The position numbers were made by a program, and so were the translations under genes. A model generated the notes under the pieces. It searched no databases and had not been told where the DNA came from. It saw nothing but the letters and a program-made list of their open reading frames with translations. A stretch of DNA of 64,000 nucleotides from Patescibacteria group bacterium (lineage in GTDB: Bacteria > Patescibacteriota > Patescibacteriia > UBA2591 > UBA6264), in assembly GCA_021735685.1 (NCBI GenBank), contig JAIPGN010000002.1, forward strand, positions 3,183 through 67,182. The letters are read 5' to 3'. Positions within the stretch are counted from its first letter, which is position 1; the number at the start of each line of letters is the position of its first letter. Shown piece after piece: positions 1 to 64,000 of this stretch.

Positions 1-968
1 CTCTGATTAATAAAAAAATTAATCAAGCCAAATTCAAAAACCAAAACAAAAACAACCAGCAAAGCGAAAAGCAACCATTTTTTAAATCTTACCCCAGCTA
101 ACAGAAAAAGCAAGCCAAAAAAGATGCCCAAGAAATAAGCACGAGAAAAATTAATTACCAAAACCAAGCTAGACAAAAAGGCCAAAAAAATAAACTTTTT
201 CTTTCGTGTCTGAGGCTTAATTAAAAAACTCAAAAAAACCAAAAAAAGAGGAAGGATTAAAAGATGAGCTGAGCTAACAATGCGAAAAAAATTATTTCCC
301 GCTAAAGTAGCTTTTCCAAAAACAGTTTGGCGCCACCACCAATAAAATTGATCATGAACAGAAACTAAATTACTAGCAAAGAGAAAAAGAACAATGATAG
401 TTAAAAAAGAAACGCCAATCACCCCCGCCTCTATAATTTGCTGGCCCTTTTTTTGAAAAAAAGTCTTCCCGATTACTTCTGATAAGGGGAAAATCAAAAA
501 AAGATAAGCATAATTAATGAAATCTCCACGCGCCAAAAAATAATTATTCTGCCAAGAACCACGGGCCAAAGAAAAAAGCACAATCAGCAAAAAGACTAAA
601 AAAGTAAAAGAAAGAGGCGTAGAGGGCAGAGAGATAATTTTTTGAAAACGAAAATTTTTAAAATCAGACTTGCTAATTTTACGGCCTAACCAAATAGCCA
701 TAACTACCAAAAAAAGAGCTAAACGCAAAGAGACCCCTCCTCCAGAAAAACAATGACCCTCATGTCCAGCTAAAAACTCAAACAATAAAAATAAAAGTCC
801 GTATTCCAAGCGATAAACAGTTAACCCAGCAACCAGACAAATCAATAGCCAAAAGACTATCCCCCCTAATCCCGGCCAGGCACGACCCAAAAGAGATAAA
901 AACTGAAAAACAAAAAAACCATAGACCAAGAAACGAGTTTTTGAAATATAATTAGTGAATTTGGACAT
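1..968 (-). CDS. Polytopic membrane protein, O-antigen ligase/Wzy-like; partial, with the C-terminus cut by the window start
   Basis: Open minus-strand frame from ATG (rc of 966-968) through position 1, about 320 aa and hydrophobic throughout. It was not listed in the ORF track, presumably because it runs off the window edge. It overlaps the stop of the upstream GT2 gene by 17 nt and sits in a glycan gene cluster. Confidence 0.45.
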   Translation of the reverse strand, partial: MSKFTNYISKTRFLVYGFFVFQFLSLLGRAWPGLGGIVFWLLICLVAGLTVYRLEYGLLFLLFEFLAGHEGHCFSGGGVSLRLALFLVVMAIWLGRKISKSDFKNFRFQKIISLPSTPLSFTFLVFLLIVLFSLARGSWQNNYFLARGDFINYAYLFLIFPLSEVIGKTFFQKKGQQIIEAGVIGVSFLTIIVLFLFASNLVSVHDQFYWWWRQTVFGKATLAGNNFFRIVSSAHLLILPLFLVFLSFLIKPQTRKKKFIFLAFLSSLVLVINFSRAYFLGIFFGLLFLLAGVRFKKWLLFALLVVFVLVFEFGLINFFINQ

Positions 969-1869
969 TATTTTTATTTAATATTCTTTTCCAAAGGGCC
1001 ACTAAACTTTGACCAGCAGATAAAAACAAACTTAAAGGAGAAAAAAAAGTCAAAACCGGAGCTACTCTAGAATGATGTTTGCGAAAATAATAAAGAGCGC
1101 TTTGATTGTAGATTCTTTGTTTTTTCCAAGAAAGCACCTGAGCAAAACTCTGAGAACCATAATGAACGACAGTGCAATCGGGCGTATAAATAACTTTCCA
1201 GCCCGCTTTTTTAACTCTCTGACAGAAATCAACTTCCTCAAACCAAATATAAAAATTCTCATCCAAAAAACCCACTTGAGACAAAACTTGACGGCGAGTT
1301 AATAAAAACGCTCCCATCACTTGATCCACTTCGCTCTCTTGCCCATAATCAAAATCCGGCAAGAAATATCGACGCAAAGGTTTAAATCGCAAAGAAAAAA
1401 GATGATGCAATTTAAGAAAAACCATAATCTGAGAAAGAAGACGAGGAAAAGAACGAACCGAAGCTTGCGTTTTATGATCAGAGCCCCATAAATGACAACC
1501 CAAAACTCCCCAATTCTGATGTTTAGACATCAGGTTTACTGCCTTTTCTAAACTTCCCTTCTCGATTATTTCTACATCTGGATTAAGAAAAAGAACATAC
1601 TCCCCTTGCGCTTGTTTAAGGGCTTGATTGTTGGCCCGAGCAAAACCCAAATTCTGATTATTAAGAATAACCTGACAATTGACCGGAGCTTTCAAATTAG
1701 CTAAAAACTTTTTGCTCTCATCTCGAGTAGAATTGTTGTCTACAATAATAATTTCATAATTAAAACTAGACGCTGTATTTTGAAAAACAGAAGATAAACA
1801 TTTTTCTAAAAAATGCTTCACATTCCAATTAACAATAATAATTGATAGAATCTTTTTATTTTTTTTCAT
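952..1869 (-). CDS. Glycosyltransferase family 2 (GT-A fold)
   Basis: N-terminal 'IIIVDNNSTRDE' and DxD-type motifs; typical GT2 length. Confidence 0.75.
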   Translation of the reverse strand: MKKNKKILSIIIVNWNVKHFLEKCLSSVFQNTASSFNYEIIIVDNNSTRDESKKFLANLKAPVNCQVILNNQNLGFARANNQALKQAQGEYVLFLNPDVEIIEKGSLEKAVNLMSKHQNWGVLGCHLWGSDHKTQASVRSFPRLLSQIMVFLKLHHLFSLRFKPLRRYFLPDFDYGQESEVDQVMGAFLLTRRQVLSQVGFLDENFYIWFEEVDFCQRVKKAGWKVIYTPDCTVVHYGSQSFAQVLSWKKQRIYNQSALYYFRKHHSRVAPVLTFFSPLSLFLSAGQSLVALWKRILNKNNVQIH

Positions 1870-1874
1870 ATTTT

Positions 1875-3092
1875 TTATTTTATTTTTTTCTCTATTATTT
1901 GCATCATTTTATTTCCCTGAGCTAGCCAAGACTTTTCTTTAACCCGATCTCGACGAGCAAGGACTAAAGCAGGGTCATTTTCTTTTAAAGCTAAAAGCAT
2001 TTTTTCTTGAAACTCTTGAGGTTTACTTGCTAAATAAATAAGATCTTGAAATTCACTAGTTTCTGGAGTCGGCGTGGTCAAAACCGGCTTTCCGCAAGCC
2101 AAATACTCTAAAAGCTTCAAAGAATAAGTAGAGCGAACAAAACGATTCAATTTGTGAGGAATAAAAGCTAGATCAAAAGAATTGATATAGGCTGGAGCCT
2201 GCTGGTGAGGAACTCGCCCCCAAAGATAAACATTAGAAAAATTCTTTAACTCTTGCTTAATTTTTTTACCCCAAACTGGCCCCACTAAAACAAAAGACTT
2301 CTTTGGATTTTTTTTGACCCAAGATTTAAAAAGACGTAAATTAAATCTGTTTTCAATAGTGCCTAAATAACCAATAATCGGGCGAGGTAAACCGGGAAAT
2401 AAGTTTTTCTTACTTTTCTTCTCTGGCGAAAATAAATCAGTATCCACACCATTAGCAATCCAATGCAAATCTTCTCGTCGTCCTCGACCTTGAAAAAAAT
2501 CTACCAAATTAGGAGAAACTGTAAAAATTAAATCACTACGTCGGGACAAAAATTGATAATTTTGACTTATCTTTTCTCTTTGTCTCCGCCAAGAAGAATG
2601 TTCTAGCCAATTATCAATGGCATCAAAAACCGTTAAGTCGCTTTCTAATCCATTAAAATAATCTAAAAAAAGAGGAAAACAAGAATAAATTATTCTTGGA
2701 TTCTCTGGTTTTTCTCCAAAAACCTTGTTTATTTTTTTAATTACCCGTGTTCTTGACTCAAATCTTTTTTCTTTAGTGAATGATTTTCGCCCAGAAAAAA
2801 TAGAATCAATAGTGGAAAAAACATAAAACTCTCGGCCCTTTTCTTTATGAAGTACGCACTTAGTGGTTAAATCTCGATAAATCACCTCCCCTTTTTTGGT
2901 TGGTCGCAAAATATTTTCAATATAATTACGCAAAGCTCTTTTAAGGGTTAAGGGCAAAAAATCAACCAAAATTATTTTCTTAATCTGTTCTTGTTCTAAA
3001 AAATAACGAAAAAGAGAACGATTGCGGTTAGCAATCCCTTGCTCCCACTCTCGATAAGCAGACATATTGAACATAACCAACTCATAATTCAT
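1875..3092 (-). CDS. Glycosyltransferase family 4 (GT-B fold)
   Basis: C-terminal 'ANGVDTDLF' and 'LKLLEYLACGKPVL' (E-x7-E region) as in RfaB/GT4 enzymes. Confidence 0.7.
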   Translation of the reverse strand: MNYELVMFNMSAYREWEQGIANRNRSLFRYFLEQEQIKKIILVDFLPLTLKRALRNYIENILRPTKKGEVIYRDLTTKCVLHKEKGREFYVFSTIDSIFSGRKSFTKEKRFESRTRVIKKINKVFGEKPENPRIIYSCFPLFLDYFNGLESDLTVFDAIDNWLEHSSWRRQREKISQNYQFLSRRSDLIFTVSPNLVDFFQGRGRREDLHWIANGVDTDLFSPEKKSKKNLFPGLPRPIIGYLGTIENRFNLRLFKSWVKKNPKKSFVLVGPVWGKKIKQELKNFSNVYLWGRVPHQQAPAYINSFDLAFIPHKLNRFVRSTYSLKLLEYLACGKPVLTTPTPETSEFQDLIYLASKPQEFQEKMLLALKENDPALVLARRDRVKEKSWLAQGNKMMQIIEKKIK

Positions 3093-4533
3093 TTTTTCTT
3101 TTTTTAACTTTTATCATTTTAAACAAAAAAACAATTTCTTGTTGCGAAATTAAACCAGTTAAATAAGAGACTCCCAGGTAAATCAAACCCCCAACTGGAA
3201 CCACTAAAAATACTGGAGCTAAATCTTTAATTAAAATCAAGACCCCCACCATTAACAAGGTCGCCAAGAAAATTAAACCGATTTTTCGAAATAAGTATCG
3301 ATAGTCAAGGGCAACAATTTTTCTAGTTTTAGCAATCTCCAGAGAAAGCAAAAACAAAAAACTAATCAAAACCGCTAAACTGGAACCTAAATGAAAAAAT
3401 AAAGGAACTAGCAAAAAGTTAAGAACCAAAAATAAAGTAGCCCCTAAGCCATGAATTAAAGTATTACTCTTTTGTTTTTCGCAAGCATTTAAAAAACCAC
3501 TAAGCACATAATCTAAAAACATCAAAGGCAGTGAGCAAGCCAAAATAATCAAAGCAGGGGCAGCTGCCAAATAATCAGCTCCATAAATAAATAAAATGAT
3601 TGGACGAGCTAAAACAATTAAGCCTCCAGTTAAAGGCACAGCTAATAACATTAAATAAATCAGGCTCTGATTAAAAAGCTTTTCTAGTCTAGAACGAGAG
3701 CGAACAAAATAATAACTGAAAGAGGGATAAAGAGCAGTGCTTAAAGATCCAGCCACCAAAAGAAGAAAAGCTAAAATTAATTTTTGAGCTGCACTGTACC
3801 AGCCCACAAACTTATCAGCAGAAAACCAAGAAAGAATAATCGTGTCACTAGTGGCAAAAATTTTGGCAAAAATTGCGGTAACAAAAAAAGGCCAAGCTAA
3901 AATCAATAAAGATTTTAAAACTGGCCAATCTAAACGAGGCCAAGGCCAAAAATGAAGTTTTTTTCGGAAAAAAAATAGAGCATTTAAAAAATAAAAAAAA
4001 CTACCCGCAATTAAAGGTAAAACCACCCAGAGCAAAGAAGCTTGACGATAAATTAAAAAAAGTCCCACTCCTAACATTACTGTTTTGTGAATAACAATTC
4101 CCAGGCTTTCAAATTTTAAATTTAAATGACCACGAAAAACATGATAAATGCAAAGGGCTAAGGCATCAAAGAAAACCACCAAAAGATTCAAATAAACTAA
4201 TTGTTTAGTAAGATGAGAGTAACCCAAAAGATTAATAGCGAGAAAAGTTCCCAGAAAAACCAAAAGGGTTCCAATAATATTAAAACTGAGAACGTTCCCG
4301 AAATAAGATCTTGTTTTTTCTGGTCGCCGAGCAACCTCTCTAGTTAAAACGGCAAAAAGCCCAAAATCAATTAAAACAGCAAAAAGAGTGGTGAAAGAAA
4401 TAGCAAAAGTATACTTACCAAAACTATCAGCCCCTAAATAACGAGCTAAGAAAATAAAATAAAAAAGCGCCACTACTTTTTGGTAAGTATAGGCGACTAA
4501 AAGATAAAAAGTATTTTGGGCGGTAGAAATCAT
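3082..4533 (-). CDS. Oligosaccharide/polysaccharide flippase (Wzx, MOP superfamily)
   Basis: 483 aa with about 12-14 predicted TM helices; adjacent to glycosyltransferases. Confidence 0.7.
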   Translation of the reverse strand: MISTAQNTFYLLVAYTYQKVVALFYFIFLARYLGADSFGKYTFAISFTTLFAVLIDFGLFAVLTREVARRPEKTRSYFGNVLSFNIIGTLLVFLGTFLAINLLGYSHLTKQLVYLNLLVVFFDALALCIYHVFRGHLNLKFESLGIVIHKTVMLGVGLFLIYRQASLLWVVLPLIAGSFFYFLNALFFFRKKLHFWPWPRLDWPVLKSLLILAWPFFVTAIFAKIFATSDTIILSWFSADKFVGWYSAAQKLILAFLLLVAGSLSTALYPSFSYYFVRSRSRLEKLFNQSLIYLMLLAVPLTGGLIVLARPIILFIYGADYLAAAPALIILACSLPLMFLDYVLSGFLNACEKQKSNTLIHGLGATLFLVLNFLLVPLFFHLGSSLAVLISFLFLLSLEIAKTRKIVALDYRYLFRKIGLIFLATLLMVGVLILIKDLAPVFLVVPVGGLIYLGVSYLTGLISQQEIVFLFKMIKVKKRKNEL

Positions 4534-4623
4534 ACTAAATTTGTCGAAATTTGCAAGTCGAGAAAGAAATCTAGTTGCCTTCCTACTGTAAGAAAATCTA
4601 CTTACAGTAGGACGGAAAAATCT

Positions 4624-5226
4624 TTAACGCTTAGACCACTGCGGAGCGCGACGAGCTCTTTTTAGACCTGGCTTCTTTCTCTCTTTCTTGCGAGGATCTC
4701 GACGCAAAAAACCAGCAGCTTTCAATTCTTTTCTCCACTCTGGATTAAAAGCAACCAAAGCACGAGCAATGCCCAACCTAATAGCCTCAGCCTGTCCTTT
4801 GGTTCCTCCACCCCGAACATCAATCATCCAAGAAAAAAATTTCTCGCGTTCCACTAAAACTAAAGGTTCTTTAACTATTTTTCTTAAATCTTTAGCCAAA
4901 TGACAATCAACTAAAGGTAATTTATTGATTAAAATATCTCCCTTCCCTTCTGGAGAAAATTTCACTCGAGCAATAGCTGTTTTTCTTTTTCCTGTAGCCC
5001 AAATATCATTAACTGATTTTTTGGCCGCAGCTGAAGAAGCTTTTTTCTTTTTTACAGAAGAAGGTTTGGAAGTTGATTTTTTCTTTTTTACAGAAGAAGG
5101 TTTGGAAGTTGATTTTTTCTTGGTCGCAGTTGCAGAAGCTTTCTTGGCTTTTGAAGCCGAAGAACTTTTTTTAGAGGAGGCAGCGGCCGTCTTCTTGGTT
5201 TTAGTTGCTTTCTTGGTAGTAGGCAT
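4624..5226 (-). CDS. rpsI: Ribosomal protein uS9 with a long Lys/Ser/Ala-rich (histone-H1-like) N-terminal extension
   Basis: C-terminus 'GGGTKGQAEAIRLGIARAL...RRDPRKKERKKPGLKRARRAPQWSKR' is the S9 signature. The N-terminal ~75 aa are K/S/A-rich with tandem 'STSKPSSVKKKK' repeats. Confidence 0.85.
   Translation of the reverse strand: MPTTKKATKTKKTAAASSKKSSSASKAKKASATATKKKSTSKPSSVKKKKSTSKPSSVKKKKASSAAAKKSVNDIWATGKRKTAIARVKFSPEGKGDILINKLPLVDCHLAKDLRKIVKEPLVLVEREKFFSWMIDVRGGGTKGQAEAIRLGIARALVAFNPEWRKELKAAGFLRRDPRKKERKKPGLKRARRAPQWSKR
5041..5112. repeat. Perfect 36-bp tandem duplication inside the rpsI N-terminal extension
   Basis: 'ttttttcttttttacagaagaaggtttggaagttga' occurs twice in tandem; it encodes the STSKPSSVKKKK repeat. 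Confidence 0.6.
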
Positions 5227-5313
5227 AAAAATAAAAATTAGATTTTGTTTTTTTAATTAACTAATAACTTGCCATAAGTTTAACAAAATAAAATAAACAA
5301 GCAAGAGCTTTGA

Positions 5314-6168
5314 TTAAAAACGAAAAACTTCTACTTCTTTGTTTTGAGATTTAATTTGGACCACTTTAATTAAAATTAAAAAATAAAAAATGATTCTAGA
5401 AAAAATTCCAGAGAAAACACCAAGAACTGAACCAATAAACCTTAAGACCAAAAACAAAGCCAAAGTTAAACCTAAAGAAATTTCTTGAGAGTAAGGGCCA
5501 ATAAAATTAGCTAAAATTTTATTAACTTCTGTCGCCATTTTCTCTCCCAAGCCTAAATCTTCCAACAAAGAATTTTCAACTGAAGCAGATTCATTAATAG
5601 TAATTTTTTCCAAAGAAATAATCAAAGGACGAAAAGTCTCAGAAGAAACCTTTACGGTTTCCTGATCAATAATCACTAAAGGATTAAAATAATAGACAGT
5701 GGCCAATAGCAAAGAAAAGGCCAAAATAGAAAAAATTAAAGCTGGGCGAAAACTTTTACGCAAAGAAATTTTAACTCTTTGTTTTCTTTCTCGATGAACG
5801 CACTCATAACCTATTGCCAACAAAGCAAAAATCAATAGGCCTATTAAAAAATAAACTTTTTGCCAAGAAAAAAAGAAAAAAGGGACAATTGCCAATAAGC
5901 CTATTACCGAATAAACCAAAGAGCGATTTTTATTTAAAAAGAAAAAAAGAGAAATGAGACTAAGTAAACAAAAATAACTCAGTCCCCATCTCCATAAATA
6001 AGATAAAGTTGGAGAAGAAAAAAGCAAAGACAAGGCCCAAGAAAATAAAATCATTATTCCTGTGACCAAGAATGGCAAAACTAAATATTTACCAAAGCCA
6101 AAAACTGCCTTTTTCTCCCCCTTCTCTATTATTGTTTTTTCTTTATTTCTTTTGTTCATCTTCCTCAA
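5314..6168 (-). CDS. Hypothetical polytopic membrane protein
   Basis: 284 aa with several hydrophobic segments and no recognisable motif. Its first 26 nt overlap the dnaK 3' end; a slightly downstream start is possible. Confidence 0.45.
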
Positions 6169-8041
6169 TTTCCCCTTCTAGAGGCTCATCTTTCTTGTTA
6201 GAGGATTCAGAATTCTTTTCAGAGTCATTCTTTTCTGATGACGCCGGTCCACTTGCCTGTCCCTGAGCTTGACTTTTATTAGCATCTTGCTGATACATAG
6301 CTGCTCCAATTTTCTGAACAGCAGTGCTTAATTCTTCACTAGCTTTTTTAATCTCTTCTAAACTTTGACCGTCTTTTGCTTTCTTCAGACCTTCAATCTT
6401 TTTCTCAATATCTTCTTTTTCTTCTTTTTTAATCTTATCTCCTGCCTCTTTCAAACTTTTCTCAGAAACGAAAATCAAGTTGTCGGCCTTATTACGCGCT
6501 TCAATCATTTCTTTCTGTTTACGATCTTCAGTAGCAAATTTCTCTGCTTCTTTTTTCATTTTTTCAATTTCTTCATCCGAAAGAGCTGAAGAATCTTTGA
6601 TCGTGATATGCTGCTCTTTATTACTAGCTTTATCAAGGGCGCTAACCGTTAAAATACCATTCGCGTCAAGATCAAATTTAACTTCCACCTGAGGAACTCC
6701 TCGCGGAGCGGGAGGAAGACCATCTAAAATAAATCTTCCTAAAGTGCGGTTATCTTTAGCCATTGGTCTTTCTCCTTGCAGAACGTGAATCTCGACAGAA
6801 GGTTGATTGTCAGCTGCTGTAGAAAAAACTTGAGATTTCTCAGCCGGAATGGTCGTATTTCTTTCGATCAAAGGAGTCATCACTCCTCCTAAAGTTTCGA
6901 TTCCCAAAGTTAAAGGAGTAACATCTAAAAGAAGAACATCTTTCACTTCTTCTTCTCCTCCCAAAATAGCGGCCTGAATGGCAGCTCCCATGGCCACACA
7001 TTCCATTGGATCAATACCTCGCGCGATTTTATCACCAAAAATATTTTCAATAAATTTTTGAACAATAGGCATTCTAGTTGGACCACCAACTAAAATAACT
7101 TTTTCTACGCTAGAAGGATTTAATTTAGCATCTTTCATTGCTTGATCAATGGACTGGCGACAACGATCCACAATCGGCTTAACCAATTCTTCTAATTTGG
7201 TTCGCGTAATTTTAGTCAACATATGCTTTGGGCCTTCTTTGTCGGCGGTGACAAAGGGTAAATTGATTTCTGTTTCTAAAGTAGAAGAAAGTTCAATTTT
7301 TGCTTTTTCTACCGCCTCTCTGATTCTTTGCATCGCCATTTTATCTGAACTCAAATCAATTCCTTCTTCTTTCTTGAATTTTTCTATTACGTAATCAATT
7401 AAAACTTCGTCCATGTCCGATCCACCTAACTCTGTATCTCCTGAAGTAGAAATAACCTCAAAAACACCTTCTCCAAAATTCATAACAGTCACATCCAAAG
7501 TTCCGGCGCCCATATCAAAAACCAAAACTTGCTGATCAGTTCCCTTAACCTTATCCAGCCCATAAGCAAAAGAAGCAGCCGTGGGCTCATTAACCAAGCG
7601 AACCACCTCTAATCCTGCAATAGAACCGGCATCTTTGGTGGCCTGTCGTTGAGCATCACTGAAATAAGCCGGCACGGTAATCACCGCTTTTTCTACTTTA
7701 TCTCCAAAATACATTTCCGCATCTTTCTTGATTTTTTGCAGGATAAAAGCAGAGATCTGCTGAGGAGCATACTCTTTATCTTTAATCTTATATTTATAAT
7801 CGGTACCCATTTTTCTCTTAGCGCCATTAATGGTCGCTTCTGGATTAGCAACTGCTTGACGACGAGCTGGCTCTCCAACTAATAATTGTCCATCTTTACT
7901 GAAAGCCACACAAGAAGGAAAAGCTTTACCCCCTACTACAGTTGTTCCTTCCGCAGAAGGAATCATTTTTGGTTTGCCGGCTTCCATATAAGCTGCGGCA
8001 GAATTTGATGTTCCTAAATCAATGCCAATAATTTTACTCAT
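6143..8041 (-). CDS. dnaK: Molecular chaperone DnaK (Hsp70)
   Basis: '[10 protein letters not shown]', 'DLGGGTFD'-type motifs ('[13 protein letters not shown]'), and an acidic EEDEQKK tail. Confidence 0.95.
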
Positions 8042-8092
8042 AATTTATACCTCATTTCTGATTACATTATCAAAATAATGCAATTCTTTAAG

Positions 8093-8581
8093 TTATTTAA
8101 TAATCACTTTAGCTGCGCGAATAACATGATTCCCAATCTGATAACCAGCTTGCACTTCACTAACAATAATATTTTGCGGATCTTCAGAGGGAATTCGATC
8201 TACAGCTTCATGATAATCAGGGTCAAAAGAAGAACCAATGGTCTTAATTTTTTCTACTCCCTGATTTTTCAAAAAATTTTCAAATTGACCTTTAATCTGA
8301 ATAACTCCCTGAACCCATTTTTCTTCCTTAAGATTCTCAGGGACAGAATCTAAACAATGACGAAAGCTATCCAAAAAATTTAAGAGATCTAAAATTAATT
8401 TAGAATTAGAAAATTTTATCCAAGATTCTCTTTCTTTAGCAATTTCCTTTTCTCGATTTAAATAATCAGCTTTAGCTCTTTGCCAACCTTTTAAATGTTT
8501 TTCAGCTCTTTCTCTCTCTTCTTGAAGTTGTTCTTTTAATTTTTTAATCTCCTTTTCCAAGTTTTTTTCTTTTCCTGACAT
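8093..8581 (-). CDS. grpE: Nucleotide exchange factor GrpE
   Basis: Coiled-coil N-terminus plus C-terminal GrpE beta-domain pattern; lies between hrcA and dnaK. Confidence 0.85.
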   Translation of the reverse strand: MSGKEKNLEKEIKKLKEQLQEERERAEKHLKGWQRAKADYLNREKEIAKERESWIKFSNSKLILDLLNFLDSFRHCLDSVPENLKEEKWVQGVIQIKGQFENFLKNQGVEKIKTIGSSFDPDYHEAVDRIPSEDPQNIIVSEVQAGYQIGNHVIRAAKVIIK

Positions 8582-8590
8582 AATTTTATT

Positions 8591-9346
8591 TTAATCTTCA
8601 AGAAACAATTCTTGGTTAATAATTTCTTTCACTTCTTCAAGTAAAGATAGATTGCGATGATAATTCATCCGAATTGGGCCCAAAATACCAATCAAACCAC
8701 AATTTTTTTCTTTACCCAGCAAATCGCAACGAGTGAAAATAGCACTACAAGAACCCCCTAAAAAAGTCTTTCGACCCATCAAAATTTGAGTTTCTTTTCC
8801 TAGACTCTCTAAAATCTCAGGGATTAAAACATCCAATTGATCAACTGCTCGGGAAAATTCATGCAAAATCAAAGCGTTCTGAAATTCAGGTTGCTGAAAA
8901 AGGTGGCTAAAGCCAGTGTAATAAAAATCATTATTCTCGAACTTAACCAAGCCCAGATCTCCGCTCAAAAAAGCCACTTTTTTAATCAATTCCTTAACTA
9001 AACTTAATTGATCTAAATTTTGGCTTTTAATTTTTTGCAATCTCTTTTTTTCACTCACAGCTTTTTCTTTTTCCTCGGCTGGCAAAAGTTGAAAAACATA
9101 ATAACGAAAACCTTTAAGAGTTGGCGTTCGCCCAGCAGAAATATGCTCTTGCCTTAAATAACCTTTTTTTGCTAATTCCGCCATTTCTGATCTGATAGTA
9201 GCTGAGCTAATCTTAGGTTCTAATTTTTTAGACAAACAATCAGAGCTTACGGCTTGCGCCGTTTTCACATATTCCTCCAGGATAATTTTAAATATTTTCT
9301 CTTGCCTTTTGGTCATGGGGACAGTCCCCTTTTTTCTTCCTTTCAA
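8591..9346 (-). CDS. hrcA: Heat-inducible transcription repressor HrcA
   Basis: N-terminal winged-helix 'RQEKIFKIILEEYVKTAQAVSS'; first gene of the hrcA-grpE-dnaK arrangement. Confidence 0.8.
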   Translation of the reverse strand: MKGRKKGTVPMTKRQEKIFKIILEEYVKTAQAVSSDCLSKKLEPKISSATIRSEMAELAKKGYLRQEHISAGRTPTLKGFRYYVFQLLPAEEKEKAVSEKKRLQKIKSQNLDQLSLVKELIKKVAFLSGDLGLVKFENNDFYYTGFSHLFQQPEFQNALILHEFSRAVDQLDVLIPEILESLGKETQILMGRKTFLGGSCSAIFTRCDLLGKEKNCGLIGILGPIRMNYHRNLSLLEEVKEIINQELFLED

Positions 9347-9447
9347 AATCCGCTCTCCAAGCGGGTTTTCAACTCATTTTTTCAATTTGGCAGAAAAAAG
9401 GGTTATTTTTAATTTCTTTATTAAGTCCTATTATTATAAACGACTAA

Positions 9448-9474
9448 TTAGCAGTCGTCAACCCCAAGTGCTAA
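9448..9474. promoter_or_regulatory. CIRCE-like inverted repeat (HrcA operator) about 100 bp upstream of hrcA
   Basis: TTAGCAgTC-N9-aAGTGCTAA versus consensus TTAGCACTC-N9-GAGTGCTAA; 8/9 matches in each arm. Confidence 0.55.
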
Positions 9475-10544
9475 ATATGTTTTAAAATAATTTTAGCAAT
9501 TTGTTGAGCGGCCTCAGGTTGAGACATTTTAGAAATATTAAGACTAAGTAAAGCTCTTTTTTCTGCTGAAAAAATTAGCTCTCTGATTCTTTGTAAAAGC
9601 AATTGCGAGTCTAAGGGTCTTTTTTCTAAAACAGAAATAGCTTTTTTTTGAGCGAAATAAGTGGCATTAACTTCTTGATGAGAATCAGCAATAGGAATAA
9701 TCAAAGCTGGTTTTTGAAAAAAAATCAATTCAGTCAAAGTGCCGAGACCAGCTCGGGCGATCACTAAAGTTGCCTTTTGATAAAAATAAGCTAAATCTTC
9801 CTGATTCAAAAAATCAAAACTTTGATAATGAGAATGAGAAAATTCTTTCCATAAAGTTTTCTTTGGACCAGTTAAATGGACAACCTGAGAAAAATTAACC
9901 AAAGAAGGAAGAATCTCTGTTAAAATTTGATTAATCTCTAAGGCTCCGGTACCACCGCCCATAACCAATAAGGTCGGCCAACCAGACTTAAGGTTAAATT
10001 TCTTATTTTCTTTATCCTCAGCTTTGCTTAAAATTTGTGGAGAGACAGGATTACCAGTAAAAATTGTTTTACTAGCCGGAAACTTATTCAAAGATTCTGG
10101 AAAACTAACTGTAATTTTTTTACTAAAAATAGACATTATTTTATTAGCTAAGCCTGGTCGTAAATCTTGTTGATGAATAAAAATTGGCGCTCGCCAAAAC
10201 CAAGCCGCCAAAGCTAAAGGCACGGAAACAAAAGCGCCAGCCGACAAAATCGCTTGAGGTTTAAATTTTCGTAACAAAAAAAGAGATTGAACAAAACCTA
10301 GAAAAATAGAAAAAAAATCAGTAATATTACGAAAAGAAAAGTAGCGCCTTAACTTGCCAGAATAAATAGATTGATATTTAATATAAGGAAAGGGTTTAAC
10401 CATCTTTCTTTCCGGACTTCCTTTTCTGGTGCCGACAAATAAAAATTTTGTTTCTGGTTCTATTTTCTTAATTTCTTCAGCCACAGCCAAAAGAGGGCTC
10501 ACTGAGCCACCGGTTCCTCCTCCACTTAAAATTATCTTTAACAT
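9471..10544 (-). CDS. murG: MurG-type glycosyltransferase (GT28), undecaprenyl-PP-MurNAc-pentapeptide GlcNAc transferase
   Basis: N-terminal 'ILSGGGTGGSVSPLLAVAEE' (G-loop) and C-terminal 'ARAGLGTLTEL...PALIIP'. Confidence 0.8.
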   Translation of the reverse strand: MLKIILSGGGTGGSVSPLLAVAEEIKKIEPETKFLFVGTRKGSPERKMVKPFPYIKYQSIYSGKLRRYFSFRNITDFFSIFLGFVQSLFLLRKFKPQAILSAGAFVSVPLALAAWFWRAPIFIHQQDLRPGLANKIMSIFSKKITVSFPESLNKFPASKTIFTGNPVSPQILSKAEDKENKKFNLKSGWPTLLVMGGGTGALEINQILTEILPSLVNFSQVVHLTGPKKTLWKEFSHSHYQSFDFLNQEDLAYFYQKATLVIARAGLGTLTELIFFQKPALIIPIADSHQEVNATYFAQKKAISVLEKRPLDSQLLLQRIRELIFSAEKRALLSLNISKMSQPEAAQQIAKIILKHI

Positions 10545-10604
10545 ATTTCTATTTTAAACAATTTTGGCAAAAAAAGAAACGCCTTAGATTTTTTTTCCAA
10601 GACG

Positions 10605-10880
10605 TTAAAATTTAAGAATTAATTGAAAGTTTTCACCCTCAATCACAGGAACAGAAATAGAGTCAGAATCAGAATCAGAATTATTAACAAAAATAGCGTA
10701 AGCGCGAGCCCAAATTCTTTCCAACCAATATCGGGAATTATTCGGGATCTGAGCCCAAGCAACTAATTCTGGTTTCCCCTTTTTGTTAGGGGAAAAGACG
10801 AAATGTAAATGATGATCAAAAAGAATTTCAAGGCGAATTACTCGTCCTTCTTTCCGTTCTACACTTTCTACCTTTATCAT
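10605..10880 (-). CDS. Hypothetical small protein
   Basis: 91-aa ORF filling the murG-dprA gap, contains 'DSDSDSIS'; no recognisable motif. Confidence 0.3.
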   Translation of the reverse strand: MIKVESVERKEGRVIRLEILFDHHLHFVFSPNKKGKPELVAWAQIPNNSRYWLERIWARAYAIFVNNSDSDSDSISVPVIEGENFQLILKF

Positions 10881-10923
10881 GTTACCTCCTTATTTGTAAT
10901 CAATAATAACATAATTTAAGAAA

Positions 10924-11580
10924 ATGTCAATTCAAAAAATAGATCGCCAAAACAAAAATTATCCTGAGCTTTTGGCCAAAATTTATGATCCACCCGATCA
11001 AATCTACTATCAGGGCCTTTTACAAAAACAAGAAAATTTCCCTATAGGGGTAGTCGGCACTCGCAAAATGTCTTCTTATGGCCGACAAATGACTAATTTT
11101 TTTGTGGAAAAATTAAGCCAAGCTGAAGCCACTATTATCAGCGGACTAGCCCTGGGAGTTGACGGTTTTGCCCATCAAATTGCTTTAAAAAACAAATCCC
11201 GCACTATTGCGGTTCTTGGTTCCGGCTTAAAAAAAATTTATCCCTCTCAACATCAAAAATTAGCCCAAGAAATTATCAATTCTCAAGGAGCAGTAATCAG
11301 TGAATATTCTCCTCTGACCTCACCCACTCAAAAAACTTTTCCAGCTCGCAACCGGATTATTTCTGGACTAAGCTGGGGAGTTTTAATTATAGAAGCTCCT
11401 TTACGGTCCGGAGCCCTAATCACGGCCCGCACTGCTTTGGAACAAGGTCGCGAAGTCTTTGTAATTCCGGGACGCGTCAATGATTTTAACTCAGAGGGTT
11501 GTTTAGAAATTATTAAAAAAGGCGCCTCTTTGGTCACTGACCCCCAAGAAATTATTGATACTTTTTTAAATCAGGGTTGA
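10924..11580 (+). CDS. dprA: DNA-processing protein DprA (Smf), short form with Rossmann-like domain only
   Basis: 'GVVGTRKMSSYGRQ...ISGLALGVDGFAHQIAL...IAVLGSGL' matches the DprA core. Confidence 0.75.
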   Translation: MSIQKIDRQNKNYPELLAKIYDPPDQIYYQGLLQKQENFPIGVVGTRKMSSYGRQMTNFFVEKLSQAEATIISGLALGVDGFAHQIALKNKSRTIAVLGSGLKKIYPSQHQKLAQEIINSQGAVISEYSPLTSPTQKTFPARNRIISGLSWGVLIIEAPLRSGALITARTALEQGREVFVIPGRVNDFNSEGCLEIIKKGASLVTDPQEIIDTFLNQG

Positions 11581-11654
11581 CGAATTGCCATAAATAAGTA
11601 AAACTGGTTCTCAAACAATTGTTTTTTTATTTGTTTTTCAAAAAATTGTCAATT

Positions 11655-11757
11655 TTCAAAAAGCGTTAATTTTTTAACAGTTTTAAAAAAGTGACCCCAA
11701 AACCCTTTGCAGGAAAGAGTTTCAGGGACGCAAAATTTGGGGTCTGGCCCCAATTAA
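11655..11757. promoter_or_regulatory. Upstream module shared with 25809-25950: 'gttaattttttaac' box plus dyad GGGGTCTGgCCCC
   Basis: Dyad at 11739-11751, 10 nt before the topA ATG; the same composite sequence appears upstream of the gene at 25972. Confidence 0.4.
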
Positions 11758-11760
11758 ATT

Positions 11761-13845
11761 ATGGATTTAATTATTGTAGAGTCACCAACTAAAGCCAAAA
11801 CTATTTCCCAATTTTTAGGGAAAAATTTTGTAATTAAATCTTCTAATGGACACGTTCGGGATTTGCCCAAAAGCAAAACTGGAGTAGACACGGAAAATAA
11901 TTTTACGCCCCAATATGTTATTCCCACTAAAAAAAGAAAGTTGGTTAATGAACTAAAAAAAATCAGCCAAGAGGCTGATAATATCTATTTTGCTACTGAT
12001 GAAGACCGAGAAGGAGAAGCCATTGCTTGGCACTTAGAACAAATTTTGAAAGAAAAGAAAAAGGAAAATCAAAAATATTATCGCATCAGTTTTCATGAAA
12101 TTACTGAAGAGGCTGTAAAAAAATCTTTACAAAACCCACGAGAAATAAATCAGGGTCTAGTAAATGCTCAACAAGCCCGAAGAGTTTTAGATCGTTTAGT
12201 GGGTTATGGAATTTCTCCTTTGCTTTGGAAAAAAATATTCAAAGGTTTATCCGCTGGCCGAGTCCAATCTCCAACAGTCAAATTGATTATTGATCGCGAA
12301 AAAGAAAGAAAGAATTTTCGACCTCAAGAATACTGGACCATTAAAGCTCTTTTAAATGACCCTCAATCCCCTTTAGAAGCGCAACTCAAGAAAGAAAACA
12401 AGCATCGTTTTACTAAATTTGAAATCAATACTAAGGATAAAGCTCAGGAAATAAGCAAAAAACTAGAAAAATCAAATTTTGAAATTAAAGAAATTAGAAC
12501 TAAGGAAACTAAAAGAAAAGCTCCCTCTCCCCTAACCACTAGCATTCTTCAACAAAAAGCTAGTAATGAGTTAGGGTTTTCAGTGAAACAAACTATGTTC
12601 TTAGCTCAAAAACTTTACGAGGGAATTAAATTAGGAGATAAAAAAGCCACTGGCTTAATCACTTATCTCCGTACTGATTCCTTAAATCTTAGCGAAAAAT
12701 TTTTAAAAGAAGCTCAAGAATTTATTACCAATAAACACGGAGCTGAATTTTCCCAAACTCGCCGTTTTCAAACTAAAAGCAAGAATAGCCAAGAAGCGCA
12801 CGAAGCTATTCGTCCCACCTCAGCTTTTCGTACCCCCCTGGATTTAAAGCCGTATTTAAAAGAAAAGGAATATCGACTTTATGATCTAATCTGGAGAAGA
12901 AGTCTAGCTTCTCAAATGAAAGAAGCCATCTTAACCTCCACTGTTTTGAAAATTCAGGCCAACTCCTATCAATTAGAAGCCCGTGGCCTAAAGATAAAAT
13001 ACGCTGGATGGATGAAACTCTACCCCGAAAAACAAAAAGAAAACTTCCTTCCTGAATTTAAAACCGGCCAAAAGGTCAGATTAATTAAAGTAAAATCCGA
13101 ACAACATTTTACTGAACCACCGCCTCGCTATACTGAAGCTGGCTTAGTAAAAAAACTAGAAGAGATTGGCATTGGTCGACCCTCAACCTACGCTCCTACC
13201 ATTAGCACTGTTGAGGCCAGAAACTATGTCCAAAAAGAACAAAAAAAATTCCTTCCTACTTCTACCGGAGAATTGGTTAACGAACTTTTAGAAAAACATT
13301 TCCCTCAAATAGTAGATTATAATTTTACTGCTGAAATGGAAAAATCTTTAGATGAAATCGCTCAAGAAAAGAAAAAATACGTTACGGTGTTAGATAACTT
13401 TTATCAACCTTTTAAACAAAACCTTATGAAAAAAGAAGAAGAAATTACTAAAAAATTTGCAGACGAAAAAACTGACGAAAAATGCCCCAAATGCGGCGAG
13501 CCCTTAGTAATTAAAACAGGTCGTTTTGGACGATTCTTGGCCTGCTCTGGTTTTCCTAAATGTCGTTTTACTAAAAATGTTCAAGGAGACAAAAAAGAAA
13601 ATTCTTCTAATTTCGAAATTGGAGTTAAGTGCCCACAATGCTCCGGAGAAATTGTTAAAAAAAGAACCCGTAAAGGAAAATTTTTCTATGGCTGCTCCAA
13701 TTGGCCCAAATGCGATTTCGCCCTTTGGGACGAACCCATCAATGAACAATGCCCTCAATGTGGATCTCTTATGGTCAAATACGGAGAAAAAACTAAATGT
13801 AGCAACAAAGATTGTCCTCAAAGCCGGTTGAAGAAAGATAAATAA
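11761..13845 (+). CDS. topA: DNA topoisomerase I with C-terminal Zn-ribbon repeats
   Basis: Toprim N-terminus 'IVESPTKAKTI...GHVRDLP', active-site region, and three C4 zinc fingers at the C-terminus. Confidence 0.95.
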   Translation: MDLIIVESPTKAKTISQFLGKNFVIKSSNGHVRDLPKSKTGVDTENNFTPQYVIPTKKRKLVNELKKISQEADNIYFATDEDREGEAIAWHLEQILKEKKKENQKYYRISFHEITEEAVKKSLQNPREINQGLVNAQQARRVLDRLVGYGISPLLWKKIFKGLSAGRVQSPTVKLIIDREKERKNFRPQEYWTIKALLNDPQSPLEAQLKKENKHRFTKFEINTKDKAQEISKKLEKSNFEIKEIRTKETKRKAPSPLTTSILQQKASNELGFSVKQTMFLAQKLYEGIKLGDKKATGLITYLRTDSLNLSEKFLKEAQEFITNKHGAEFSQTRRFQTKSKNSQEAHEAIRPTSAFRTPLDLKPYLKEKEYRLYDLIWRRSLASQMKEAILTSTVLKIQANSYQLEARGLKIKYAGWMKLYPEKQKENFLPEFKTGQKVRLIKVKSEQHFTEPPPRYTEAGLVKKLEEIGIGRPSTYAPTISTVEARNYVQKEQKKFLPTSTGELVNELLEKHFPQIVDYNFTAEMEKSLDEIAQEKKKYVTVLDNFYQPFKQNLMKKEEEITKKFADEKTDEKCPKCGEPLVIKTGRFGRFLACSGFPKCRFTKNVQGDKKENSSNFEIGVKCPQCSGEIVKKRTRKGKFFYGCSNWPKCDFALWDEPINEQCPQCGSLMVKYGEKTKCSNKDCPQSRLKKDK

Positions 13846-13870
13846 TTTGCTATCATAATGACATCACCTT

Positions 13871-13956
13871 GCCGCTGTGGTGGAATTGGTAGACACGTGG
13901 CACTCAAAATGCCATGAGCGCAAGTTCGTGTCGGTTCGAGTCCGACCAGCGGCACC
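13871..13956 (+). tRNA. tRNA-Leu (anticodon CAA), type II with long variable arm
   Basis: Acceptor GCCGCTG/CAGCGGC, anticodon stem TGGCA/TGCCA with loop CTCAAAA, T-arm GTCGG-TTCGAGT-CCGAC, discriminator A. Confidence 0.85.
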
Positions 13957-13982
13957 TTTAAAGATTAAATAATTTAAAAAAT

Positions 13983-14276
13983 ATGGCTAAAAAAGATATT
14001 CACCCTCAATATTATCCACAAGCTACTATTACCTGCTCTTGTGGCGCTAAATTTGTAGCTGGGTCTACTCACAAAAAAACGGAAGTAGAAATTTGTTCCC
14101 AATGCCATCCTCTTTATACGGGTAAACAAAAATTTATTGATACTGCCGGAAGACTAGAAAGATTTGAAAAAATGATGAAAAAGTCAAAAGACTTAAAAGA
14201 ATCAACAAAAGCAAGAAAAAAAGCAAACAAGCAAAAAGAAGATAAAAAGAAAAAAAGTAAAAAGAAAGAAAATTAG
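13983..14276 (+). CDS. rpmE: Ribosomal protein bL31 with Lys-rich C-terminal tail
   Basis: '[11 protein letters not shown]...CSCGAKF...[13 protein letters not shown]' is the L31 zinc-ribbon signature. Confidence 0.9.
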
Positions 14277-14278
14277 CT

Positions 14279-14303
14279 ATGTACGAGGTTCGACCTCGTA
14301 CAT
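14279..14303. repeat. 25-bp perfect palindrome ATGTACGAGG-TTCGA-CCTCGTACAT; the core is inverted relative to the four copies at 52.6-53.0 kb
   Basis: Sits immediately after the rpmE stop. The arms are identical to those copies and the central 'gttcgac' is the reverse complement of their 'gtcgaac'. Confidence 0.8.
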
Positions 14304-14347
14304 ATTTCTAATTTACTTTTAGTCAGGGAGTCAATAAATCACAAATT

Positions 14348-15388
14348 ATGGAAGAAAATAAGGAAATTAAAAAAAAGTTAGAAGAACTAGAAAAAGAATT
14401 GCAAAAACCAGAAATATTTAATAATCCAGAAAAATTAAAAAATATTTCCCGTGAATACAATGAGCTCAAAAACTATCTAGCTCGCCTCAATCAATTATCA
14501 GAAATTAATCACAAAATTTTCAAGACCGAAAAAATGCTCAATCAAGGAGAAGAACCAGAAATGCAAGAGATGATTAAAGAAGAAATCAAAAAACTCAAAG
14601 AAAAAAAACAAATTATAGAAAAAGGTCTTGAACCGGAAAAGGAAACCGACCCCCTTATGAAAAAAAACGCAATTCTGGAAATTAGAGCTGGTACTGGCGG
14701 AGATGAAGCCAGTATTTTTGCTGCTGATCTTTTTCGAATGTACTCCCGCTTTGCGGAAAAGATGAATTGGAAAATAAAAATTATATCTTCTCACCCTACT
14801 AGTTTGAATGGCTTTAAAGAAATAATCTTTGAGCTTCGGGGAAAAAACGCTTACCAGTTATTAAAAAAAGAAAGCGGAGTGCATCGAGTTCAACGCATTC
14901 CGGAAACAGAAAAAAGTGGCCGAATTCACACCTCTGCTGCCTCAGTAGTGGTTTTGCCTGAAGCCAAGAAAATAGATGTAGAGATTAATAATAAAGATTT
15001 AAAAATAGATCACTTTCGTGCTTCTGGTCATGGAGGACAAAATGTACAAAAAAATGAAACCGCGGTACGTATCACCCATTTACCTACTAATATAGTCGCA
15101 TCCTGTCAAGACGAAAGAAATCAATTACAAAACAAAGAAAGAGCTCTAACTATTCTCCGTTCCCGTTTGCTAGCCAAAAGAGAAGAAGAAAAAACTAAAA
15201 ATTTAAAAGAAAAACGCCAATCCCATATTGGAAGTGGCGATCGTTCTGAAAAAATCAGAACTTATAATTTTCCCCAAGATCGAGTTACTGATCATCGTAT
15301 TCCGAAATCTTGGCACGGATTAGAACAAATTATGGACGGTCACATAGAAGATATTATCAACTTTTTGCAAGCCGAAGAAAAAGACTAA
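14348..15388 (+). CDS. prfA: Peptide chain release factor 1
   Basis: '[19 protein letters not shown]' (PxT-type motif) and '[22 protein letters not shown]' (GGQ). Confidence 0.85.
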
Positions 15389-16422
15389 TAATAGATTTTC
15401 TGTTCTGGACTAACAATTTCTACCCAAAGAGAACCGGGTAGAAATTTTATTTTTTCACCTTGGGGACCATAAAAAAAGGTACGATTTAAATTAGAGTCTT
15501 TAGCCCAAGATCCTTTTTTGATTTTTCCTTCTTGGAAAATCAAAGCCTCTCCTTGTCCCTGAGTTTCAATCTGAAGGCGACCAATCTGATCAATGACCTT
15601 AATTGTTGTTTTTTGAATAACGATATTAGGAGATTGGACAATCTTTCCCCTTTCATCTAAAAAAGGATCTCCTCCTTGATAGCGAAGATAAGATTTCCTC
15701 TTTTGGTCAAATTGCCAAATCACTGGATCTTGATAATTAATTTTAAGAATCAAGGCTTCTAAATCTTGCCCAGAAGGTGATTCTTGTTCTAAAATATCCC
15801 TTCTCTCCCATTCAATAAATTTTTCGCTAACTGAATCCGGCCACTTCTTGCGCTCTAAACATTCTTCAATAGAGGCTGGTAAAATGTATAAATTATGAGG
15901 GCTATTTCTTTCCCCGTCTCGCCAAAAATAAACACCATCACCGCTTAATTCGTCTAAATTGTAAAAGTCATAAGAGCCTTCTTTGATTTGACTTAAAGCT
16001 TGAGGACTACCTCCGGCGTGAATAAAAAGGCCCAAATACTCTTCCGCCCAATCAGCTAAATAAGGGCGAGCTGAACGCACTGGTCCTATTTTCAGAGGCC
16101 AATTCTCTTGATTAAAAATTGCCAACAATCTAGTAATATCACCCTCTACCGGAACCTCGTAAACCACTTGAGCTTGATTAATTCCCGCTAAAGGACGAGC
16201 AGAAAATAGATTATCAATAACCACAGCTACTGGCATCTTTTGATATTCAAGCACCTCTTCTTTTTCTTCTTCCAGTAAAATCAAATCTTCTACATCAAAC
16301 TCCTCAAGTTCAATCTCATTCTCTTCCTCTGGAACAATTTCTGAAGGATTCAATAATTGACAGCCACTCAACAACAAAACAAAGAGAAAGAAAAAAGAAA
16401 TTTTATAATACCACTTAATCAT
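15385..16422 (-). CDS. Lipoprotein, DUF3048 (YerB)-like
   Basis: Signal peptide with lipobox 'LLSGC'; '[37 protein letters not shown]...GPVRSARPY' resembles DUF3048 N-terminal domain. Confidence 0.45.
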
Positions 16423-16442
16423 ATATTCTACTTAGCTATTTT

Positions 16443-17138
16443 TTACTTACCTTTATTTTGTCCCTCTTCCGATTCAGAAGTCTTTTGATCACCCTCGGTC
16501 TCTTTCTTGTCCTCTTCACCAACTACTCCTACTTCAGCAACTCCTGCTTCTTCTTCTGCGGCTAAATCTTCTTCCTCTTCCTTCTCTTCTTGTGGAGCCT
16601 TAACTGCTACCACTGAAGCTTCGGGCTCAGAAAGAGATTTAATAGTAGACGGTAAATTTAAATCTTGAACACGAATAACATCATTAATATTTTCTAATTG
16701 ACTTAAGTCTACTTCAATATTACGAATCAAATCTCGCAGCAAACACTCTATTTCTATTTTGTCTAACTCATGAATCAAAATCCCCCCTTCCTCTTTGACT
16801 GCTGGTGATTCTCCTACAAATTCTAATTCAACTTCCACCACAATCTTTTCTCCTTCTTTAATTTGATAAAAATCAATGTGCTCAATATTGCCAGTAAGGG
16901 GATGATATTGAAGGTCGTGAATCAAAACCTTTTTCTCTGACTGACCCTCTATTTTCAAGTCAACCAAAGTACTTTCTCCGGCCTCTTCTAAAACTTTTTT
17001 AAAATCAGAAGCAGAAACTTGAATGGGTAAAGATTCAATTCCATGTCCATAAATTACGCCAGGGACAATATTGTCCTCTCTTAATCTTTTTGTTTTTTTG
17101 CCCATAATTTCACGGGACTGAGCTTTTAATTCTAACAT
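16443..17138 (-). CDS. rplY: Ribosomal protein bL25 / general stress protein Ctc with acidic C-terminal tail
   Basis: N-terminal 'LELKAQSREIMGKKTKRLREDNIVPGVIYGHG' L25 fold; beta-barrel C-domain; acidic tail. Confidence 0.85.
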   Translation of the reverse strand: MLELKAQSREIMGKKTKRLREDNIVPGVIYGHGIESLPIQVSASDFKKVLEEAGESTLVDLKIEGQSEKKVLIHDLQYHPLTGNIEHIDFYQIKEGEKIVVEVELEFVGESPAVKEEGGILIHELDKIEIECLLRDLIRNIEVDLSQLENINDVIRVQDLNLPSTIKSLSEPEASVVAVKAPQEEKEEEEDLAAEEEAGVAEVGVVGEEDKKETEGDQKTSESEEGQNKGK

Positions 17139-17171
17139 AAGAAAATAAAATTTATATTTTTTAACTATTTT

Positions 17172-18314
17172 TTATTCACCTTTTCCAACTAACATAAAAC
17201 CCTCTTGATCCAAATTATTAAGGGGCCGAGAAAACGGTTGATGACGCAAAACGCTTTCCACTAAACCTAAACAAATTAAACTAATTAATAAAGAACTTCC
17301 TCCATAACTAATCAAGGGTAAAGGAAGGCCCACTACCGGAGCAACTCCTAGGTTCATACCCACGTTAATTAACATTTGGAAAGAAAAATAAATCATCACC
17401 CCGCAAACCAAAACTAAACTAAAATTTCCGTAAACTTGACGAGCAATTCGTACCAATCTTGCTAAAAAAAGGAAATAAACCAGTAAAAAGAAAAGTCCAC
17501 CCAACAAACCGAACTCTTCTCCTAGAACTGCAAAAATAAAATCAGTGCCTGAATCAGGTAAAAATTTTAGCTGACTCTGCGTTCCTAGGGCAAAACCTCT
17601 GCCCCAAAATTGTCCAGAACCAACAGCAATAACCGATTGATTCACCTGGTAACCGCTTTTTAAAACATCACGAGATGGTTGCAAAAGAGTTAAAACTCTA
17701 TCTTTTTGATAATCCTCAAAAATAAAAAACCAAGCTAAAGAAGCAATAAGAATAAAAATTAAGAGCAAAGAAAGAAAATGCTTCTTATTGCTATCCACCA
17801 GAAAAAGGACGCCCAGCCAAATTAAAACAATTGTAATTGCTGATCCAAAATCAGGTTGACGAGCAATCAAAAGAAATAAAGGAGCAATCAAAAGAAAACT
17901 ATAAAGAACATGTTTTATTTTTACAGGAGCTGGAGCTTTTTGCCAGAACTTGGCTAAAATAATAATAGTGGCTAGCTTAGCTAATTCAGCTGGCTGAAAA
18001 TTGAAAAATCCGAAATCTAACCAGCCACTTGTTCCCCTTAAAGACTTACCTAAAAATAAAACCAGAATTAAGAGAATTAAAGAAAGAAGATAAATGAAAA
18101 AAGCCGTAGCCTTAATAAAACGAAAATCAATCAAATAAACTAAGCCAAAAAAAAGGAAACCGATCAGAACGAAAATAAGGTGACGCGAAAAACTGACACC
18201 AGTTCCAGCAAAAGAAAGACTATATTGCAAAACCAAACCAATCACTACCAACAGAAAAACTAAAATAAATAAAGTAAAATCAAAAGATTTTATTTTCGGC
18301 AAATTAATGCTCAT
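17172..18314 (-). CDS. ftsW: SEDS-family peptidoglycan glycosyltransferase (FtsW/RodA)
   Basis: 10 TM segments; 'GLPLPLISYGGSSLLISLICLGLVESV' conserved SEDS C-terminal block. Confidence 0.8.
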   Translation of the reverse strand: MSINLPKIKSFDFTLFILVFLLVVIGLVLQYSLSFAGTGVSFSRHLIFVLIGFLFFGLVYLIDFRFIKATAFFIYLLSLILLILVLFLGKSLRGTSGWLDFGFFNFQPAELAKLATIIILAKFWQKAPAPVKIKHVLYSFLLIAPLFLLIARQPDFGSAITIVLIWLGVLFLVDSNKKHFLSLLLIFILIASLAWFFIFEDYQKDRVLTLLQPSRDVLKSGYQVNQSVIAVGSGQFWGRGFALGTQSQLKFLPDSGTDFIFAVLGEEFGLLGGLFFLLVYFLFLARLVRIARQVYGNFSLVLVCGVMIYFSFQMLINVGMNLGVAPVVGLPLPLISYGGSSLLISLICLGLVESVLRHQPFSRPLNNLDQEGFMLVGKGE

Positions 18315-19158
18315 ACAAAGGAGAAATAAAGACTTCCGGATCTAAAAGATCAATTTCCGGCTTAATTTTAATCTGCTTAAAATCAGGAATTAAGGGCCAA
18401 TTTAAATAAAGATCTTTCTCTTCTAATGATTTCCATTGATTCAAAGATAAAATATTAAGCCCAACTAAATTAAGGTCCTTCTCTAAAGCTATCACAAATT
18501 TAGTTTCCCAAAGATCATAAATAGAATTATTTTTAGCCTTAAAAGAAATTTGCGGCAAAATCTTTCCTTCAGAATCAGATCGTAAATAGCTAAAATCAAT
18601 ATCTTTTATTTCCAACTGTTCCAAAGTAGACAATTTTTCTTTTTCAGGCGACCGAAGTCTCTGCCAAGACACCCGAGAAATAAAAAATTCAATCTCTTTG
18701 GCTTTAAATGGCAAAGAATGACCTAAATTAAAAAGGTATTTCTTTTCTTGAGGATCAACAAAAGAAGAAGCAGGAGGAGTTTTTTCAGAACCATTAATTA
18801 AAAAATAATATTCAATATAAACCCGCCAATCTAAATTAGGATTAAAAACCGTAGCCACTAAATCATATTGGTTTTCGCCAGGACGAGCCTGAATAATTGT
18901 GAGAGCATCAATATTTAAATCTTGTGGAGAAAAATGTTCTTGAAAAGATAAATAGTCAATACGATCCTTGCTTAATTCTTCTAAATTCGTTAAATAATTC
19001 TCCTTTAATTTGAAATAAAGAAAGCCTTGATAAAGAATAATAGCCAAAAAAACAAAATTAACCAAAACCAAGCTCCAAAGCAAAAATCGATAAAGCTTTT
19101 GCTTGTTTCGCAAATACCATTTGCCATAGCGTAATTGTTGATCAGTTAAATCAGTCAT
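18304..19158 (-). CDS. Hypothetical N-terminally membrane-anchored protein, possibly an FtsQ/DivIB-like divisome component
   Basis: Single N-terminal TM followed by a 230-aa soluble domain. Its 3' end overlaps ftsW; no confident motif. Confidence 0.4.
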   Translation of the reverse strand: MTDLTDQQLRYGKWYLRNKQKLYRFLLWSLVLVNFVFLAIILYQGFLYFKLKENYLTNLEELSKDRIDYLSFQEHFSPQDLNIDALTIIQARPGENQYDLVATVFNPNLDWRVYIEYYFLINGSEKTPPASSFVDPQEKKYLFNLGHSLPFKAKEIEFFISRVSWQRLRSPEKEKLSTLEQLEIKDIDFSYLRSDSEGKILPQISFKAKNNSIYDLWETKFVIALEKDLNLVGLNILSLNQWKSLEEKDLYLNWPLIPDFKQIKIKPEIDLLDPEVFISPLYEH

Positions 19159-19231
19159 TTGATATTTTTAACATATCTGTTAAAATGTATTATACAAGAT
19201 TTAGATGAATAAGTAAATAATTATTTAAAAT

Positions 19232-19498
19232 ATGGACATTCAAAATTTTTTCTACACAGTAGCTAGCATTTCCATTGTTTTGGTGGGAATTCTATCTTTT
19301 ATTCTTCTTTTAGTCATTATTTTGGCAGCCATCCAATTGTTTAAATTTTCTAAAAACTTAAATCGAGTCTCCCGAAGAGGTGAAGAAATTCTAGAGAAAA
19401 TTAAAAACAAAGCCAATTTTCTTGTTTTTTTCTCTTTTTTAAAACATCTTTTCTTCAATTTACTTAACTCCAAGCAAGAAAAAAAGAAAAAGAAATAA
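19232..19498 (+). CDS. Small hypothetical membrane protein
   Basis: 88 aa with one TM and a Lys-rich tail; occupies the only ORF in the ftsQ-like/dnaE gap. Confidence 0.3.
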   Translation: MDIQNFFYTVASISIVLVGILSFILLLVIILAAIQLFKFSKNLNRVSRRGEEILEKIKNKANFLVFFSFLKHLFFNLLNSKQEKKKKK

Positions 19499-19559
19499 TA
19501 GCTTAAAAAACATTTTGTTATTCTCGTTTATTTAAATTAATCTAAAATTTGAATTCATC

Positions 19560-22500
19560 ATGTCATTTGTCCATCTCCATCTTCATAGCCACTACTCTTT
19601 GTTAGACGGCCTACCCAAGGTAGACGAAATTATCGCCGAAGCCAAAAAACAAAAAATGAAAGCAGTGGCTCTCACTGACCACGGAGTTATGTATGGTGCT
19701 ATCGAATTTTACCAAAAAGCCAAAGCCAATAACATCAAACCTATTATTGGTATGGAGGCCTATTTAGCCCCTCATGGCCTAGCTAATAAAAGAGGAAAAA
19801 TAGATGAGAAGCCCTTTCATTTAGTCCTTTTGGCTCAAAATAATAAAGGATATCAAAATTTAATAAAATTAAATAGCATCGCCCACCTTCAAGGTTTTTA
19901 TTACAAGCCTCGCTTAGACAAAAATATTCTTAAGCAACATTCCGAAGGATTAATCGCTCTGAGCGCTTGCTTGCAGGGAGAAATTCCCCGTTTAATCATC
20001 AATAATCAAACCAAAGAAGCTGAAAATTCTCTTCAAGAATATCAAAAAATATTTGGAGAGAATTTTTATTTAGAAGTACAAGATCACCCCAACTTGAGTG
20101 AACAAAAGACAGTAAATAAAATTATTTTTAAATTAGCAAAAAAATATAAAGTGGGTTTAGTGGCTACTAATGATGTTCATTACATAAAACCAGAAGACGA
20201 CGAAATTCAAGACGTTCTTCTTTGCGTTCAAACCAAACGAAAAAAAAATGACTCTGATCGTCTTTCAATGGTTGGTAATGATTTTTCTTTTCGCTCCGAA
20301 GAAAAAATGAAAGAAAGCTTTAAAGACCATCCCGAGGCTATCACCAACACGGAAAAAATCGCTGATTCTTGCTCTGTAGAAATTAAATTTGGCGAAAATA
20401 AACTTCCCTACTTTCCTTTACCAGAAAAAGAAAATGCTGATCAATTTTTAAAAGAATTCTGTTTAAGTAAAATTAAAGAGCGTTACGGAAAAAAAACCAA
20501 AGCAGTTACAGAGAGATTAGAAAAAGAATTAAACGTAATTCGTAAAACCGGATTTGCTGGCTATTTTTTAATTGTTCAAGATTTTGTCAATTGGGCTAAA
20601 ACTAATAATATCGTAGTCGGTCCAGGAAGAGGTTCGGCAGCTGGTTCTATTGTTTCTTACTTACTTAATATTACTAACATCGATCCATTGAAATACGATT
20701 TAATCTTTGAACGTTTTCTAAACGAAGATCGTATTAACATGCCTGATATTGATTTAGATTTTACTGACAAAAGACGAGACGAAGTTTTGCAATACATTGA
20801 AGAAAAATATGGCCAAGATCATGTTTCTCAAATCATTACTTTTGGAACCATGGCCGCCCGAGCGGCCATTAGAGATGTGGGTCGAGTCTTAGATTGCCCT
20901 TATTCTTTTTGTGATCGTTTAGCCAAGACCGTTCCCTTTGGCTTTAAATTAAAAAAAGCACTGGCAAGCAACCAAGAACTAAAAAAATTATACGAACAAG
21001 AGCCTGAAGCTAAAAAAATAATTGATATTGCTCAAAAAATTGAAGGAGTAATTCGACACGCTTCTAAACACGCCTGCGGTCTTTTGATTACGCCCTTACC
21101 TTTAACTGCATATGTGCCCGTGCAATATGATGTCTCTGGGCAAGAAAAAACAGTAATTTCTCAATACGACATGTATGCCGTGGAAAAATTAGGCCTTTTA
21201 AAAGTAGATCTTTTGGGGCTTAAAAATTTAAGCATCATTGAAACTGCTCTAAAAATTATTGAGCGCACCAAAGGCGATGAAATTGATGTCAATAAAGTTC
21301 CTTTAACCGATAAAAAAACCTTTAAACTTCTTCAAAAAGCACAAACTGAAGGAGTCTTTCAATTAGAGTCTGCTGGCATGCAGAAAAATCTCAAAAAGCT
21401 AAAACCGACTTGTTTTGAAGATATTATTGCTATGGTTTCCCTTTATCGACCCGGTCCCATGGAACTTATTCCAGATTACATTGCTCGTAAAAAGGGGCAA
21501 AGAAAAATTAACTATCTTCATCCAAAACTAAAGCCAATCCTAGAAAACACTTACGGTATTGCTATTTATCAGGAACAGATTTTGCGCATTGTGCGCGACT
21601 TAGCAGGCTTTTCTTTGGCAGAAGCAGATGTTTTACGAAAAGCAGTTGGGAAAAAAATAAATAAACTTCTTCAAGAGCAAAAAGAAAAATTCATTCAGGG
21701 TTGTCAAAAAAATAAAATACCCAAAGCAACTGCCCAAAAAGTTTTTGCCTTTATTGAGCCTTTTGCCCGTTATGGATTTAACCGTAGTCACGCTACTTGC
21801 TATGCCACCATCGCCTATCAAACTGCCTATCTTAAAGCTCATTATCCCACGGAATTTGTAGCAGCCCTTCTTTGCGCTGACCAGAATAATATTGATAAGA
21901 TCACAACTGAAATCAAAGCCGCCGAACAAATGGGCATTGAAATTCTTCCGCCAAACATCAACGAAAGTTTTAAAGATTTCACTGTAGTGGAAGAGAATAA
22001 AATAAGATTTGGGCTCTTGGCTATCAAAAACGTAGGCCAAGGGATATCAGAAACCGTGATTAAGGAAAGAAAAAAACATGGTGATTTTCAAAGTTTAGAA
22101 GATTTTCTAGGTCGCATTCACTCTAAAGATATGAATAAGAAATCTTTAGAAAGTTTAATTAAAAGTGGAGCTCTAGATATGCTAGGAGAAAGAAACCAAA
22201 TGTTGAATAACATTGAGACTCTTTTAGATTTTTCTCGCAAAAAACAAAAAGATAAAGCCAATGGACAAAGTACTCTTTTTGGCATGATTACATCTAGCGA
22301 TAACCAAATTAATAATCTTAATCTTAGGAATACTGCTCCAGCCAAAAGAGAAAAAAAATTACTCTGGGAAAAAGAACTTTTAGGGCTTTTTGTTTCCGAA
22401 CACCCCCTCAAAGAATACGAAAGCCTTCTTCAAAAGTACGCCACTCCAATCATAGAATTAGAAAATCAAAATTCCTCTCGAAAGATAAAGGTAGTCGGAA

Positions 22501-22760
22501 TCGCCACTAAGGTTAAAAAAATTCTCACTCGCAAAAAAGAAATGATGAAATTTGTAAAAATAGAAGATCCTTCTGGAGAGATTGAAGTTATTGTCTTCCC
22601 GAAAATGTTACAAGAAAATTCCGACCTTTGGGAAGAAAATGAAATTATTTCAGTAACTGGAAGAATTTCTCATAAAGACGACTCTCTGAAAATTATCGCT
22701 GAAAAAGCCAAAAAAGTAGAAAAAGAAACATTAGATAATTTATTGCTCAAAAATAAATAA
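19560..22760 (+). CDS. dnaE: DNA polymerase III alpha subunit
   Basis: PHP domain 'HLHLHSHYSLLDG', polymerase core, and OB fold at the C-terminus; 1066 aa. Confidence 0.95.
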   Translation: MSFVHLHLHSHYSLLDGLPKVDEIIAEAKKQKMKAVALTDHGVMYGAIEFYQKAKANNIKPIIGMEAYLAPHGLANKRGKIDEKPFHLVLLAQNNKGYQNLIKLNSIAHLQGFYYKPRLDKNILKQHSEGLIALSACLQGEIPRLIINNQTKEAENSLQEYQKIFGENFYLEVQDHPNLSEQKTVNKIIFKLAKKYKVGLVATNDVHYIKPEDDEIQDVLLCVQTKRKKNDSDRLSMVGNDFSFRSEEKMKESFKDHPEAITNTEKIADSCSVEIKFGENKLPYFPLPEKENADQFLKEFCLSKIKERYGKKTKAVTERLEKELNVIRKTGFAGYFLIVQDFVNWAKTNNIVVGPGRGSAAGSIVSYLLNITNIDPLKYDLIFERFLNEDRINMPDIDLDFTDKRRDEVLQYIEEKYGQDHVSQIITFGTMAARAAIRDVGRVLDCPYSFCDRLAKTVPFGFKLKKALASNQELKKLYEQEPEAKKIIDIAQKIEGVIRHASKHACGLLITPLPLTAYVPVQYDVSGQEKTVISQYDMYAVEKLGLLKVDLLGLKNLSIIETALKIIERTKGDEIDVNKVPLTDKKTFKLLQKAQTEGVFQLESAGMQKNLKKLKPTCFEDIIAMVSLYRPGPMELIPDYIARKKGQRKINYLHPKLKPILENTYGIAIYQEQILRIVRDLAGFSLAEADVLRKAVGKKINKLLQEQKEKFIQGCQKNKIPKATAQKVFAFIEPFARYGFNRSHATCYATIAYQTAYLKAHYPTEFVAALLCADQNNIDKITTEIKAAEQMGIEILPPNINESFKDFTVVEENKIRFGLLAIKNVGQGISETVIKERKKHGDFQSLEDFLGRIHSKDMNKKSLESLIKSGALDMLGERNQMLNNIETLLDFSRKKQKDKANGQSTLFGMITSSDNQINNLNLRNTAPAKREKKLLWEKELLGLFVSEHPLKEYESLLQKYATPIIELENQNSSRKIKVVGIATKVKKILTRKKEMMKFVKIEDPSGEIEVIVFPKMLQENSDLWEENEIISVTGRISHKDDSLKIIAEKAKKVEKETLDNLLLKNK

Positions 22761-22821
22761 AGTGATATAATCTAGCCAAGAGATCATCTATTTTCATTTA
22801 AATCAGATTATAAAACTAAGT

Positions 22822-23988
22822 ATGCCCAAAGTTTACATATCTCCTCATCAAAAAATTGGACAGCTTTTTCTTATTTTAACTGCTCTAACCATTGGAGGCA
22901 TTATTTTTGGTTTTTTTAGTTTACTTTACGGAGCAGAAATTATTATCACTCCCCAAGTTCAAGACATTGACACCAATCTCACTCTCTCCGTTAGAGAAAT
23001 TGAACCCCTTGATGTTGGAGAAGAAAAAGAAAATTACGAACCCTTTATCTTGGGAGAATTCGTAGAAATAATGAAAGAAGGAGAATTTGATTTTTCTCCT
23101 CAAAGCAATGTTTCGGTTGAGGATTATGCCGAAGGCTTAATCACCGTCAAAAATAATACTTGGAATTCGGTTACTTTTGTGGTCAGCACTCGTTTTGCTT
23201 CTCCCGAAGGTCTTATTTTTAGAGCAGTAGAAAGAATTTTTATTCCGGCTCGTGGCGAAACTGAAGTTTTGGTTCGTGCTGACAAAGTGGGAGCTGCATA
23301 TGATATTGAGCCCTGTAACTTTACTATTCCTAATTTAACTAGCCCCAGCCTGAAAGAGAATATATCTGCCTGGAGTGAAAAATCTATGTCTGGTGGGATC
23401 AAAACTACTGGAGTTATTATGCAAAGTGACATTGAACAAGCTCAACAAGAAGTGCGCGAACAATTTTACGAACAAGCAACTAAAGATATTAAAGAAATTT
23501 TTCCCGCATCTTCTAATTTTAAAATAGCTCTTCGCTCAGAAATAGTAGAAGAAAATATTAATGCTCAAGCGGGAGAAGAAAAAGGAGAATTTACCGTTGC
23601 TACTAAGATGAAAATTCAGGCCGTCGCCTTTTCAGAAGAAAAAGTTATGGATTTAGCTTTATCCTCTCTTAAGGATAAAGTAGAAAACAATAAACAATTA
23701 GTGGCTTACGAACCAGAAAGTCTTTCTTATCGTCTAATTTCATATAATTTTGCTGAAAAAAATGCTCTTCTAGAGGTTCAGGTAAGAGGCTTGACCACCC
23801 TCTCCCCTCAAAATGAAATCTTAGATGAAACTTTATTTTTTGGGATGAATCAAGCCGAAGCTCAACAATATTTAGAAGAATTACCAGAAATCCAAGAAGC
23901 TAAAATTAAATTTTGGCCATCTTGGTTAGTCAAGAAATTCCCCACTAGTAAAAATAGAATAAAAATAAGATATGAAGAAAAAATCTAA
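22822..23988 (+). CDS. Hypothetical membrane-anchored protein
   Basis: N-terminal TM 'LFLILTALTIGGIIFGFFSLL' then a 350-aa domain with no known motif. Confidence 0.5.
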   Translation: MPKVYISPHQKIGQLFLILTALTIGGIIFGFFSLLYGAEIIITPQVQDIDTNLTLSVREIEPLDVGEEKENYEPFILGEFVEIMKEGEFDFSPQSNVSVEDYAEGLITVKNNTWNSVTFVVSTRFASPEGLIFRAVERIFIPARGETEVLVRADKVGAAYDIEPCNFTIPNLTSPSLKENISAWSEKSMSGGIKTTGVIMQSDIEQAQQEVREQFYEQATKDIKEIFPASSNFKIALRSEIVEENINAQAGEEKGEFTVATKMKIQAVAFSEEKVMDLALSSLKDKVENNKQLVAYEPESLSYRLISYNFAEKNALLEVQVRGLTTLSPQNEILDETLFFGMNQAEAQQYLEELPEIQEAKIKFWPSWLVKKFPTSKNRIKIRYEEKI

Positions 23989-25783
23989 TCAGGATTCAAA
24001 TTCTGATTCTCTAGAAATTAAGAGACACTCTTGCAGTCATTTACTGGCCGCTGCTATTTTATCTTTGTACCCAAACACTAAATTTGGAATCGGTCCTGCA
24101 ATTAACAATGGCTTTTATTATGATTTAGAGCTTAAACAAGATTTAGGAACCAAGGATTTAAAGACCATTGAAAAAAAAATGCATGAATTAATCGCCAAAG
24201 ACTTAAAATTTGAAAAAAAAGTAATTAGTCTTTCTGAGGCTGAAAAACTTTTCACTCGTCTTCAGCAACCCTACAAAATTGAATTACTGCGAGACTTAAA
24301 AGAAAAAGGGAGCACTAAAATGGAAAAAGAGAAAGTCAACCAAAAAAGCGCAGAAAAAGTAACGATTTACCAACTAGGAAATTTTGTAGATCTGTGTCGT
24401 GGCCCGCACGTCTCTTCTACTAAGAAATTAAACTCTTTAGCTTTTAAACTAACCAAAGTGGCTGGAGCTTATTGGAGAGGAGACGAAAAAAATAAAATGC
24501 TAACTCGTATTTACGGTCTAGCCTTTGGTCAGAAAAAAGATTTAAAAGAATACCTAAACCAGCAAGCAGAAGCTGAAAAAAGAGACCATCGTAAACTAGG
24601 CAAAGAACTAGATTTATTTTGCTTCTCTGAATTAGTAGGACCTGGGCTTCCCTTATTTAGTCCGAAAGGAGTAATTATCATTGAACAACTAAAAAAAGAA
24701 ATAGAGAAAGTTTGCGCTGGTTATGGATTTGAAAAAGTAATGACTCCTCATTTGGCGAAAATAGAACTCTATCAACTTTCCGGACATGCCAGTAAATTCA
24801 AAAAAGAGTTATTTCGCGTTCATTCCGACCAAGGACACAATTTTGTGATGAAACCAGTTCAATGCCCTCACCAAACCCAAATCTATGCCTCCCAAAAGCG
24901 ATCTTATCGTGACCTGCCAATTAGATACATGGAGTCAGAAAAACAATACCGTGCTGAAAAAACTGGCGAAGTTGGTGGCCTTAATCGGGTTTATGCTATT
25001 ACTGTAGAAGATGGCCATTCTTTTTGCCGTGTTTCTCAAGTCAAAGAAGAAATCAAAAATATGGTAAAAATAATTAAAGACTTTTATACCTCTGTAGGGC
25101 TTTGGGAAAATCACTGGGTTTCTCTTTCTTTGCGAGATTACGAACATCAAGAAAAATATATTGGCGAACCTAAAGATTGGGATCAATGCGAAGAAATGCT
25201 TGCTGAAATATCAAAAGAAATGAATCTAAATGCCAAAAGGATTGAAGGAGAAGCTGCTCTTTATGGCCCAAAACTAGACTTTATGTTTAAAGATTCGTTA
25301 GGTAATGAAATTCAAATCCCCACGGTTCAACTTGATTTCGCCACACCTAAGCGCTTCAACCTAGTTTACACTAATGAAAAAGGAGAAGATGAATACGTGG
25401 TTATGGTTCATCGTGCTATTCTTGGCTCTTACGAACGATTTTTAGCTCTTCTAATAGAACACTTTGCTGGTGCTTTTCCAATTTGGCTCTCTCCCATCCA
25501 AGTTTACCTGACCCCAGTAGGAGAAAAGCATATACCTTTGGCTCAAAAACTAGAAAAAGAAATCAAAGAAGCTGGAATTAGAACCGAATTGGACTTAAAT
25601 AGTGAAACCGTTTCTTATCGGGTCCGCAAAGCCGAAAAACAAAAAATCCCCTACATTTTAGTCTTAGGAGATAAAGAAAAACAAGGAAATTTAAATATTA
25701 GAAAAAGAGGTGGACAAACCGAACAAATCCAAAAACAGGATTTTATTAAAAAAATATTAGAAGAAATAAGTCAAAAGAAATAA
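23972..25783 (+). CDS. thrS: Threonyl-tRNA synthetase lacking the N-terminal TGS domain
   Basis: Editing-domain 'HSCSHLLA', class II motifs, 'RDHRKLGKELDLF', C-terminal anticodon-binding domain. Confidence 0.9.
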   Translation: MKKKSNQDSNSDSLEIKRHSCSHLLAAAILSLYPNTKFGIGPAINNGFYYDLELKQDLGTKDLKTIEKKMHELIAKDLKFEKKVISLSEAEKLFTRLQQPYKIELLRDLKEKGSTKMEKEKVNQKSAEKVTIYQLGNFVDLCRGPHVSSTKKLNSLAFKLTKVAGAYWRGDEKNKMLTRIYGLAFGQKKDLKEYLNQQAEAEKRDHRKLGKELDLFCFSELVGPGLPLFSPKGVIIIEQLKKEIEKVCAGYGFEKVMTPHLAKIELYQLSGHASKFKKELFRVHSDQGHNFVMKPVQCPHQTQIYASQKRSYRDLPIRYMESEKQYRAEKTGEVGGLNRVYAITVEDGHSFCRVSQVKEEIKNMVKIIKDFYTSVGLWENHWVSLSLRDYEHQEKYIGEPKDWDQCEEMLAEISKEMNLNAKRIEGEAALYGPKLDFMFKDSLGNEIQIPTVQLDFATPKRFNLVYTNEKGEDEYVVMVHRAILGSYERFLALLIEHFAGAFPIWLSPIQVYLTPVGEKHIPLAQKLEKEIKEAGIRTELDLNSETVSYRVRKAEKQKIPYILVLGDKEKQGNLNIRKRGGQTEQIQKQDFIKKILEEISQKK

Positions 25784-25808
25784 GTCAAAAAAGTTAAATA
25801 AAACCAAA

Positions 25809-25950
25809 ACCGTCAAAATTTTAACGCTTTTGCTTGGGGTCTGACCCCAAAAACTGCCTCTCGAAAACTAGCTCTCTGTGCTTGTTTCCAGGGCAATTAT
25901 TCAAAAACGTTAATTTTTTAACGCTTTTGCTTGGGGTCTGACCCCAACTA
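25809..25950. promoter_or_regulatory. Duplicated upstream module: [ttttaac-gcttttgctt-GGGGTCTGACCCC] x2
   Basis: Perfect 13-bp dyads at 25835-25847 and 25934-25946; 'gttaattttttaac' at 25909-25922. Same elements as upstream of topA. Confidence 0.4.
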
Positions 25951-25971
25951 ATAAAATTAATTTTAGAAATT

Positions 25972-27849
25972 ATGAAAAAGGTTAAAAAAAATAAAAGTTT
26001 AAGAAAAATTATTTTAAGTTTAATGTTAATAGGAGCGATTGGGTCCTCCCTCTTGCTTGCAAATCCCTTACAAGCACAAACCGAAAACGAAAGCACTCCT
26101 ACTTTAATCTCTAATGCTGAAGCGGACGAAAACGTTACAGCCGTAGATTTAGGGATCAAAGAACCTAAAATGTTTTCCAATAACTTCTTTTATTCTTTAA
26201 AAGAAGCCTGGAATAGCATCGATATGGCTCTCACCTTTAACCCCACAAAAAAAGCTGAAAAACAAATGAAAAGAGCCAGCGAAAAATTGATTGAGGCTAA
26301 AAAATTGATTGAAGAAAAGAACCAACCAGAGAGAGCCAATAAAGCCCTACAAAAATACGAACAACAAATGTCCCGTTTCCAAAAAACAGTAAAAAGAATA
26401 GAACAAAAAGGAGAAGCTAATCTAGAAAAATTAACTGATCGCATTGTTGATAATTCTTGGCAACACCAAAATTTAATCAATGCTCTAGAAAAAAAGATTG
26501 ATCCTCAATACTTCCAAGAAGTCGAACAAGCTCGCGAACAAAGTCTCCAAGCAGCCAGTGCTATTATTGAAAAATTTATTCCGGAAGAAAAAATGGAAGA
26601 AAAAATGGAATCTTTATTAAATAAACAAAAAGGTAGCGAATTTAAAGATTTGCAAAACTTACAAAACCTCAAAAGCATTGAAGGAAAAATTAGTTCAGAA
26701 AAGAAAGAAAAAATTCAAGCCATTCAAAAAAAGGTTTCTAAAGAATTCTTTGAAAAAATGGAAGCGATGGATCAAGACAAAAAATCAGAGGCAGAATCTT
26801 ATTTAAAAGAAATCGGCGGAAACGAGTTACAAAAATTAAAAATTATAGAAGAAGTTTCCCAAAGAGATAATTGGATAAACAGTGATCGCATTAAAGAGGA
26901 AATTGTAAAAAAAGCTGGACAAAAAATAGAATTACTCTCAGAGGAAGATCAGAAAGATTATCTAAAAAATCTCTCCCAAAGCGGCGATCTTAGTGAATTA
27001 AGACTAATTAAAGATCTAGAATACAGTCTATCTTCTTCTGATTCCGTTAAAGGTAAAATCCAAGAGGCTAAAGAAGAGATCTTAAGGAAAATTAATCAAA
27101 ACCTAAACACTTCAGAGGGTAGCGAGCGAGTTTTCAGAATTTCTAACCAAAACGACGTTGAGCAATTAGATGCCCTTGAAGAAATCAAAAAATCTCTTCC
27201 CTCTGAAAAACAAGAAGCCTTAAAAGAGATGGAAGAAAAGATTGCTAATAATATCCGACAAAAGATTTCCAGTGCAAACAATGCTGAAGAAAAAGAAAAT
27301 GTATTAAATCAAATCGCCAGCGATCAACCCGAATTAATGAAAGTTATTCAAAGCTCAAAAGCCTTAGATCAAAACACCAAAGCAGAAATCCTTAAAAAAC
27401 AAACAGAAAAAATAGAAAAAAGAATCCAAACCAGTAAAGATTCGGCGACCTTAGAAAAACTACAAGAAAGAGTCAGAAAAGAAGAACAGAAAGGAGAGCC
27501 GTCTGGAGAAATGATAAAAGTTAGAGAAAGAATTGAAGAAAAAATGGAAGAAATACAAAAAGAAGAAAAAAGAATTAATCAACCTTCTTCAGAAACAAAC
27601 CGCCCTAGGCTCAATAATTCTTTAGAAAATAATGAGACCAAAGAAGGAGGAGAGACGAATTTACCCGGAATTCAAGATTCTGCGCCCCCTCCTGAAACCG
27701 ACAAGCAAATAATAAACCTTCCTTCTGTAGAGCCACTTAATCCTCAAATAAGGAAAGAGGGTGATAACGAACAATCAATCCAATCTGAAAACTCGTCTCC
27801 ATCTCTTTCTTCAGAAGAAAACCAAAAAAATCAACAAGGGCGACGATAA
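25972..27849 (+). CDS. Secreted Lys/Glu-rich coiled-coil protein
   Basis: Signal peptide 'LMLIGAIGSSLLLANPLQAQ'; about 550 aa of heptad-like K/E-rich sequence; Pro/Ser-rich C-terminus. Confidence 0.55.
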   Translation: MKKVKKNKSLRKIILSLMLIGAIGSSLLLANPLQAQTENESTPTLISNAEADENVTAVDLGIKEPKMFSNNFFYSLKEAWNSIDMALTFNPTKKAEKQMKRASEKLIEAKKLIEEKNQPERANKALQKYEQQMSRFQKTVKRIEQKGEANLEKLTDRIVDNSWQHQNLINALEKKIDPQYFQEVEQAREQSLQAASAIIEKFIPEEKMEEKMESLLNKQKGSEFKDLQNLQNLKSIEGKISSEKKEKIQAIQKKVSKEFFEKMEAMDQDKKSEAESYLKEIGGNELQKLKIIEEVSQRDNWINSDRIKEEIVKKAGQKIELLSEEDQKDYLKNLSQSGDLSELRLIKDLEYSLSSSDSVKGKIQEAKEEILRKINQNLNTSEGSERVFRISNQNDVEQLDALEEIKKSLPSEKQEALKEMEEKIANNIRQKISSANNAEEKENVLNQIASDQPELMKVIQSSKALDQNTKAEILKKQTEKIEKRIQTSKDSATLEKLQERVRKEEQKGEPSGEMIKVRERIEEKMEEIQKEEKRINQPSSETNRPRLNNSLENNETKEGGETNLPGIQDSAPPPETDKQIINLPSVEPLNPQIRKEGDNEQSIQSENSSPSLSSEENQKNQQGRR

Positions 27850-27871
27850 AATTTCTAAAAAATCCCCAAAG

Positions 27872-29116
27872 ATGAAATACTATATTGCCACTTATGGTTG
27901 CCAAATGAATAAGGCTGATTCTGAAAAAATAGCCTTTATTCTCGAAAAAGCAAAATGTCAATCAGCCCCCCGTCCAGAAGGGGCTGATTTGATTGTGGTT
28001 AATATGTGCTCTGTTCGTCAATCAGCAGTTGACCGAATTTATGGTATTAGTCAAAGAATAAAGGAAATAAAAAAGAGAAAGCCAAAGATTAAAACTATTC
28101 TCACTGGTTGTATTTTGGAAAAAGATCGCCTAAAAATGAAAAATAAGTTTGATCAAATTTTAAGCATTCCTGAAATTAACCAAATCTTTTCCGAAAACCC
28201 TTCCTCTTCTCATTATTTAAACTTAAAAACGAAACTCTCCTCTGAATTCTCTGCCTATGTGCCAATTATGACCGGTTGTAATAATTTTTGTTCTTACTGC
28301 GTAGTTCCTTATACGCGCGGCCGAGAATACTCTCGCCCGGCTACGGAAATAATAAAAGAAATAAAAGAGCTAATCAGAAAAAAGAAATATAGAGAAATCA
28401 TCCTTTTAGGACAAAATGTTAACTCCTATCATGACCCTCAAGGTAGAAACTTTCCTGATCTTCTGCAAACAATTGCCGAATTGCCAGGAAATTTTTGGAT
28501 TAACTTTTTAACCTCTCACCCCAAAGACCTCTCTCCTCAACTAATTGAAGTAATGGCTACTTATGACAAAATTTGTCCCTACCTCCACTTAGCTCTTCAG
28601 TCGGGAGACAACGATATTCTGCGCTCTATGAACAGAAAATACACTATTGAAAAATTTGAAAAAATCATTAATCAGGCCCGAAAAAAAATTCCTCAACTCA
28701 ATGTTTCTACAGATATCATTGTCGGTTTTCCCGGAGAAAGCAAAAAGCAATTCAATAACACTAAAAAAGCTATGCAAAGAATAAAATTTGATATGGCCTA
28801 TATTGCTCAATTTTCTCCTCGACCAGGCACTCGAGCTCATCAAATGATTGACAATATCTCCCCTTGTCAAAAAAAGAAAAGAGATAAAATTTTAAATAAA
28901 ATCCTATCTCAAACTGCCTTGGCTAATAATAAAAAATATGTAGGACAAAAAATAAAAGCCCTAATTGTTAACAATCAAGAAGCCAAATCATTCAATTTTA
29001 AAAAAATAAAATTATTAAGTCCTGCGCCTTTGGGTAGCTTCGTTGATTGTGAAATCACCACAGCCCAAACTTGGCGTTTAATCGGCCAACCTCTGAATTC
29101 TACGAAAGATGGTTAA
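27872..29116 (+). CDS. miaB: tRNA-i6A37 methylthiotransferase MiaB (radical SAM). The ORF-track start at 27761 is an over-extension
   Basis: 'MKYYIATYGCQMNKADSE' UPF0004 N-terminus at the ATG 27872, after the previous stop at 27849; 'CNNFCSYCVVPYTRG'; TRAM C-domain. Confidence 0.8.
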   Translation: MKYYIATYGCQMNKADSEKIAFILEKAKCQSAPRPEGADLIVVNMCSVRQSAVDRIYGISQRIKEIKKRKPKIKTILTGCILEKDRLKMKNKFDQILSIPEINQIFSENPSSSHYLNLKTKLSSEFSAYVPIMTGCNNFCSYCVVPYTRGREYSRPATEIIKEIKELIRKKKYREIILLGQNVNSYHDPQGRNFPDLLQTIAELPGNFWINFLTSHPKDLSPQLIEVMATYDKICPYLHLALQSGDNDILRSMNRKYTIEKFEKIINQARKKIPQLNVSTDIIVGFPGESKKQFNNTKKAMQRIKFDMAYIAQFSPRPGTRAHQMIDNISPCQKKKRDKILNKILSQTALANNKKYVGQKIKALIVNNQEAKSFNFKKIKLLSPAPLGSFVDCEITTAQTWRLIGQPLNSTKDG

Positions 29117-29758
29117 ATAAACCCCAATTAAAAGAATACTTAAGGGAATCAAACTCCAGGACCAATTAAAACGAACAATAGTATTATAAAGTCCATGCAA
29201 AAGCAAAACCCAAACTAAGCCCTTAAAAGGAGATTGAGATTTGAATTTAGCTAAAGCCCAGTAATAACCAATTATTCCTCCTGTCAAAAAATGAAGAAGA
29301 GTGGCCGTCAATCCTCGGCCAAGAATCAAGGAGCTACCGAGCCAAATATTTTCGGCCGACAAAAAAGCATAAAGAATGTTTTCCGCAAAAGCAAAACCTA
29401 AACCTAAAACCATTCCGTAAATAAAACCATCTCTAACTTGATTAAAATGATGCCGAGAGTAAACCCCTAAACGAAAAAGAAAATACTTGCCAGTCTCTTC
29501 TAAGAGAGAATCAATTAAAAAAGAAAGAACTATGACTCTAATAATAGCACCACCTCCCCAAAACTTTTCACCCCAAAAAGTCAAATAGCCAGTAATTAGC
29601 ATCAGGGGAAAAGTTACCAAAGCTCCCAAAAGAAAAACTTTGAAAATCTCTCTTTTGGGTTCAGGGGCAGATCGATCCCAGAATAAACAAATAAAAAGCC
29701 AAAAAGCAATCGGCAAAAAACTAAAAAACATATAGAACAAAAGGTCACGCCAAAACAT
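29078..29758 (-). CDS. PrsW/CPBP-family intramembrane protease
   Basis: 6-7 TM helices; 'LLEETGKYFLFR' (EE..K), 'FAENILY', 'HGLYN' resemble PrsW motifs. Confidence 0.45.
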   Translation of the reverse strand: MFWRDLLFYMFFSFLPIAFWLFICLFWDRSAPEPKREIFKVFLLGALVTFPLMLITGYLTFWGEKFWGGGAIIRVIVLSFLIDSLLEETGKYFLFRLGVYSRHHFNQVRDGFIYGMVLGLGFAFAENILYAFLSAENIWLGSSLILGRGLTATLLHFLTGGIIGYYWALAKFKSQSPFKGLVWVLLLHGLYNTIVRFNWSWSLIPLSILLIGVYLTIFRRIQRLAD

Positions 29759-29784
29759 AAAAACTTAACTTTATTGGATTAAAA

Positions 29785-30714
29785 ATGAACAATAAACCAC
29801 CCTTAATTGTTATTTGTGGGCCCACTGCTTCTGGGAAAAGTTCTTGGGCTATCAAATTGGCTCAAAATTTTTCTCAGAAATCACAAAAAGTTGAAATCAT
29901 CTCTGCTGACAGTCGTGCTCTTTATCAAGAAATGAACATTGGCACCGCCAAAGTTACCCCTCAAGAAAGAAAAAAAATTCCTCATCATCTCATAGATATT
30001 ATTTCCCCGGATCAAAACTTTAATGTGGCTCTTTTTCAAAAAAAGGCTTTGGCTATTATTAAAAAAATTAATCAAAAAAATAATATCCCTTTTTTAGTAG
30101 GAGGTACTGGACTTTACTTAAAATCCATTACTTCTAATTTGAAAATCCCTTCTGTTTCTCCTTGCCCAAAGATAAGAAAAAAACTAGAAAAAGAAATCAA
30201 AGAAAAAGGAATTGATTCTCTTTGGCAACGACTACTCCAGCTGGATCCCCAGGCTCAAAATTTTGTTTCCCCGCAAAATCCCCGCCGGATAATCAGAGCT
30301 CTAGAAGTTTGCTTGCAATCTCAGAAACCTTTTTCTCAAATCAGAAACCAAGGTGAAGAGAAATTTAACCTTCTTCAAATCGGCATTAAAATAGAAAGAA
30401 AAGAATTATACCAACGTATTAACCAAAGAGTAGAGAAAATGGTTGAACAAGGCTTAGTGAAAGAAACTAAAGGATTATTAAAAAAATATCCACCAACTAG
30501 TCCTGGTCTACAAACTATTGCCTATCAAGAGATTATTTCTTTCTTGCAAGAAAAAATTTCCCTAAAAGAAGCTATTGAGTTAATTAAAAGAAATACTCGT
30601 CATTACGCTCGTCGTCAAATAACTTGGTTCAAAAAAGAAAAAAATATCAATTGGGTAGAAAATTATTCTTCAGCTAAAAATTTAATTGAAACATTTCTAA
30701 AAAAACTTAATTAG
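29785..30714 (+). CDS. miaA: tRNA dimethylallyltransferase
   Basis: P-loop 'VICGPTASGKSS', 'ISADSRALYQEMNIGTAK', 'HHLIDI'. Confidence 0.9.
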   Translation: MNNKPPLIVICGPTASGKSSWAIKLAQNFSQKSQKVEIISADSRALYQEMNIGTAKVTPQERKKIPHHLIDIISPDQNFNVALFQKKALAIIKKINQKNNIPFLVGGTGLYLKSITSNLKIPSVSPCPKIRKKLEKEIKEKGIDSLWQRLLQLDPQAQNFVSPQNPRRIIRALEVCLQSQKPFSQIRNQGEEKFNLLQIGIKIERKELYQRINQRVEKMVEQGLVKETKGLLKKYPPTSPGLQTIAYQEIISFLQEKISLKEAIELIKRNTRHYARRQITWFKKEKNINWVENYSSAKNLIETFLKKLN

Positions 30715-30733
30715 GAGCTGAGCTCCGCAGTGA

Positions 30734-32236
30734 TTAAAGTTCTAATTTTTTCTTCAACAAATCTTTAATTCGGCCTGGGTTTACCCGGCCTTTTGTTTTT
30801 TTAACTGCCTGCCCAATCAAAAAATGAATAACATTTTCTTGTCCTGATTTAATTTTCTCTATTAACAGAGGATTACTCTTTATTAGTTCATCCAAAATTA
30901 ATGACAAATCTTGCTTTACTGGAGAATCTTTCTTTTTCTCTTCCTCCATTAATTCCTTTGGAGGTCGACTGGTTTTAATCATCGCTAATAAAATCTTACG
31001 CCCCAAATGATTGGACATCTTTTTTTGATACAAAAGGACCAAAAAATCAATAAAGTCCTCTACTGAAACTGCGTCTTCTTTCTGAGAGCATTCTTCTAAA
31101 AAAACTAGATAATAATTTAAAAACCAATTGGCAACTAAAGAAATTAATTTTTTGCGAGAAATTTGCCAAATTTCTTCTTGACTGCCTTCTATTTCTCCTT
31201 GATCAACAATCCAATCTTTCAGACCGTCAATTGTTTCTTGAATAAAGGAAGAACGCTGGGGGGAAGAAAACAATACTCTCACCTTGTCCTCAGAAAGATC
31301 GTATTTATCTTGCCAATATTTTCTTTGCTGAGAGGGTAAATCTGGTAAAGACTTCTCTAGATCTTGAACCCTAAAAGGAAAATCATCTTTTGTCAAAGAA
31401 AAAATAGGCAAATCTGGTTCGGGAAAATAGCGATAATCTTTAACCTCTTCCTTACTTCTTTGAGCAACCGTAATCTCTTTTTCTGCATCCCAGCCTCTAG
31501 TTGTTTCCAACAAATCTTTATGATCTAACCATAATTTGCTCTGCCTTTTAATTTCATAAAGCAAGGCTCTTTCCGCAGCCCGGAAAGAATTAAGATTTTT
31601 AATTTCTGTCTTAGGATACAGTTTCTCTTTTTCTTTTTCTGGGCGCAAGGAAACATTTAAATCACATCTCATTTGTCCGGCCTCCATCTTAGCTTCAGAA
31701 ATCTCAAAAGCTTGAACAATTTCTTGTAACTCTTGCAAAAAAGAACGGACCTGCTCTGGGCTTTCCAACTCTGGTTTAGTTACTATCTCCGCTAAAGGTA
31801 ACCCCGCGCGATTAAAATCTAAGAAGCTTTCCCCTCCTGCCTGATGCCAGAATTTAGCCGTATCTTCTTCTAAATGAACTCTTTCTAAATTAATTTTTTG
31901 CCCATTTATTTCCAAAAAACCACCCGAAATTAGGGGACGATAAAATTGACTAATCTGATAACCTTTAGGCAAATCTGGATAAAAATAATTCTTACGATCG
32001 AACCAAAACTCGTCCGCAACCTTCCCTTTTAAGGCTAAACCCAAAAGAATAACCTTGCGTACTGCTTCTTGGTTTAAAACTGGCAAAACCCCTGGCTGAC
32101 CCCAACAAACTGGACAAATATTAAAATTAGGCCTAGTTTCTTCGGCTTGATTAAGGCAAGAACAAAAAAGCTTGCTCTTGGTATTCAAAACTAAATGTAT
32201 TTCCAGTCCAATGACTGGTTTTAAATCAAACGGCAT
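30734..32236 (-). CDS. gatB: Asp/Glu-tRNA amidotransferase subunit B
   Basis: 'MPFDLKPVIGLEIHLVLNTKSKLFCSC' and a GatB/YqeY C-terminal domain. Confidence 0.9.
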   Translation of the reverse strand: MPFDLKPVIGLEIHLVLNTKSKLFCSCLNQAEETRPNFNICPVCWGQPGVLPVLNQEAVRKVILLGLALKGKVADEFWFDRKNYFYPDLPKGYQISQFYRPLISGGFLEINGQKINLERVHLEEDTAKFWHQAGGESFLDFNRAGLPLAEIVTKPELESPEQVRSFLQELQEIVQAFEISEAKMEAGQMRCDLNVSLRPEKEKEKLYPKTEIKNLNSFRAAERALLYEIKRQSKLWLDHKDLLETTRGWDAEKEITVAQRSKEEVKDYRYFPEPDLPIFSLTKDDFPFRVQDLEKSLPDLPSQQRKYWQDKYDLSEDKVRVLFSSPQRSSFIQETIDGLKDWIVDQGEIEGSQEEIWQISRKKLISLVANWFLNYYLVFLEECSQKEDAVSVEDFIDFLVLLYQKKMSNHLGRKILLAMIKTSRPPKELMEEEKKKDSPVKQDLSLILDELIKSNPLLIEKIKSGQENVIHFLIGQAVKKTKGRVNPGRIKDLLKKKLEL

Positions 32237-33710
32237 TCTTTTTAGTTAAAACAATAGGAACGGTCATTAAAATAATTTGCAAATCTAAAAGTAAAGACCA
32301 ATTCTCAATATAATAAATATCTAATTCTGCTTCTTTATTAAAGGATAGATCCGAACGACCAGAAATTTGAGCTAAACCAGTTAAGCCCGGCTTAATGGTT
32401 AATAATTGTTTGTGCTCTCTTTCATACTTTGATATCTCTTGCGGTTCATGAGGTCGCGGTCCCACTAAACTCATCTCTCCTTTGAAAATATTAAGAAGTT
32501 GAGGCAATTCATCTAAGCTAGTCTGACGAAGAATTTTTCCAAAACGAGTAATACGAGGATCGTTTTTCATTTTAAATAAAGGTCCCGACCTTTCGTTGCG
32601 TGACATTAAATCTTTCTTAAGATGAGCTGCATTGGGAACCATAGAACGAAATTTATATAACATAAAATGTTTATTTTTTTGACCCACTCTCTCTAATTTA
32701 ACCAAAGCCGATCCCGGAGAATCCAGCTTAATGATGATAGCTAAAATCAAAAAAAGAGGCCAAAGAAGAAGCAGTCCCAAGGCTGAAACTAATAAATCAA
32801 AAGCTCTTTTGGCGATTCTCCCCCAACCCTGAAGAGCAGTTTGGTTAAGGGTAATGACCGGAAAACCACTTAAAGTCTCTACCTCAATGTTACTTAATAG
32901 GGATCCAAAAACATCAGCCACATATCTGAAAATAATTTGGTTTTCTTGACAAAGGCCGACAACCGAAAGCATTTCCGATCTTTCAGCAAAGGGCTCAAAT
33001 TGAATAATTTGATTTATTTCTCGGAAACGATTTGACCAATTTTCCTTTAAGTCCGAAAAATTTAACGGATTACCTAAAACCCGATAGCCAAACCCTGGAT
33101 TATTCTTTAAAAGCTGAATCATTTCTCTAGCTTCTGAGCTTTGTCCTAAAATTAAAATCGGTTCTAAATTTTTTCCTTTTTTGTAAGCAATTAGCTCTGC
33201 TCCATGAATTAAAATTCTCCCTAAGCTAACAAAAAGGAAAGAAATTAACCAAGCTGCTAAAACAATAAAACGAGAAGAAAAATATTCTCCTCTGAAAAAA
33301 ATAAAAAGCACTACCGACATAATCCCTAAAGAGCAAGCAATAAAAACCTTAGGGAGTTCTCGAGAAAAACGTTTTTTGCTACGGAGATTATACAAGCCCG
33401 CTCCCGCAAAGACAGCCAACCAAAGCAGGGCAATAATCAAAATAGACCATAAATATTGTCGAAAAGGAATTTCATAAATCACCGGCCTTAATTGATCCAA
33501 AGCGCTAAAACGTAAAAAATAAACAAAAATACCTGAGCAGACCAACATTAAATAGTCAACCGGAACCAATAGACTAACAAAAACTAAATCTCCTTTCTTC
33601 ATATTATTTATTATAGCAAAAAAATAAAGCACTGTTAACAAAAGTAGCTCAGCCTTAAAGACTGAACTACTTTTGTTGATTAGTTCTTCATAAGCCGAAT
33701 TCTGTACCAC
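32226..33710 (-). CDS. Polyprenyl-phosphate glycosylphosphotransferase (WbaP/CpsE-type priming sugar transferase)
   Basis: C-terminal 'AFDLLVSALGLLLLWPLFL...KFRSM...GPLFKMKNDPRITRFGKILRQTSLDELPQL...SLVGPRP'. The first ~35 nt overlap the RNase P RNA 3' end; a start at M37 (33602) is possible. Confidence 0.75.
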   Translation of the reverse strand: MVQNSAYEELINKSSSVFKAELLLLTVLYFFAIINNMKKGDLVFVSLLVPVDYLMLVCSGIFVYFLRFSALDQLRPVIYEIPFRQYLWSILIIALLWLAVFAGAGLYNLRSKKRFSRELPKVFIACSLGIMSVVLFIFFRGEYFSSRFIVLAAWLISFLFVSLGRILIHGAELIAYKKGKNLEPILILGQSSEAREMIQLLKNNPGFGYRVLGNPLNFSDLKENWSNRFREINQIIQFEPFAERSEMLSVVGLCQENQIIFRYVADVFGSLLSNIEVETLSGFPVITLNQTALQGWGRIAKRAFDLLVSALGLLLLWPLFLILAIIIKLDSPGSALVKLERVGQKNKHFMLYKFRSMVPNAAHLKKDLMSRNERSGPLFKMKNDPRITRFGKILRQTSLDELPQLLNIFKGEMSLVGPRPHEPQEISKYEREHKQLLTIKPGLTGLAQISGRSDLSFNKEAELDIYYIENWSLLLDLQIILMTVPIVLTKKNAV

Positions 33711-34035
33711 TTGCTAAAAAAACAAGCAGGATGGCTATTTATCTAGGCCTAATGTTACCATTAGGCTCTAACGACCCACCAAAATTTGGTCTTGCACTCA
33801 AGTAAGGATTTAGCCGTTTCACCCCTACATTTCTGTAGGATTACCCCATCTTTCAAAGGGGCGCTCGACCTTTCGGTCTTGCGCGTCTCTGTTCGCACCT
33901 CTATCAATTTTGCCCAAAGGCAAAATTGACGACGGGCGTTACCCGCTACCCGGCTCCTTCCAAAGAAGGAAGTGTTCGGACTTTCCTCTCGGCAGCCCAT
34001 GGGGCTACCCAGCAGCCATCTCCGAACCAATCTTT
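33675..34035 (-). ncRNA. rnpB: RNase P RNA (bacterial type-A-like)
   Basis: Minus strand reads 'GAGGAAAGTCCGAAC' (P4 5' strand), 'GGGTAACGCC', 'GGGGTGAAACGG', 'GGCCTAGATAAAT', then 'ACAGAATTCGGCTTAT' (P4 3' strand) pairing with P4 5'. P1 is GATTGGTTC/GAACTAATC. The region is locally GC-rich and otherwise without a credible CDS. Confidence 0.75.
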
Positions 34036-34063
34036 TTCAATTATAGCAAAAAAAAGAAAAAAA

Positions 34064-34471
34064 TCAAGTTTTAAGATGACGATCAATTACTTCATTAACC
34101 AAAGAATCTGCTTCCTTATTCTTTTCTCGAGGAATGTGATAAAAATTAATATTTTCAAAAAATTGAGATAAATTCCAAACCTTTAAGAACAATTTTCCTA
34201 GTTTTGGATTTTTAACTTTAAAACGACGATTTAATTGTTCAACAACTAATTGACTATCCAGATAACAATCTACTTTTTTTGCTGACAAAGATTTTGCTTT
34301 TTCTAATCCTAAGATTAAAGCTTCATATTCGGCTTGATTATTCGTGCTTGAGCCTAAAAATCGAGAGGTCTTTTTAATTAAATTCATTTTCTTATCGTAA
34401 ATTACCGCCCCTGCTCCTCCCGGACCAGGATTACCTCGCGCGCCGCCATCACTATAGATAATAAATTTCAT
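34064..34471 (-). CDS. rnhA: Ribonuclease HI
   Basis: 'IYSDGGARGNPGPGGAGAVI...NNQAEYEALILGLEKA' RNase H fold catalytic residues. Confidence 0.85.
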   Translation of the reverse strand: MKFIIYSDGGARGNPGPGGAGAVIYDKKMNLIKKTSRFLGSSTNNQAEYEALILGLEKAKSLSAKKVDCYLDSQLVVEQLNRRFKVKNPKLGKLFLKVWNLSQFFENINFYHIPREKNKEADSLVNEVIDRHLKT

Positions 34472-34483
34472 TTTCTAATTTTT

Positions 34484-36169
34484 TTATGACTTTTTAATAT
34501 CTGAAACATTTAATTGCAACTCTTGAGTGCCGTTCCATTGATTAATTTCTAAACGAAAAACAACATCAATTTTTTCTCCTGGACGAAAATTAACCATTTT
34601 TTGAGCTGAGTTAAAATAAATCATTTTTCGACCACCTTCCACAAATAGACGATAATGCTTACCACCTCGTCCCACTGCTTGTATTTTTTCTAAAATAACT
34701 CCCGCTAACAAAAACTTAGGACAAGGATTCCCAAAACCAAAAGGCTGAAAATTAATAAACTTCTCGTAAAAATCCCAACTGATGTCATCTGGTTCCAATT
34801 GAGCTTCAATTTTTAAAAAAGGTTTTAGGTCTTTAGCAGCTAAAGCCTTCTTGCTTCTTTCCTGAACACTTTTTTGAAAAGCTTCCCAAGATTTTTCATT
34901 TTTCAAGGTAAAACCTACGGCCCCACTATGCCCACCAAAATTTTTAAAATGTTTTTCTTCTTGTCGCAAAAAAGTAAATAGATCAAAATTATCAATTGAG
35001 CGACCAGAGCCACTAATTTCGCCCTCTTTCTTACTCAAAACTAAAGCCGGGCGATAAAAAGCATCAACTAATTTATTGGCCACTAGTCCTAAAATTCCTC
35101 CTGGCCAATCCTCTCCCAAAGCAACAATAATCTTTTCTCGCGGTTTAACTTGAATAGATTTGAAAATTTTCTCAGTTATCTTTTGCCTTTGAGTATTCAG
35201 GGAGTTTAAATTTTGAGCCCACTCTTCGGCTTTAACCAAAGTAGAAGATAAAAATAAATTCAGGGCATCAGTAGCTTGATTAATGCGTCCAGCCGCATTA
35301 ATCCTCGGACTAAGACGAAAACTAATGTCTTCCGAGCTTAAACCCTTGGGAGTTAAAGAAGAAACCTTAATCAAAGACTTTAGTCCTAAATTTCTAGTTT
35401 TATTTAAAACCACTAAGCCGTACTTAACTAAAACTCTATTTTCGCCCAAAAGAGGCATAGAATCTGCCACCGTGCCCAAAGCCACTAAATCTAAAAGCCA
35501 TTTTTCAGTTGCTTCTTTGTTTTTTAAAACACACTCTTTAGATCTTAAAAGGGCTTGCCCTAGCTTAAAAGCAACCCCCACTCCTGCTAAAAAGCGGAAG
35601 GGATACTTTTCCCTTTTAAGCTGAGGATTAATAATAGCCAAGGCGTTTGGTAAATGACGAGGCTCAAGATGATGATCAGTGACAATCACATCTAAACCAG
35701 CAGAGTTAGCTAAATCTATCTCCTCTTTATTGGAAACTCCACAATCACAAGTAATAATCAGATTAAATTTTTCTTTAATAAATCTTTCAATTGCTCCTTG
35801 ATTCAATCCATAACCATCTATTTCCCGGTTTGGAATATAAAAATGTAAATTAACAGCTCCCAATTTTTTTAAAAGTTTAAATAAAATTGTAGTTGAAGTC
35901 ACTCCATCTGTGTCATAATCACCGCAAATCACAATTTTTTCTTTCTTTTTAATGGCTTGATATATTCTCTTTACCGCTACTTTCATATCTTGGAGTAAAA
36001 AAGGATCATGCACGTCCTGAGAATAATCTGGTCGCAGAAATTCATCAATTTTTTCTTGATTATCCAAACCTCGATTAAAAAGTAATTGCAAAATTACCGG
36101 ATGAACTTCCGGAAATTTATCTTGAAATTTTTTTGAAATTGAAGGGGCAATGCGCCAAATTTTATCCAT
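34484..36169 (-). CDS. recJ: Single-stranded-DNA-specific exonuclease RecJ
   Basis: DHH 'IVICGDYDTDGVTST', 'DHH' motif 'VTDHH', DHHA1 domain, OB-fold C-terminus. Confidence 0.85.
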   Translation of the reverse strand: MDKIWRIAPSISKKFQDKFPEVHPVILQLLFNRGLDNQEKIDEFLRPDYSQDVHDPFLLQDMKVAVKRIYQAIKKKEKIVICGDYDTDGVTSTTILFKLLKKLGAVNLHFYIPNREIDGYGLNQGAIERFIKEKFNLIITCDCGVSNKEEIDLANSAGLDVIVTDHHLEPRHLPNALAIINPQLKREKYPFRFLAGVGVAFKLGQALLRSKECVLKNKEATEKWLLDLVALGTVADSMPLLGENRVLVKYGLVVLNKTRNLGLKSLIKVSSLTPKGLSSEDISFRLSPRINAAGRINQATDALNLFLSSTLVKAEEWAQNLNSLNTQRQKITEKIFKSIQVKPREKIIVALGEDWPGGILGLVANKLVDAFYRPALVLSKKEGEISGSGRSIDNFDLFTFLRQEEKHFKNFGGHSGAVGFTLKNEKSWEAFQKSVQERSKKALAAKDLKPFLKIEAQLEPDDISWDFYEKFINFQPFGFGNPCPKFLLAGVILEKIQAVGRGGKHYRLFVEGGRKMIYFNSAQKMVNFRPGEKIDVVFRLEINQWNGTQELQLNVSDIKKS

Positions 36170-36174
36170 TTTTT

Positions 36175-37293
36175 TTATTTATATACCCGAGGAATATCTT
36201 GATTAATTCTAGTCACCACCTCATAATTAATCGTTCCTATTTTTTGAGCCCAATCTTCAGCATTAGCTAAAGTATTTTCCTCTCCTGCTAGAAGAAGGGC
36301 CTTGTCTCCTGCTTTTATCTCTTTAACCTGAGAAACATCCACCATGATAAGATTCATGCAAACTCGCCCTCGCACCGGGCAAGAAACACCCTTAACAATA
36401 ACCACTCCTTGATTAGAAAGATGGCGATCATAACCATCAGCATATCCCACTGGCAAAACTGCAATTTTAGTTTTCTTTTTAGTGACAAAAGTTCGATCAT
36501 AACCAATTGAAGTTCCCGCCTTTAATTCTTTGACTTGAATCACCTTAGTCCACCAAGATAAAACTGGTTTCAAAAACAAAGAAAGTTGAGCCGCTCTTTG
36601 ACGAGTATAATTAGAGGGCCATAAACCATAAAGAGCAATTCCCAAACGGACCATATTAAAAAGAGAATTTTGGGTATTAATAATGGCAGCAGAACAAGCA
36701 GCGTGGGAAAAAGGAGCTTCCTTAGTTTGAATAATTTCTTGAAATTTCTTGGTTTGCTGATCAGCATAAGACTGATCCTCTGACTCCGAATCAGCGTAAT
36801 GAGTAAAAATTCCTCTTAAATTTAAAAAATCACTATCTTTGATTTTTTTACTTAAAGCTAGGGCCTCTCTTGAACCTTGAACTCCGATCCGACTGGCTCC
36901 TGTATCTACTTTAAGGTGAACATTAATCTTTTTCTTTAACTCTTGTCCTATTTGATCTAAGAAGGTAATTTGCTCTAAATTATAAACCGGAAAATCTACT
37001 TCTTGTCGAACTCCCGCCTTAATCTTCAATCTTTCAAGAGGATAGTAGCTTAAAATAAAAATAGGGGCTGAAATTTTATTAGCCCGCAACCATAAAGCCT
37101 CATTCAAATTTGCCACTCCCAGCCAATCAGCTCCTTCTTTTAAGCAAATTTTAGATACTTCCAAAATGCCATGCCCGTAAGCATTAGATTTCACAATTAC
37201 CATCAATTTCCTCTGCTTGCCAATCAATTGCCGAAATTGTTGCAAATTATTTTTTAAACGAGACTTGCTTATTTCAACCCAAGTTAAAGGCAT
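36175..37293 (-). CDS. alr: Alanine racemase
   Basis: PLP-binding 'VIVKSNAYGHG', with matching length and domain order. Confidence 0.85.
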   Translation of the reverse strand: MPLTWVEISKSRLKNNLQQFRQLIGKQRKLMVIVKSNAYGHGILEVSKICLKEGADWLGVANLNEALWLRANKISAPIFILSYYPLERLKIKAGVRQEVDFPVYNLEQITFLDQIGQELKKKINVHLKVDTGASRIGVQGSREALALSKKIKDSDFLNLRGIFTHYADSESEDQSYADQQTKKFQEIIQTKEAPFSHAACSAAIINTQNSLFNMVRLGIALYGLWPSNYTRQRAAQLSLFLKPVLSWWTKVIQVKELKAGTSIGYDRTFVTKKKTKIAVLPVGYADGYDRHLSNQGVVIVKGVSCPVRGRVCMNLIMVDVSQVKEIKAGDKALLLAGEENTLANAEDWAQKIGTINYEVVTRINQDIPRVYK

Positions 37294-37322
37294 ATAAAAG
37301 ATAATTATTAAATGAAAAAACT

Positions 37323-38795
37323 TTATTTTTTGTCTCGTGGTGGTTGAGCTTTAAGAGTAGGAAACAAAATAACCTCTCTAATATTTTGAGTATTAGTTAA
37401 AATGTTAACCAAGCGATCAATTCCAATTCCTTCTCCAGCAGTAGGAGGCATTCCATACTTAAGAGCTGTAACAAACTCTTCGTCAGCAGCCTGAGCCTCT
37501 TCATCTCCCTTATCTTGTAATTTCTTTTGTTCCTTAAATCGGGCCGCTTGATCCAAAGGATCATTTAGTTCGGAAAAAGCATTACAGGTCTCCAAACCGT
37601 TAACCAGTAATTGAAATCTTTCCACATAAGCAGGCCTCTCTTTGATTTTTTTAGCTAAAGGCGAAAGCTCTAAAGGATGATTAATAATAAAAATCGGTTG
37701 TTTAGCTTGAGATAAAACGAATTTTTTATAAATTTCATCTAAAATTCTACCTCGACCCCAGGTTTTATCTAAAGCCAACCCTTTTTTCTTAGCCTCAGCC
37801 GCTAATTGCTCCCGCTCCGGATACTGATCAATATCAATCCCTGCTTTCTCAATTAAAGCTTCCCGAAAGTCCCAGCGCGGGTAAGGGGGCGTAAAGTCAA
37901 TCTTTTGGCCCTGAAATTCTATTTTCATTCCCAGTCCCAATCCTTTCAACAAAAAAACCATTAATTCCTCGGTTAGTTGCATTAGATCTTGATAATCAGC
38001 ATAAGCTTGATAAAACTCCACTTGCGTAAATTCGGGACTATGAGTGCGATCTATCCCCTCATTCCGAAAGCAACGGGCAACCTCATAGACTCTTTCCAGA
38101 TTTCCAATTATTAATCTTTTCAAATATAATTCTGGAGCTACTCGTAAATATAAATCTCGATCTAGGGCTTGATGATGAGTCACAAAGGGTTTAGCCGTGG
38201 CTCCCCCGGCTAAAGATTGAAGAATCGGAGTTTCCACCTCCATAAAATTTCTTTGGTTCAAAAACTCTCTAATCAGCTTTATGGTTTTACTTCTTGTAGT
38301 AAAAATTTTACGAACTTCGGGGTTAGCAATCAAGTCCAAATAACGTTGTCGAAATCTCTTCTCAGGATCAGACAAACCATGCCATTTTTCTGGGAGAGGT
38401 AAGAGAGATTTAGATAAAAGACGATAAGAATTAAGACGAAGAGTTTTTTCACCCTTTTTGGTAAGAAAAACCTTTCCTTGAACCTGTAAAAAATCCCCCA
38501 AATCTATATTTTCTTTAAAAAAATTATAAGCCTCCTCACCTAAATCATCTTGAGCTAAAAAAAGCTGAAAACGACCAGAGCCGTCCTCTAAATTAGCAAA
38601 ACAAACCTTACCATGTAAACGCAAAAGCACTAACCGACCCGCCAAAGTTATCTCTTTTTCTTTTTTTTCTATTTGATCAAAGTCCAGAGTTGCTTTTTGG
38701 CAGAGATAATCACGTTGCGCTCGCGCTGGATAAGGATCTACTCCGTTTTTTATAATATTTTTTAATTTTTGCTCGCGATCACTAATAATTCCCAT
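37323..38795 (-). CDS. lysS: Lysyl-tRNA synthetase, class II
   Basis: OB-fold N-domain; class II motifs including 'FRNEG' and 'GGxGxGIDR' ('GEGIGIDRLV'). Confidence 0.9.
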   Translation of the reverse strand: MGIISDREQKLKNIIKNGVDPYPARAQRDYLCQKATLDFDQIEKKEKEITLAGRLVLLRLHGKVCFANLEDGSGRFQLFLAQDDLGEEAYNFFKENIDLGDFLQVQGKVFLTKKGEKTLRLNSYRLLSKSLLPLPEKWHGLSDPEKRFRQRYLDLIANPEVRKIFTTRSKTIKLIREFLNQRNFMEVETPILQSLAGGATAKPFVTHHQALDRDLYLRVAPELYLKRLIIGNLERVYEVARCFRNEGIDRTHSPEFTQVEFYQAYADYQDLMQLTEELMVFLLKGLGLGMKIEFQGQKIDFTPPYPRWDFREALIEKAGIDIDQYPEREQLAAEAKKKGLALDKTWGRGRILDEIYKKFVLSQAKQPIFIINHPLELSPLAKKIKERPAYVERFQLLVNGLETCNAFSELNDPLDQAARFKEQKKLQDKGDEEAQAADEEFVTALKYGMPPTAGEGIGIDRLVNILTNTQNIREVILFPTLKAQPPRDKK

Positions 38796-38861
38796 AAACT
38801 TAGATTAAAACTATATTTAATTTTAGCAATTGAAAGGAAAAAAAACAAGAAAACAAGTTTT

Positions 38862-39323
38862 TTATTCAGCCTTAATAACCTTCACCTTCATAATCACACC
38901 AGTAGGAGTCTTGAAATCTACTTTTTGCCCAGCCTTTTGTCCAATTAAAAGACGCCCCAAAGGAGACTCACAGGAAAGGCAACCCTGACTGGGATTGGCT
39001 TCATTGCTACCAACTATTGAATACTCTTTCTTTTGAGAATTAATCTCCAAAGTTACTTTTGATCCCAAAGAAATTACGTCTCCTTTTTTTTGATCATGAT
39101 CAATAACTTTAGAATTCTGTAGAATCTTTTTTAAATTCTTAACCCTCATTTCAGCTAAAGCTTGATCCTCTTTAGCTGTCTCAAATTCAGCATTTTCCGA
39201 TAAATCACCCATTTCAATAGCTAGTCTAATCCTCTCTACAATTTGAGGGATTTTCACTTTTTGTAAAAATTCTAATTCTTCCAGTATTTTTTTTCTTCCC
39301 GCAGGAGTTAAATATTCAGTCAT
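38862..39323 (-). CDS. greA: Transcription elongation factor GreA
   Basis: Coiled-coil N-terminal with acidic tip 'DLSENAEFE' and FKBP-like C-domain. Confidence 0.9.
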   Translation of the reverse strand: MTEYLTPAGRKKILEELEFLQKVKIPQIVERIRLAIEMGDLSENAEFETAKEDQALAEMRVKNLKKILQNSKVIDHDQKKGDVISLGSKVTLEINSQKKEYSIVGSNEANPSQGCLSCESPLGRLLIGQKAGQKVDFKTPTGVIMKVKVIKAE

Positions 39324-39441
39324 AATTAAACGAATTTAATTGAATAAAGGAAACAAAAAATAGACGCCGTCCTTCCGGCACCAAATAATGCCTTGATTAA
39401 ATCAATGTATTAAATTTTGCTTTACTAAATCTTTTCAGTTA

Positions 39442-39774
39442 TTAGGTAAATAATTTTCTGATATCCTCTGGCACTGGCACTTCTCTCCTTTTACTCACTC
39501 CCGGATATCTCCAAACTGTGATAATTTTAATCCTTCCTGGCTGATCTGGGTCAGGTTGACCCATCATCCATATTTCGGTGGGGCGTCGTCGTGAACCAAC
39601 GGTCTGCATTCGAGCCATGGTTCCTGGGACGATTCCCTCTTCTTGGCGGTGATAACGGTAAAATAAATTTTTAATTCTAGATTCGGAGAGTTGATAATAT
39701 CTCATTTTTTCTTGGGCGTGCTTAGTCCAAAAAAAATTTTTATTATTTTGAGGGAATTTAAAGAAAAAAGCCAT
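39442..39774 (-). CDS. Small basic protein, DUF4258-like (toxin-like fold)
   Basis: 'TKHAQEKMRYYQLSESRIKNL' resembles the DUF4258 H-x-x-x-R-M-x-x-R motif; 110 aa; no adjacent antitoxin candidate. Confidence 0.35.
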   Translation of the reverse strand: MAFFFKFPQNNKNFFWTKHAQEKMRYYQLSESRIKNLFYRYHRQEEGIVPGTMARMQTVGSRRRPTEIWMMGQPDPDQPGRIKIITVWRYPGVSKRREVPVPEDIRKLFT

Positions 39775-39780
39775 TAAATA

Positions 39781-41031
39781 CTAATATGAAAATAAATTCT
39801 TGAAAAGGTTTTTAACGCCTTGACCTATTTTAGATGGGCGCCCCCCTCCTCCAAGTCCTTTGCTAGTCTTATTAGTTTCAAAACGTCTACTTCCCCAGAT
39901 TGCCAAGCCTACTGCCGTAGCAAAATCAATATCAAAGGCCTTGTCATTTTCACTAACAAAGCCCTGCGGAGAAGCTAAAGCAGAAGGAACCTTAAATACA
40001 TCTTTAGCTATTTCAGTCAAACCCTCCAATTTAGAACCTGCGCCTGCAAGAACTACACCTCCTGGTAATTTTCCTTGCCGATCAATAGTGGCCAATTCTT
40101 CATTAACTAATTTAAATATTTTTTCACAACGACTACGGATAATTTTAGAAATATCTTTCTTGGTCGCTGAACCTTTCTCCCGCTGGTCAATCTCATTAAA
40201 ATCAATTTTCTCCGACTTCCCCGACTTTAAGGGCAAAGCAGTGCCATAATTAATCTTGATCTCTTCTGCCAAATTAATAGGGACTCTTAATCCAATCGCC
40301 AAATCAGTAGTGATATAACGAGAAGCATAGGGAATAATTTTAACACTTAAAATTTTTCCTTCTTCAAAAACCGCTATATTGGTAGTAGTATTTCCTAAGT
40401 TAACTAATAAAACTCCTAACTCTTTCTGTTTTTTATCTAAAACAATTTCAGCGGTAGCCAAAGGATTAACCACCAATTCGTTAAGCCTTACTCCCACGCG
40501 ATTAAAACATTTCTTAAGAGTTTTAACTTGGTTGTTAAGTCCTAAAATAACCTGAGCATCAACTTCTAAACGAGTGCCGGTCATCCCCACGGGATCAACA
40601 ATCCCGGGTTGATTATCAATAGAAAAACTACGAGGCAAAATATGCAAAATATCATAATTCGCTGGAGCTGCTGCTGTTTGAGCTGCCCCACAAACTCGGG
40701 TCACATCTTCCTGTTTTACTTCTGCGTCAGGATGAGAAACAGAAACCACTCCCTTGCTTTCTTGAGAAACAATATGCGTGCCAGAGATCCCAGCAAAAAC
40801 ATCTTGAACGGCCAAACCAATAACTTCTTCTAATTTTTCCAAACAAGCCGAAATACTAGAAACAGCATCTTCAATATTAGTAACTTCACCCTTGCTGATC
40901 CCTTCTGAATTAGATTCAGCCACTCCAATAATATCTAAAATGCCATCAGGACGCATTTGTCCAGCTGCCATTCTAATAGAACTAGATCCCAAATCTACTC
41001 CGGTAATAATTTTTCTCTTATTGCCAACCAT
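39781..41031 (-). CDS. ftsA: Cell division protein FtsA
   Basis: Actin-like ATPase 'ITGVDLGSSSIRMAAG', SHS2 insert, C-terminal amphipathic helix 'NLFKNLFSY'. Confidence 0.85.
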   Translation of the reverse strand: MVGNKRKIITGVDLGSSSIRMAAGQMRPDGILDIIGVAESNSEGISKGEVTNIEDAVSSISACLEKLEEVIGLAVQDVFAGISGTHIVSQESKGVVSVSHPDAEVKQEDVTRVCGAAQTAAAPANYDILHILPRSFSIDNQPGIVDPVGMTGTRLEVDAQVILGLNNQVKTLKKCFNRVGVRLNELVVNPLATAEIVLDKKQKELGVLLVNLGNTTTNIAVFEEGKILSVKIIPYASRYITTDLAIGLRVPINLAEEIKINYGTALPLKSGKSEKIDFNEIDQREKGSATKKDISKIIRSRCEKIFKLVNEELATIDRQGKLPGGVVLAGAGSKLEGLTEIAKDVFKVPSALASPQGFVSENDKAFDIDFATAVGLAIWGSRRFETNKTSKGLGGGGRPSKIGQGVKNLFKNLFSY

Positions 41032-41046
41032 AAATAATTATCTTAT

Positions 41047-41445
41047 TTAATATTTTATTTTTTCTAAAATTTCTTTCTCTCGTGATTGCATCAAAAAAGC
41101 TTCTTCCTTCTGTTCGTGAGTATATCCCAAAATATGCAAAAATCCATGTAACAGCAAAAGGACTAATTCTTCCTTTACCCCCCTTCCTCTTTCTCTCGCT
41201 TGCTTTTTCAAAATCGGTCCACAAATCATAATTTCTGGAGGATCAATAAAAGACAAAACATCAGTGGCCTCATCTTTCTTGCGATATTTTTTGTTCCACT
41301 TCCTGATTTCACTCTCTCCCACAAAGACAACAGACAAATTTTCTGGACTTTGGCCAGGAAAAAAGGGAACAACTTGAGAGAAAAAATCTTGAATATCTTT
41401 TTTAGAGAAAGGAACAGCGACTAATTCATTAATTTCCACCAACAT
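41047..41445 (-). CDS. ybeY: rRNA maturation endoribonuclease YbeY
   Basis: 'LLLHGFLHILGYTHE' metal-binding H3 motif. Confidence 0.85.
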   Translation of the reverse strand: MLVEINELVAVPFSKKDIQDFFSQVVPFFPGQSPENLSVVFVGESEIRKWNKKYRKKDEATDVLSFIDPPEIMICGPILKKQARERGRGVKEELVLLLLHGFLHILGYTHEQKEEAFLMQSREKEILEKIKY

Positions 41446-41448
41446 GCT

Positions 41449-41694
41449 TTATTTTTCCTCCTCTTCTTCAGAGGAATTCCCTTCTTCGCTTTTTTCCTCA
41501 GAAGCAAAATATTCAGCTTTTATGGCTTGACTCGGGCAATTTTCTTCAGCTAACTTATTGCAACCCAAATTTTCTACTAAAGCTTCTTTAACTTCTGCTT
41601 TATTTTCTTCGTTCATTTCAAAATTATTAGGACAAATAGCGCTACAAGCGCCACAGCCAATACATTTTTCCTGATCTAAGGTAATTTTAAACAT
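41449..41694 (-). CDS. Small 4Fe-4S ferredoxin
   Basis: 'CIGCGACSAICP' plus distal 'CPSQAI' cysteine; acidic tail. Confidence 0.7.
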   Translation of the reverse strand: MFKITLDQEKCIGCGACSAICPNNFEMNEENKAEVKEALVENLGCNKLAEENCPSQAIKAEYFASEEKSEEGNSSEEEEEK

Positions 41695-41726
41695 ATTTTT
41701 CTTTATTTTTAAGAATTTTTAAGAAA

Positions 41727-42002
41727 TTATTTCTTTTTTTTCTGAGAAGGCTCTTCTTCTTTAATCTCTTTAAAATCTTTCTTAATTTCTTCAGCTTCGC
41801 TTGCGATTTCGCTTTTCATTTCCTTGAAATCTCTTGCTGCTTTTTTAGCTCCAGCTAACAATTTTTCTTTAGTTTCTTCCATTTTCTCCTTCAATTCCTT
41901 TCGCGTATCCTTTCCTTTCTTCTTAGCAAAAAGCAAACCACCCAAAGCTCCTAAAAAACTACCCAAGATACCAACTTTTAAAATGTTTTTTAATTTTCCC
42001 AT
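41727..42002 (-). CDS. YtxH-like small protein
   Basis: N-terminal hydrophobic 'VGILGSFLGALGGLLFA' then a K/E-rich helix, as in the YtxH family. Confidence 0.4.
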   Translation of the reverse strand: MGKLKNILKVGILGSFLGALGGLLFAKKKGKDTRKELKEKMEETKEKLLAGAKKAARDFKEMKSEIASEAEEIKKDFKEIKEEEPSQKKKK

Positions 42003-42063
42003 ATTAAATAATTTAAATTTATTATGTATCTATTTTACCACTTTTATATTTTTCGCCAATAAG

Positions 42064-42918
42064 TTAAACAATTAAAGAGGGATAAAAATACTTTTTCTTC
42101 TTATCCTTTTTGACTTGGTCCCAATTCGCTAAAATGGCAATCGCCTCCGAAGCCACTAAACCCATTCTTTTTTCATCTTCTGTGCGCACCACAAATTTAT
42201 CCTTATCTTCTAAGAAGCTATCAACAACCAAACAGATTGCTCCCGCTCGTAAACCATAAAGATTAGCCAAGGTAAAAATTGGTGCTACCTCCATTTCAAT
42301 ATTACTGACTCGTGCTGATCTTAATTGAGTAATTAATTCTTGATTTTTCGAATTAGTGTAACCGCCAAATCCTTCTCGACCCTCTCCCACGTAAAAAGAA
42401 TCTTGACTAGCTGTTATTCCTAGATGATAATTAATTTTCATTTTTTCGCAAGCTTCAATTAAGGCCAAAACCACTTCATAACTGGCTAAAGCCGGATATT
42501 CCGGAAAAATATAATCTTGACTAGCTCCTTCCAAACGAACCGCTCCCGTAGAAATAACCAAATCTCCCAACTCTATACCCTTTTGCAGAGAACCAGTTGT
42601 ACCTACTCGCAAAAAAGTATCAACCCCTACTCGCGCCGCTTCTTCTAAAACAATAGTTGCTGAGGAAGCTCCAATGCCAGTAGAAAGACAAGCCAAGTCA
42701 ACTCCCTTAAAGGTTCCTTTCATTGAAAAAAACTCTCTATTCTCAGTTACTTTTTCGCTTTGGTCCCAAACCTGAGAAATCTTTTTTACTCTTTGGGGAT
42801 CACCGGGCAAAAGTAAATAAGAAGGAAGGTCGCCCGAGGCACAACCAATGTGATATTGTTTTTTGCTTTGAGGGTCTGAAGAGATGTTCATATTTAAAAA
42901 ATTATTACCTTTGTTCAA
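42064..42918 (-). CDS. Nucleoside phosphorylase (PNP/UDP family 1)
   Basis: 'GIGASSATIVLEEAARVGVDTFLRVGTTGS' and 'ISTGAVRLEG' are typical of the DeoD/Udp/MTAN fold. Confidence 0.6.
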   Translation of the reverse strand: MNKGNNFLNMNISSDPQSKKQYHIGCASGDLPSYLLLPGDPQRVKKISQVWDQSEKVTENREFFSMKGTFKGVDLACLSTGIGASSATIVLEEAARVGVDTFLRVGTTGSLQKGIELGDLVISTGAVRLEGASQDYIFPEYPALASYEVVLALIEACEKMKINYHLGITASQDSFYVGEGREGFGGYTNSKNQELITQLRSARVSNIEMEVAPIFTLANLYGLRAGAICLVVDSFLEDKDKFVVRTEDEKRMGLVASEAIAILANWDQVKKDKKKKYFYPSLIV

Positions 42919-44176
42919 TTTTTAAAAACTCGCCTTCTAAAAATCCCTTCTTCAAATCTTTAATCTTAACTATTACAATTTTATTGGCTAAATCACTCTG
43001 ACTTTTCAAAAAAACACGCAAATAATTATGAGAAAAGCCTTGCCAGAAATCTTGTTTTTTTCCTTCAATTAAAATCGGTAAAGTTTCTCCTTGATAAGAT
43101 TTTTTTATTTTCATTGCCTGTTTCCGAGACAAAGCAAGCAATTTTTGAGCTCTTTGCTTTTTAACTACTGATGAAACGCTTCCTTTCAGAGAAAAAGCTT
43201 TTGTTCCTGGGCGAGGAGAAAAACGAAAAATATGAGTTTTTAAAAAATTATGATTTTTAATAAATTCATAAGTTTCTTTAAAGTCTACCTCGGTTTCTCC
43301 GGGAAAACCCACAATTAAATCTGCAGTTAGATTAACTTGAGGAATACTTATAATTTTTTGAACCACTCTCTCCAAATCTTTTCTTTGATAACTGCGTCCC
43401 ATTAATTTTAAAATCCGGTCGCTGGCCGATTGAATAGATAAATGAAAGTGAGGACAAAGACGCGGACTGACCCGAAAAAGACCAATTAACTTCGAGCTAA
43501 TCACTGTCGGCCAAAGAGAGGACAAGCGTAAACGAGGAAGGTCAGTTTTTTCTAAAATAGCTTGCAATAAATCAATTAAACCACTACTCCGATCTTGATA
43601 ATTGCCAATATTAGTCCCCGTCAAGACAACTTCTTGAAATCCCTGTTTCTGTCTTTTTTTAACCTCAGCCACTACCTCAGGAATAGGCTTGTTCTTTAAG
43701 TCAGGGCGAAGGTAAGGAACAATGCAATAGCTACAATATTGTTGACAACCACTTTGAATTCCTAGAAAAAAACGAGTTTTTTTCTTTAAATTCTTTTGCT
43801 CTGGTTGTCGAGAAGAAGTAACCGCACAAGAAGACAAAATGTTTAAAATAAATTGATCCCATTCTTTCTTCTCTTGATTAGGCAACCAGGCATAAACCTT
43901 CTCCTTTTCTCTCTGACGTAAATCAGAAGTAAAGCAACCCGCTACCAAAATCAAAGCTTGAGGGGAAATTCTCTGCAAGCTGTGAATAGTTTGACGCACC
44001 TCTTTTTCTGCTTTTTGAGTAACTGCGCAAGAATTAAGCACGTAGAGATCAGCTGGTTTTTTTATCGATCCCAAAATAAGTTCTGGAAAACGAGAAAACA
44101 ACTTTTCTTTTAAATCTTGGGTTTCGGCTTGATTTAGCTTGCAACCCCAAGTTTTAAAAGCAATAACCGGTGCCAT
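42905..44176 (-). CDS. mtaB: Radical-SAM methylthiotransferase, MtaB-like (ms2t6A)
   Basis: 'KTWGCKLNQAETQDL' MTTase N-domain, 'CQQYCSYCIVPYLRP' CxxxCxxC, TRAM-like C-terminus. Confidence 0.65.
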   Translation of the reverse strand: MAPVIAFKTWGCKLNQAETQDLKEKLFSRFPELILGSIKKPADLYVLNSCAVTQKAEKEVRQTIHSLQRISPQALILVAGCFTSDLRQREKEKVYAWLPNQEKKEWDQFILNILSSCAVTSSRQPEQKNLKKKTRFFLGIQSGCQQYCSYCIVPYLRPDLKNKPIPEVVAEVKKRQKQGFQEVVLTGTNIGNYQDRSSGLIDLLQAILEKTDLPRLRLSSLWPTVISSKLIGLFRVSPRLCPHFHLSIQSASDRILKLMGRSYQRKDLERVVQKIISIPQVNLTADLIVGFPGETEVDFKETYEFIKNHNFLKTHIFRFSPRPGTKAFSLKGSVSSVVKKQRAQKLLALSRKQAMKIKKSYQGETLPILIEGKKQDFWQGFSHNYLRVFLKSQSDLANKIVIVKIKDLKKGFLEGEFLKIEQR

Positions 44177-44180
44177 TAAC

Positions 44181-45611
44181 TTACTTTAATCTTTTCTTTA
44201 TCTCTTTTGCCAACTTATTGACATCAACGTGTTCTTGGTTGCCAGTCTTCATATTGCGAATAATAATAGTTTTATCTTTAACTTCCTGATGACCAAGAAT
44301 TAAAGTTAGTTTTACCCCCATATCATCAGCCACTTTCATTTGTGCTTTTAAGCTTGTTTTTCCAAAACTTTCCGCCACTTTAATACCTTGGCTCTGCAAT
44401 TCATTAAAAATCCGTAAAGCATGACGAGCAGCTGATTCTCCAATTTGAGCAAAAAATACCTGGGGTCCTCGTGATTGATAAATTCTAACATTCTTGACTT
44501 CCATTTCTTGTAGAATTCTTTCTAAACCATAAGATAAGCCTGCAGCAGGAGTTTCTCTTCCACCTAAACTCTCAATCAAAGTGTCATACCTTCCTCCTCC
44601 TCCCAGGGCCGAAAGATTAGTTTTTTCTTTTTTTTCTTTTTCATCAATTACCGGCCAAATTTCAAAAACAGTCCTAGTGTAATAATCTAAACCTCTAACC
44701 AAATAAGGATTCAATTGATAAACCACATTAGCCTCATCTAAGCATTCTAAAACCTTTGTAAAGTGTTTTTCACAATCCTTGCAAAGAAAATTAATCAATT
44801 GAGGAGCTCGCGAAACAATTTCCTGACACAATAAATTTTTACAATCTAAAATTCGTAAGGGATTTTTTTCTAATCTTTTCTGACAATCAGGACAAAGACT
44901 TTTTTTATGAGACTGTAAATAATTCAATAATTCTTCTCGATAATTTGATCGGCAATGTGCGCAACCCAAACTATTAATCTGAATATTAATTGGTAGATTC
45001 AAATCATTAAAAAAGGTTTGAGAAAAAAGAATAATTTCAGCATCAATCAAAGGTTGATTTGAACCTAAAACTTCTAAACCAAATTGATAAAATTGACGAT
45101 AACGGCCAGATTGAGGTCTTTCGTAACGAAAAGCCGGCCCCCAGTAAAAAAACTTAAGAGGCTGAGGTAGATTAAACATCCCATGTTCAATATAAGCTCG
45201 TACTACCGAGGGTGTAAATTCAGGACGTAAAACAATCTTTTTTCCACCTAAATCAGTAAATTGATACATTTGCTTCTCAACCACATCTGTGTCTAGTCCA
45301 GTTGATTTTTTAAAAAGCTTACTCTCTTCTAAAACTGGGGTAATAATCTTTTCAAACCCATAAGCATTGGCTAAATCAATCAATTTTTTGAGCAAATAAT
45401 CACGTGCTGGTTGCTCGGCCGGCAGAATGTCTTTCATGCCTCGCAAAAGCTGAGGAGAATATCTATTTTTGTCAGCCCAAGAATCATCTATTTTTTTCTT
45501 CTTAGGAAGTCGCGGAATTACTTTTCTCCTAGTAATTTTCTTTTTCTTCGTTTTTTTCTTCGCAACCTTAGAGCTAGATGAAGGTTTTGAAGCTTTTTTT
45601 GTTCGCGGCAT
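44181..45611 (-). CDS. hisS: Histidyl-tRNA synthetase with Lys-rich N-terminal extension and a Cys-rich insertion
   Basis: Class II HisRS motifs ('GGGRYDTLIESLGG'); N-terminal 40 aa K-rich. The insertion 'CAHC...CPDC...C...CKDC' lies between motifs 2 and 3. Confidence 0.85.
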   Translation of the reverse strand: MPRTKKASKPSSSSKVAKKKTKKKKITRRKVIPRLPKKKKIDDSWADKNRYSPQLLRGMKDILPAEQPARDYLLKKLIDLANAYGFEKIITPVLEESKLFKKSTGLDTDVVEKQMYQFTDLGGKKIVLRPEFTPSVVRAYIEHGMFNLPQPLKFFYWGPAFRYERPQSGRYRQFYQFGLEVLGSNQPLIDAEIILFSQTFFNDLNLPINIQINSLGCAHCRSNYREELLNYLQSHKKSLCPDCQKRLEKNPLRILDCKNLLCQEIVSRAPQLINFLCKDCEKHFTKVLECLDEANVVYQLNPYLVRGLDYYTRTVFEIWPVIDEKEKKEKTNLSALGGGGRYDTLIESLGGRETPAAGLSYGLERILQEMEVKNVRIYQSRGPQVFFAQIGESAARHALRIFNELQSQGIKVAESFGKTSLKAQMKVADDMGVKLTLILGHQEVKDKTIIIRNMKTGNQEHVDVNKLAKEIKKRLK

Positions 45612-45632
45612 ATTATTTTTTTTAAAAAATTC

Positions 45633-46217
45633 TTAATTTTGAGAATAAGAGACAGAAGGAATTAGACCAAAGGCTGAAAAGGGCCAACCTCGCAAGAAAA
45701 CTAAACCAGTAATTCTTTCGCGAGGCACTGGACCAAAAGACCGAGAATCCATACTCATGCTCCGATTGTCTCCTAAAAGATAATACTCGTTTTCTGCTAA
45801 CTCTAACTCTATTTTGCCTGGTGTCGTAAGACCAGAAGCCAAATAAGCGTTTTCATTTAATTCTTGCTTCTTGTTATCTTGTGGGTTAATAATATAAACT
45901 GAACCACCTTCAATTAAAATTTTTTCTTTTGGTAAGCCAATCACTCTTTTAATTAAATAATCTTTATCATTTTCTGGTGGATGAAAAACAACTACTTGAC
46001 CTCGCGTTGGAAAATTCAAACGATAATTAATTTTACTCACTATCAAGTAATCTTGATCGTAAAAATTAGGTTCCATTGAGGGCCCCACCACATAAAAAGG
46101 TTGAAAGATAAAGTGATGAATCGGCCAAACAATTAAAAAAGCAATAACTGCTAATTTGATTATATCAAAAATAAATAAAACCAAAAAAGGGATTTTTCTA
46201 TTCTTCTTATTTTCCAT
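45633..46217 (-). CDS. lepB: Signal peptidase I
   Basis: N-terminal TM, 'VGPSMEPNF' catalytic Ser box, 'KRVIGLPKE' Lys box. Confidence 0.8.
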   Translation of the reverse strand: MENKKNRKIPFLVLFIFDIIKLAVIAFLIVWPIHHFIFQPFYVVGPSMEPNFYDQDYLIVSKINYRLNFPTRGQVVVFHPPENDKDYLIKRVIGLPKEKILIEGGSVYIINPQDNKKQELNENAYLASGLTTPGKIELELAENEYYLLGDNRSMSMDSRSFGPVPRERITGLVFLRGWPFSAFGLIPSVSYSQN

Positions 46218-46542
46218 TATTTTTTTCTCTTAAGGCAATTGCTCTAACAATTTTAGTAATATTTTTTTCCATTTTTTGCATTTTTAAACGAAGTCGGAAA
46301 AGGAAATAAAATAAAATAATTATTCCCAAATAAAGCAAAATTTCTATTCCTGAACTAGAAAATCCCAACCGAATTGCCAATTGGTCAATTTGCTTCAGGC
46401 CTACAATTAAAACTCCGGCACCAATCCAGAAAACCAACCAAAAAAGAAATTCATTAACACTAATCTCTTTTTTCTTTTTTCGCCAAACCAAACGGGCCAA
46501 AAACAAAAAAATTATAAATAGAGCTAATAACTTTTGAAGCAT
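46207..46542 (-). CDS. Small 3-4 TM membrane protein (GtrA/DUF2304-like partner of GT2)
   Basis: 111 aa, hydrophobic, directly downstream of the GT2 gene with overlapping ends. Confidence 0.4.
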   Translation of the reverse strand: MLQKLLALFIIFLFLARLVWRKKKKEISVNEFLFWLVFWIGAGVLIVGLKQIDQLAIRLGFSSSGIEILLYLGIIILFYFLFRLRLKMQKMEKNITKIVRAIALREKNNGK

Positions 46543-46548
46543 AAATTA

Positions 46549-47211
46549 TCAATCAATTAGCTTAGATAAAAATAAATCTTTTATAATTTTCATTCCCTGT
46601 CCAAAATTTTGACCAAAATGATGATAGAGTACGGTAATTCCCACTTCTTCTATTTTGAAATTATGACGAAAAACTTTAGCCATAATTTCACTATTATGAG
46701 CCATGCCATCATTATTAATTTTAATTTTCTGAGCAGCGGAACGAGACAAGGCCCGAAAACCACTCTGAGGATCGGTTAAAGAAACTCCAAAAAATAATTT
46801 ATTCACCAAGTGTGCTAGAGGAATAATTATTTTCTCTTTAAACCAAGGCAAATTTGATTTTTTTTCTAAAAAACGAGAGCCAAAAACAACATCAGCTCGT
46901 TGCTCCTTGATTGGAAAAACCACTTCTTTAATTTCTGAAGCCAAGAATTGACCATCTCCGTCAAAGTGAACAATAATATCAGCTCCTCGTGCTAAAGCTT
47001 TTTGATTGCCAGTTTCTAGGGCTGCTCCTTGACCTCGGTTAATTAAATGACAAAGAGCTACTACTCCCTTCTCTTGTTGAGCAACATTAAAAGTATTATC
47101 AGCCGAACCATCATCAACTACAATGATTTCATCTACATACTTTTGAGCTGTTTTTAAAACTGCTTGCAAATTTTTTCCTTCATTATAAGCCGGGATAACT
47201 AAAGTAGTCAT
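46549..47211 (-). CDS. Glycosyltransferase family 2 (dolichyl/polyprenyl-phosphate hexosyltransferase-like)
   Basis: 'TLVIPAYNEGKNL...EIIVVDDGSADNT' and DxD. Confidence 0.75.
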   Translation of the reverse strand: MTTLVIPAYNEGKNLQAVLKTAQKYVDEIIVVDDGSADNTFNVAQQEKGVVALCHLINRGQGAALETGNQKALARGADIIVHFDGDGQFLASEIKEVVFPIKEQRADVVFGSRFLEKKSNLPWFKEKIIIPLAHLVNKLFFGVSLTDPQSGFRALSRSAAQKIKINNDGMAHNSEIMAKVFRHNFKIEEVGITVLYHHFGQNFGQGMKIIKDLFLSKLID

Positions 47212-47222
47212 AGTGATTAAAT

Positions 47223-48287
47223 TTATTTATCTCCCGCTTTTTCTTCTTCATCGTATTGGTCAAGCAGTGGCTGTAAAAGAATATGGTTAGCGCGAACATA
47301 ATCAATCATTCTTTTTAGACCAGATTCTAAACTAATCACCGGAAACCATTCTAATTTTTCCTTGGCTAAAGTAACGTCTGGCACTCCCAAGGTTCGCATA
47401 AAAGAAAGAGGAGGTTGAAAAGAAATTTTCGAATTAGAATTAGTTAAACCAATAATTTTCTCAGCTAATTCCCGCAAAACATAACGATGAGGGTCACCTA
47501 AATTAAAAGGACCGGAGTGCTTTGATTCCATAATCTTTAAAAGCCCTTGGGCCACATCTTCCACATAACAAAGCGAAGTAGAAAAATTTTTATCACCATA
47601 TATAATTAAAGGCTTGTTGTTTAAGGCCTGTAAAACAAAATCCGGAACCATATGACCATCTAAAAGATTTTCACGAGGACCATAAGTTCTAAAAATACGA
47701 GCAATCTTGGCATCTAAGTTGTACTGACGATTATAAGCCATTACCGCAGTTTCACTAATTCTTTTTCCTTCGTCATAACAAGATCGAGGGCCAATAAAAT
47801 CAACGCTTCCTTGGCTTTCTTCTTTGAAAACCTGATTGCTTTCCCCACCATAAACCACTGAAGAAGAAGCAAAAAGCAATTTGGCTTGATAAAACTTAGC
47901 CAATTCCAGCATATTGGTCGTCCCAAAAATATTGCTATACAAAACTTCTAACTGAAATTGATCAAATTTTTTAATAAAAGTAGGACAAGCCAAATGATAA
48001 ATCTCTTGCAGGCCATATAAAGAAATGTGAAAATTCTCTAATTCAGGGAATTGACCTAAATCTAAAGATTGATTAATATCAGCTTTCAAAAGCCGAAAAT
48101 TAGGCTTTTGTAATAAGTGTTTAATGTTTTCGATATGACCACTAGAAAAATTATCAACGCAAATAACATTATTTCCTTCTTGAACCAAGCTATCGCAAAG
48201 GTGCGAACCAATAAAACCGGCTCCACCGCTAATTAAAACATTTTTTTTCTCTCCAGAAAAAAATTTTTGTTTTTTGGCCGAGGACAT
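47223..48287 (-). CDS. NAD-dependent epimerase/dehydratase (UDP-glucuronate decarboxylase-like SDR)
   Basis: 'VLISGGAGFIGSHLCDSL' Rossmann motif and 'YDEGKR' catalytic YxxxK. Confidence 0.75.
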   Translation of the reverse strand: MSSAKKQKFFSGEKKNVLISGGAGFIGSHLCDSLVQEGNNVICVDNFSSGHIENIKHLLQKPNFRLLKADINQSLDLGQFPELENFHISLYGLQEIYHLACPTFIKKFDQFQLEVLYSNIFGTTNMLELAKFYQAKLLFASSSVVYGGESNQVFKEESQGSVDFIGPRSCYDEGKRISETAVMAYNRQYNLDAKIARIFRTYGPRENLLDGHMVPDFVLQALNNKPLIIYGDKNFSTSLCYVEDVAQGLLKIMESKHSGPFNLGDPHRYVLRELAEKIIGLTNSNSKISFQPPLSFMRTLGVPDVTLAKEKLEWFPVISLESGLKRMIDYVRANHILLQPLLDQYDEEEKAGDK

Positions 48288-48306
48288 AAAAAAATAATTA
48301 AATTAT

Positions 48307-50442
48307 TTATTCTTTTACCCGCACTAAGCTAATTTTGCCATCGTGACTAATATCTGCTATTTTTACTTTTATTTTATCTCCCTCTTTAACTAAATCACTA
48401 GGATGTTTAACATGATGATCGCTCATCTTAGAAATGTGCAATAACCCATCCTGACCTGGCGTCAATTCTATAAAGACCCCAAAATCCATAATCTTTACTA
48501 TCTTGCCCTCAAAAATCTCGCCTTTTTCTAATTCTCTAGTCAAATCTTTAACCCATTTGACTGCTTTTTCCAAAGAGTCTTTATCTGCTGAAGAAATGAA
48601 GACTCTTCCGTCTTGTTCAATGTCAATCAGAGCTCCTGTTTTTTCAATAATTTCATTGATGACCTTTCCTCCCGGGCCAATAACATCTCTAATTTTACTA
48701 GGATTAATCTGAAGAACAGTCACTCGAGGAGCATATTTAGATAAATTCTCGCGCGGAACGGCAATAGCTGCCTCCATTTTATCTAAAATATGAGTTCTCG
48801 CTTTTTGAGCAGCTTGCAAAGTTTCTTTAACGATTTCCATGGTTAACCCCTTAGTCTTAGTGTCCAACTGAATGGCAGTGACTCCTTCTTTGCTTCCAAT
48901 CACTTTAAAATCCATGCCTCCCGGACCGTCCTCTAAATCTTGGATATCAGTTAAAACCTGATAGCGTTTAAAACTGCCTTCGCCTTCTTCTGAAGCCAAG
49001 CCAATAGCAATACCCGCCACTGGTTTTTTGATTTGAATACCCGCGTCCATTAGGGCTAAAACTGAAGCGCAAAGAGAGGCCATTGAACTGGAACCATTAG
49101 AAGAAAGCACTTCGGAAACAAGACGAATAGTATAGGGAAACCCTTCTTCTTCGGGAATAATTGGCAACATTCCTTTTTCCGCTAAAGCTCCGTGACCAAT
49201 TTCTCTTCGGCCCGTAGAACGCATCGGACGAGCCTCTCCTGTACAAAAAGGAGGGAAATTATAATGATGCATAAAGCGCTTCTTAGATTCTTCTTCCATG
49301 GTGTCTAAATACTGTTCTGATCCAGGTGACCCCAAAGTAACAATAGACATAACTTGAGTTTCCCCTCTGGAAAAAACTGCGGAACCATGGACACGAGGCA
49401 AAGTACCAACCTCGCAATTCAAAGGTCTAACTTCATCAAGCTTTCGTCCGTCAATTCTTTTCTTTTCGTTTAAAATTGCCGAACTAACCTCTCGATAAAT
49501 TAATTTATTGGCATACTCTGTGGCCTTGACTCTCTTTTCTTTTCCGATGTTTTCTGCCTCTAGGACTTCTTCTACCTTCTGTCTAATCTTTTCCGCTGCT
49601 CCTATTCTATCTTGCTTACTTAATAATGGTTTAGCAAAAAGACACAAAGGCGCCTCTTTGGATACAATTTCTTCAGTCATCTTCAAAAGCTCTTCGCGAG
49701 TAGGATTCTCTTCAGAATATTCTTTCTTTTCTACCAAAGGAACCTTCTCCTTACCTACTTGATCTTGAATCTCTTTAATAAAGCTATTAACTTCCTGACA
49801 AGACTCTATTCCTTTTTGAATAGCCTCTTCCAAAGCTTCATTGCCGACATCTTCAGCCGCGGCCTCAATCATTAAAACTCGCCCCTGAGCTGCACTAACA
49901 AATAAGTTTAAATCACTTTTTTCTTGAATTTCAAGTTTGGGATTAATTTGCCAAGGTCCTTTTTCTCCATTTTCTTCAACTTTTCGACCAATTCTGACCC
50001 CAGCAATTGGACCCTGCCAATCAATATCTGAAACAGCCAAAGCCAAAGAAGCTGCTGTAAAAGCAACCACATCTGGATCGTTTTCTTGGTCAATAGATAA
50101 AACTGTTAAAACTACCTGCACTGCTCGCCGACAATCTTGATCAAAAAGAGGACGAATAGAGCGATCAATCATCCGCGCAGTTAAAACCGCTTCATCTGTA
50201 GGTCGAGTTTCTCTTTTAATAAAACGAGAACCCTTAATTTTGCCAGCAGCATAAAATTTTTCTTCATATTCTACAGATAAAGGAAAATAATCCACTCCCT
50301 CTCTTCCGCTAGGAGCTAAAACTGCTGTGGCTAAAACAGTAGTTTCGCCATATTGAACCAAGCAACTGCCATTAGCTTGATTAGCTAAATCTCCAATTTT
50401 TACTATCATTTTTTTACCTCCAATTTCTTTTGTAAATTCCAT
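48307..50442 (-). CDS. pnp: Polynucleotide phosphorylase
   Basis: Two RNase PH domains, KH ('IRDVIGPGGKVINEI') and S1 domains; 711 aa. Confidence 0.95.
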   Translation of the reverse strand: MEFTKEIGGKKMIVKIGDLANQANGSCLVQYGETTVLATAVLAPSGREGVDYFPLSVEYEEKFYAAGKIKGSRFIKRETRPTDEAVLTARMIDRSIRPLFDQDCRRAVQVVLTVLSIDQENDPDVVAFTAASLALAVSDIDWQGPIAGVRIGRKVEENGEKGPWQINPKLEIQEKSDLNLFVSAAQGRVLMIEAAAEDVGNEALEEAIQKGIESCQEVNSFIKEIQDQVGKEKVPLVEKKEYSEENPTREELLKMTEEIVSKEAPLCLFAKPLLSKQDRIGAAEKIRQKVEEVLEAENIGKEKRVKATEYANKLIYREVSSAILNEKKRIDGRKLDEVRPLNCEVGTLPRVHGSAVFSRGETQVMSIVTLGSPGSEQYLDTMEEESKKRFMHHYNFPPFCTGEARPMRSTGRREIGHGALAEKGMLPIIPEEEGFPYTIRLVSEVLSSNGSSSMASLCASVLALMDAGIQIKKPVAGIAIGLASEEGEGSFKRYQVLTDIQDLEDGPGGMDFKVIGSKEGVTAIQLDTKTKGLTMEIVKETLQAAQKARTHILDKMEAAIAVPRENLSKYAPRVTVLQINPSKIRDVIGPGGKVINEIIEKTGALIDIEQDGRVFISSADKDSLEKAVKWVKDLTRELEKGEIFEGKIVKIMDFGVFIELTPGQDGLLHISKMSDHHVKHPSDLVKEGDKIKVKIADISHDGKISLVRVKE

Positions 50443-50495
50443 AATTCTTTTTTTCTTAACAGAACCTCCTCTTGTCTTGGCTCTGATCTAATTAT

Positions 50496-51089
50496 TTATT
50501 TTTTATTTTTAATATTTCTTTTATTATTATTCTTTTTCCAACTATTGCCTTTATGCTTAGCAAAAGGAATTTTTTTGCGAATCAAAAATCCACCCTTCTC
50601 TTTTCCTAAATCAAAAGCGTCATCCACTTCCTCTATTAACTTGGAAGAAGTAGTTCTTCCAAAAGATAAAAGCTCTACTCGACAACCCTTGTTTTCCTTA
50701 AGATAACGAACTAAAGGGATAAAATCACCATCGCCAGTAACCAAAACCACTACGTCCAACTTGTCAGCTAATTTAATAGCATCTACGGCAATTCCTACAT
50801 CCCAGTCCGCTTTTTTCATCCCTCCGGGAAAAATTTGGAGGTCTTTAATTTTTAATTCAAAACCATATTTGGAAATAGTTTCAAAAAAAACTTGCTCTTC
50901 CGATGTATTAGAGCAAATTACATAAGCAATCGCCCGAATTAACTGGCGACTACCTACTGCTACGGTAAGAATTTTATCAAAATTGACGTTAGATCCGTAT
51001 AAATTCTTGCCCGAATGATACATATTCTGAACATCAACAAAAACTCCGACTCTTTGGTCTTTGTGTTGTTGGTCTTTATTTTTAGGCAT
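50496..51089 (-). CDS. NYN-domain (LabA-like, PIN-related) predicted ribonuclease
   Basis: 'VGVFVDVQNMYHS' and 'VVLVTGDGDFIPLV' match NYN/LabA acidic-residue blocks. Confidence 0.7.
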   Translation of the reverse strand: MPKNKDQQHKDQRVGVFVDVQNMYHSGKNLYGSNVNFDKILTVAVGSRQLIRAIAYVICSNTSEEQVFFETISKYGFELKIKDLQIFPGGMKKADWDVGIAVDAIKLADKLDVVVLVTGDGDFIPLVRYLKENKGCRVELLSFGRTTSSKLIEEVDDAFDLGKEKGGFLIRKKIPFAKHKGNSWKKNNNKRNIKNKK

Positions 51090-51090
51090 A

Positions 51091-51396
51091 TTATTTGCGT
51101 TTTATTTTCTTCAAAATTTTTTCGTAACTCTCAGAATCGTGAATTTTCAAATATTGAATAAATTTACGACGTTGGCTAACCTTTTGCACCAAACTCCTTC
51201 GAGCTGAAAAATCATGAATGTGTTTTTTTAAATGTTCGGCCAACTCCTTAATCTCCTTTCCTAAAAGGCCAATTTGAACTTCAGCCGAACCCGTATCTTG
51301 AGGTGTTTTTTGAAAATCTTTAATTACCTCCTCTTTTTTAAGGGAAGCTTCTTTCTCTTTTACCTTTTTTTCTTCTTTTTTTGCTTTTTTAACCAT
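51091..51396 (-). CDS. rpsO: Ribosomal protein uS15 with Lys-rich N-terminal extension
   Basis: 'GSAEVQIGLL...HLKKHIHDFSARRSL' S15 signature. Confidence 0.85.
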   Translation of the reverse strand: MVKKAKKEEKKVKEKEASLKKEEVIKDFQKTPQDTGSAEVQIGLLGKEIKELAEHLKKHIHDFSARRSLVQKVSQRRKFIQYLKIHDSESYEKILKKIKRK

Positions 51397-51599
51397 AAAT
51401 CTTTAATAAAATTTTATCTTATTACGTGTTTTAAGGGCAAAATACACCTTCTTATCATATCTAATTTCAAGATAAATGTCAAACTTTTCTAAAGCAAGAA
51501 GTGCTTTTTCAAAAATAAACCCATTTTTCACTTTTCCTTCGTTTTTCCAATAAAAATAAAGCGTCGTTAAATCTTGACAAAAAAATAATAAACCATAAA

Positions 51600-52550
51600 A
51601 TGATTAGCATGCCTAGCGAAATCAAAAAATTAATTACTGATTTTTTGGAATATTTAGAAATTGAAAAAGGTTGCAGTCCTTTGACCATCCGTAATTATAG
51701 TTTTTATCTTCAAAGATTTGTTGAACATGCTCAGATTAATTCAGCTTCAGAGATTAATAAAGAAAAAGTACGTCAATTTCGTCTTTGGCTATCTCGCCAA
51801 AAAAATTATCGGCAGGAAAACCTTTCTTTGGCTACTCAAAACTACCATTTAATCGCTTTACGTTGCTTTTTAAAATATCTTGCCGTTAAAGACATTAAAA
51901 CCTTAGCTCCAGAAAAAATCGAACTAGCTAAAACCGAAGAAAGACAAATTTCCTTTCTGGAGGGTCGTGATTTGGAAAACCTTTTAGAAGCTCCTTTAAA
52001 AGTTAAGCAAAAAAAAATCATTAGTTGGCGCGATAAAGCAATTCTGGAGCTTCTCTTTTCTACAGGTCTTCGAGTTTCTGAACTAACCAATCTCAAAAAA
52101 GAAAACATCAATTTGCAAAAAAATGAATTTAGTGTGCGAGGAAAGGGTAAAAAATGGCGATTAGTTTTTCTTTCTCAGCAAGCTAAACATTGGCTTAAAA
52201 AATATCTTGACCAAAGAACTGATTTTGACCCCTCTCTTTTCGTTCGTCACGATCGGGCTCGCTCTAATGATAAAAAATCCCTAGGAATCACTCCTCGTTC
52301 CGTACAAAGATTGGTGCAAAAATATGCCAAAGTAGCTGGTTTAACCCGTAAAATAAGCGTTCACACCTTGCGTCACAGCTTTGCTACTGACCTTCTTTCC
52401 GGAGGCGCTAATTTACGAGCCGTCCAGGAATTATTGGGACACCGGAACATCACTACTACTCAAATTTATACTCACGTCACCAATCAACATTTACGAGAAA
52501 TCTATCAAAATTTTCACGACCAAAAAAGAAAAAACAAAGAAAAAGAATAA
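51600..52550 (+). CDS. xerD: Tyrosine site-specific recombinase, XerC/XerD-like
   Basis: N-terminal core-binding 'LITDFLEYLEIEKGCSPLTIRNY'; C-terminal 'HTLRHSFATDLL...LGHRNITTTQIYTHV' (R-H-R-Y catalytic residues). Confidence 0.85.
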   Translation: MISMPSEIKKLITDFLEYLEIEKGCSPLTIRNYSFYLQRFVEHAQINSASEINKEKVRQFRLWLSRQKNYRQENLSLATQNYHLIALRCFLKYLAVKDIKTLAPEKIELAKTEERQISFLEGRDLENLLEAPLKVKQKKIISWRDKAILELLFSTGLRVSELTNLKKENINLQKNEFSVRGKGKKWRLVFLSQQAKHWLKKYLDQRTDFDPSLFVRHDRARSNDKKSLGITPRSVQRLVQKYAKVAGLTRKISVHTLRHSFATDLLSGGANLRAVQELLGHRNITTTQIYTHVTNQHLREIYQNFHDQKRKNKEKE

Positions 52551-52592
52551 AAATCCTATGCTTTCACCATCCCCATCCCTGCATTTTTAAAA

Positions 52593-52669
52593 ATGTACGA
52601 GGTCGAACCTCGTACATAGCATGGTTAAGCTGTTTTAGAGGCAAATGTACGAGGTCGAACCTCGTACAT
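52593..52669. repeat. 77-bp unit A: palindrome-27 nt spacer-palindrome (ATGTACGAGGTCGAACCTCGTACAT x2)
   Basis: Perfect 25-bp palindromes at 52593-52617 and 52645-52669 separated by 'agcatggttaagctgttttagaggcaa'; 43 bp after the recombinase stop. Confidence 0.85.
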
Positions 52670-52706
52670 GCCCACCTAAATACTTACTAAATGCTCATAA
52701 ACTTAT

Positions 52707-52781
52707 GCCCCCATAGTTCAACGGATAGAACACCAGCCTTCTAAGCTGGATATAGAGGTTCGATTCCTCTTGGGGGTGCCA
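52707..52781 (+). tRNA. tRNA-Arg (anticodon TCT)
   Basis: Cloverleaf: D-stem GTTC/GAAC, anticodon stem CCAGC/GCTGG with loop CTTCTAA, T-arm AGAGG-TTCGATT-CCTCT, CCA encoded. Confidence 0.8.
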
Positions 52782-52800
52782 TTTCCCACCAAAGTCTCAT

Positions 52801-52874
52801 GGCGGCTATAGTTTAATGGTAGAACAGCGGGTTGTGGTCCCGCTAGCGAGAGTTCGATTCTCTCTAGTCGCCCC
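52801..52874 (+). tRNA. tRNA-His (anticodon GTG) with encoded G-1
   Basis: G-1 pairs with C73; anticodon stem GCGGG/CCCGC with loop TTGTGGT; T-arm GAGAG-TTCGATT-CTCTC. Confidence 0.8.
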
Positions 52875-52880
52875 TCAAAA

Positions 52881-52912
52881 ACATCTCTTTTTCAAGAGGT
52901 GTTTTTGTTTTT
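52881..52912 (+). terminator. Rho-independent terminator after tRNA-His
   Basis: Hairpin ACATCTCTT-tttc-AAGAGGTGT followed by TTTTTGTTTTT. Confidence 0.55.
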
Positions 52913-52930
52913 CGGAAAATGCTCAAAAAA

Positions 52931-53007
52931 ATGTACGAGGTCGAACCTCGTACATAGCATGGTTAAGCTGTTTTAGAGGCAAATGTACGAGGTCGAACCT
53001 CGTACAT
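52931..53007. repeat. 77-bp unit B, identical to unit A (palindromes at 52931-52955 and 52983-53007)
   Basis: Same 25-bp palindromes and the same 27-nt spacer as unit A; together they bracket the tRNA-Arg/tRNA-His pair. Confidence 0.85.
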
Positions 53008-53062
53008 GGCACATGGCATATGGATTGCGCTTGATCCATATTTTTCTGCAATAAAAAATTAT

Positions 53063-54520
53063 TTAAAAAACAGGAGAGCCCTCTTGATAAGATTGAATCT
53101 CTTGCGTGCTAATTTTAACCACATCTTCAAAAGAAAAACCAATTCTTTCTAAAGCTTGTGGAGAAACCACCCATCTTTTTATTTTTTGATCTAAAAAATA
53201 AACCTTATCTTGGCCAGGTGCTTGAATTAAGTAATTCCGAGGCAAGGACTGAATAATGTCACTACTAACATCAATCACATTTTTTAAGCCTCCATAGAGC
53301 TCAGCCATGGTTTGATTAAAAACTTCACGAACGGTTCCATTGTTCTCTACTATATAAATTTTGCCGTCTAACTCATTTCTAATAAAACGAGCTAAAGGCA
53401 ATTCTTGAATAGTGGACCCCATTTCTACTATTTCTTCCCAAACTCCACCTGCTGTTTCAAAAACCTGAGGACTATTAAGCCACAAACGAAAACCATCTAA
53501 ATTAAGATAAACTTTTTCTTGGTCCTTGGCTTTAACAAACCGCACATCATCTCCATTTCCTCCTTCTTCTTCATCAAAAAAACGAATCGCTGGATCAGGT
53601 TCATAAACCGAAACTGAGGTTAAACAAAATAGAGGAGGTTGACAATTGATTCCCAGAGCTTCTCCTTGCCAAGAATCCTCAAAACGATCAGAATTTTCTT
53701 CCTCTAATTTCACCCAAAGCAAAAAATCATTACCCGAACGATTAGTCAAGTAACCGTATTTATAATCCTCGGCCACTCCTTGAACTTGATCTCGAAAATT
53801 TCGTTTGTAATTCGTGCGGTGATTTAAAGTTGCTGAATCTAAAATTTTCTCCAAAGCTTCCCATTGCTCATCTTTATCTAAACTAGACTCGCTAACAATT
53901 GGATATTGAGCAAATTCTTGATGATATTTATCCAAAGCTCTCTGCACCCTTTTTAAATCATAAACCCGACTTCGATCTCTGTTTCGCGGAGCTCTTTCCG
54001 AAAAATCTTTTAATTCTAATTTAAGATTTAATTCATTTAACTCTGGCGTTAAATAAGAATTAGAGGTGGCTAGAAAAACTTTAAGACGAACCTTTTTGGC
54101 CACCAAGGGCGGCTCAAAAGGAACTCCCCAGTTAAGAGGATATTCTCTTAAATCATCCCCAAAGCTAGCGTAAAGTAGAATTCTAGTTCCTGAGGGCTGG
54201 CTATAAGCGCCAGTGACAGTCAGTGAAAAAATATGAGGATTAAATCTGATGTCTTCGGTCCATAGAACTCCTGAAGAATTGAAATTTCCGACCTCGCCAT
54301 CTAAAGTGATTTTTCCCCTTTCCCAATGAACCGTGCTGTAATCCCAATCAATAATAGAAGAATACCTAAAATCATATTCTTCTTCATCTTTTATAATTGG
54401 CGCCGGGCCCAAAGAAAAAACTGACCTTACCGGAACCAGCAAAGCCAAAAAAATTAAAAACAATTTCCAGTGCAATCTTTTCATATCAAGTATTAAAGCA
54501 AAAAATAGCCATTTTGTCAA
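53063..54520 (-). CDS. Secreted hypothetical protein
   Basis: Signal peptide 'LFLIFLALLVPVRSVFS'; 485 aa, Trp/Tyr-rich, no known motif. Confidence 0.5.
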   Translation of the reverse strand: MTKWLFFALILDMKRLHWKLFLIFLALLVPVRSVFSLGPAPIIKDEEEYDFRYSSIIDWDYSTVHWERGKITLDGEVGNFNSSGVLWTEDIRFNPHIFSLTVTGAYSQPSGTRILLYASFGDDLREYPLNWGVPFEPPLVAKKVRLKVFLATSNSYLTPELNELNLKLELKDFSERAPRNRDRSRVYDLKRVQRALDKYHQEFAQYPIVSESSLDKDEQWEALEKILDSATLNHRTNYKRNFRDQVQGVAEDYKYGYLTNRSGNDFLLWVKLEEENSDRFEDSWQGEALGINCQPPLFCLTSVSVYEPDPAIRFFDEEEGGNGDDVRFVKAKDQEKVYLNLDGFRLWLNSPQVFETAGGVWEEIVEMGSTIQELPLARFIRNELDGKIYIVENNGTVREVFNQTMAELYGGLKNVIDVSSDIIQSLPRNYLIQAPGQDKVYFLDQKIKRWVVSPQALERIGFSFEDVVKISTQEIQSYQEGSPVF

Positions 54521-54572
54521 TCCTTTAGAGCTGAACCCCTATGACAAGTTTCCCAATTTGAGTCTGTGTAAT

Positions 54573-55397
54573 TTATTTTACAGAGATTCTTTTCTTTAAA
54601 AGGATTAAAACAATTAAGATAATAATTAAAACTGAAATGCCAATAAAAAAATAAGGTTTTATGGATTGAAAATCAACAACACCCTGATCTTCTTCATTAT
54701 CACCCAAAATCAAAAAATTCATCTCTTCTTCGTTGATTAATTCCGGAGAAGAAAAGATGAAATTTAAATCCTCATCGCGACGAGGTAAAATTCTTAATTC
54801 TTCATTACTTAAACTTAAAACTCCGGTCACTTTTAAAAAATCCCCTTCTTGGTATTTTCTTTTATCGATTTCAGCGTGATCTTTAAAATAAATAACAATT
54901 TCTCTTTCCCCATCTTTTAAAAAAAGACGGGGACTCTTCTTTTCAATGACTTGTCCTTGAACTTGAATTAAACTCCCCACTAAAGAAAGCTCAACATCTT
55001 GAGTGCTTATCAATAAAGGAGAAATTAACTCATCTTTTCCTAAAACTTCAATATCAGCCTTTTCTTTGATTTTAATCCTTTTCTCTCCCTGGGCCTGAGA
55101 AACAACTCCTCTTACTTTAACTTTATCCCCTTCTTCTAATTCTGGGAAATCTTTGTAATAAGAATAAATTTGACAACCGTTAATATAAAAAAATTGGAGC
55201 CCTAAGGCTCCCGGCAAGGCCACTACTGTTCCTTGAGTTTCCACTCGAGAATCTATGACCATTTCTTTAACTTCTTGGGGCTCTATATATTGATAATCAA
55301 CCGCAAAAATTTCTCCTTGCCCAAGAAAAGGCAAAAAAAACCCTAACCAGAAAATAAAAATAATCAATATTTTGCTTTTATTGTCCATCATAAACAA
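54573..55397 (-). CDS. Hypothetical protein with N-terminal signal anchor and C-terminal TM + KKR tail
   Basis: N-terminal 'ILIIFIFWLGFFLPFLG'; C-terminal 'YFFIGISVLIIILIVLILLKKRISVK'. Confidence 0.45.
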   Translation of the reverse strand: MFMMDNKSKILIIFIFWLGFFLPFLGQGEIFAVDYQYIEPQEVKEMVIDSRVETQGTVVALPGALGLQFFYINGCQIYSYYKDFPELEEGDKVKVRGVVSQAQGEKRIKIKEKADIEVLGKDELISPLLISTQDVELSLVGSLIQVQGQVIEKKSPRLFLKDGEREIVIYFKDHAEIDKRKYQEGDFLKVTGVLSLSNEELRILPRRDEDLNFIFSSPELINEEEMNFLILGDNEEDQGVVDFQSIKPYFFIGISVLIIILIVLILLKKRISVK

Positions 55398-55434
55398 TAA
55401 ATATTAAAATTGAAATTTTATTCTCTTTGAAGAA

Positions 55435-58400
55435 TTATTCTTCTTGAATCTCAGCTGGTGGGAAACAAATCGTATTCCCCCAAGGACAACAAGAACTAAG
55501 TCCGCCGGGGCAGTCTTCCCATTCACAGCTAGAAGAAGGAGACTCTCCTGCGTCTGTAACAGCAGTCACTTGATAATAATAGTCTACATAAGGCAAAATT
55601 CTCTGATCAGTATAACAACAAACACTAGAATCATCCTGCCCTTTTCCACAATTATTATCCTCTACTCCTAAAACATGACAGACTTCAGTCAGAGAACAAT
55701 TGTCTTGGCCACAATCACCCGCTTCATAATCTACTCTAACGCTTTCCTGGCTACGAATAGCGTCATAAAAAGACAAATTATCAATCAAGCCATGGAAATA
55801 TCCCGGAGATCCTCCGTTGCTAGCGCCGATTAATAAATCATTCGTGCTTAAAGGCGCAATTGAATCAAGAATATAAGAAGAGGTTTTATCTAAAAGCCCA
55901 TCAATATAAAAAGTAACTGTTCCTTGTCCAGATTGATGATTACGGATAGCAACCAAATGGTGCCAATCCGTGTCATCAATTAAAGTATCACTTTTAATTT
56001 CTATTTTTTCAGTAACCCCATCTCCAAAAATAAGAGCTAATAAGTCATCAGAGCCAATTTCCCAACGCAAGAAACGATTAATATCATCTTCTGAGTCTTT
56101 GTTGTCAGAAAAAATAACATCTCGAGTGCCAGCAGAACTCCTCTTCACCCAAGCCTGAAGGGTAATGGTCTCGCTATCAAATTCTTCACTGTTGGGAATA
56201 ATAATATAATTACTTGTGCCGTTAAACTCTCCGGCATTATTAAATAAGCCATTTGTATTTGGCGTAGCTCCAAAAGACGTCCCGTGATGAGTTGAATCAG
56301 AACCAGAAGAATCTTTAACCTCTTCTGACGTCCCATCCCAATCTTCCTCATTCATTTTCCAATGAGCAGTTAAATTAGTATAATCCATAGCTTCTCCTAA
56401 ATGACCAATAACGGCAAAGTCTTCCGCCGTGCTTAAAGAATTATAAATATTGTAGCCACTCGCTGTTTCTGATAAATCCCAATAAACTTCTATTTCGCCA
56501 CAAGTATTATCATCAATTTCCACATTTTCTGGAGAGCAAAGGGTTGTTCTTTGCCAAACCGGACCCTCCGAATTATAAGTAGAACCAGTTTCATTATGAG
56601 CTTCAATTTTGTAACAATAACCAGTATCTGAGCTAAGTCCCACATCCTGAACATTAAACTCTTCTCCACTTAAAACATTATATTCTACGTAAGAACAAGT
56701 AGCGCAATCACTTGCCTCAACATTATCGCAACGATGATAAGTATAGCTTTCCGCCCAGTCCGATGACTCCCATTGAATTAAAAGCTGTTCACATCCTTCC
56801 GTGTTAGTTACGGACACACTATTAAAATCAGCTGGTTCTGGAGGATCACCATAATCATGATCATTATCGCCCCAGCCCACACAATAAGGATCTTGCTTCT
56901 GGTAATCACGAAGAACTTGGGTTGGTGTGCGAGCAACTTCGTAGATAGAAACATTATCAATCAAGCCTCGGAAATAAGAATCACCTCTTAAAAAACGTCC
57001 CCCAATTGATAAACTTAAGTTATTGGACAAGTCACTAATCTCTCCAAAACTATCAACCGAACCAGTGACCTCTCCATCTAAATACCTAGTAATGGTTCCT
57101 TGAGCTCGATCAAAAACCACAGCTACGTGATTCCAAGTATTGAGAGTTAAATAATTAGAATCAGGAGTATCAGCTTTACTATTTGCCTCATCTCTTAAAT
57201 ACCAAGAAATTCCCCCGTTATAATCCAATCCAATCTCATAACCAGGACCGCTATTTCTTTTGACGATAGGCAAAGATCCACTAGTCTTAAAAAAGTCCAT
57301 GGGCTTAACCCAAAACTGAATTGTAAAACTTTCCGCATCATTAAAATCCAACTTTTCGCTATCAGCAATTTCAATATAATCATTTAAACCGTCAAATTGA
57401 CCGGCATTATTAAAAAGACCATCGGAGTTAGGACTAGCCCCACTAGCTATTCCTTGATTACCCTCGCCACTGCTATCTACCACTGGAATAGAGCTGCCGG
57501 TATTAGTCGACCAACTCGGTTCATCCATCATCCAATTACCCACTAATCCCTCTGAATCCATAGTGGTATCGGCATGACGATTAGCCATATATCCTCCCAT
57601 TGTATAAAAAGGGCTATAATTATTTAAATAAATGCCCCAAATTTTTCCTTGTTTAGTTGCTCCTCGTAAGTTAAGCCAACCGGCGTTTTCCAAATTAATA
57701 ACCTTGGCCCAACCAGAAACCTCTATTTTGGCATCTGCCCAAACATCACGTGCACTTCTTCCAAAAGTCAAACCGATATTATTACAAGTCCAAAGAGAAA
57801 CATTATCAATTAAACCAGTAAAATAACTATCCATTTGACCCGAGCTTCCCTTTTTCGCTCCCAAATAAAAATCATTATTTAAATCTTCCAAAAAAGATGG
57901 AATCTCGCCTAAAATTTCTGAACTAACCGACAGACCATCAATAAAGATTTGCAAAAAAGCATCTTTATCACTAGTGGCGGTTATATATTTACCGGTTAAA
58001 TGATGCCATTTAGTGACATCAGTAATCAAAGCATTACGGCAAAAAGCACCCTTACCCTCACAGTCCTCATCCGAGGAACACTGCTCTCCTTGGTTTACTC
58101 CCCCGAAACAAAGGCCTCTCCTCTGTTTAACAGTAGCTTCTTCCCCACCATTACCTACTGAAAAATTAAGCTTATTTTCTTGATCAAACCAAAGACGATA
58201 ACTTTTTTCACCCGTAGATTCATCCCATTTGCTTAAAATTGTCTGCTCTCTGTTAATCTCTCCTCTTTTCACCCAAGCTTCAATAGTTAAATTATCACTT
58301 ATACTTAAACTTGGACTATCCAACGCATAAAGATAACTATTTTCTCCATTAAATTGCAAAGCATCGTCAAATTTTCCCTTCGCCAGGCTTGGCGAGACTC

Positions 58401-59244
58401 CTATAGAAAAATCATTTCCAAAAGAAGAATTATCAGCTAAAGCTGCAGAAATTTCCCCACCTCCAGAATTCATTTTCCAATGGGCTTTCAAAGTTTCATT
58501 GGTAACACTATAGCAAAGAGATCCCGAACGATTAATATCTAAAAAATCTTCACCGCCATCCCCCGAGCAACCAAAGATACATAGTCCATCAGGACAATCT
58601 GAGCTTTCCTTGCTACAAGATTGCCCATCATTAGCGCCACCATCACAATACCAACTAGGTTCGCCCACACAAGCCCAAGAAAAAGGCCAACCGCCAGGAG
58701 GATTAACCTGTTCTGGTTCGGGGCAACCCGAACAACCTGTACAATTAACATAATCCTCGCAACTACTGCAATCAGCACACTTACAACTACGGCCAAAACA
58801 AACCCAGCCAACCTTATCCGACCAAGCATAACCCCTTAAACTCTCTCTTTGAGTGTCATAAACTAATCCGTAAAGCGGACTTTCCATCCCACTCGGGCAA
58901 GTACTTCCGCCCGGGCAACAATTCTCAAAAGTGCCGTCCTTGGAACATACTCCTCCGCCCTCACAATCTCCGTCCTGAGTGCAAGGCTCTCCGTCATAAA
59001 TACCTCCCACGCAAACTGCAGTAAAATCATTATGACAATTCGCAGAAATCCAACCCATATTCTCTCCCCACGTCCAACCGCGTACATTAAAATCTATATC
59101 TGCTCCCACTCTCTCTAAACCAAATCTATTATTAGGGGAATTAAAAAAATATTTGGGAATAATAAATATTCCCAGAATAACAAATATTCCTAAAACTAAA
59201 AAAATTCTCAGAGATTTTTTTTCCAAAAAACTCAACTTCATCAT
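55435..59244 (-). CDS. Giant (1269 aa) surface protein with Cys-rich modules and three LamG/concanavalin-A-like lectin domains
   Basis: N-terminal TM; three repeats of the 'FNNAG(Q/E)F(D/N)G...Y..I..S..L.F....T...WVK' LamG pattern ('DDALQFNGENSYLY...IEAWVKR'; 'FNNAGQFDGLNDYIEIADS...IQFWVKP'; 'FNNAGEFNGTSNYIIIPNS...LQAWVKR'); multiple CxxC clusters. Confidence 0.7.
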   Translation of the reverse strand: MMKLSFLEKKSLRIFLVLGIFVILGIFIIPKYFFNSPNNRFGLERVGADIDFNVRGWTWGENMGWISANCHNDFTAVCVGGIYDGEPCTQDGDCEGGGVCSKDGTFENCCPGGSTCPSGMESPLYGLVYDTQRESLRGYAWSDKVGWVCFGRSCKCADCSSCEDYVNCTGCSGCPEPEQVNPPGGWPFSWACVGEPSWYCDGGANDGQSCSKESSDCPDGLCIFGCSGDGGEDFLDINRSGSLCYSVTNETLKAHWKMNSGGGEISAALADNSSFGNDFSIGVSPSLAKGKFDDALQFNGENSYLYALDSPSLSISDNLTIEAWVKRGEINREQTILSKWDESTGEKSYRLWFDQENKLNFSVGNGGEEATVKQRRGLCFGGVNQGEQCSSDEDCEGKGAFCRNALITDVTKWHHLTGKYITATSDKDAFLQIFIDGLSVSSEILGEIPSFLEDLNNDFYLGAKKGSSGQMDSYFTGLIDNVSLWTCNNIGLTFGRSARDVWADAKIEVSGWAKVINLENAGWLNLRGATKQGKIWGIYLNNYSPFYTMGGYMANRHADTTMDSEGLVGNWMMDEPSWSTNTGSSIPVVDSSGEGNQGIASGASPNSDGLFNNAGQFDGLNDYIEIADSEKLDFNDAESFTIQFWVKPMDFFKTSGSLPIVKRNSGPGYEIGLDYNGGISWYLRDEANSKADTPDSNYLTLNTWNHVAVVFDRAQGTITRYLDGEVTGSVDSFGEISDLSNNLSLSIGGRFLRGDSYFRGLIDNVSIYEVARTPTQVLRDYQKQDPYCVGWGDNDHDYGDPPEPADFNSVSVTNTEGCEQLLIQWESSDWAESYTYHRCDNVEASDCATCSYVEYNVLSGEEFNVQDVGLSSDTGYCYKIEAHNETGSTYNSEGPVWQRTTLCSPENVEIDDNTCGEIEVYWDLSETASGYNIYNSLSTAEDFAVIGHLGEAMDYTNLTAHWKMNEEDWDGTSEEVKDSSGSDSTHHGTSFGATPNTNGLFNNAGEFNGTSNYIIIPNSEEFDSETITLQAWVKRSSAGTRDVIFSDNKDSEDDINRFLRWEIGSDDLLALIFGDGVTEKIEIKSDTLIDDTDWHHLVAIRNHQSGQGTVTFYIDGLLDKTSSYILDSIAPLSTNDLLIGASNGGSPGYFHGLIDNLSFYDAIRSQESVRVDYEAGDCGQDNCSLTEVCHVLGVEDNNCGKGQDDSSVCCYTDQRILPYVDYYYQVTAVTDAGESPSSSCEWEDCPGGLSSCCPWGNTICFPPAEIQEE

Positions 59245-59371
59245 TAATTTTCTTTCAAAATTTTAAATACTAAAAAAATTATGCAAGAAAGGGTCGAATT
59301 TTTAAGCAAAACTCGACCCTCAATTCTTAGGTAACCTAAAAATACTTTTTTCTAAAAGTAATTTGGCTCAA

Positions 59372-60010
59372 TTATTCAACATGCATTACTCCAGTCTCGC
59401 CTCTTCCTCGATGACCAGGAACGTCACAGTAGAAAGTGTAATCACCGGCAGCTGGAGCCTTAAAAGTGATAGCTCTGGTCTCGTTTCCGGCAACTCCAAT
59501 AGCGACCGCCTGCAAGCTCGCATCGTCAAACTTAAAGACATGAGTACGATCGGTTGAAGTCAAAGAAAGAGTGACCACATCACTAGCATTAACCGTAAAT
59601 TCACTAGGAGTGAAACCACTGGCGCTAATACTTAACTTTACTGCTGTTTCTGGAACTTCCTCTTCGGTTAAGGCACGAGATTGTCGGGGAGCGTCTGGAG
59701 AACCAGGTAAGGCAGTATTATCCGCAACCTCTCCTCCAGAAGTTAGAACTTCACCTTCTTCAGAAACTGGACTAGCATCTGGAACTACAGATTCAGAAAC
59801 TTCCTCTGCCTCGCCTTCTTCAGGGATAAATTCACCCTCTTCTTCGGGAAGCATTTCCCCTTCTTCTTCGGGAAGCATTTCCCCTTCTTCTTCGGGAAGC
59901 ATTTCCCCTTCTGGCTCAACTACTTCAGGCTTAGAACTGAGTAAAATAATACCCAAAATAACTAAAATCGCGATAATAATAATAGTCCAAACTGTATTGT
60001 TGTTTTTCAT
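59372..60010 (-). CDS. Membrane-anchored cupredoxin (plastocyanin/amicyanin-like type-1 copper protein) with acidic repeat linker
   Basis: C-terminal 'THVFKF...GDYTFYCDVPGHRGRGETGVMHVE' gives the His...Cys-x2-Pro?-Gly-His...Met ligand set. N-terminal TM and 'EGEMLPEE' x3. Confidence 0.6.
   Translation of the reverse strand: MKNNNTVWTIIIIAILVILGIILLSSKPEVVEPEGEMLPEEEGEMLPEEEGEMLPEEEGEFIPEEGEAEEVSESVVPDASPVSEEGEVLTSGGEVADNTALPGSPDAPRQSRALTEEEVPETAVKLSISASGFTPSEFTVNASDVVTLSLTSTDRTHVFKFDDASLQAVAIGVAGNETRAITFKAPAAGDYTFYCDVPGHRGRGETGVMHVE
59836..59910. repeat. 24-bp tandem repeat x3 inside the cupredoxin gene
   Basis: 'ccttcttcttcgggaagcatttcc' repeated; encodes EGEMLPEE. Confidence 0.7.
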
Positions 60011-60066
60011 AATTATTCTCGACTTAAAGATTGATTAAAAAATTATAGACCTTTAATTTATTAAAC

Positions 60067-61650
60067 TTATAAAGATAAAATGTTTTCAACCTCCACAACA
60101 ATTCCATTAATTAAGGTTTGTGTATCAGTATAAAGACTATCAAGAGATTGCTGGTAGGTTCTCAAAAGAGCTAATTTTTCGTTTTCAGACACTTCCGTCA
60201 AACCGTAAACGTTATAAATATCAATTAAAATAGCATCTATTTGCGCAACATTAGTATCTAAAGAATTCTCTGGATCTGCTTCGTAAGTATCCAACAAAGC
60301 CAAAGATGTATCTAATTCTGAAGTGTCGCCAGTGTCTAAATATCTTTTCGTGCAGTCATTATAACAAAAATCTCCGGTTGTTCCATCAACCTCATTATTA
60401 TCGTCACACTCTTCCTCCCCCTCAACAACTCCATCTCCACAAACAGCAGTCTCTGGATTCTCTTCTCGGCTGGCTGTACACACCGGACTATCCCCGCCAG
60501 CTGCCGAACAAGTCCAATCTAAACTTTGCCCTTGTTCAGGGAAATCGGTTTTAGAAGGTGTTCCAACTGAACATTGTTCATAGGGAGGATATCCCGTAGC
60601 ATCATAAGGAAAAACTCTTTCGTGAGCATCTCCGCAAGCACCAACTGGTGGATTTTCTCGACTAGCTGAACACTGGGAACTATCTCCTCCGCTAGTCTGA
60701 CAAAGCCAATTTTCTGTTCCTCCCTGAACAGGAAAATTAGTATTAGTGGAACTTCCCGTAGCGCACTGAAGATAAGGACTATAACCAGTGGCATCATAAG
60801 AGAAGGTCATGCCATTAGCATTACCACAAGTACCTGGTTCCTCAGGTGCCGCTCCTCCCACATATTCTTCTAATAATCCATTAGCTGCGCACTTGCCTCC
60901 CTGATAACAATCTTTCAGTCCTTCGGGAGCACAAAATTCAACTATACACTGTTCTTCATTACCGTCTGCCGCTGCCATGGCTAATCCTAATTCAGGATCG
61001 CCTACACATAAACCATTTTCTTCAGAAAAAAAACAAGGCTGGCCTTGAAGATTTAGCTGAGACCCACAAAGCTCAGGGTCGGTTTGATCATATTTACGGC
61101 AAGTCCAACCCGTGGTCGGCACTTCAGCAGCTAAAGCTGGAGAAATAAAACTAGATAAATTGGGCCAATCAAAGACTAATTTTCTTTTATTTTGAAAAAA
61201 AGTATACTCTGGCCCAGTAGTATAATTAGCCACAAAAGTTCTAGTATCATTTATTAGTTGATAAGAGTTTTGGATTTGAGAAGCTAAGCCGTTAGCTTGG
61301 ATATAAGATAAGGCCGAATCCCCTAAAATCATAAAAGTTAAATCTAAAGAGCTCCCGGTAGTATTCATTAAATCTAAAATTTCTTGCTCAGTACTACTAG
61401 CCTGAATTGAACTTTCTAAAGATGTAAGCTCACTACCAAAACTACTAAGCAATGAATTTATTGCCTCAAAATTAATATATTCCATATCTTCTATTCTTCC
61501 ATAAAAAGAACTAGCCAGAGAAGGAGTATATTTATTTTGTATTCTATCCACATAAAAACTTTTAGTGCTAGCTAAATCCGCATGAACTGCCGAGCTCCAA
61601 AAGAAAACTAAAAACAAGCTTAAAATTAATAAATACTTAAAATTTTTCAT
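60067..61650 (-). CDS. Secreted cysteine-rich protein with an internal ~45-aa duplicated module and a 'CGDGVVEGEEECDD' Cys-rich repeat
   Basis: Signal peptide 'LLILSLFLVFFWSSAVHA'; modules 'TGYSPYLQCATGS...WLCQTSGGDSSQCSASRE' and 'TGYPPYEQCSVGT...WTCSAAGGDSPVCTASRE'. Confidence 0.6.
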   Translation of the reverse strand: MKNFKYLLILSLFLVFFWSSAVHADLASTKSFYVDRIQNKYTPSLASSFYGRIEDMEYINFEAINSLLSSFGSELTSLESSIQASSTEQEILDLMNTTGSSLDLTFMILGDSALSYIQANGLASQIQNSYQLINDTRTFVANYTTGPEYTFFQNKRKLVFDWPNLSSFISPALAAEVPTTGWTCRKYDQTDPELCGSQLNLQGQPCFFSEENGLCVGDPELGLAMAAADGNEEQCIVEFCAPEGLKDCYQGGKCAANGLLEEYVGGAAPEEPGTCGNANGMTFSYDATGYSPYLQCATGSSTNTNFPVQGGTENWLCQTSGGDSSQCSASRENPPVGACGDAHERVFPYDATGYPPYEQCSVGTPSKTDFPEQGQSLDWTCSAAGGDSPVCTASREENPETAVCGDGVVEGEEECDDNNEVDGTTGDFCYNDCTKRYLDTGDTSELDTSLALLDTYEADPENSLDTNVAQIDAILIDIYNVYGLTEVSENEKLALLRTYQQSLDSLYTDTQTLINGIVVEVENILSL

Positions 61651-61772
61651 AAAAAAATATTAAAAAATATAAATTATACAAAGATACAATAACCAAGATA
61701 CAAGATACAAGACACAAACAAATCGCAAATTCCCCGCCTGCCAGCGAGCAGGCAATACTCAATGTCCAAGCT

Positions 61773-62114
61773 CTATTTCGTTTTATCAATAATAGAAGAA
61801 AGAATATTTTTTAATTCTGTGGCTTCTTGATAAAGAGCTTTAACTTCTTTTTTAAAACTTGGGTTAGCTACCTCAATAAGCTCAAGCCAATGTAATGTTT
61901 CTTTAGCTTCTTTCCTTGATATTTTTAAACGATGAGCAAAATCTTTCTTTCCTAACGCATCATTTGCCTCTCTATAATTAGCTCCTACTGAACCCGCTGA
62001 CCCAACTATTTGTCCAATTAACCTACTGTTCATTGAATTATGTGTCAATTTTCTGCACAAACGAATCACATTTTTAGCAAATTCTGTAGTTCTTTCCTCT
62101 AAGTCAAACCTCAT
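61773..62114 (-). CDS. Four-helix-bundle protein (23S rRNA IVS protein / DGR Avd family)
   Basis: 113 aa; 'TEFAKNVIRLCRKL...LIGQIVGSAGSVGANYREANDALGKKDFAHRLKISRKEAKETLHWLEL' matches the PF05635/TIGR02436 pattern. Confidence 0.75.
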   Translation of the reverse strand: MRFDLEERTTEFAKNVIRLCRKLTHNSMNSRLIGQIVGSAGSVGANYREANDALGKKDFAHRLKISRKEAKETLHWLELIEVANPSFKKEVKALYQEATELKNILSSIIDKTK

Positions 62115-62176
62115 ACAATATTTGGTTATTGGTTATTGAATATTGTTTGGTTATTGTTTCTTGTGTCTTGTTTCTT

Positions 62177-62407
62177 TTATTCCGTAGGAATTTCTAAATT
62201 TCCCTTCAATTGATTTACCAAATCTTCTAAACTCTTCTTGGTCACCTCTCCTTCCGTTTTTTTGTCTTTATCAATCTTTAAAATCTCAGTACCAATTTCC
62301 TCTTTTTCTTCTTCCAGTAACTCCTCTTTAGAAATCATTATAAATAAAGCAATGATAACTAGCAAGAGAACAATCAACCAAAGATATTTTTTTTTATTTT
62401 TTGGCAT
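62177..62407 (-). CDS. Small single-TM protein with acidic tail
   Basis: 76 aa; 'YLWLIVLLLVIIALFIMI' TM then Glu/Lys-rich. Confidence 0.35.
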   Translation of the reverse strand: MPKNKKKYLWLIVLLLVIIALFIMISKEELLEEEKEEIGTEILKIDKDKKTEGEVTKKSLEDLVNQLKGNLEIPTE

Positions 62408-62438
62408 ATATTTTTTATATTATTAAAAATAATTTCAA

Positions 62439-63800
62439 CTAATAAGCGCCAGAAGTGGAATGGCTCTCTATTGTATACCAAGCCGCGCCAGAAGTGCTGT
62501 TCATGCAAACTTGAAAATAAGCGACTCCGCTTGATTCATAATAACGCATTGCCCCTAATGTTCCAGAAGTACAACTTTCTGTGCCGATTCCACCAGCAAA
62601 AGTAAGACCAGAAACATTCATATCTCCATCAATATTCATGTTTCCACCAACATAAGCAGAGCCACCTACATTTAAATTGTCTCCGATATATACAGGGTTT
62701 TCTCCAGCTGCGCTAGCTACATGCAAGGCATAACTACCCCCTGTTCCCTTTATCCCGACATTTCCATCAGTGCGGACATAAATTCCATAATTAGTACTAG
62801 TTTTGCCGTCACCGCCACTCTTGATAGCAATAGCATCTCCTGATGTTATATTTAAAGTACTGGAACTAGGCATGGTCTCTGGCGGCCAACTAGGAGTAGT
62901 GCAATCATCATCCCAAATATAAGAGTCGTCGGCTATTCTGATACCCTTTTCTCCAGGAGAACCACACTCTGTGATTCCAATAAAACCACCTACCAAAAGA
63001 TCATTGGTAATCCAGGCGTTTCCCTGCTGGACATGTAAGGCTGCCCCTGGCTCTGTCGTGCCAATTCCGATTCTTGCCTGATCATCTATTAAAGAAAAAC
63101 GAATTGTTCCTCGAACGCTAGAACAAAGCTCTGCTACACAATATTTAAAAATTAAAGGAGTGTTGGTTTGAGAACCCTGCGACAACAAAGACCAAGATTC
63201 ATTTGCACCTGCGTTTCCAATACTTATACTAACATCATCATTAGCGTCTTCGTCAATCCAAAATTTTGGATCTTGATCAGTCTGGAATTGGGAATCAGCA
63301 AAGCCAAAAACCAAAGGCTTGTTAACGGCATCTCCCATAGAACTAATTTTCCAAAACTCTCCATAAGTACCAGTTTCATCTCCTAATCTAATTTCTGCCC
63401 CTCGACTACCTGTAGCAGAGGTTGATTTTACTTGCAAGGTCTGAACTCCGCTTCCCCTAATATCTAAAGGATGCCCCGGATCATTCGTGCCAATGCCAAC
63501 ATTACCGGAAAGGCCCAATGTGGCGTCTTTATTTAAATAGACATCGCTGGCATTTTGACGCCAAATGCCAACATAGGAAAAAGAATGAACTCCATTCACC
63601 GCATCTTTCGCATAACCCCAGGTCGCGGCACTATCATCTGCTCCAGGTTCTGCTAAATGTTTAATTTCATAAGGTCCTCCCTCTTGCCCTAAATTCAAAT
63701 TATTACTCACTTTTAAATCAGCCGCCCAAGCAATAGCCCAAACTCCTAAAATTAAAGTCAGAACAATTCCTCCTAATAAAATTACTTTTTCCTTTTTCAT
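62439..63800 (-). CDS. Secreted beta-rich Gly/Ser/Thr/Asn-rich protein with fibre-like '(V/I)GIGT..PG..L.V' repeats
   Basis: Signal peptide 'LLGGIVLTLILGVWAIAWA'; 'NVGIGTNDPGHPLDIRG', 'RIGIGTTEPGAALHVQQG', 'NVGIKGTGGSYALHVAS'. Confidence 0.55.
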   Translation of the reverse strand: MKKEKVILLGGIVLTLILGVWAIAWAADLKVSNNLNLGQEGGPYEIKHLAEPGADDSAATWGYAKDAVNGVHSFSYVGIWRQNASDVYLNKDATLGLSGNVGIGTNDPGHPLDIRGSGVQTLQVKSTSATGSRGAEIRLGDETGTYGEFWKISSMGDAVNKPLVFGFADSQFQTDQDPKFWIDEDANDDVSISIGNAGANESWSLLSQGSQTNTPLIFKYCVAELCSSVRGTIRFSLIDDQARIGIGTTEPGAALHVQQGNAWITNDLLVGGFIGITECGSPGEKGIRIADDSYIWDDDCTTPSWPPETMPSSSTLNITSGDAIAIKSGGDGKTSTNYGIYVRTDGNVGIKGTGGSYALHVASAAGENPVYIGDNLNVGGSAYVGGNMNIDGDMNVSGLTFAGGIGTESCTSGTLGAMRYYESSGVAYFQVCMNSTSGAAWYTIESHSTSGAY

Positions 63801-63927
63801 AAAAAAATATTAAAAAATAATTATTAAAGAAACAAAAAACAAGATACAAGAAACAAACAAATCCTAAACTTCAAACTCCAAAAACATCTAAAATAATTAT
63901 AGCGCTTAAAAATATAAGATGCAACCC

Positions 63928-64000
63928 TTATTTTGTCTTATTAATAATAGAAGAAAGAATATTTTTAATTTCTGTTGCCTCCTGAAAAAGAATCTTTACC
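63928..64000 (-). CDS. Second four-helix-bundle gene (paralog of 61773-62114), C-terminal 24 codons only
   Basis: Reads '...FQEATEIKNILSSIINKTK*' versus copy 1 '...YQEATELKNILSSIIDKTK*'; continues past the window end. Confidence 0.6.
   Translation of the reverse strand, partial: VKILFQEATEIKNILSSIINKTK

Follow-up and report, generated by a model that had tools for sequence, protein, structure and literature searches.

A probable native string of cell-surface protein genes with a conserved core in a Patescibacteria genome

Introduction

Concanavalin-type lectins are listed among the cell-surface features of CPR bacteria, and a role in attachment has been speculated (PMC12911398). A LamG-type domain is also found in TafC, a haloarchaeal Tat-fimbriae subunit (PMC11821415). 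In the extracellular nuclease ExeM, an EEP nuclease is combined with an LTD and two OB folds that are essential; the protein has a signal peptide, and its C-terminal anchor carries a basic tail (PMC6085458). Among Bacteroidota DUF5689 proteins, DdbD, encoded in the ddb locus for DNA utilisation, is predicted to bind DNA at the cell surface (bioRxiv 10.1101/2025.03.18.642099), and RA0C_RS04920 of Riemerella is required for natural transformation (PMC8459023). Intervening sequences (IVS) carrying an S23p four-helix-bundle ORF are known from the 23S rRNA of Coxiella and Leptospira (PMC4990558). Here, a block of exported-protein genes from a Patescibacteria MAG is compared with these systems.

Results and Discussion

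Organization of the block

Eight ORFs, all on the minus strand, were called at 53063-63800 of the window, which is the whole 64,000-nt stretch of DNA that was analysed (Table 1). The original prediction described six consecutive genes; the same-strand exported block is real, but the ORF total is eight, and the two additional ORFs encode a 113-aa four-helix-bundle protein, predicted to be cytoplasmic, and an anchored protein of 76 aa. With hydrophobicity as the sole criterion for signal peptides, a single N-terminal hydrophobic segment was found in 7 of the 8 block ORFs, whereas the remainder of the window gave 5/44 (Fisher p=4.3e-5). All six large ORFs carry one such segment, in agreement with the signal peptide or N-terminal anchor predicted for each. 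Profile scores likewise recovered three of the features that had been named, namely three LamG domains, a cupredoxin and a Myxococcus-type Cys repeat, and the C-terminal anchor is upheld as well. Internal duplications were also confirmed: LamG is present three times and OB twice, the linker of the cupredoxin gene holds a 24-nt x3.4 tandem repeat, and the 527-aa protein has two Cys modules.

The block had further been said to differ from the housekeeping region to its left. Composition differs only in GC2, and hence in amino-acid content; GC3 is the same (0.271 in the block vs 0.268 elsewhere in the window), and codon-level composition is native. Orientation does not distinguish the block, as the left-flank housekeeping genes (30734-51396) share its minus-strand orientation. 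What had been taken for promoter duplications (61643-61836 vs 63793-63991) turned out to be the right ends of two four-helix-bundle cassettes. GC is slightly raised at 57-61 kb. The block ends at a terminator-like 25-nt palindromic hairpin followed by T6, and its palindrome is present in five copies in the window. Another hairpin, read by eye after the cupredoxin gene, may divide the string into separate transcription units.

Table 1. Features of the exported-protein block and its left boundary (context 51600..52874), in window coordinates
Feature	Position	Strand	Evidence
XerC/D-type recombinase	51600-52550	+	NCBIfam XerC/XerD 243 bits; Pfam Phage_integrase
tRNA-Arg(tct)	52707-52781	+	tRNA call
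tRNA-His(gtg)	52802-52874	+	tRNA call
25-nt palindromic hairpin, then T6	52931..52955	-	Terminator scan
p473, secreted 473-aa protein	53063..54484	-	Signal peptide
OB274, exported, two OB folds, C-terminal TM and KKR tail	54573..55397	-	PF01336
LamG1269, N-terminally anchored, 1269 aa, 47 Cys	55435..59244	-	PF13385 239 bits; PF07953; PF02210
Type-1 cupredoxin, membrane-anchored, acidic EGEMLPEE repeat linker	59372..60010	-	PF13473 36 bits; PF00127 24.8 bits
cys527, secreted, modular, Cys-rich	60067..61650	-	TIGR02232 21.9 bits vs cutoff 20.8
Cassette A, S23p/PF05635 four-helix bundle	61698..62180 (ORF 61773-62114)	-	PF05635 9.3e-18; TIGR02436 2e-24
Small 76-aa protein, N-terminal anchor, charged tail	62177..62407	-	Hydrophobic segment; orthologs
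fib453, secreted, tail-fibre-like, repeated GN(V/L)GIGT..P..L.V motifs	62439..63800	-	phrog_9942 tail fibre 2.6e-4
Cassette B, 3' part (ORF runs off window)	63823..64000	-	tblastn 83% identity

The conserved core

The conserved core appears to consist of four genes, encoding a blue-copper cupredoxin, LamG1269, OB274 and p473. Both profile scores of the cupredoxin exceed the cutoff (Cupredoxin_1 at 7.5e-9). Its His157, Cys195, His200 and Met209, together with residues 154-211, are invariant across four orthologous sequences from three related lineages. In LamG1269, ConA-like/LamG domains occupy about 245-490, 575-785 and 975-1165. Two spacers resemble fn3, and there are also Cys-rich modules and motifs of the form 'GWxW..GWI'. 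Laminin_G_3 (2.6e-71) matches four stretches of these three domains because the first domain is split by a Cys-rich insert. Most of its Cys are kept in orthologs (46/47, 43/47 and 39/47). Like the CPR LamG surface proteins, LamG1269 is encoded in a CPR genome, is large and exported, and has Laminin_G_3 domains; unlike that class in general, it belongs to a conserved triad with the double-OB anchor protein and p473. To our knowledge, this CPR class of LamG/concanavalin-A-like surface lectins has no characterised member. LamG1269 also matches TafC (NF052521, 5.7e-19), but with 68.5 bits against a cutoff of 410, no Tat signal, and a different organism and architecture; the likeness is at the domain level only.

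OB274, which is 272 aa from the ATG start at 55391, has an N-terminal hydrophobic segment as well as its C-terminal one. In the family alignment, a conserved 'DF...(K)PYF' motif directly precedes the TM segment. OB274 scores 34 bits against PF01336 (cutoff 27), and PF01336 was matched by 21/23 members of its family. DUF5689 was matched by 18/23 members (best E 1.4e-10), whereas OB274 itself falls under the DUF5689 cutoff (16.3 vs 28.6 bits). At the family level the matches are to DUF5689 and to nucleic-acid-binding OB folds of the ExeM type. OB274 resembles ExeM/NucH/YhcR in its signal peptide, two nucleic-acid-type OB folds, C-terminal hydrophobic anchor and basic tail, but the polypeptide lacks an LTD as well as any EEP or SNase nuclease domain. 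Membership in this family was rejected, the weak ExeM_NucH match reaching 15.7 bits against a cutoff of 300. As with the Bacteroidota DUF5689 proteins, OB274 is predicted to be surface-exposed and its gene adjoins that of a large envelope protein. Those lipoproteins are partnered with TonB-dependent outer-membrane transporters, whereas OB274 appears tail-anchored, its DNA binding is putative, and no TonB-dependent transporter gene is present here.

A possible but unlikely reading is that the locus serves extracellular nucleic-acid capture, with OB274 as a surface DNA/RNA receptor and the giant protein and p473 as its scaffold. Such a module would supply either Patescibacteria that are auxotrophic for nucleotides or the competence machinery of these bacteria, as the equivalent in a monoderm of an ExeM-type nuclease minus the nuclease, or of DdbD. 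The PF01336 and DUF5689 matches in the family are consistent with it, as are the predicted DNA binding of DdbD (10.1101/2025.03.18.642099), the part of RA0C_RS04920 in transformation (PMC8459023) and the match of both ends of OB274, nuclease aside, to those of ExeM (PMC6085458). Giant neighbours in two distantly related loci (L006 and L011) carry LTD domains, and P0051 bears the JGI name 'YhcR'. However, nuclease, ComEA, ComEC and pilus genes were not found in the block or window, OB274 stays below the DUF5689 and ExeM_NucH cutoffs, and the giant protein of this clade has LamG rather than LTD. OB folds also bind oligosaccharides.

A TTG at 54520 would allow a longer p473 ORF. The protein was originally predicted as secreted and 485 aa long; secretion is upheld, but the most likely start is M13. 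It has a signal peptide and an N-terminal jelly roll (CBM/LamG-like); further features are a pilin-like domain (helix plus sheet) and, at the C-terminus, a repeat of about 50 aa present three times. The triple-repeat module is common to hundreds of otherwise unrelated extracellular proteins, and forms the C-terminus of proteins with Cohesin, CARDB, fn3, LamG or Ig domains. Weak Foldseek matches to EccB1 repeats were obtained (E about 1e-3, TM about 0.1). Based on this domain-architecture distribution and these matches, a wall-binding role is proposed for the triple repeat.

The giant/OB/p473 triad

The giant, OB and p473 genes stay together with different neighbours in L011, L012, L013 and L006. 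In a metagenome scan, a p473 homolog lay within 8 kb in all 15 loci with OB identity ≥44%, directly downstream of the OB gene in 14 of them. An ORF of at least 1262 aa abuts the OB gene in each of the 11 such loci having enough upstream DNA. More distant OB relatives (identity ≤43%) are mostly without a nearby giant ORF and p473, and the OB gene was not detected within the available flank of some p473 loci (L017 and L022); at the p473 locus of L020, the contig ends 3.7 kb downstream. The triad is thus clade-specific rather than universal. No description of it was found in the literature searched.

It is rather improbable that these genes have no joint function and are unrelated envelope genes kept adjacent by gene-order inertia in a small, low-recombination genome. 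The domains are heterogeneous, with a redox cupredoxin among adhesin-like proteins, there may be internal terminators, and the triad is lost in the more distant OB or p473 loci. Against this, the adjacency is kept amid entirely different flanks (L011, L012 and L006 vs the window), and the close OB-p473 order holds in nearly all of the closer metagenomic loci.

Distal genes and four-helix-bundle cassettes

The distal genes, cys527 and fib453, are mosaic. The cys527 protein is helical at both ends and has two Cys modules of ~60 aa, plus a single CGDG..EECDD repeat of the Myxococcus type. In L009 and L004 it has a different number of modules, and its slot in L002 is occupied by a different, fibre-like protein. 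The 76-aa protein has 75-aa orthologs in L004 and L009, with its position kept between the fibre gene and the next gene. For fib453, the description as fibre-like is suggested by sequence hints, but the structure check by AF2 gave a poor model (pLDDT 49.8). Peptidase_S74 or Collar domains occur in distant fib453 homologs, and PT-HINT/intein inserts in some orthologs.

Cassette A is bounded by inverted repeats (I19 and I17) of CAAGAYA units, and its two ends pair in both the MFE and the centroid RNA structures. It is not present in L002 and L004, and the copy in L009 is different and frameshifted. A full copy of cassette B, flanking inverted repeats included, lies at L001:49-545 and folds with a long terminal stem. 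As in the 23S rRNA intervening sequences, an element of ~480 nt carries a PF05635 ORF and terminal inverted repeats that form one long stem; unlike those, the cassettes here lie in spacers between protein-coding genes, and no rRNA was detected in the window by Rfam. By ORF and terminal stem the cassettes appear IVS-like, with putative excision by RNase III. Only the distal genes (the 527-aa protein, the 453-aa fibre and the cassettes) vary between relatives.

Boundary and synteny

The Xer and tRNA-Arg/His arrangement at the left boundary is repeated in L002, L004 and L009. The order cupredoxin, LamG giant, double-OB tail-anchored protein, 473-aa protein, Xer, S15 and PNPase was found in several Patescibacteria contigs. 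Synteny with Xer, tRNA-Arg/His, S15, NYN and PNPase extends to L009, L002/L003, L004/L005, L014 and L015, and to L013 for the OB-p473 part. Conserved synteny, combined with housekeeping-like conservation, had been named in the original prediction as what would count against it; the conserved gene order largely speaks against the implied accessory island, but the degree of conservation is not housekeeping-like. Identities to L009 are 90-97% for housekeeping proteins, 81-86% for the core and 47-67% for the distal genes; to L002/L004 they are 67-83%, 43-70%, and 39-41% or no match, respectively. Two small neighbours, DUF2304 and GT2, share only 36-37% identity with L002/L004. Core proteins evolve faster than housekeeping proteins (43-59% vs 67-83% identity), with the invariant cupredoxin domain as the exception.

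An accessory island past the recombinase-tRNA junction, as had been implied, is not borne out for the core. Insertion of a strain-variable island by the tyrosine recombinase beside the tRNA genes is very unlikely and largely refuted. It would fit the recombinase and two tRNAs at the boundary, the perfect 82-nt direct repeats, the GC rise, the mosaic distal genes and the mobile cassettes. However, the recombinase is of XerC/D type, and with 83-97% identity in relatives it exceeds PNPase in conservation; the repeats bracket the tRNAs only, not the block; in at least five related lineages the tRNA pair and core are found at an unchanged place; GC3 does not depart from the genome background; and searches for phage, plasmid and defence genes found none. 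Recent acquisition was rejected on the conserved order, the Xer identity and GC3.

Equally, a prophage or tailocin remnant, with the fibre, LamG and jelly-roll proteins as leftover phage tail or receptor-binding proteins, is extremely improbable: the phrog_9942 match, phrog_3545 at 4e-29 for the LamG region of LamG1269, the GIGT-motif module and Peptidase_S74 or Collar homologs of fib453, its partial matches in viral contigs (25-37% identity), the likeness of the p473 jelly roll to phage baseplate and nozzle domains and a holin-like gene near p473 in L002 stand against a Sec-type signal or membrane anchor reported on every protein, which virion proteins do not have, a stable chromosomal order beside housekeeping genes across species, no capsid, portal, terminase, sheath or tube genes found here, and no p473 relatives found in viral contigs.

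Proposed role of the locus

We favour, as reasonably probable, the reading that these envelope/cell-surface protein genes form a native string passed on vertically in a Patescibacteria (CPR) genome, rather than an acquired island, and that the three proteins of the triad cooperate. The data show that the proteins bear export signals and the domains described, that gene order and cysteines are conserved, that codon composition is native and that divergence outpaces that of housekeeping proteins. The original reading as a cell-surface or secreted locus of a reduced-genome bacterium is supported by the export signals, the lectin, fibre, Cys-rich and anchor features, and the Patescibacteria MAG itself.

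As their adjacency outlasts changes of flanking genes, the giant lectin protein, OB274 and p473 would act jointly at the cell surface. The lectin domains and the p473 jelly roll may bind glycans of a partner cell or of the cell's own envelope, the triple repeat would anchor p473 to the wall, and OB274 may bind a polyanionic ligand at the membrane, most likely nucleic acid. The distal genes, encoding the modular Cys-rich protein, the small anchor and the tail-fibre-like protein, would be the exposed, fast-changing part, putatively invaded by the two selfish four-helix-bundle cassettes. Overall, the block is an ordinary surface locus of uncharacterised families, in an organism that is tiny and probably symbiotic.

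Gene content and export signals of the block

The block on the minus strand at window positions 53063-63800 carries eight ORFs, separated by spacers of 31-127 nt; the original prediction of six consecutive surface-protein genes holds for the six large ones, which are of the exported type, but not as a description of the whole run. Each of the six large proteins, and the 76-aa ORF too, possesses a single N-terminal hydrophobic segment, a pattern seen in 5 of 44 genes elsewhere in the window, and the clustering of exported proteins in the block is therefore not due to chance (Fisher p=4.3e-5). These calls follow a hydrophobicity criterion and denote predicted signal peptides; they are backed by h-regions and AxA-like sites that are conserved in ortholog alignments. 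Exact matches to the window carry the annotation 'Patescibacteria group bacterium'. The remaining window is devoted to housekeeping functions, including DnaK/GrpE/HrcA, topoisomerase I, Pol III alpha, aminoacyl-tRNA synthetases, GatB, RecJ, MurG, FtsW and RNase P RNA, among others. The gene orientation had been thought to differ from that of the region to the left, which is incorrect because the genes at 30734-51396 also lie on the minus strand. The reading as a surface locus is supported. The block is an envelope neighbourhood native to the genome and conserved in its clade, made up of uncharacterised families, and at present counts as an ordinary stretch of surface-protein genes.

No RNA element was found in the block by an Rfam scan, and a sigma-70 promoter scan gave 30 sites compared with 30.1 in shuffled sequence, with no excess. 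An exported 625-aa DUF5667 protein is encoded elsewhere in the window. In the distant relative L006, genes for an ECF sigma factor and for another DUF5667 protein lie directly upstream of the large secreted protein/p473 pair (L006:4880-5812), a hint that an ECF-sigma/anti-sigma system may control the locus there.

Features of the block and of the surrounding window
Feature	Position	Strand	Description
p473	53063-54484	-	485-aa TTG-extended ORF possible; orthologs all align from the ATG at M13
p473 triple-repeat module	53063-53550	-	residues 312-473; without a Pfam model
OB274	54573-55397	-	two OB folds
OB274 C-terminus	54573-54700		conserved motif before the TM helix
LamG1269	55435-59244	-	three ConA-like domains
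Cupredoxin	59372-60010	-	212 aa
cys527	60067-61650	-
Four-helix-bundle protein	61773-62114	-	113 aa
Anchored ORF	62177-62407	-	76 aa
fib453	62439-63800	-
Cassette A	61698-62180		about 480 nt, PF05635/S23p ORF
Cassette B	63823-64000		runs off the window right of fib453; full copy at L001:49-545
Repeat pair 1	61643-61719 / 63793-63869
Repeat pair 2	61767-61836 / 63922-63991
82-nt direct repeats	52589-53008		perfect; bracket the two tRNAs only
25-nt palindrome, five copies	14279-14303, 52593-52617, 52645-52669, 52931-52955, 52983-53007		beside tRNA genes
RNase P RNA	33675-34031	-	bacterial class A, 118 bits; between sugar transferase and RNase H genes
DUF5667 protein	25972-27849	+	625 aa, exported

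Conservation and origin of the block

An accessory island at the recombinase-tRNA junction was implied originally. For the core genes (cupredoxin, LamG1269, OB274 and p473) a tRNA-associated genomic island was rejected because of the conservation of Xer, the placement of the tRNAs, a native GC3, repeats restricted to the tRNAs and a conserved gene order; an accessory character is supported for the distal end only. The best NCBIfam matches of the recombinase are XerC/XerD (243 bits to both), and it is not an island-specific integrase. It is syntenic in relatives, with identities of 83% and 97% against 75% and 93%, respectively, for the PNPase of the same relatives. The tRNA-Arg(tct) and tRNA-His(gtg) genes between Xer and the block are also present in the close relative L009 and in the more distant L002 and L004, and no att-like repeat pair spanning the block was detected in the window repeat analysis. 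Composition had been reported to differ as well, but GC3 is 0.271 in the block and 0.268 elsewhere in the window (Mann-Whitney p=0.66); GC2 alone is raised, and the higher GC of some block genes thus reflects proteins rich in Gly, Ser, Thr, Cys and Ala.

Comparison with relatives showed that the order of the core genes is conserved at the same site in L009, L002, L004, L014 and L015, with variation confined to the distal genes. On the 658-kb contig of L009 the order is fibre, 75 aa, Cys-rich protein, cupredoxin, LamG giant, OB, p473, (tRNAs, Xer), S15, NYN, PNPase, epimerase, GT2, DUF2304, S26 and HisRS, and it recurs in more distant MAGs/contigs (L004/L005, L002/L003, L014 and L015). The rates of change of the individual proteins are listed below.

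Amino acid identity of window proteins to those of relatives
Protein	Class	Versus L009	Versus L002/L004
Housekeeping proteins		90-97%	67-83%; S15 local match up to 90%; DUF2304 and GT2 only 36-37%
p473	core	86%	56-59%
OB274	core	81%	43-49%
LamG1269	core	84%	46-57%
Cupredoxin	core	85%	68-70%
cys527	distal	64-67% (Cys modules deleted)	39%, or replaced by a GIGT fibre-like protein
fib453	distal	47-57% (HINT/intein-type insert)	41%

A prophage remnant was rejected on account of the export signal on every protein, the lack of virion genes and the stable chromosomal synteny; no p473 relatives were found in viral contigs. A defence system was likewise rejected, the only PADLOC match being one of 15.7 bits to KwaA on the 76-aa ORF. 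A recombinase-tRNA junction with odd-looking genes is thus insufficient to call an island in Patescibacteria genomes.

In L002, three small ORFs, one of them Phage_holin_4_2, lie between p473 and the tRNA pair (L002:11579-12924), and the corresponding interval in the window contains palindromic repeats only. The interval is a minor variable spot at the edge of the block. The 25-nt palindrome ATGTACGAGGTCGAACCTCGTACAT is present in five copies in the window, against a chance expectation of 0; every copy adjoins tRNA genes, and the sequence looks like a REP/MITE-like element. The tRNA-Arg/tRNA-His pair lies between two perfect 82-nt units that each hold two of the palindromes. On the minus strand, T6 follows the copy at 52955-52931, a possible terminator of p473 transcription.

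Several MAGs with the Patescibacteria-type locus (L014, L015, L017, L018 and L019) are titled 'uncultured Gammaproteobacteria bacterium'. Their PNPases are 60-75% identical to that of the window, and the titles are probably mislabels.

Four-helix-bundle cassettes

The repeats originally described as promoter duplications turned out to be the 3' ends of two four-helix-bundle genes with their right-hand flanks. The two repeat pairs share 71-83% identity, and the two encoded proteins are 83% identical. The cassette ORF matches PF05635/S23p (9.3e-18) and also TIGR02436. Each ORF lies between terminal inverted repeats of CAAGAYA units, and for both copies the MFE and the centroid fold alike join these repeats in a single long stem (z = -2.3 and -2.8). 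In size and layout, with an S23p ORF inside stem-forming inverted repeats, the cassettes are similar to the S23p-carrying intervening sequences of 23S rRNA, which are excised by RNase III (PMC4990558). Unlike these, they sit between protein genes, and Rfam finds no rRNA in the window. The cassettes are absent from L002 and L004, while L009 carries, at the corresponding position, a different, frameshifted four-helix-bundle copy whose inverted repeats are not those of the window. The cassettes look like selfish insertions outside the surface function. Our literature searches on non-rRNA copies of S23p cassettes found no paper describing them. A diversity-generating retroelement with an Avd-type bundle was rejected, as the window has no reverse transcriptase, its sole RVT_3 match being RNase H; the window repeat analysis revealed no TR/VR-like long repeats.

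A conserved triad of surface proteins

Both families are small: homologs of p473 (n=22) and OB274 (n=23) were all from Patescibacteria or unlabelled metagenomes, and p473 relatives were found in only 9 of 185,579 species-representative genomes. In distant relatives the neighbours change, yet a very large secreted protein, an OB protein and p473 remain together. The order is HEAT, 2006 aa, OB, 66 aa and p474 in L013; HEAT, 2337 aa (LTD/Ig/DUF2341), OB, AAA_14 and p474 in L011; a DUF2341 fragment, OB and p459 in L012, adjoining gyrB and nusG; and 1274 aa, p476, HEAT, 2109 aa (LTD/fn3/DUF2341) and OB in L006/L007, adjoining metK. A metagenome scan with the OB family gave the same picture. At an OB identity of at least 44%, a p473 homolog was located within 8 kb in 15 of 15 loci, directly downstream of the OB gene in 14 of them, and wherever the upstream DNA was long enough (11 loci) an ORF of at least 1262 aa abutted the OB gene. 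Below about 43% identity, OB relatives were mostly without a giant ORF and without p473 nearby, and at some p473 loci no OB gene was detected near p473. The triad is a clade-level conserved arrangement. This conservation across the clade is the main argument that the three products may act together.

Sequence searches of PDB with LamG1269, the OB profile, fib453 and p473 (single sequence and profile) returned nothing useful. A type IV pilin reading was rejected for both p473 and LamG1269, which have no class III (G/FTLIE) signal on direct reading; p473 has a pilin-like head domain only.

The giant protein LamG1269 matches PF13385 (Laminin_G_3) above the cutoff (239 bits, 2.6e-71); the match is reported as four stretches because a Cys-rich insert splits the first of its three ConA-like domains. 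It also contains fn3-like spacers and 47 Cys, of which 46, 43 and 39 are kept in orthologs with 84%, 57% and 46% overall identity, respectively. This retention is consistent with structural disulfides of an extracellular protein. An assignment to TafC (NF052521), a haloarchaeal Tat-fimbria subunit, was rejected (68.5 bits versus the equivalog cutoff of 410), the likeness being at the level of the LamG domains only.

p473 has no Pfam match. In its AF2 model (pLDDT 73.5), residues 30-160 form a confident beta-sandwich, residues 165-290 a long helix that packs on a sheet, and residues 315-473 three beta-beta-beta-alpha-alpha repeats. Of the 2208 matches from an exhaustive profile search, 739 had E<=1e-10. 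Among the best 150 of the 2208, only about eight representative clusters are full-length; most others match p473 positions ~312-472 only, and in these proteins, which are 190-3083 aa long, the match usually lies at the very end of the chain. Sampled module-bearing matches carry Cohesin, CARDB, Kre9_KNH-Ig, fn3, LamG, He_PIG, Big or CarboxypepD_reg domains in their N-terminal parts. The module is usually C-terminal on otherwise unrelated extracellular proteins, as would be expected of an envelope-anchoring module, and the triple repeat is possibly a so far unmodelled envelope-anchor domain of CPR bacteria. Foldseek gave weak matches of the triple repeat to the repeat domains of EccB1, which have been likened to the wall-binding protein PlyCB (PMC4769845), and single repeats are also matched by small phage proteins. 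Wall binding by the triple repeat is what we infer.

OB274 and nucleic acid

OB274 contains two OB folds (PF01336, 34 bits) and, besides the N-terminal hydrophobic segment, a C-terminal TM segment followed by KKR. That it serves as a surface nucleic-acid receptor is a serious sub-hypothesis, if a rather unlikely one, based on the family-level domain matches and on a likeness to ExeM. The nucleic-acid-binding OB model (PF01336) is matched by 21 of 23 family members, and DUF5689 (PF18942) by 18 of 23 at E<=1e-3 (best 1.4e-10), although OB274 alone reaches 16.3 bits against a cutoff of 28.6. Two DUF5689 proteins have experimental links to exogenous DNA: DdbD, the predicted surface DNA-binding partner of a TonB-dependent transporter in a Bacteroides DNA-utilisation locus (bioRxiv 10.1101/2025.03.18.642099), and RA0C_RS04920, which is needed for natural transformation in Riemerella (PMC8459023). 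In ExeM, a signal peptide and an LTD are combined with two OB folds, which are essential, with an EEP nuclease and with a C-terminal anchor that has a basic tail (PMC6085458). OB274 resembles its non-catalytic OB-plus-anchor part; the LTD, located within ExeM itself, is found in the loci of distant relatives on the giant protein adjoining the OB protein. No nuclease domain was found in OB274 with Pfam, and the ExeM/NucH score is 15.7 bits versus a cutoff of 300. Against a nucleic-acid receptor also stand the lack of a nuclease or competence gene nearby and the fact that OB folds are known to bind sugars too.

A sortase substrate reading of OB274 was rejected, as the C-terminus (..DFQSIKPYFFIGISVLIIILIVLILLKKRISVK) has a conserved (K)PYF motif instead of LPXTG. 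In the OB-family alignment A3, a conserved 'DF...(K)PYF' directly precedes the TM helix and basic tail. The layout is reminiscent of the tripartite sorting signals found on exosortase/archaeosortase substrates (PEP-CTERM, PGF-CTERM); the window yielded no sorting enzyme.

Cupredoxin and distal genes

The 212-aa protein is a cupredoxin by PF13473 (36 bits, cutoff 27) and PF00127 (24.8 bits, cutoff 21.2). H157, C195, H200 and M209 are invariant in four orthologs and, by motif position, are the predicted type-1 copper ligands. The domain (residues 154-211) is 100% invariant in L002, L003, L004 and L009, where PNPase is as low as 75% identical, and its acidic EGE(M/I)LP repeat linker differs in repeat number and length among the same relatives. 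Such constraint is unusually strong for a gene among fast-evolving surface genes.

cys527 carries one Myxococcus-type Cys repeat at residues 403-434 (TIGR02232, 21.9 bits versus a cutoff of 20.8) and two Cys modules of ~60 aa; its match to Pfam DUF4215 is below the cutoff. fib453 has no Pfam match. It contains repeated GN(V/L)GIGT motifs, and its distant homologs carry Peptidase_S74 or Collar domains. Tail-fibre matches are weak and at module level (phrog_9942, 2.6e-4; viral matches of 25-37% identity), a predicted signal peptide is present, and a virion gene context is absent. With an AF2 pLDDT of 49.8, the model is too poor for a fold search, and 'fibre-like' is a sequence-based label. Its orthologs from close relatives (P0033-P0036; L009:847-3132) are ~760-790 aa long with PT-HINT, intein-splicing or Hom_end_hint domains, and the fibre gene thus hosts an intein-like/HINT insert in some lineages, not in this window.

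Possible role in Patescibacteria

We consider it improbable, though worth stating, that the triad is an undescribed envelope apparatus of the clade for the capture of nucleic acid or polyanionic glycan. It would be built from a giant surface protein of the ConA-like/LTD type, a double-OB protein of the DUF5689 type with a tail anchor, and p473 with its wall-anchor-like triple repeat; at the cell surface the three would jointly trap extracellular nucleic acid or else a polyanionic glycan. In a monoderm, such a triad would correspond to the Bacteroidota DdbCD and ExeM-type DNA-handling proteins. A second possibility is that the p473 repeat is a general CPR anchoring domain. The locus bears on two questions about Patescibacteria, their attachment to partner cells and their supply of nucleotides; almost none of their surface proteins are characterised. 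It yields candidates, namely the giant lectin protein, a protein that may bind nucleic acid at the surface, and a widely reused C-terminal anchor-like module that occurs in hundreds of proteins; as they are conserved in one clade, these candidates are probably important. If the capture reading is true, the triad would be a feeding route for nucleotide-auxotrophic CPR cells.

Follow-up and report, generated by a model that had tools for sequence, protein, structure and literature searches.

Two four-helix-bundle genes between inverted heptamer arrays in a Patescibacteria chromosome: probable cassettes of the intervening-sequence type outside rRNA

We found two genes for four-helix-bundle (4HB) proteins near one end of a 64,000-nt stretch of a Patescibacteria (CPR) chromosome (the window), each lying between an array of degenerate heptamers and the reverse complement of such an array. 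We consider it rather probable that each copy is a dispensable, probably mobile and self-contained cassette of about 500 nt, of the type known as intervening sequences (IVSs) in rRNA but located outside rRNA. The cassettes are not a diversity-generating retroelement (DGR) module. The evidence comprises the architecture itself, its recurrence in many lineages together with ORF-less derivatives, the occupied, pseudogene and empty states of the same sites, the replacement of one cassette by another, and purifying selection on the ORF. The features are:

60067..61650, minus strand, 527-aa signal-peptide protein with cysteine-rich repeats (TIGR02232 repeat), downstream of cassette 1
61651..61679, minus strand, AT-rich leader of the 527-aa gene, also found at the empty sites L093 and L098
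61680..61724, minus strand, 3' arm of cassette 1, the heptamer array in reverse-complement form (coding strand, GATTTGTTTGTGTCTTGTATCTTGTATCTTGGTTATTGTATCTTT)
61736..61753, minus strand, GC-rich hairpin GCCTGC-N6-GCAGGC, located past the 4HB stop codon and before the 3' arm
61773..62114, minus strand, 4HB gene copy 1, 113 aa (ORF with PF05635 and TIGR02436 matches)
62115..62176, minus strand, 5' arm of cassette 1, degenerate heptamers CAAGACA CAAGAAA CAATAAC CAAACAA ... CAATAAC CAATAAC, read from the sequence
62177..62407, minus strand, 76-aa small membrane protein (ORF), directly upstream of cassette 1
62439..63800, minus strand, 453-aa signal-peptide protein (ORF), downstream of cassette 2
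63820..63879, minus strand, 3' arm of cassette 2, heptamer core 63827-63865, inverted repeats I1 and I5
63928..64000, minus strand, 4HB gene copy 2, last 23 codons and stop codon in the window (translation)

An earlier, sequence-only reading had described two paralogous 4HB genes on the same strand, the second present in the window only as its 3' end, and the sequence is as described. Copy 2 is complete on an overlapping Logan contig (L001, at 104-445), where it encodes 113 aa and extends 269 nt past the end of the window. The copies, both on the minus strand, are separated by 2155 nt and share 83% amino-acid identity; their tails agree at 19 of 23 residues (VKILFQEATEIKNILSSIINKTK vs VKALYQEATELKNILSSIIDKTK) rather than at the 22 of 24 given previously. 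We found dS between the copies to be about 0.9. Hence, a recent tandem duplication is excluded.

The sole family matches of the 4HB protein among Pfam and NCBIfam profiles are PF05635 (copy 1, 9.3e-18, 64.8 bits with a cut-off of 33.8) and TIGR02436 (85.9 bits, 2e-24, for copy 1 and 87.3 bits for copy 2, with a cut-off of 24). AlphaFold models the protein as four helices with a pLDDT of 96, and the top PDB matches of the model are 2RLD (TM 0.83-0.87) and 2GSC (TM 0.83-0.89 across both). Together these results uphold the earlier family assignment, and the protein is, by its model, an Avd/S23p-type four-helix bundle. Comparison with bAvd, which had been proposed as a check, confirmed the common fold (4DWL and 8UB7, TM 0.75-0.81) but ranked bAvd after 2RLD and 2GSC, at just 11% identity, and a profile search with the 4HB protein did not find bAvd. 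We assume a homopentameric ring, taken over from the 2RLD and 2GSC crystal structures. The dN/dS of the ORF against relatives is 0.03-0.13, and judged by these ratios the ORF is under purifying selection. PADLOC defence models matched neither copy, and PHROG phage models gave no match to copy 1.

The 5' arm of cassette 1 spans the interval between the 76-aa gene's stop codon and the start codon of the 4HB gene, abutting both, and includes inverted repeats I10 and I11. The 5' partner arm of cassette 2 lies outside the window (L001:47-100). The heptamer consensus is CAAGATA/CAATAAC upstream of the 4HB gene and its reverse complement downstream, and local alignment pairs the arms of cassette 1 over 38 nt with 8 mismatches and those of cassette 2 over 34 nt with 4 mismatches; the inverted motifs noted earlier around copy 1 are real inverted repeats. 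A regular expression for at least four units of CAA N4 matched four arrays and no more in the window and its 372-nt extension, all bracketing the two 4HB genes (62143-62170 and 61687-61721 in the 5' and 3' arms of cassette 1), and no array in 20 shuffles. In minimum-free-energy RNA folds of both copies, the arms close the 4HB ORF inside a long stem, and the arms of cassette 1 also pair in the consensus fold. The duplicated stretch covers 537 nt at 76% identity (63793-64325 vs 61643-62170) and includes both arms, the ORF and the leader. Within the window there are no ORF-less copies of the heptamer hairpin, and scans for sigma-70 promoters and intrinsic terminators around both cassettes were at chance level. 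The GC-rich hairpin matches once in the whole window; in alignment it is shared with L094 and missing from L082, L083 and L084, and it is a separate indel.

Both cassettes would occupy intergenic spacers of an operon for secreted proteins. As the sequence-only reading stated, each 4HB gene is followed within about 120 bp by a signal-peptide gene: the spacers to the next start codon are 122 and 127 nt, and both signal peptides are typical by inspection (MKNFKYLLILSLFLVFFWSSAVHA / MKKEKVILLGGIVLTLILGVWAIAWA). In a direct comparison, the 453-aa and 527-aa proteins are unrelated apart from these signal peptides; the former has no Pfam or NCBIfam family and a weak match to a tail-fibre PHROG, and homologues of the latter mark both occupied and empty sites. 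The 76-aa gene is kept beside the insertion site in L082, L093, L094 and L098. The AT-rich block beside the start codons (aaaaaaatattaaaaaata) is also present at the empty sites of relatives. Hence, this block is a property of the host genes and lies outside the duplicated cassette. We also considered the TATAAT...TTTTTTAATATTTTTTT leader, which L084 has, as a passenger of the cassette and dropped it, as the empty sites of L093 and L098 carry the same leader, which thus is part of the host genes.

Site 1 has an intact cassette in the window as well as in L082/L083 and holds a pseudogene in L094-L097 (Q35 to stop plus a frameshift). The site is empty in L093, with a spacer of 78 nt, and in L098, with a spacer of 34 nt and full synteny. 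Site 2 in L094 is rearranged and lacks both the ORF and the 3' arm segment corresponding to 63820..63879. In a second case, L056 is occupied and the syntenic L011 and L041 are empty. At the orthologous site of L006 and L010, the neighbouring gene is 86% identical at the amino-acid level, the 4HB proteins are only 43.5% identical and the arms differ, which shows that the cassette was replaced by one of a different 4HB subfamily. A 4HB gene 94% identical to that of the window adjoins NTP_transf_2/HEPN genes in L084. Because the relatives with empty sites have diverged too far, neither a target-site duplication nor an exact insertion boundary could be identified. The cassette has no associated recombinase or transposase; the only nearby recombinase, of the tyrosine type, lies about 9 kb from it. 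Readings as integron attC sites or as CRISPR-like repeats were rejected, given repeats on both sides of the ORF, the lack of a co-oriented cassette array and the absence of intI and cas genes from the neighbourhood.

About 80 loci share this design; they come from MAGs of Patescibacteria and Omnitrophota, with others labelled Planctomycetota and Dehalococcoidia. With different heptamers, it is also present in Cyanobacteria, Chloroflexota, Spirochaetota and Bacteroidota. Flanks of the 79 main-subfamily cassettes among the 80 genome loci have lag-7 and lag-14 periodicity, and the top 7-mers upstream are those downstream once reverse-complemented. RNAduplex energies of the flanks were non-discriminating, control gene flanks being equally low, and were replaced by local alignment of the upstream flank with the reverse-complemented downstream flank, because the huge loops let controls score as low. 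With this arm score, the cassettes have a mean of 19.7, whereas shuffled flanks reach 8.6 and the flanks of control ORFs have a median of 8. Arms taken from another locus of the main subfamily scored 16.4, almost as well as a cassette's own. Hence, locus-specific compensation is weak in the main subfamily. Among 13 cassettes with variant heptamers (e.g. CCTAAAT, TTACTAA, CCCCAAT/CGTAAAT, AATTCGT, GTCGGAG and GGGTGTG), own arms scored about 21 on average and cross-cassette arms 8.7, and none of 20000 permutations reached the observed trace. Further variant heptamers are AATTCGC, TTCAAAA, TGACCAG and ATGAAGG. Two of 13 plasmid cassettes (Bernardetia and Pseudanabaena) have direct instead of inverted repeats, and two Firmicutes-like examples have no tandem arrays. 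The number of strict in-phase heptamers per arm has its mode at 4, followed by 5, a count that neither favours nor opposes five units per pentamer.

In six close relatives, 96.8% of stem cells are paired, relative to 40-50% when the partners are slid; three stem pairs have compensatory changes, and pairing in the 15-pair outer stem of the consensus reaches 97.8%. Hairpins that lack the ORF but consist of these heptamers also occur in related loci, where their folding energies range from -16 to -55 kcal/mol, and 80 arrays in these loci are located over 250 nt away from every detected 4HB gene, many of them as convergent pairs that fold as hairpins.

These results fit a cassette of the IVS type, which would consist of a 5' degenerate-heptamer array, the 113-aa S23p/Avd-superfamily 4HB gene and a reverse-complement 3' array. 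By analogy with rRNA IVSs, the cassette would be transcribed along with its host operon, and the arms would then pair as an RNA stem of 35-40 bp, with an inner stem joining the start-codon and stop-codon regions. RNase III may cut this stem, freeing the 4HB message and parting the flanking cistrons, so the insertion would be tolerated. The putative ring-forming 4HB protein might bind cognate heptamer arrays and in this way help the cassette and its ORF-less copies to spread or be maintained. Of the flanking ORFs, about a quarter seem to lie on the opposite strand; spurious ORFs within the repeat arrays blur this count. Hence, a strict dependence on operon read-through fits badly.

The IVSs with an S23p ORF in the 23S rRNA of Coxiella burnetii, Leptospira and others are like the cassettes in their PF05635 ORF, in their size (about 430-500 nt) and in the terminal inverted repeats that enclose the ORF in a long stem. 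The Coxiella IVS is 428-444 nt long, its terminal inverted repeats pair into a 28-bp stem that is cut by RNase III, tandem heptamers (GACAGAT) abut the start of the S23p ORF in strain-variable number, and ORF-less forms exist (PMC4990558). Stem-forming complementary termini and Coxiella-type tandem heptamers upstream of an S23p ORF are both found in the cassettes. Unlike IVSs, which replace the tetraloop of 23S helices 9, 25 or 45, the cassettes are located between protein-coding genes: Rfam detected no rRNA, its matches in the window being limited to RNase P RNA and three tRNAs, and a motif scan found none next to the 80 related cassettes. In addition, the Coxiella ORF is decaying and probably untranslated, whereas the cassette ORF is intact and under purifying selection. 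The sequence-only reading had set the IVS context aside for want of rRNA; the absence of rRNA stands, but the dismissal does not, since terminal inverted repeats, heptamers and an ORF in the loop are all present.

It is unlikely, but deserves weight, that the cassette is instead a DNA-level mobile element like REPIN-RAYT or IS200/IS605, in which the arrays act as single-stranded DNA hairpins or protein-binding ends, RNA pairing is incidental, and the 4HB protein is a new mobilisation or recruitment factor, e.g. for a host recombinase or for a reverse transcriptase (RT) in trans. In REPIN-RAYT systems, the gene for a REP-associated tyrosine transposase is flanked by its REP hairpins; like the cassettes, they have one gene between inverted hairpin-forming repeats, ORF-less copies elsewhere and a subfamily-specific repeat. 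Inverted repeat units flanking the gene, dispersed ORF-less hairpins of the same units (both present in related loci), a heptamer particular to each subfamily, presence/absence and replacement at sites, and cassettes anti-oriented to their neighbours would all suit such an element. Arm mismatches that are G.U-compatible on the sense strand numbered 99 vs 101, with no excess and no bias toward the sense RNA. Hence, RNA-level selection is indistinguishable from DNA-level symmetry. However, RAYT is a Y1 (HUH) transposase, and the cassettes have no Y1/HUH gene, their protein being a 113-aa helical bundle without a catalytic fold; REP is a single palindrome, whereas the cassette has tandem heptamer arrays and, in the window, no ORF-less copies. 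Neither target-site duplications nor defined ends were seen, and an IMG/VR scan gave no relatives on viral contigs. The two 'phage' matches are bacterial-looking fragments without RT or tandem arrays. The only experimentally characterised relative, the rRNA IVS, works on RNA through RNase III.

Less credible is a domesticated regulator, in which the 4HB protein binds nucleic acid and the arrays are operators or a copy-number contingency switch for the downstream genes. In agreement with this idea, heptamer copy number varies at the same site (the 5' arm of L082 is 35 nt, or five heptamer units, longer than that of the window), and the ORF is under strong purifying selection. Heptamer repeats beside start codons affect expression in Nostoc, where the binding partner is unidentified (bioRxiv 10.1101/2022.06.06.494920), and in Haemophilus phase variation a 5'-UTR heptanucleotide repeat works with RNase III (PMC12721329). 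Against this, the genes that follow the cassette are unrelated to one another and many read as housekeeping, and the cassette is also wedged into operons, e.g. between cas2 and cas1 or between an RND adaptor and its permease; close relatives have no cassette or a pseudogene, and a regulator would have no need of an inverted operator copy 3' of its own gene.

The sequence-only reading had favoured a remnant or RT-less DGR, in which the 4HB protein is an Avd factor that diversifies the downstream secreted proteins and the RT is elsewhere or lost. This is very improbable and largely refuted. DGRs are common in CPR bacteria, bAvd is a pentamer of the same fold and superfamily as the 4HB protein and is similarly small and basic, and both downstream genes encode secreted proteins. 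However, no RVT_1 reverse transcriptase came up when the 52 ORFs of the window were scanned with Pfam, as the earlier reading had said, the only RT-related match being an RNase H (RVT_3/RNase_H) at 34064-34471. The RT that might have lain just beyond position 64000 is not in the 372 nt past the window end, nor is there one in the syntenic relatives L082, L084, L093, L094 and L098. Self-blastn of the window with its 372-nt extension likewise bore out that no template/variable (TR/VR) near-repeat with adenine-specific mismatches is present: the sole long repeat is the cassette duplication, with mismatches of every kind, and the 3' ends of 62439-63800, 60067-61650 and 55435-59244, proposed as places to look, had no match. 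The 4HB protein resembles 2RLD and 2GSC, which are stand-alone S23p proteins, much more closely than bAvd, the neighbours have no C-terminal variable region, and flanking inverted heptamer arrays are a trait of the cassette that is undescribed for DGRs. The link to secreted proteins is not general: relatives have secreted-protein genes without a cassette, the first codons of genes downstream of related cassettes read, by inspection, as metG, gatB, miaA, dnaJ, ksgA and an ABC-transporter gene, and those downstream of the related loci (n=80) read mostly as housekeeping. Of the readings offered earlier, the fallback of an unrelated function of the family is nearest the truth. If 4HB genes and inverted arrays belong together as one unit, a frequent annotation trap would also be set right: in small-genome bacteria, where DGRs are common, an Avd-like gene beside a surface-protein gene is no evidence of a DGR.

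Ordinary paralogues from a local duplication with chance low-complexity flanks are refuted: although AT-rich repeats are common in this genome of 35.5% G+C, the four arrays against none in shuffles and the own-arm permutation test decide against them, the architecture is kept across phyla with differing heptamers, and the flanking secreted-protein genes are not duplicated.

Taken on its own, the window gives a modest result, two inserts that close relatives have intact, as a pseudogene or not at all. The IVS-type reading may extend further. Heptamer repeats such as the STRR sequences of Nostoc and Calothrix, TAACTGA in Beggiatoaceae and GGGAATC in Xanthomonas are like the arms in being tandem and intergenic; they often end at start codons and sometimes form convergent pairs (PMC4679880; PMC4692102). 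Unlike the arms, they were described without an associated protein in the papers searched, and the arrays of the window occur only as inverted pairs around 4HB genes. Cyanobacterial 4HB genes have arms of this kind, e.g. CCCCAAT, the classical STRR1 unit, in Planktothrix and TTCAAAA bracketing the gene in Nostoc. To our knowledge, the IVS ORF and the cyanobacterial tandem heptamers have had no function for about three decades. Among open-access papers, we found none that associates inverted heptamer flanks with PF05635 genes located outside rRNA.

We tentatively suggest that PF05635 proteins could be sequence-specific heptamer binders that form, with their arrays, unrecognised and widespread selfish cassettes, autonomous with the ORF and non-autonomous as hairpins. 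The rRNA IVSs would then be copies that landed in rRNA, STRR sequences would be footprints or binding sites, and Avd would be a member recruited by a retroelement, unless the cassettes spread through an RT in trans. If 4HB gene and inverted arrays are one unit, as observed here in several phyla, IVS ORFs, STRR-type repeats and stand-alone 4HB genes would become a single testable system. Stand-alone genes annotated as 'four helix bundle protein' form 10,807 clusters at 50% identity.

The window locus consists of two copies of a cassette of the intervening-sequence (IVS) type, which is known from rRNA and here lies outside it; each copy is a gene for a four-helix-bundle (4HB) protein bracketed by inverted arms of heptamers. 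The window comes from the chromosome of a low-GC (35.5%) Patescibacteria/CPR bacterium and encodes housekeeping functions (dnaK-grpE-hrcA, topA, dnaE, several aminoacyl-tRNA synthetases, gatB, miaA, pnp and ftsA), RNase P RNA and three tRNAs. From 53 kb to the window end, every gene is on the minus strand and the products are secreted/membrane proteins.

61773-62114, minus strand: 4HB copy 1, 113 aa (PF05635 9.3e-18, TIGR02436 2e-24)
63928-64000, minus strand: 4HB copy 2, truncated by the window end
From 53 kb, minus strand: genes for a 485-aa protein, a 274-aa OB-fold protein, a 1269-aa LamG protein, a 212-aa cupredoxin, a 527-aa Cys-rich protein, a 76-aa membrane protein and a 453-aa protein

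Copy 2 is a complete 113-aa gene, with 83% identity to copy 1, on L001, a Logan contig of 4.5 kb that reaches 372 nt past the window end from its overlap with it. The sequence-only reading had described duplicated 4HB cassettes upstream of secreted-protein genes, and this holds with small corrections: the shared C-terminal tail is present, with 19/23 identical residues rather than the 22/24 given there. We found no third 4HB paralogue in the window. The DNA duplicated between the copies (537 nt, 76% identity) comprises only the cassette and a few bases around the next start codon, and the two downstream proteins (453 aa and 527 aa) have only signal peptides in common. The dS between the copies is ~0.9; hence, they do not stem from a recent tandem duplication. 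The dN/dS of the 4HB ORF is 0.03-0.13, indicating purifying selection; hence, the protein matters to something.

The same reading had favored a diversity-generating retroelement (DGR)-like module, remnant or without its reverse transcriptase (RT), and this interpretation of the 4HB genes is not supported. Pfam scans of the 52 window ORFs returned no RVT_1, the sole 'RVT' match being an RNase H, and the syntenic relatives with precomputed Pfam annotation likewise lack an RT. Self-comparison of the window plus its extension gave no near-repeat of the template/variable (TR/VR) type, and the mismatches within the cassette duplication are of every type. The AlphaFold model of the 4HB protein (pLDDT 96) best matches the stand-alone S23p-family structure 2RLD (TM 0.83-0.87, 31-33% identity) and 2GSC, with the DGR accessory protein bAvd behind them (TM 0.75-0.81, 11% identity); sequence and profile searches found 2RLD and not bAvd. 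The fold in common with Avd was the only DGR feature found. Judged by eye from the first codons only, the downstream genes in 80 related loci appear to include metG, another class I aminoacyl-tRNA synthetase, gatB, miaA, dnaJ, ksgA, ABC-transporter genes and others. Hence, the link to secreted proteins is only local.

On the coding strand, degenerate heptamers lie in a row ahead of each 4HB gene and make up its 5' arm, which reads CAAGACA CAAGAAA CAATAAC CAAACAA ... CAATAAC CAATAAC for copy 1 and CAAGATA CAAGATA CAAGAGA CAAGAAA CAAACAA TAATCAA TAATCAA for copy 2. The 3' arm is the reverse complement of the 5' arm (GATTTGTTTGTKTCTTGTATCTTG...) and lies 47-48 nt past the stop codon in each gene. 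A regular expression for at least four CAA-N4 units matched four arrays and no more in the window plus extension; all four bracket the two 4HB genes, and shuffled sequence had none.

Minimum-free-energy RNA folds of both cassettes have the arms pairing around the entire ORF (z ~ -2.5). The consensus fold of six close relatives conserves an outer stem of 15 bp formed by the arms and an inner stem of 16 bp between the start-codon and stop-codon regions, with 96.8% of cells paired vs 40-50% in slid controls and three compensated pairs. The conserved pairing backs an RNA stem, only modestly because the structure was derived from the same six sequences. Among arm mismatches there is no sense-strand excess of G.U (99 vs 101), and in the main subfamily pairing of arms across loci is nearly as good as within a locus. 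The arms may act as RNA or as DNA.

Several cassettes also carry GC-rich hairpins within or beside the arms, out of keeping with the surrounding AT-rich DNA (window 61736-61753, L084:440-500, and related loci L004, L062, L066, L077 and L081). The window hairpin is GCCTGC-N6-GCAGGC followed by GGGG; among the close relatives it is also in L094 and is not in L082, L083 or L084, and the 3' arm of L084 contains a different one of 53 nt. In appearance these hairpins are either small insertions that arose independently or modules resembling terminators.

Beyond the window, more than 3700 homologues share words with the 4HB protein (the best 120 clusters are 67-100% identical), and the family comprises 10,807 clusters at 50% identity. 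The 80 genome loci encode 4HB proteins of 64-78% identity and span many classes of Patescibacteria as well as Omnitrophota, among the latter Ca. Velamenicoccus archaeovorus with a complete genome; further ones of the 80 are in MAGs that carry labels such as Planctomycetota and Dehalococcoidia. Nearly all have heptamer flanks like those of the window. In the main subfamily, flank identity peaks at lags 7 and 14 on both sides (0.46-0.47 vs ~0.33), and the top 7-mers upstream are the top 7-mers downstream once reverse-complemented. The inverted-repeat score between flanks averages 19.7 vs 8.6 for shuffled sequence and a control-ORF median of 8.

Arm complementarity persists through turnover of the arm sequence: the inverted symmetry is kept, with other heptamers, both by distant 4HB genes in those loci (33-58% identity) and by those on plasmids of cyanobacteria. 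Variants include CCTAAAT, TTACTAA, CCCCAAT/CGTAAAT, AATTCGT, AATTCGC, GTCGGAG, GGGTGTG, TTCAAAA, TGACCAG and ATGAAGG. In a matrix of 13 cassettes, own-arm scores far exceed cross scores (0/20000 permutations). 4HB genes also occur on Chloroflexota, spirochaete and Bacteroidota plasmids. Clear inverted heptamer arms are present in 8 of the 13 plasmid cassettes inspected, with three complex and two showing direct repeats, and two Firmicutes-like fragments lack tandem arrays around the 4HB gene. Hence, the inverted-heptamer rule is broad and not universal.

Syntenic sites record gain, loss and replacement of the cassette. Site 1, the spacer between the 76-aa and 527-aa genes, is occupied by an intact gene in the window and in L082/L083 (4HB 96% identical), holds a pseudogene in L094-L097 (Q35 to stop plus a frameshift), and has no cassette in L093, where the spacer is 78 nt long and the flanking protein 75% identical, or in L098 (34-nt spacer, full synteny 448aa-75aa-474aa-cupredoxin-LamG-OB). 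At site 2, upstream of the 453-aa gene, L094 and the window have in common the 5' flank and the 48 nt that follow the stop codon; L094 is without ORF and 3' arm, having in their place ~95 nt with CCTAAAT-type heptamers. These are the arm type of another 4HB subfamily, and the site may retain the scar of a different cassette that was there before; L094:34-130 also contains a perfect 7-bp palindrome, ATTGACA-TAAA-TGTCAAT.

The cassette of L056, from a different subfamily, is missing from syntenic L011 and L041. In L006 and L010 the neighboring gene is 86% identical, and the 4HB genes, at 43.5% identity, have different arms; this indicates replacement and not vertical divergence. L084 has a 94%-identical 4HB gene beside NTP_transf_2/HEPN genes, which brings the contexts seen in this lineage to three. 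Many loci also contain ORF-less hairpins made up of the cassette heptamers (100-160 nt, -16 to -55 kcal/mol). At the cassette sites we could define neither insertion boundaries nor target duplications. In L082, the 3' flanks of its two cassettes (1-115 and 4010-4130) are near-identical, one heptamer unit apart, unlike the two window copies, which are only ~76% identical; this suggests that, in the L082 lineage, one cassette has converted or replaced the other.

On plasmids, 4HB genes are wedged into operons that are ordinarily tight, at drmD|pglX, cas2|cas1, csx2|cas1, helicase|methylase (N6-methylase) and RND adaptor|permease (loci L085, L086, L090, L099 and L101). The family was observed inside cas loci earlier (PMC3936711). 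These positions fit selfish insertion between genes better than a function in the systems concerned.

The Coxiella IVS has 428-444 nt and three tandem heptamers (GACAGAT), strain-variable in number, directly upstream of its S23p ORF (PMC4990558), and in CPR bacteria the 4HB family has also been described inside 16S and 23S rRNA insertions (PMC11270868). The window cassettes are like such ORF-bearing rRNA IVSs in size (~500 nt) and parts, and unlike them in lying between protein-coding genes rather than in rRNA, the defining location. The cassette is built like an rRNA IVS and, by analogy, may work like one. It would be co-transcribed with the host operon, its arms would form a stem in the RNA, and RNase III would cut that stem; cleavage would separate the flanking cistrons and free the 4HB message, rendering the insert harmless. 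The 4HB protein may recognize the tandem heptamers, because each subfamily has one heptamer and 2RLD and 2GSC are ring-shaped pentamers.

REPIN-RAYT systems follow the logic of a gene with its cognate repeat; the window cassette pairs them likewise, and unlike RAYT the 4HB protein is no transposase. In kind of sequence the arms also correspond to the STRR/heptamer repeats of cyanobacteria, and CCCCAAT is presumably the STRR1 unit. In Xanthomonas, the heptamer GGGAATC lies beside Xcc0516-type genes. A study of Nostoc PCC 7120 examined the repeat TTCAAAA/TTTTGAA ahead of recF and recO and sought its interacting partner (bioRxiv 10.1101/2022.06.06.494920); this repeat is the exact arm repeat of a 4HB gene of Nostoc flagelliforme (L103, WP_100902372, pNFSY05 34170-34535). 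Hence, the cognate 4HB proteins are candidates for that partner. In open-access full texts we found no link of non-rRNA PF05635 genes to inverted heptamer arms, and an earlier description is possible. In the window alone the cassettes are a pair of dispensable inserts; the family-wide pattern could tie IVS ORFs, stand-alone 'four helix bundle' genes and heptamer repeats together.

The neighboring genes have features of their own. The 453-aa secreted protein (62439-63800) is without a Pfam or NCBIfam family, and its residues 94-142 weakly match a phage tail-fibre PHROG (phrog_9942, E 2.6e-4). Within the 527-aa gene (60067-61650), a tandem duplication of ~200 nt (60432-60834, 62% identity) repeats the Cys-rich module 'CGxAxxxxFxYDATGYxPYxQC'; its mismatches are of all kinds and hence not DGR-like. 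The gene for the secreted cupredoxin-like protein (59372-60010) contains three to four 24-nt tandem repeats (59815-59910), which give its N-terminal linker a series of (P)EEEGEMLP units.

The window has five copies of a perfect palindrome of 25 nt, ATGTACGAGG-TCGAA-CCTCGTACAT, where 0 are expected.

14279-14303: palindrome
52593-52617: palindrome
52645-52669: palindrome
52931-52955: palindrome
52983-53007: palindrome

Four of the five are inside two 82-nt direct repeats (52589-52670 and 52927-53008; 100% identical to each other) that flank tRNA-Arg(TCT) and tRNA-His(GTG) directly downstream of a tyrosine recombinase gene (51600-52550). The palindromes may form a family of REP-like hairpins, or the repeats flanking the tRNA pair may be att-like.
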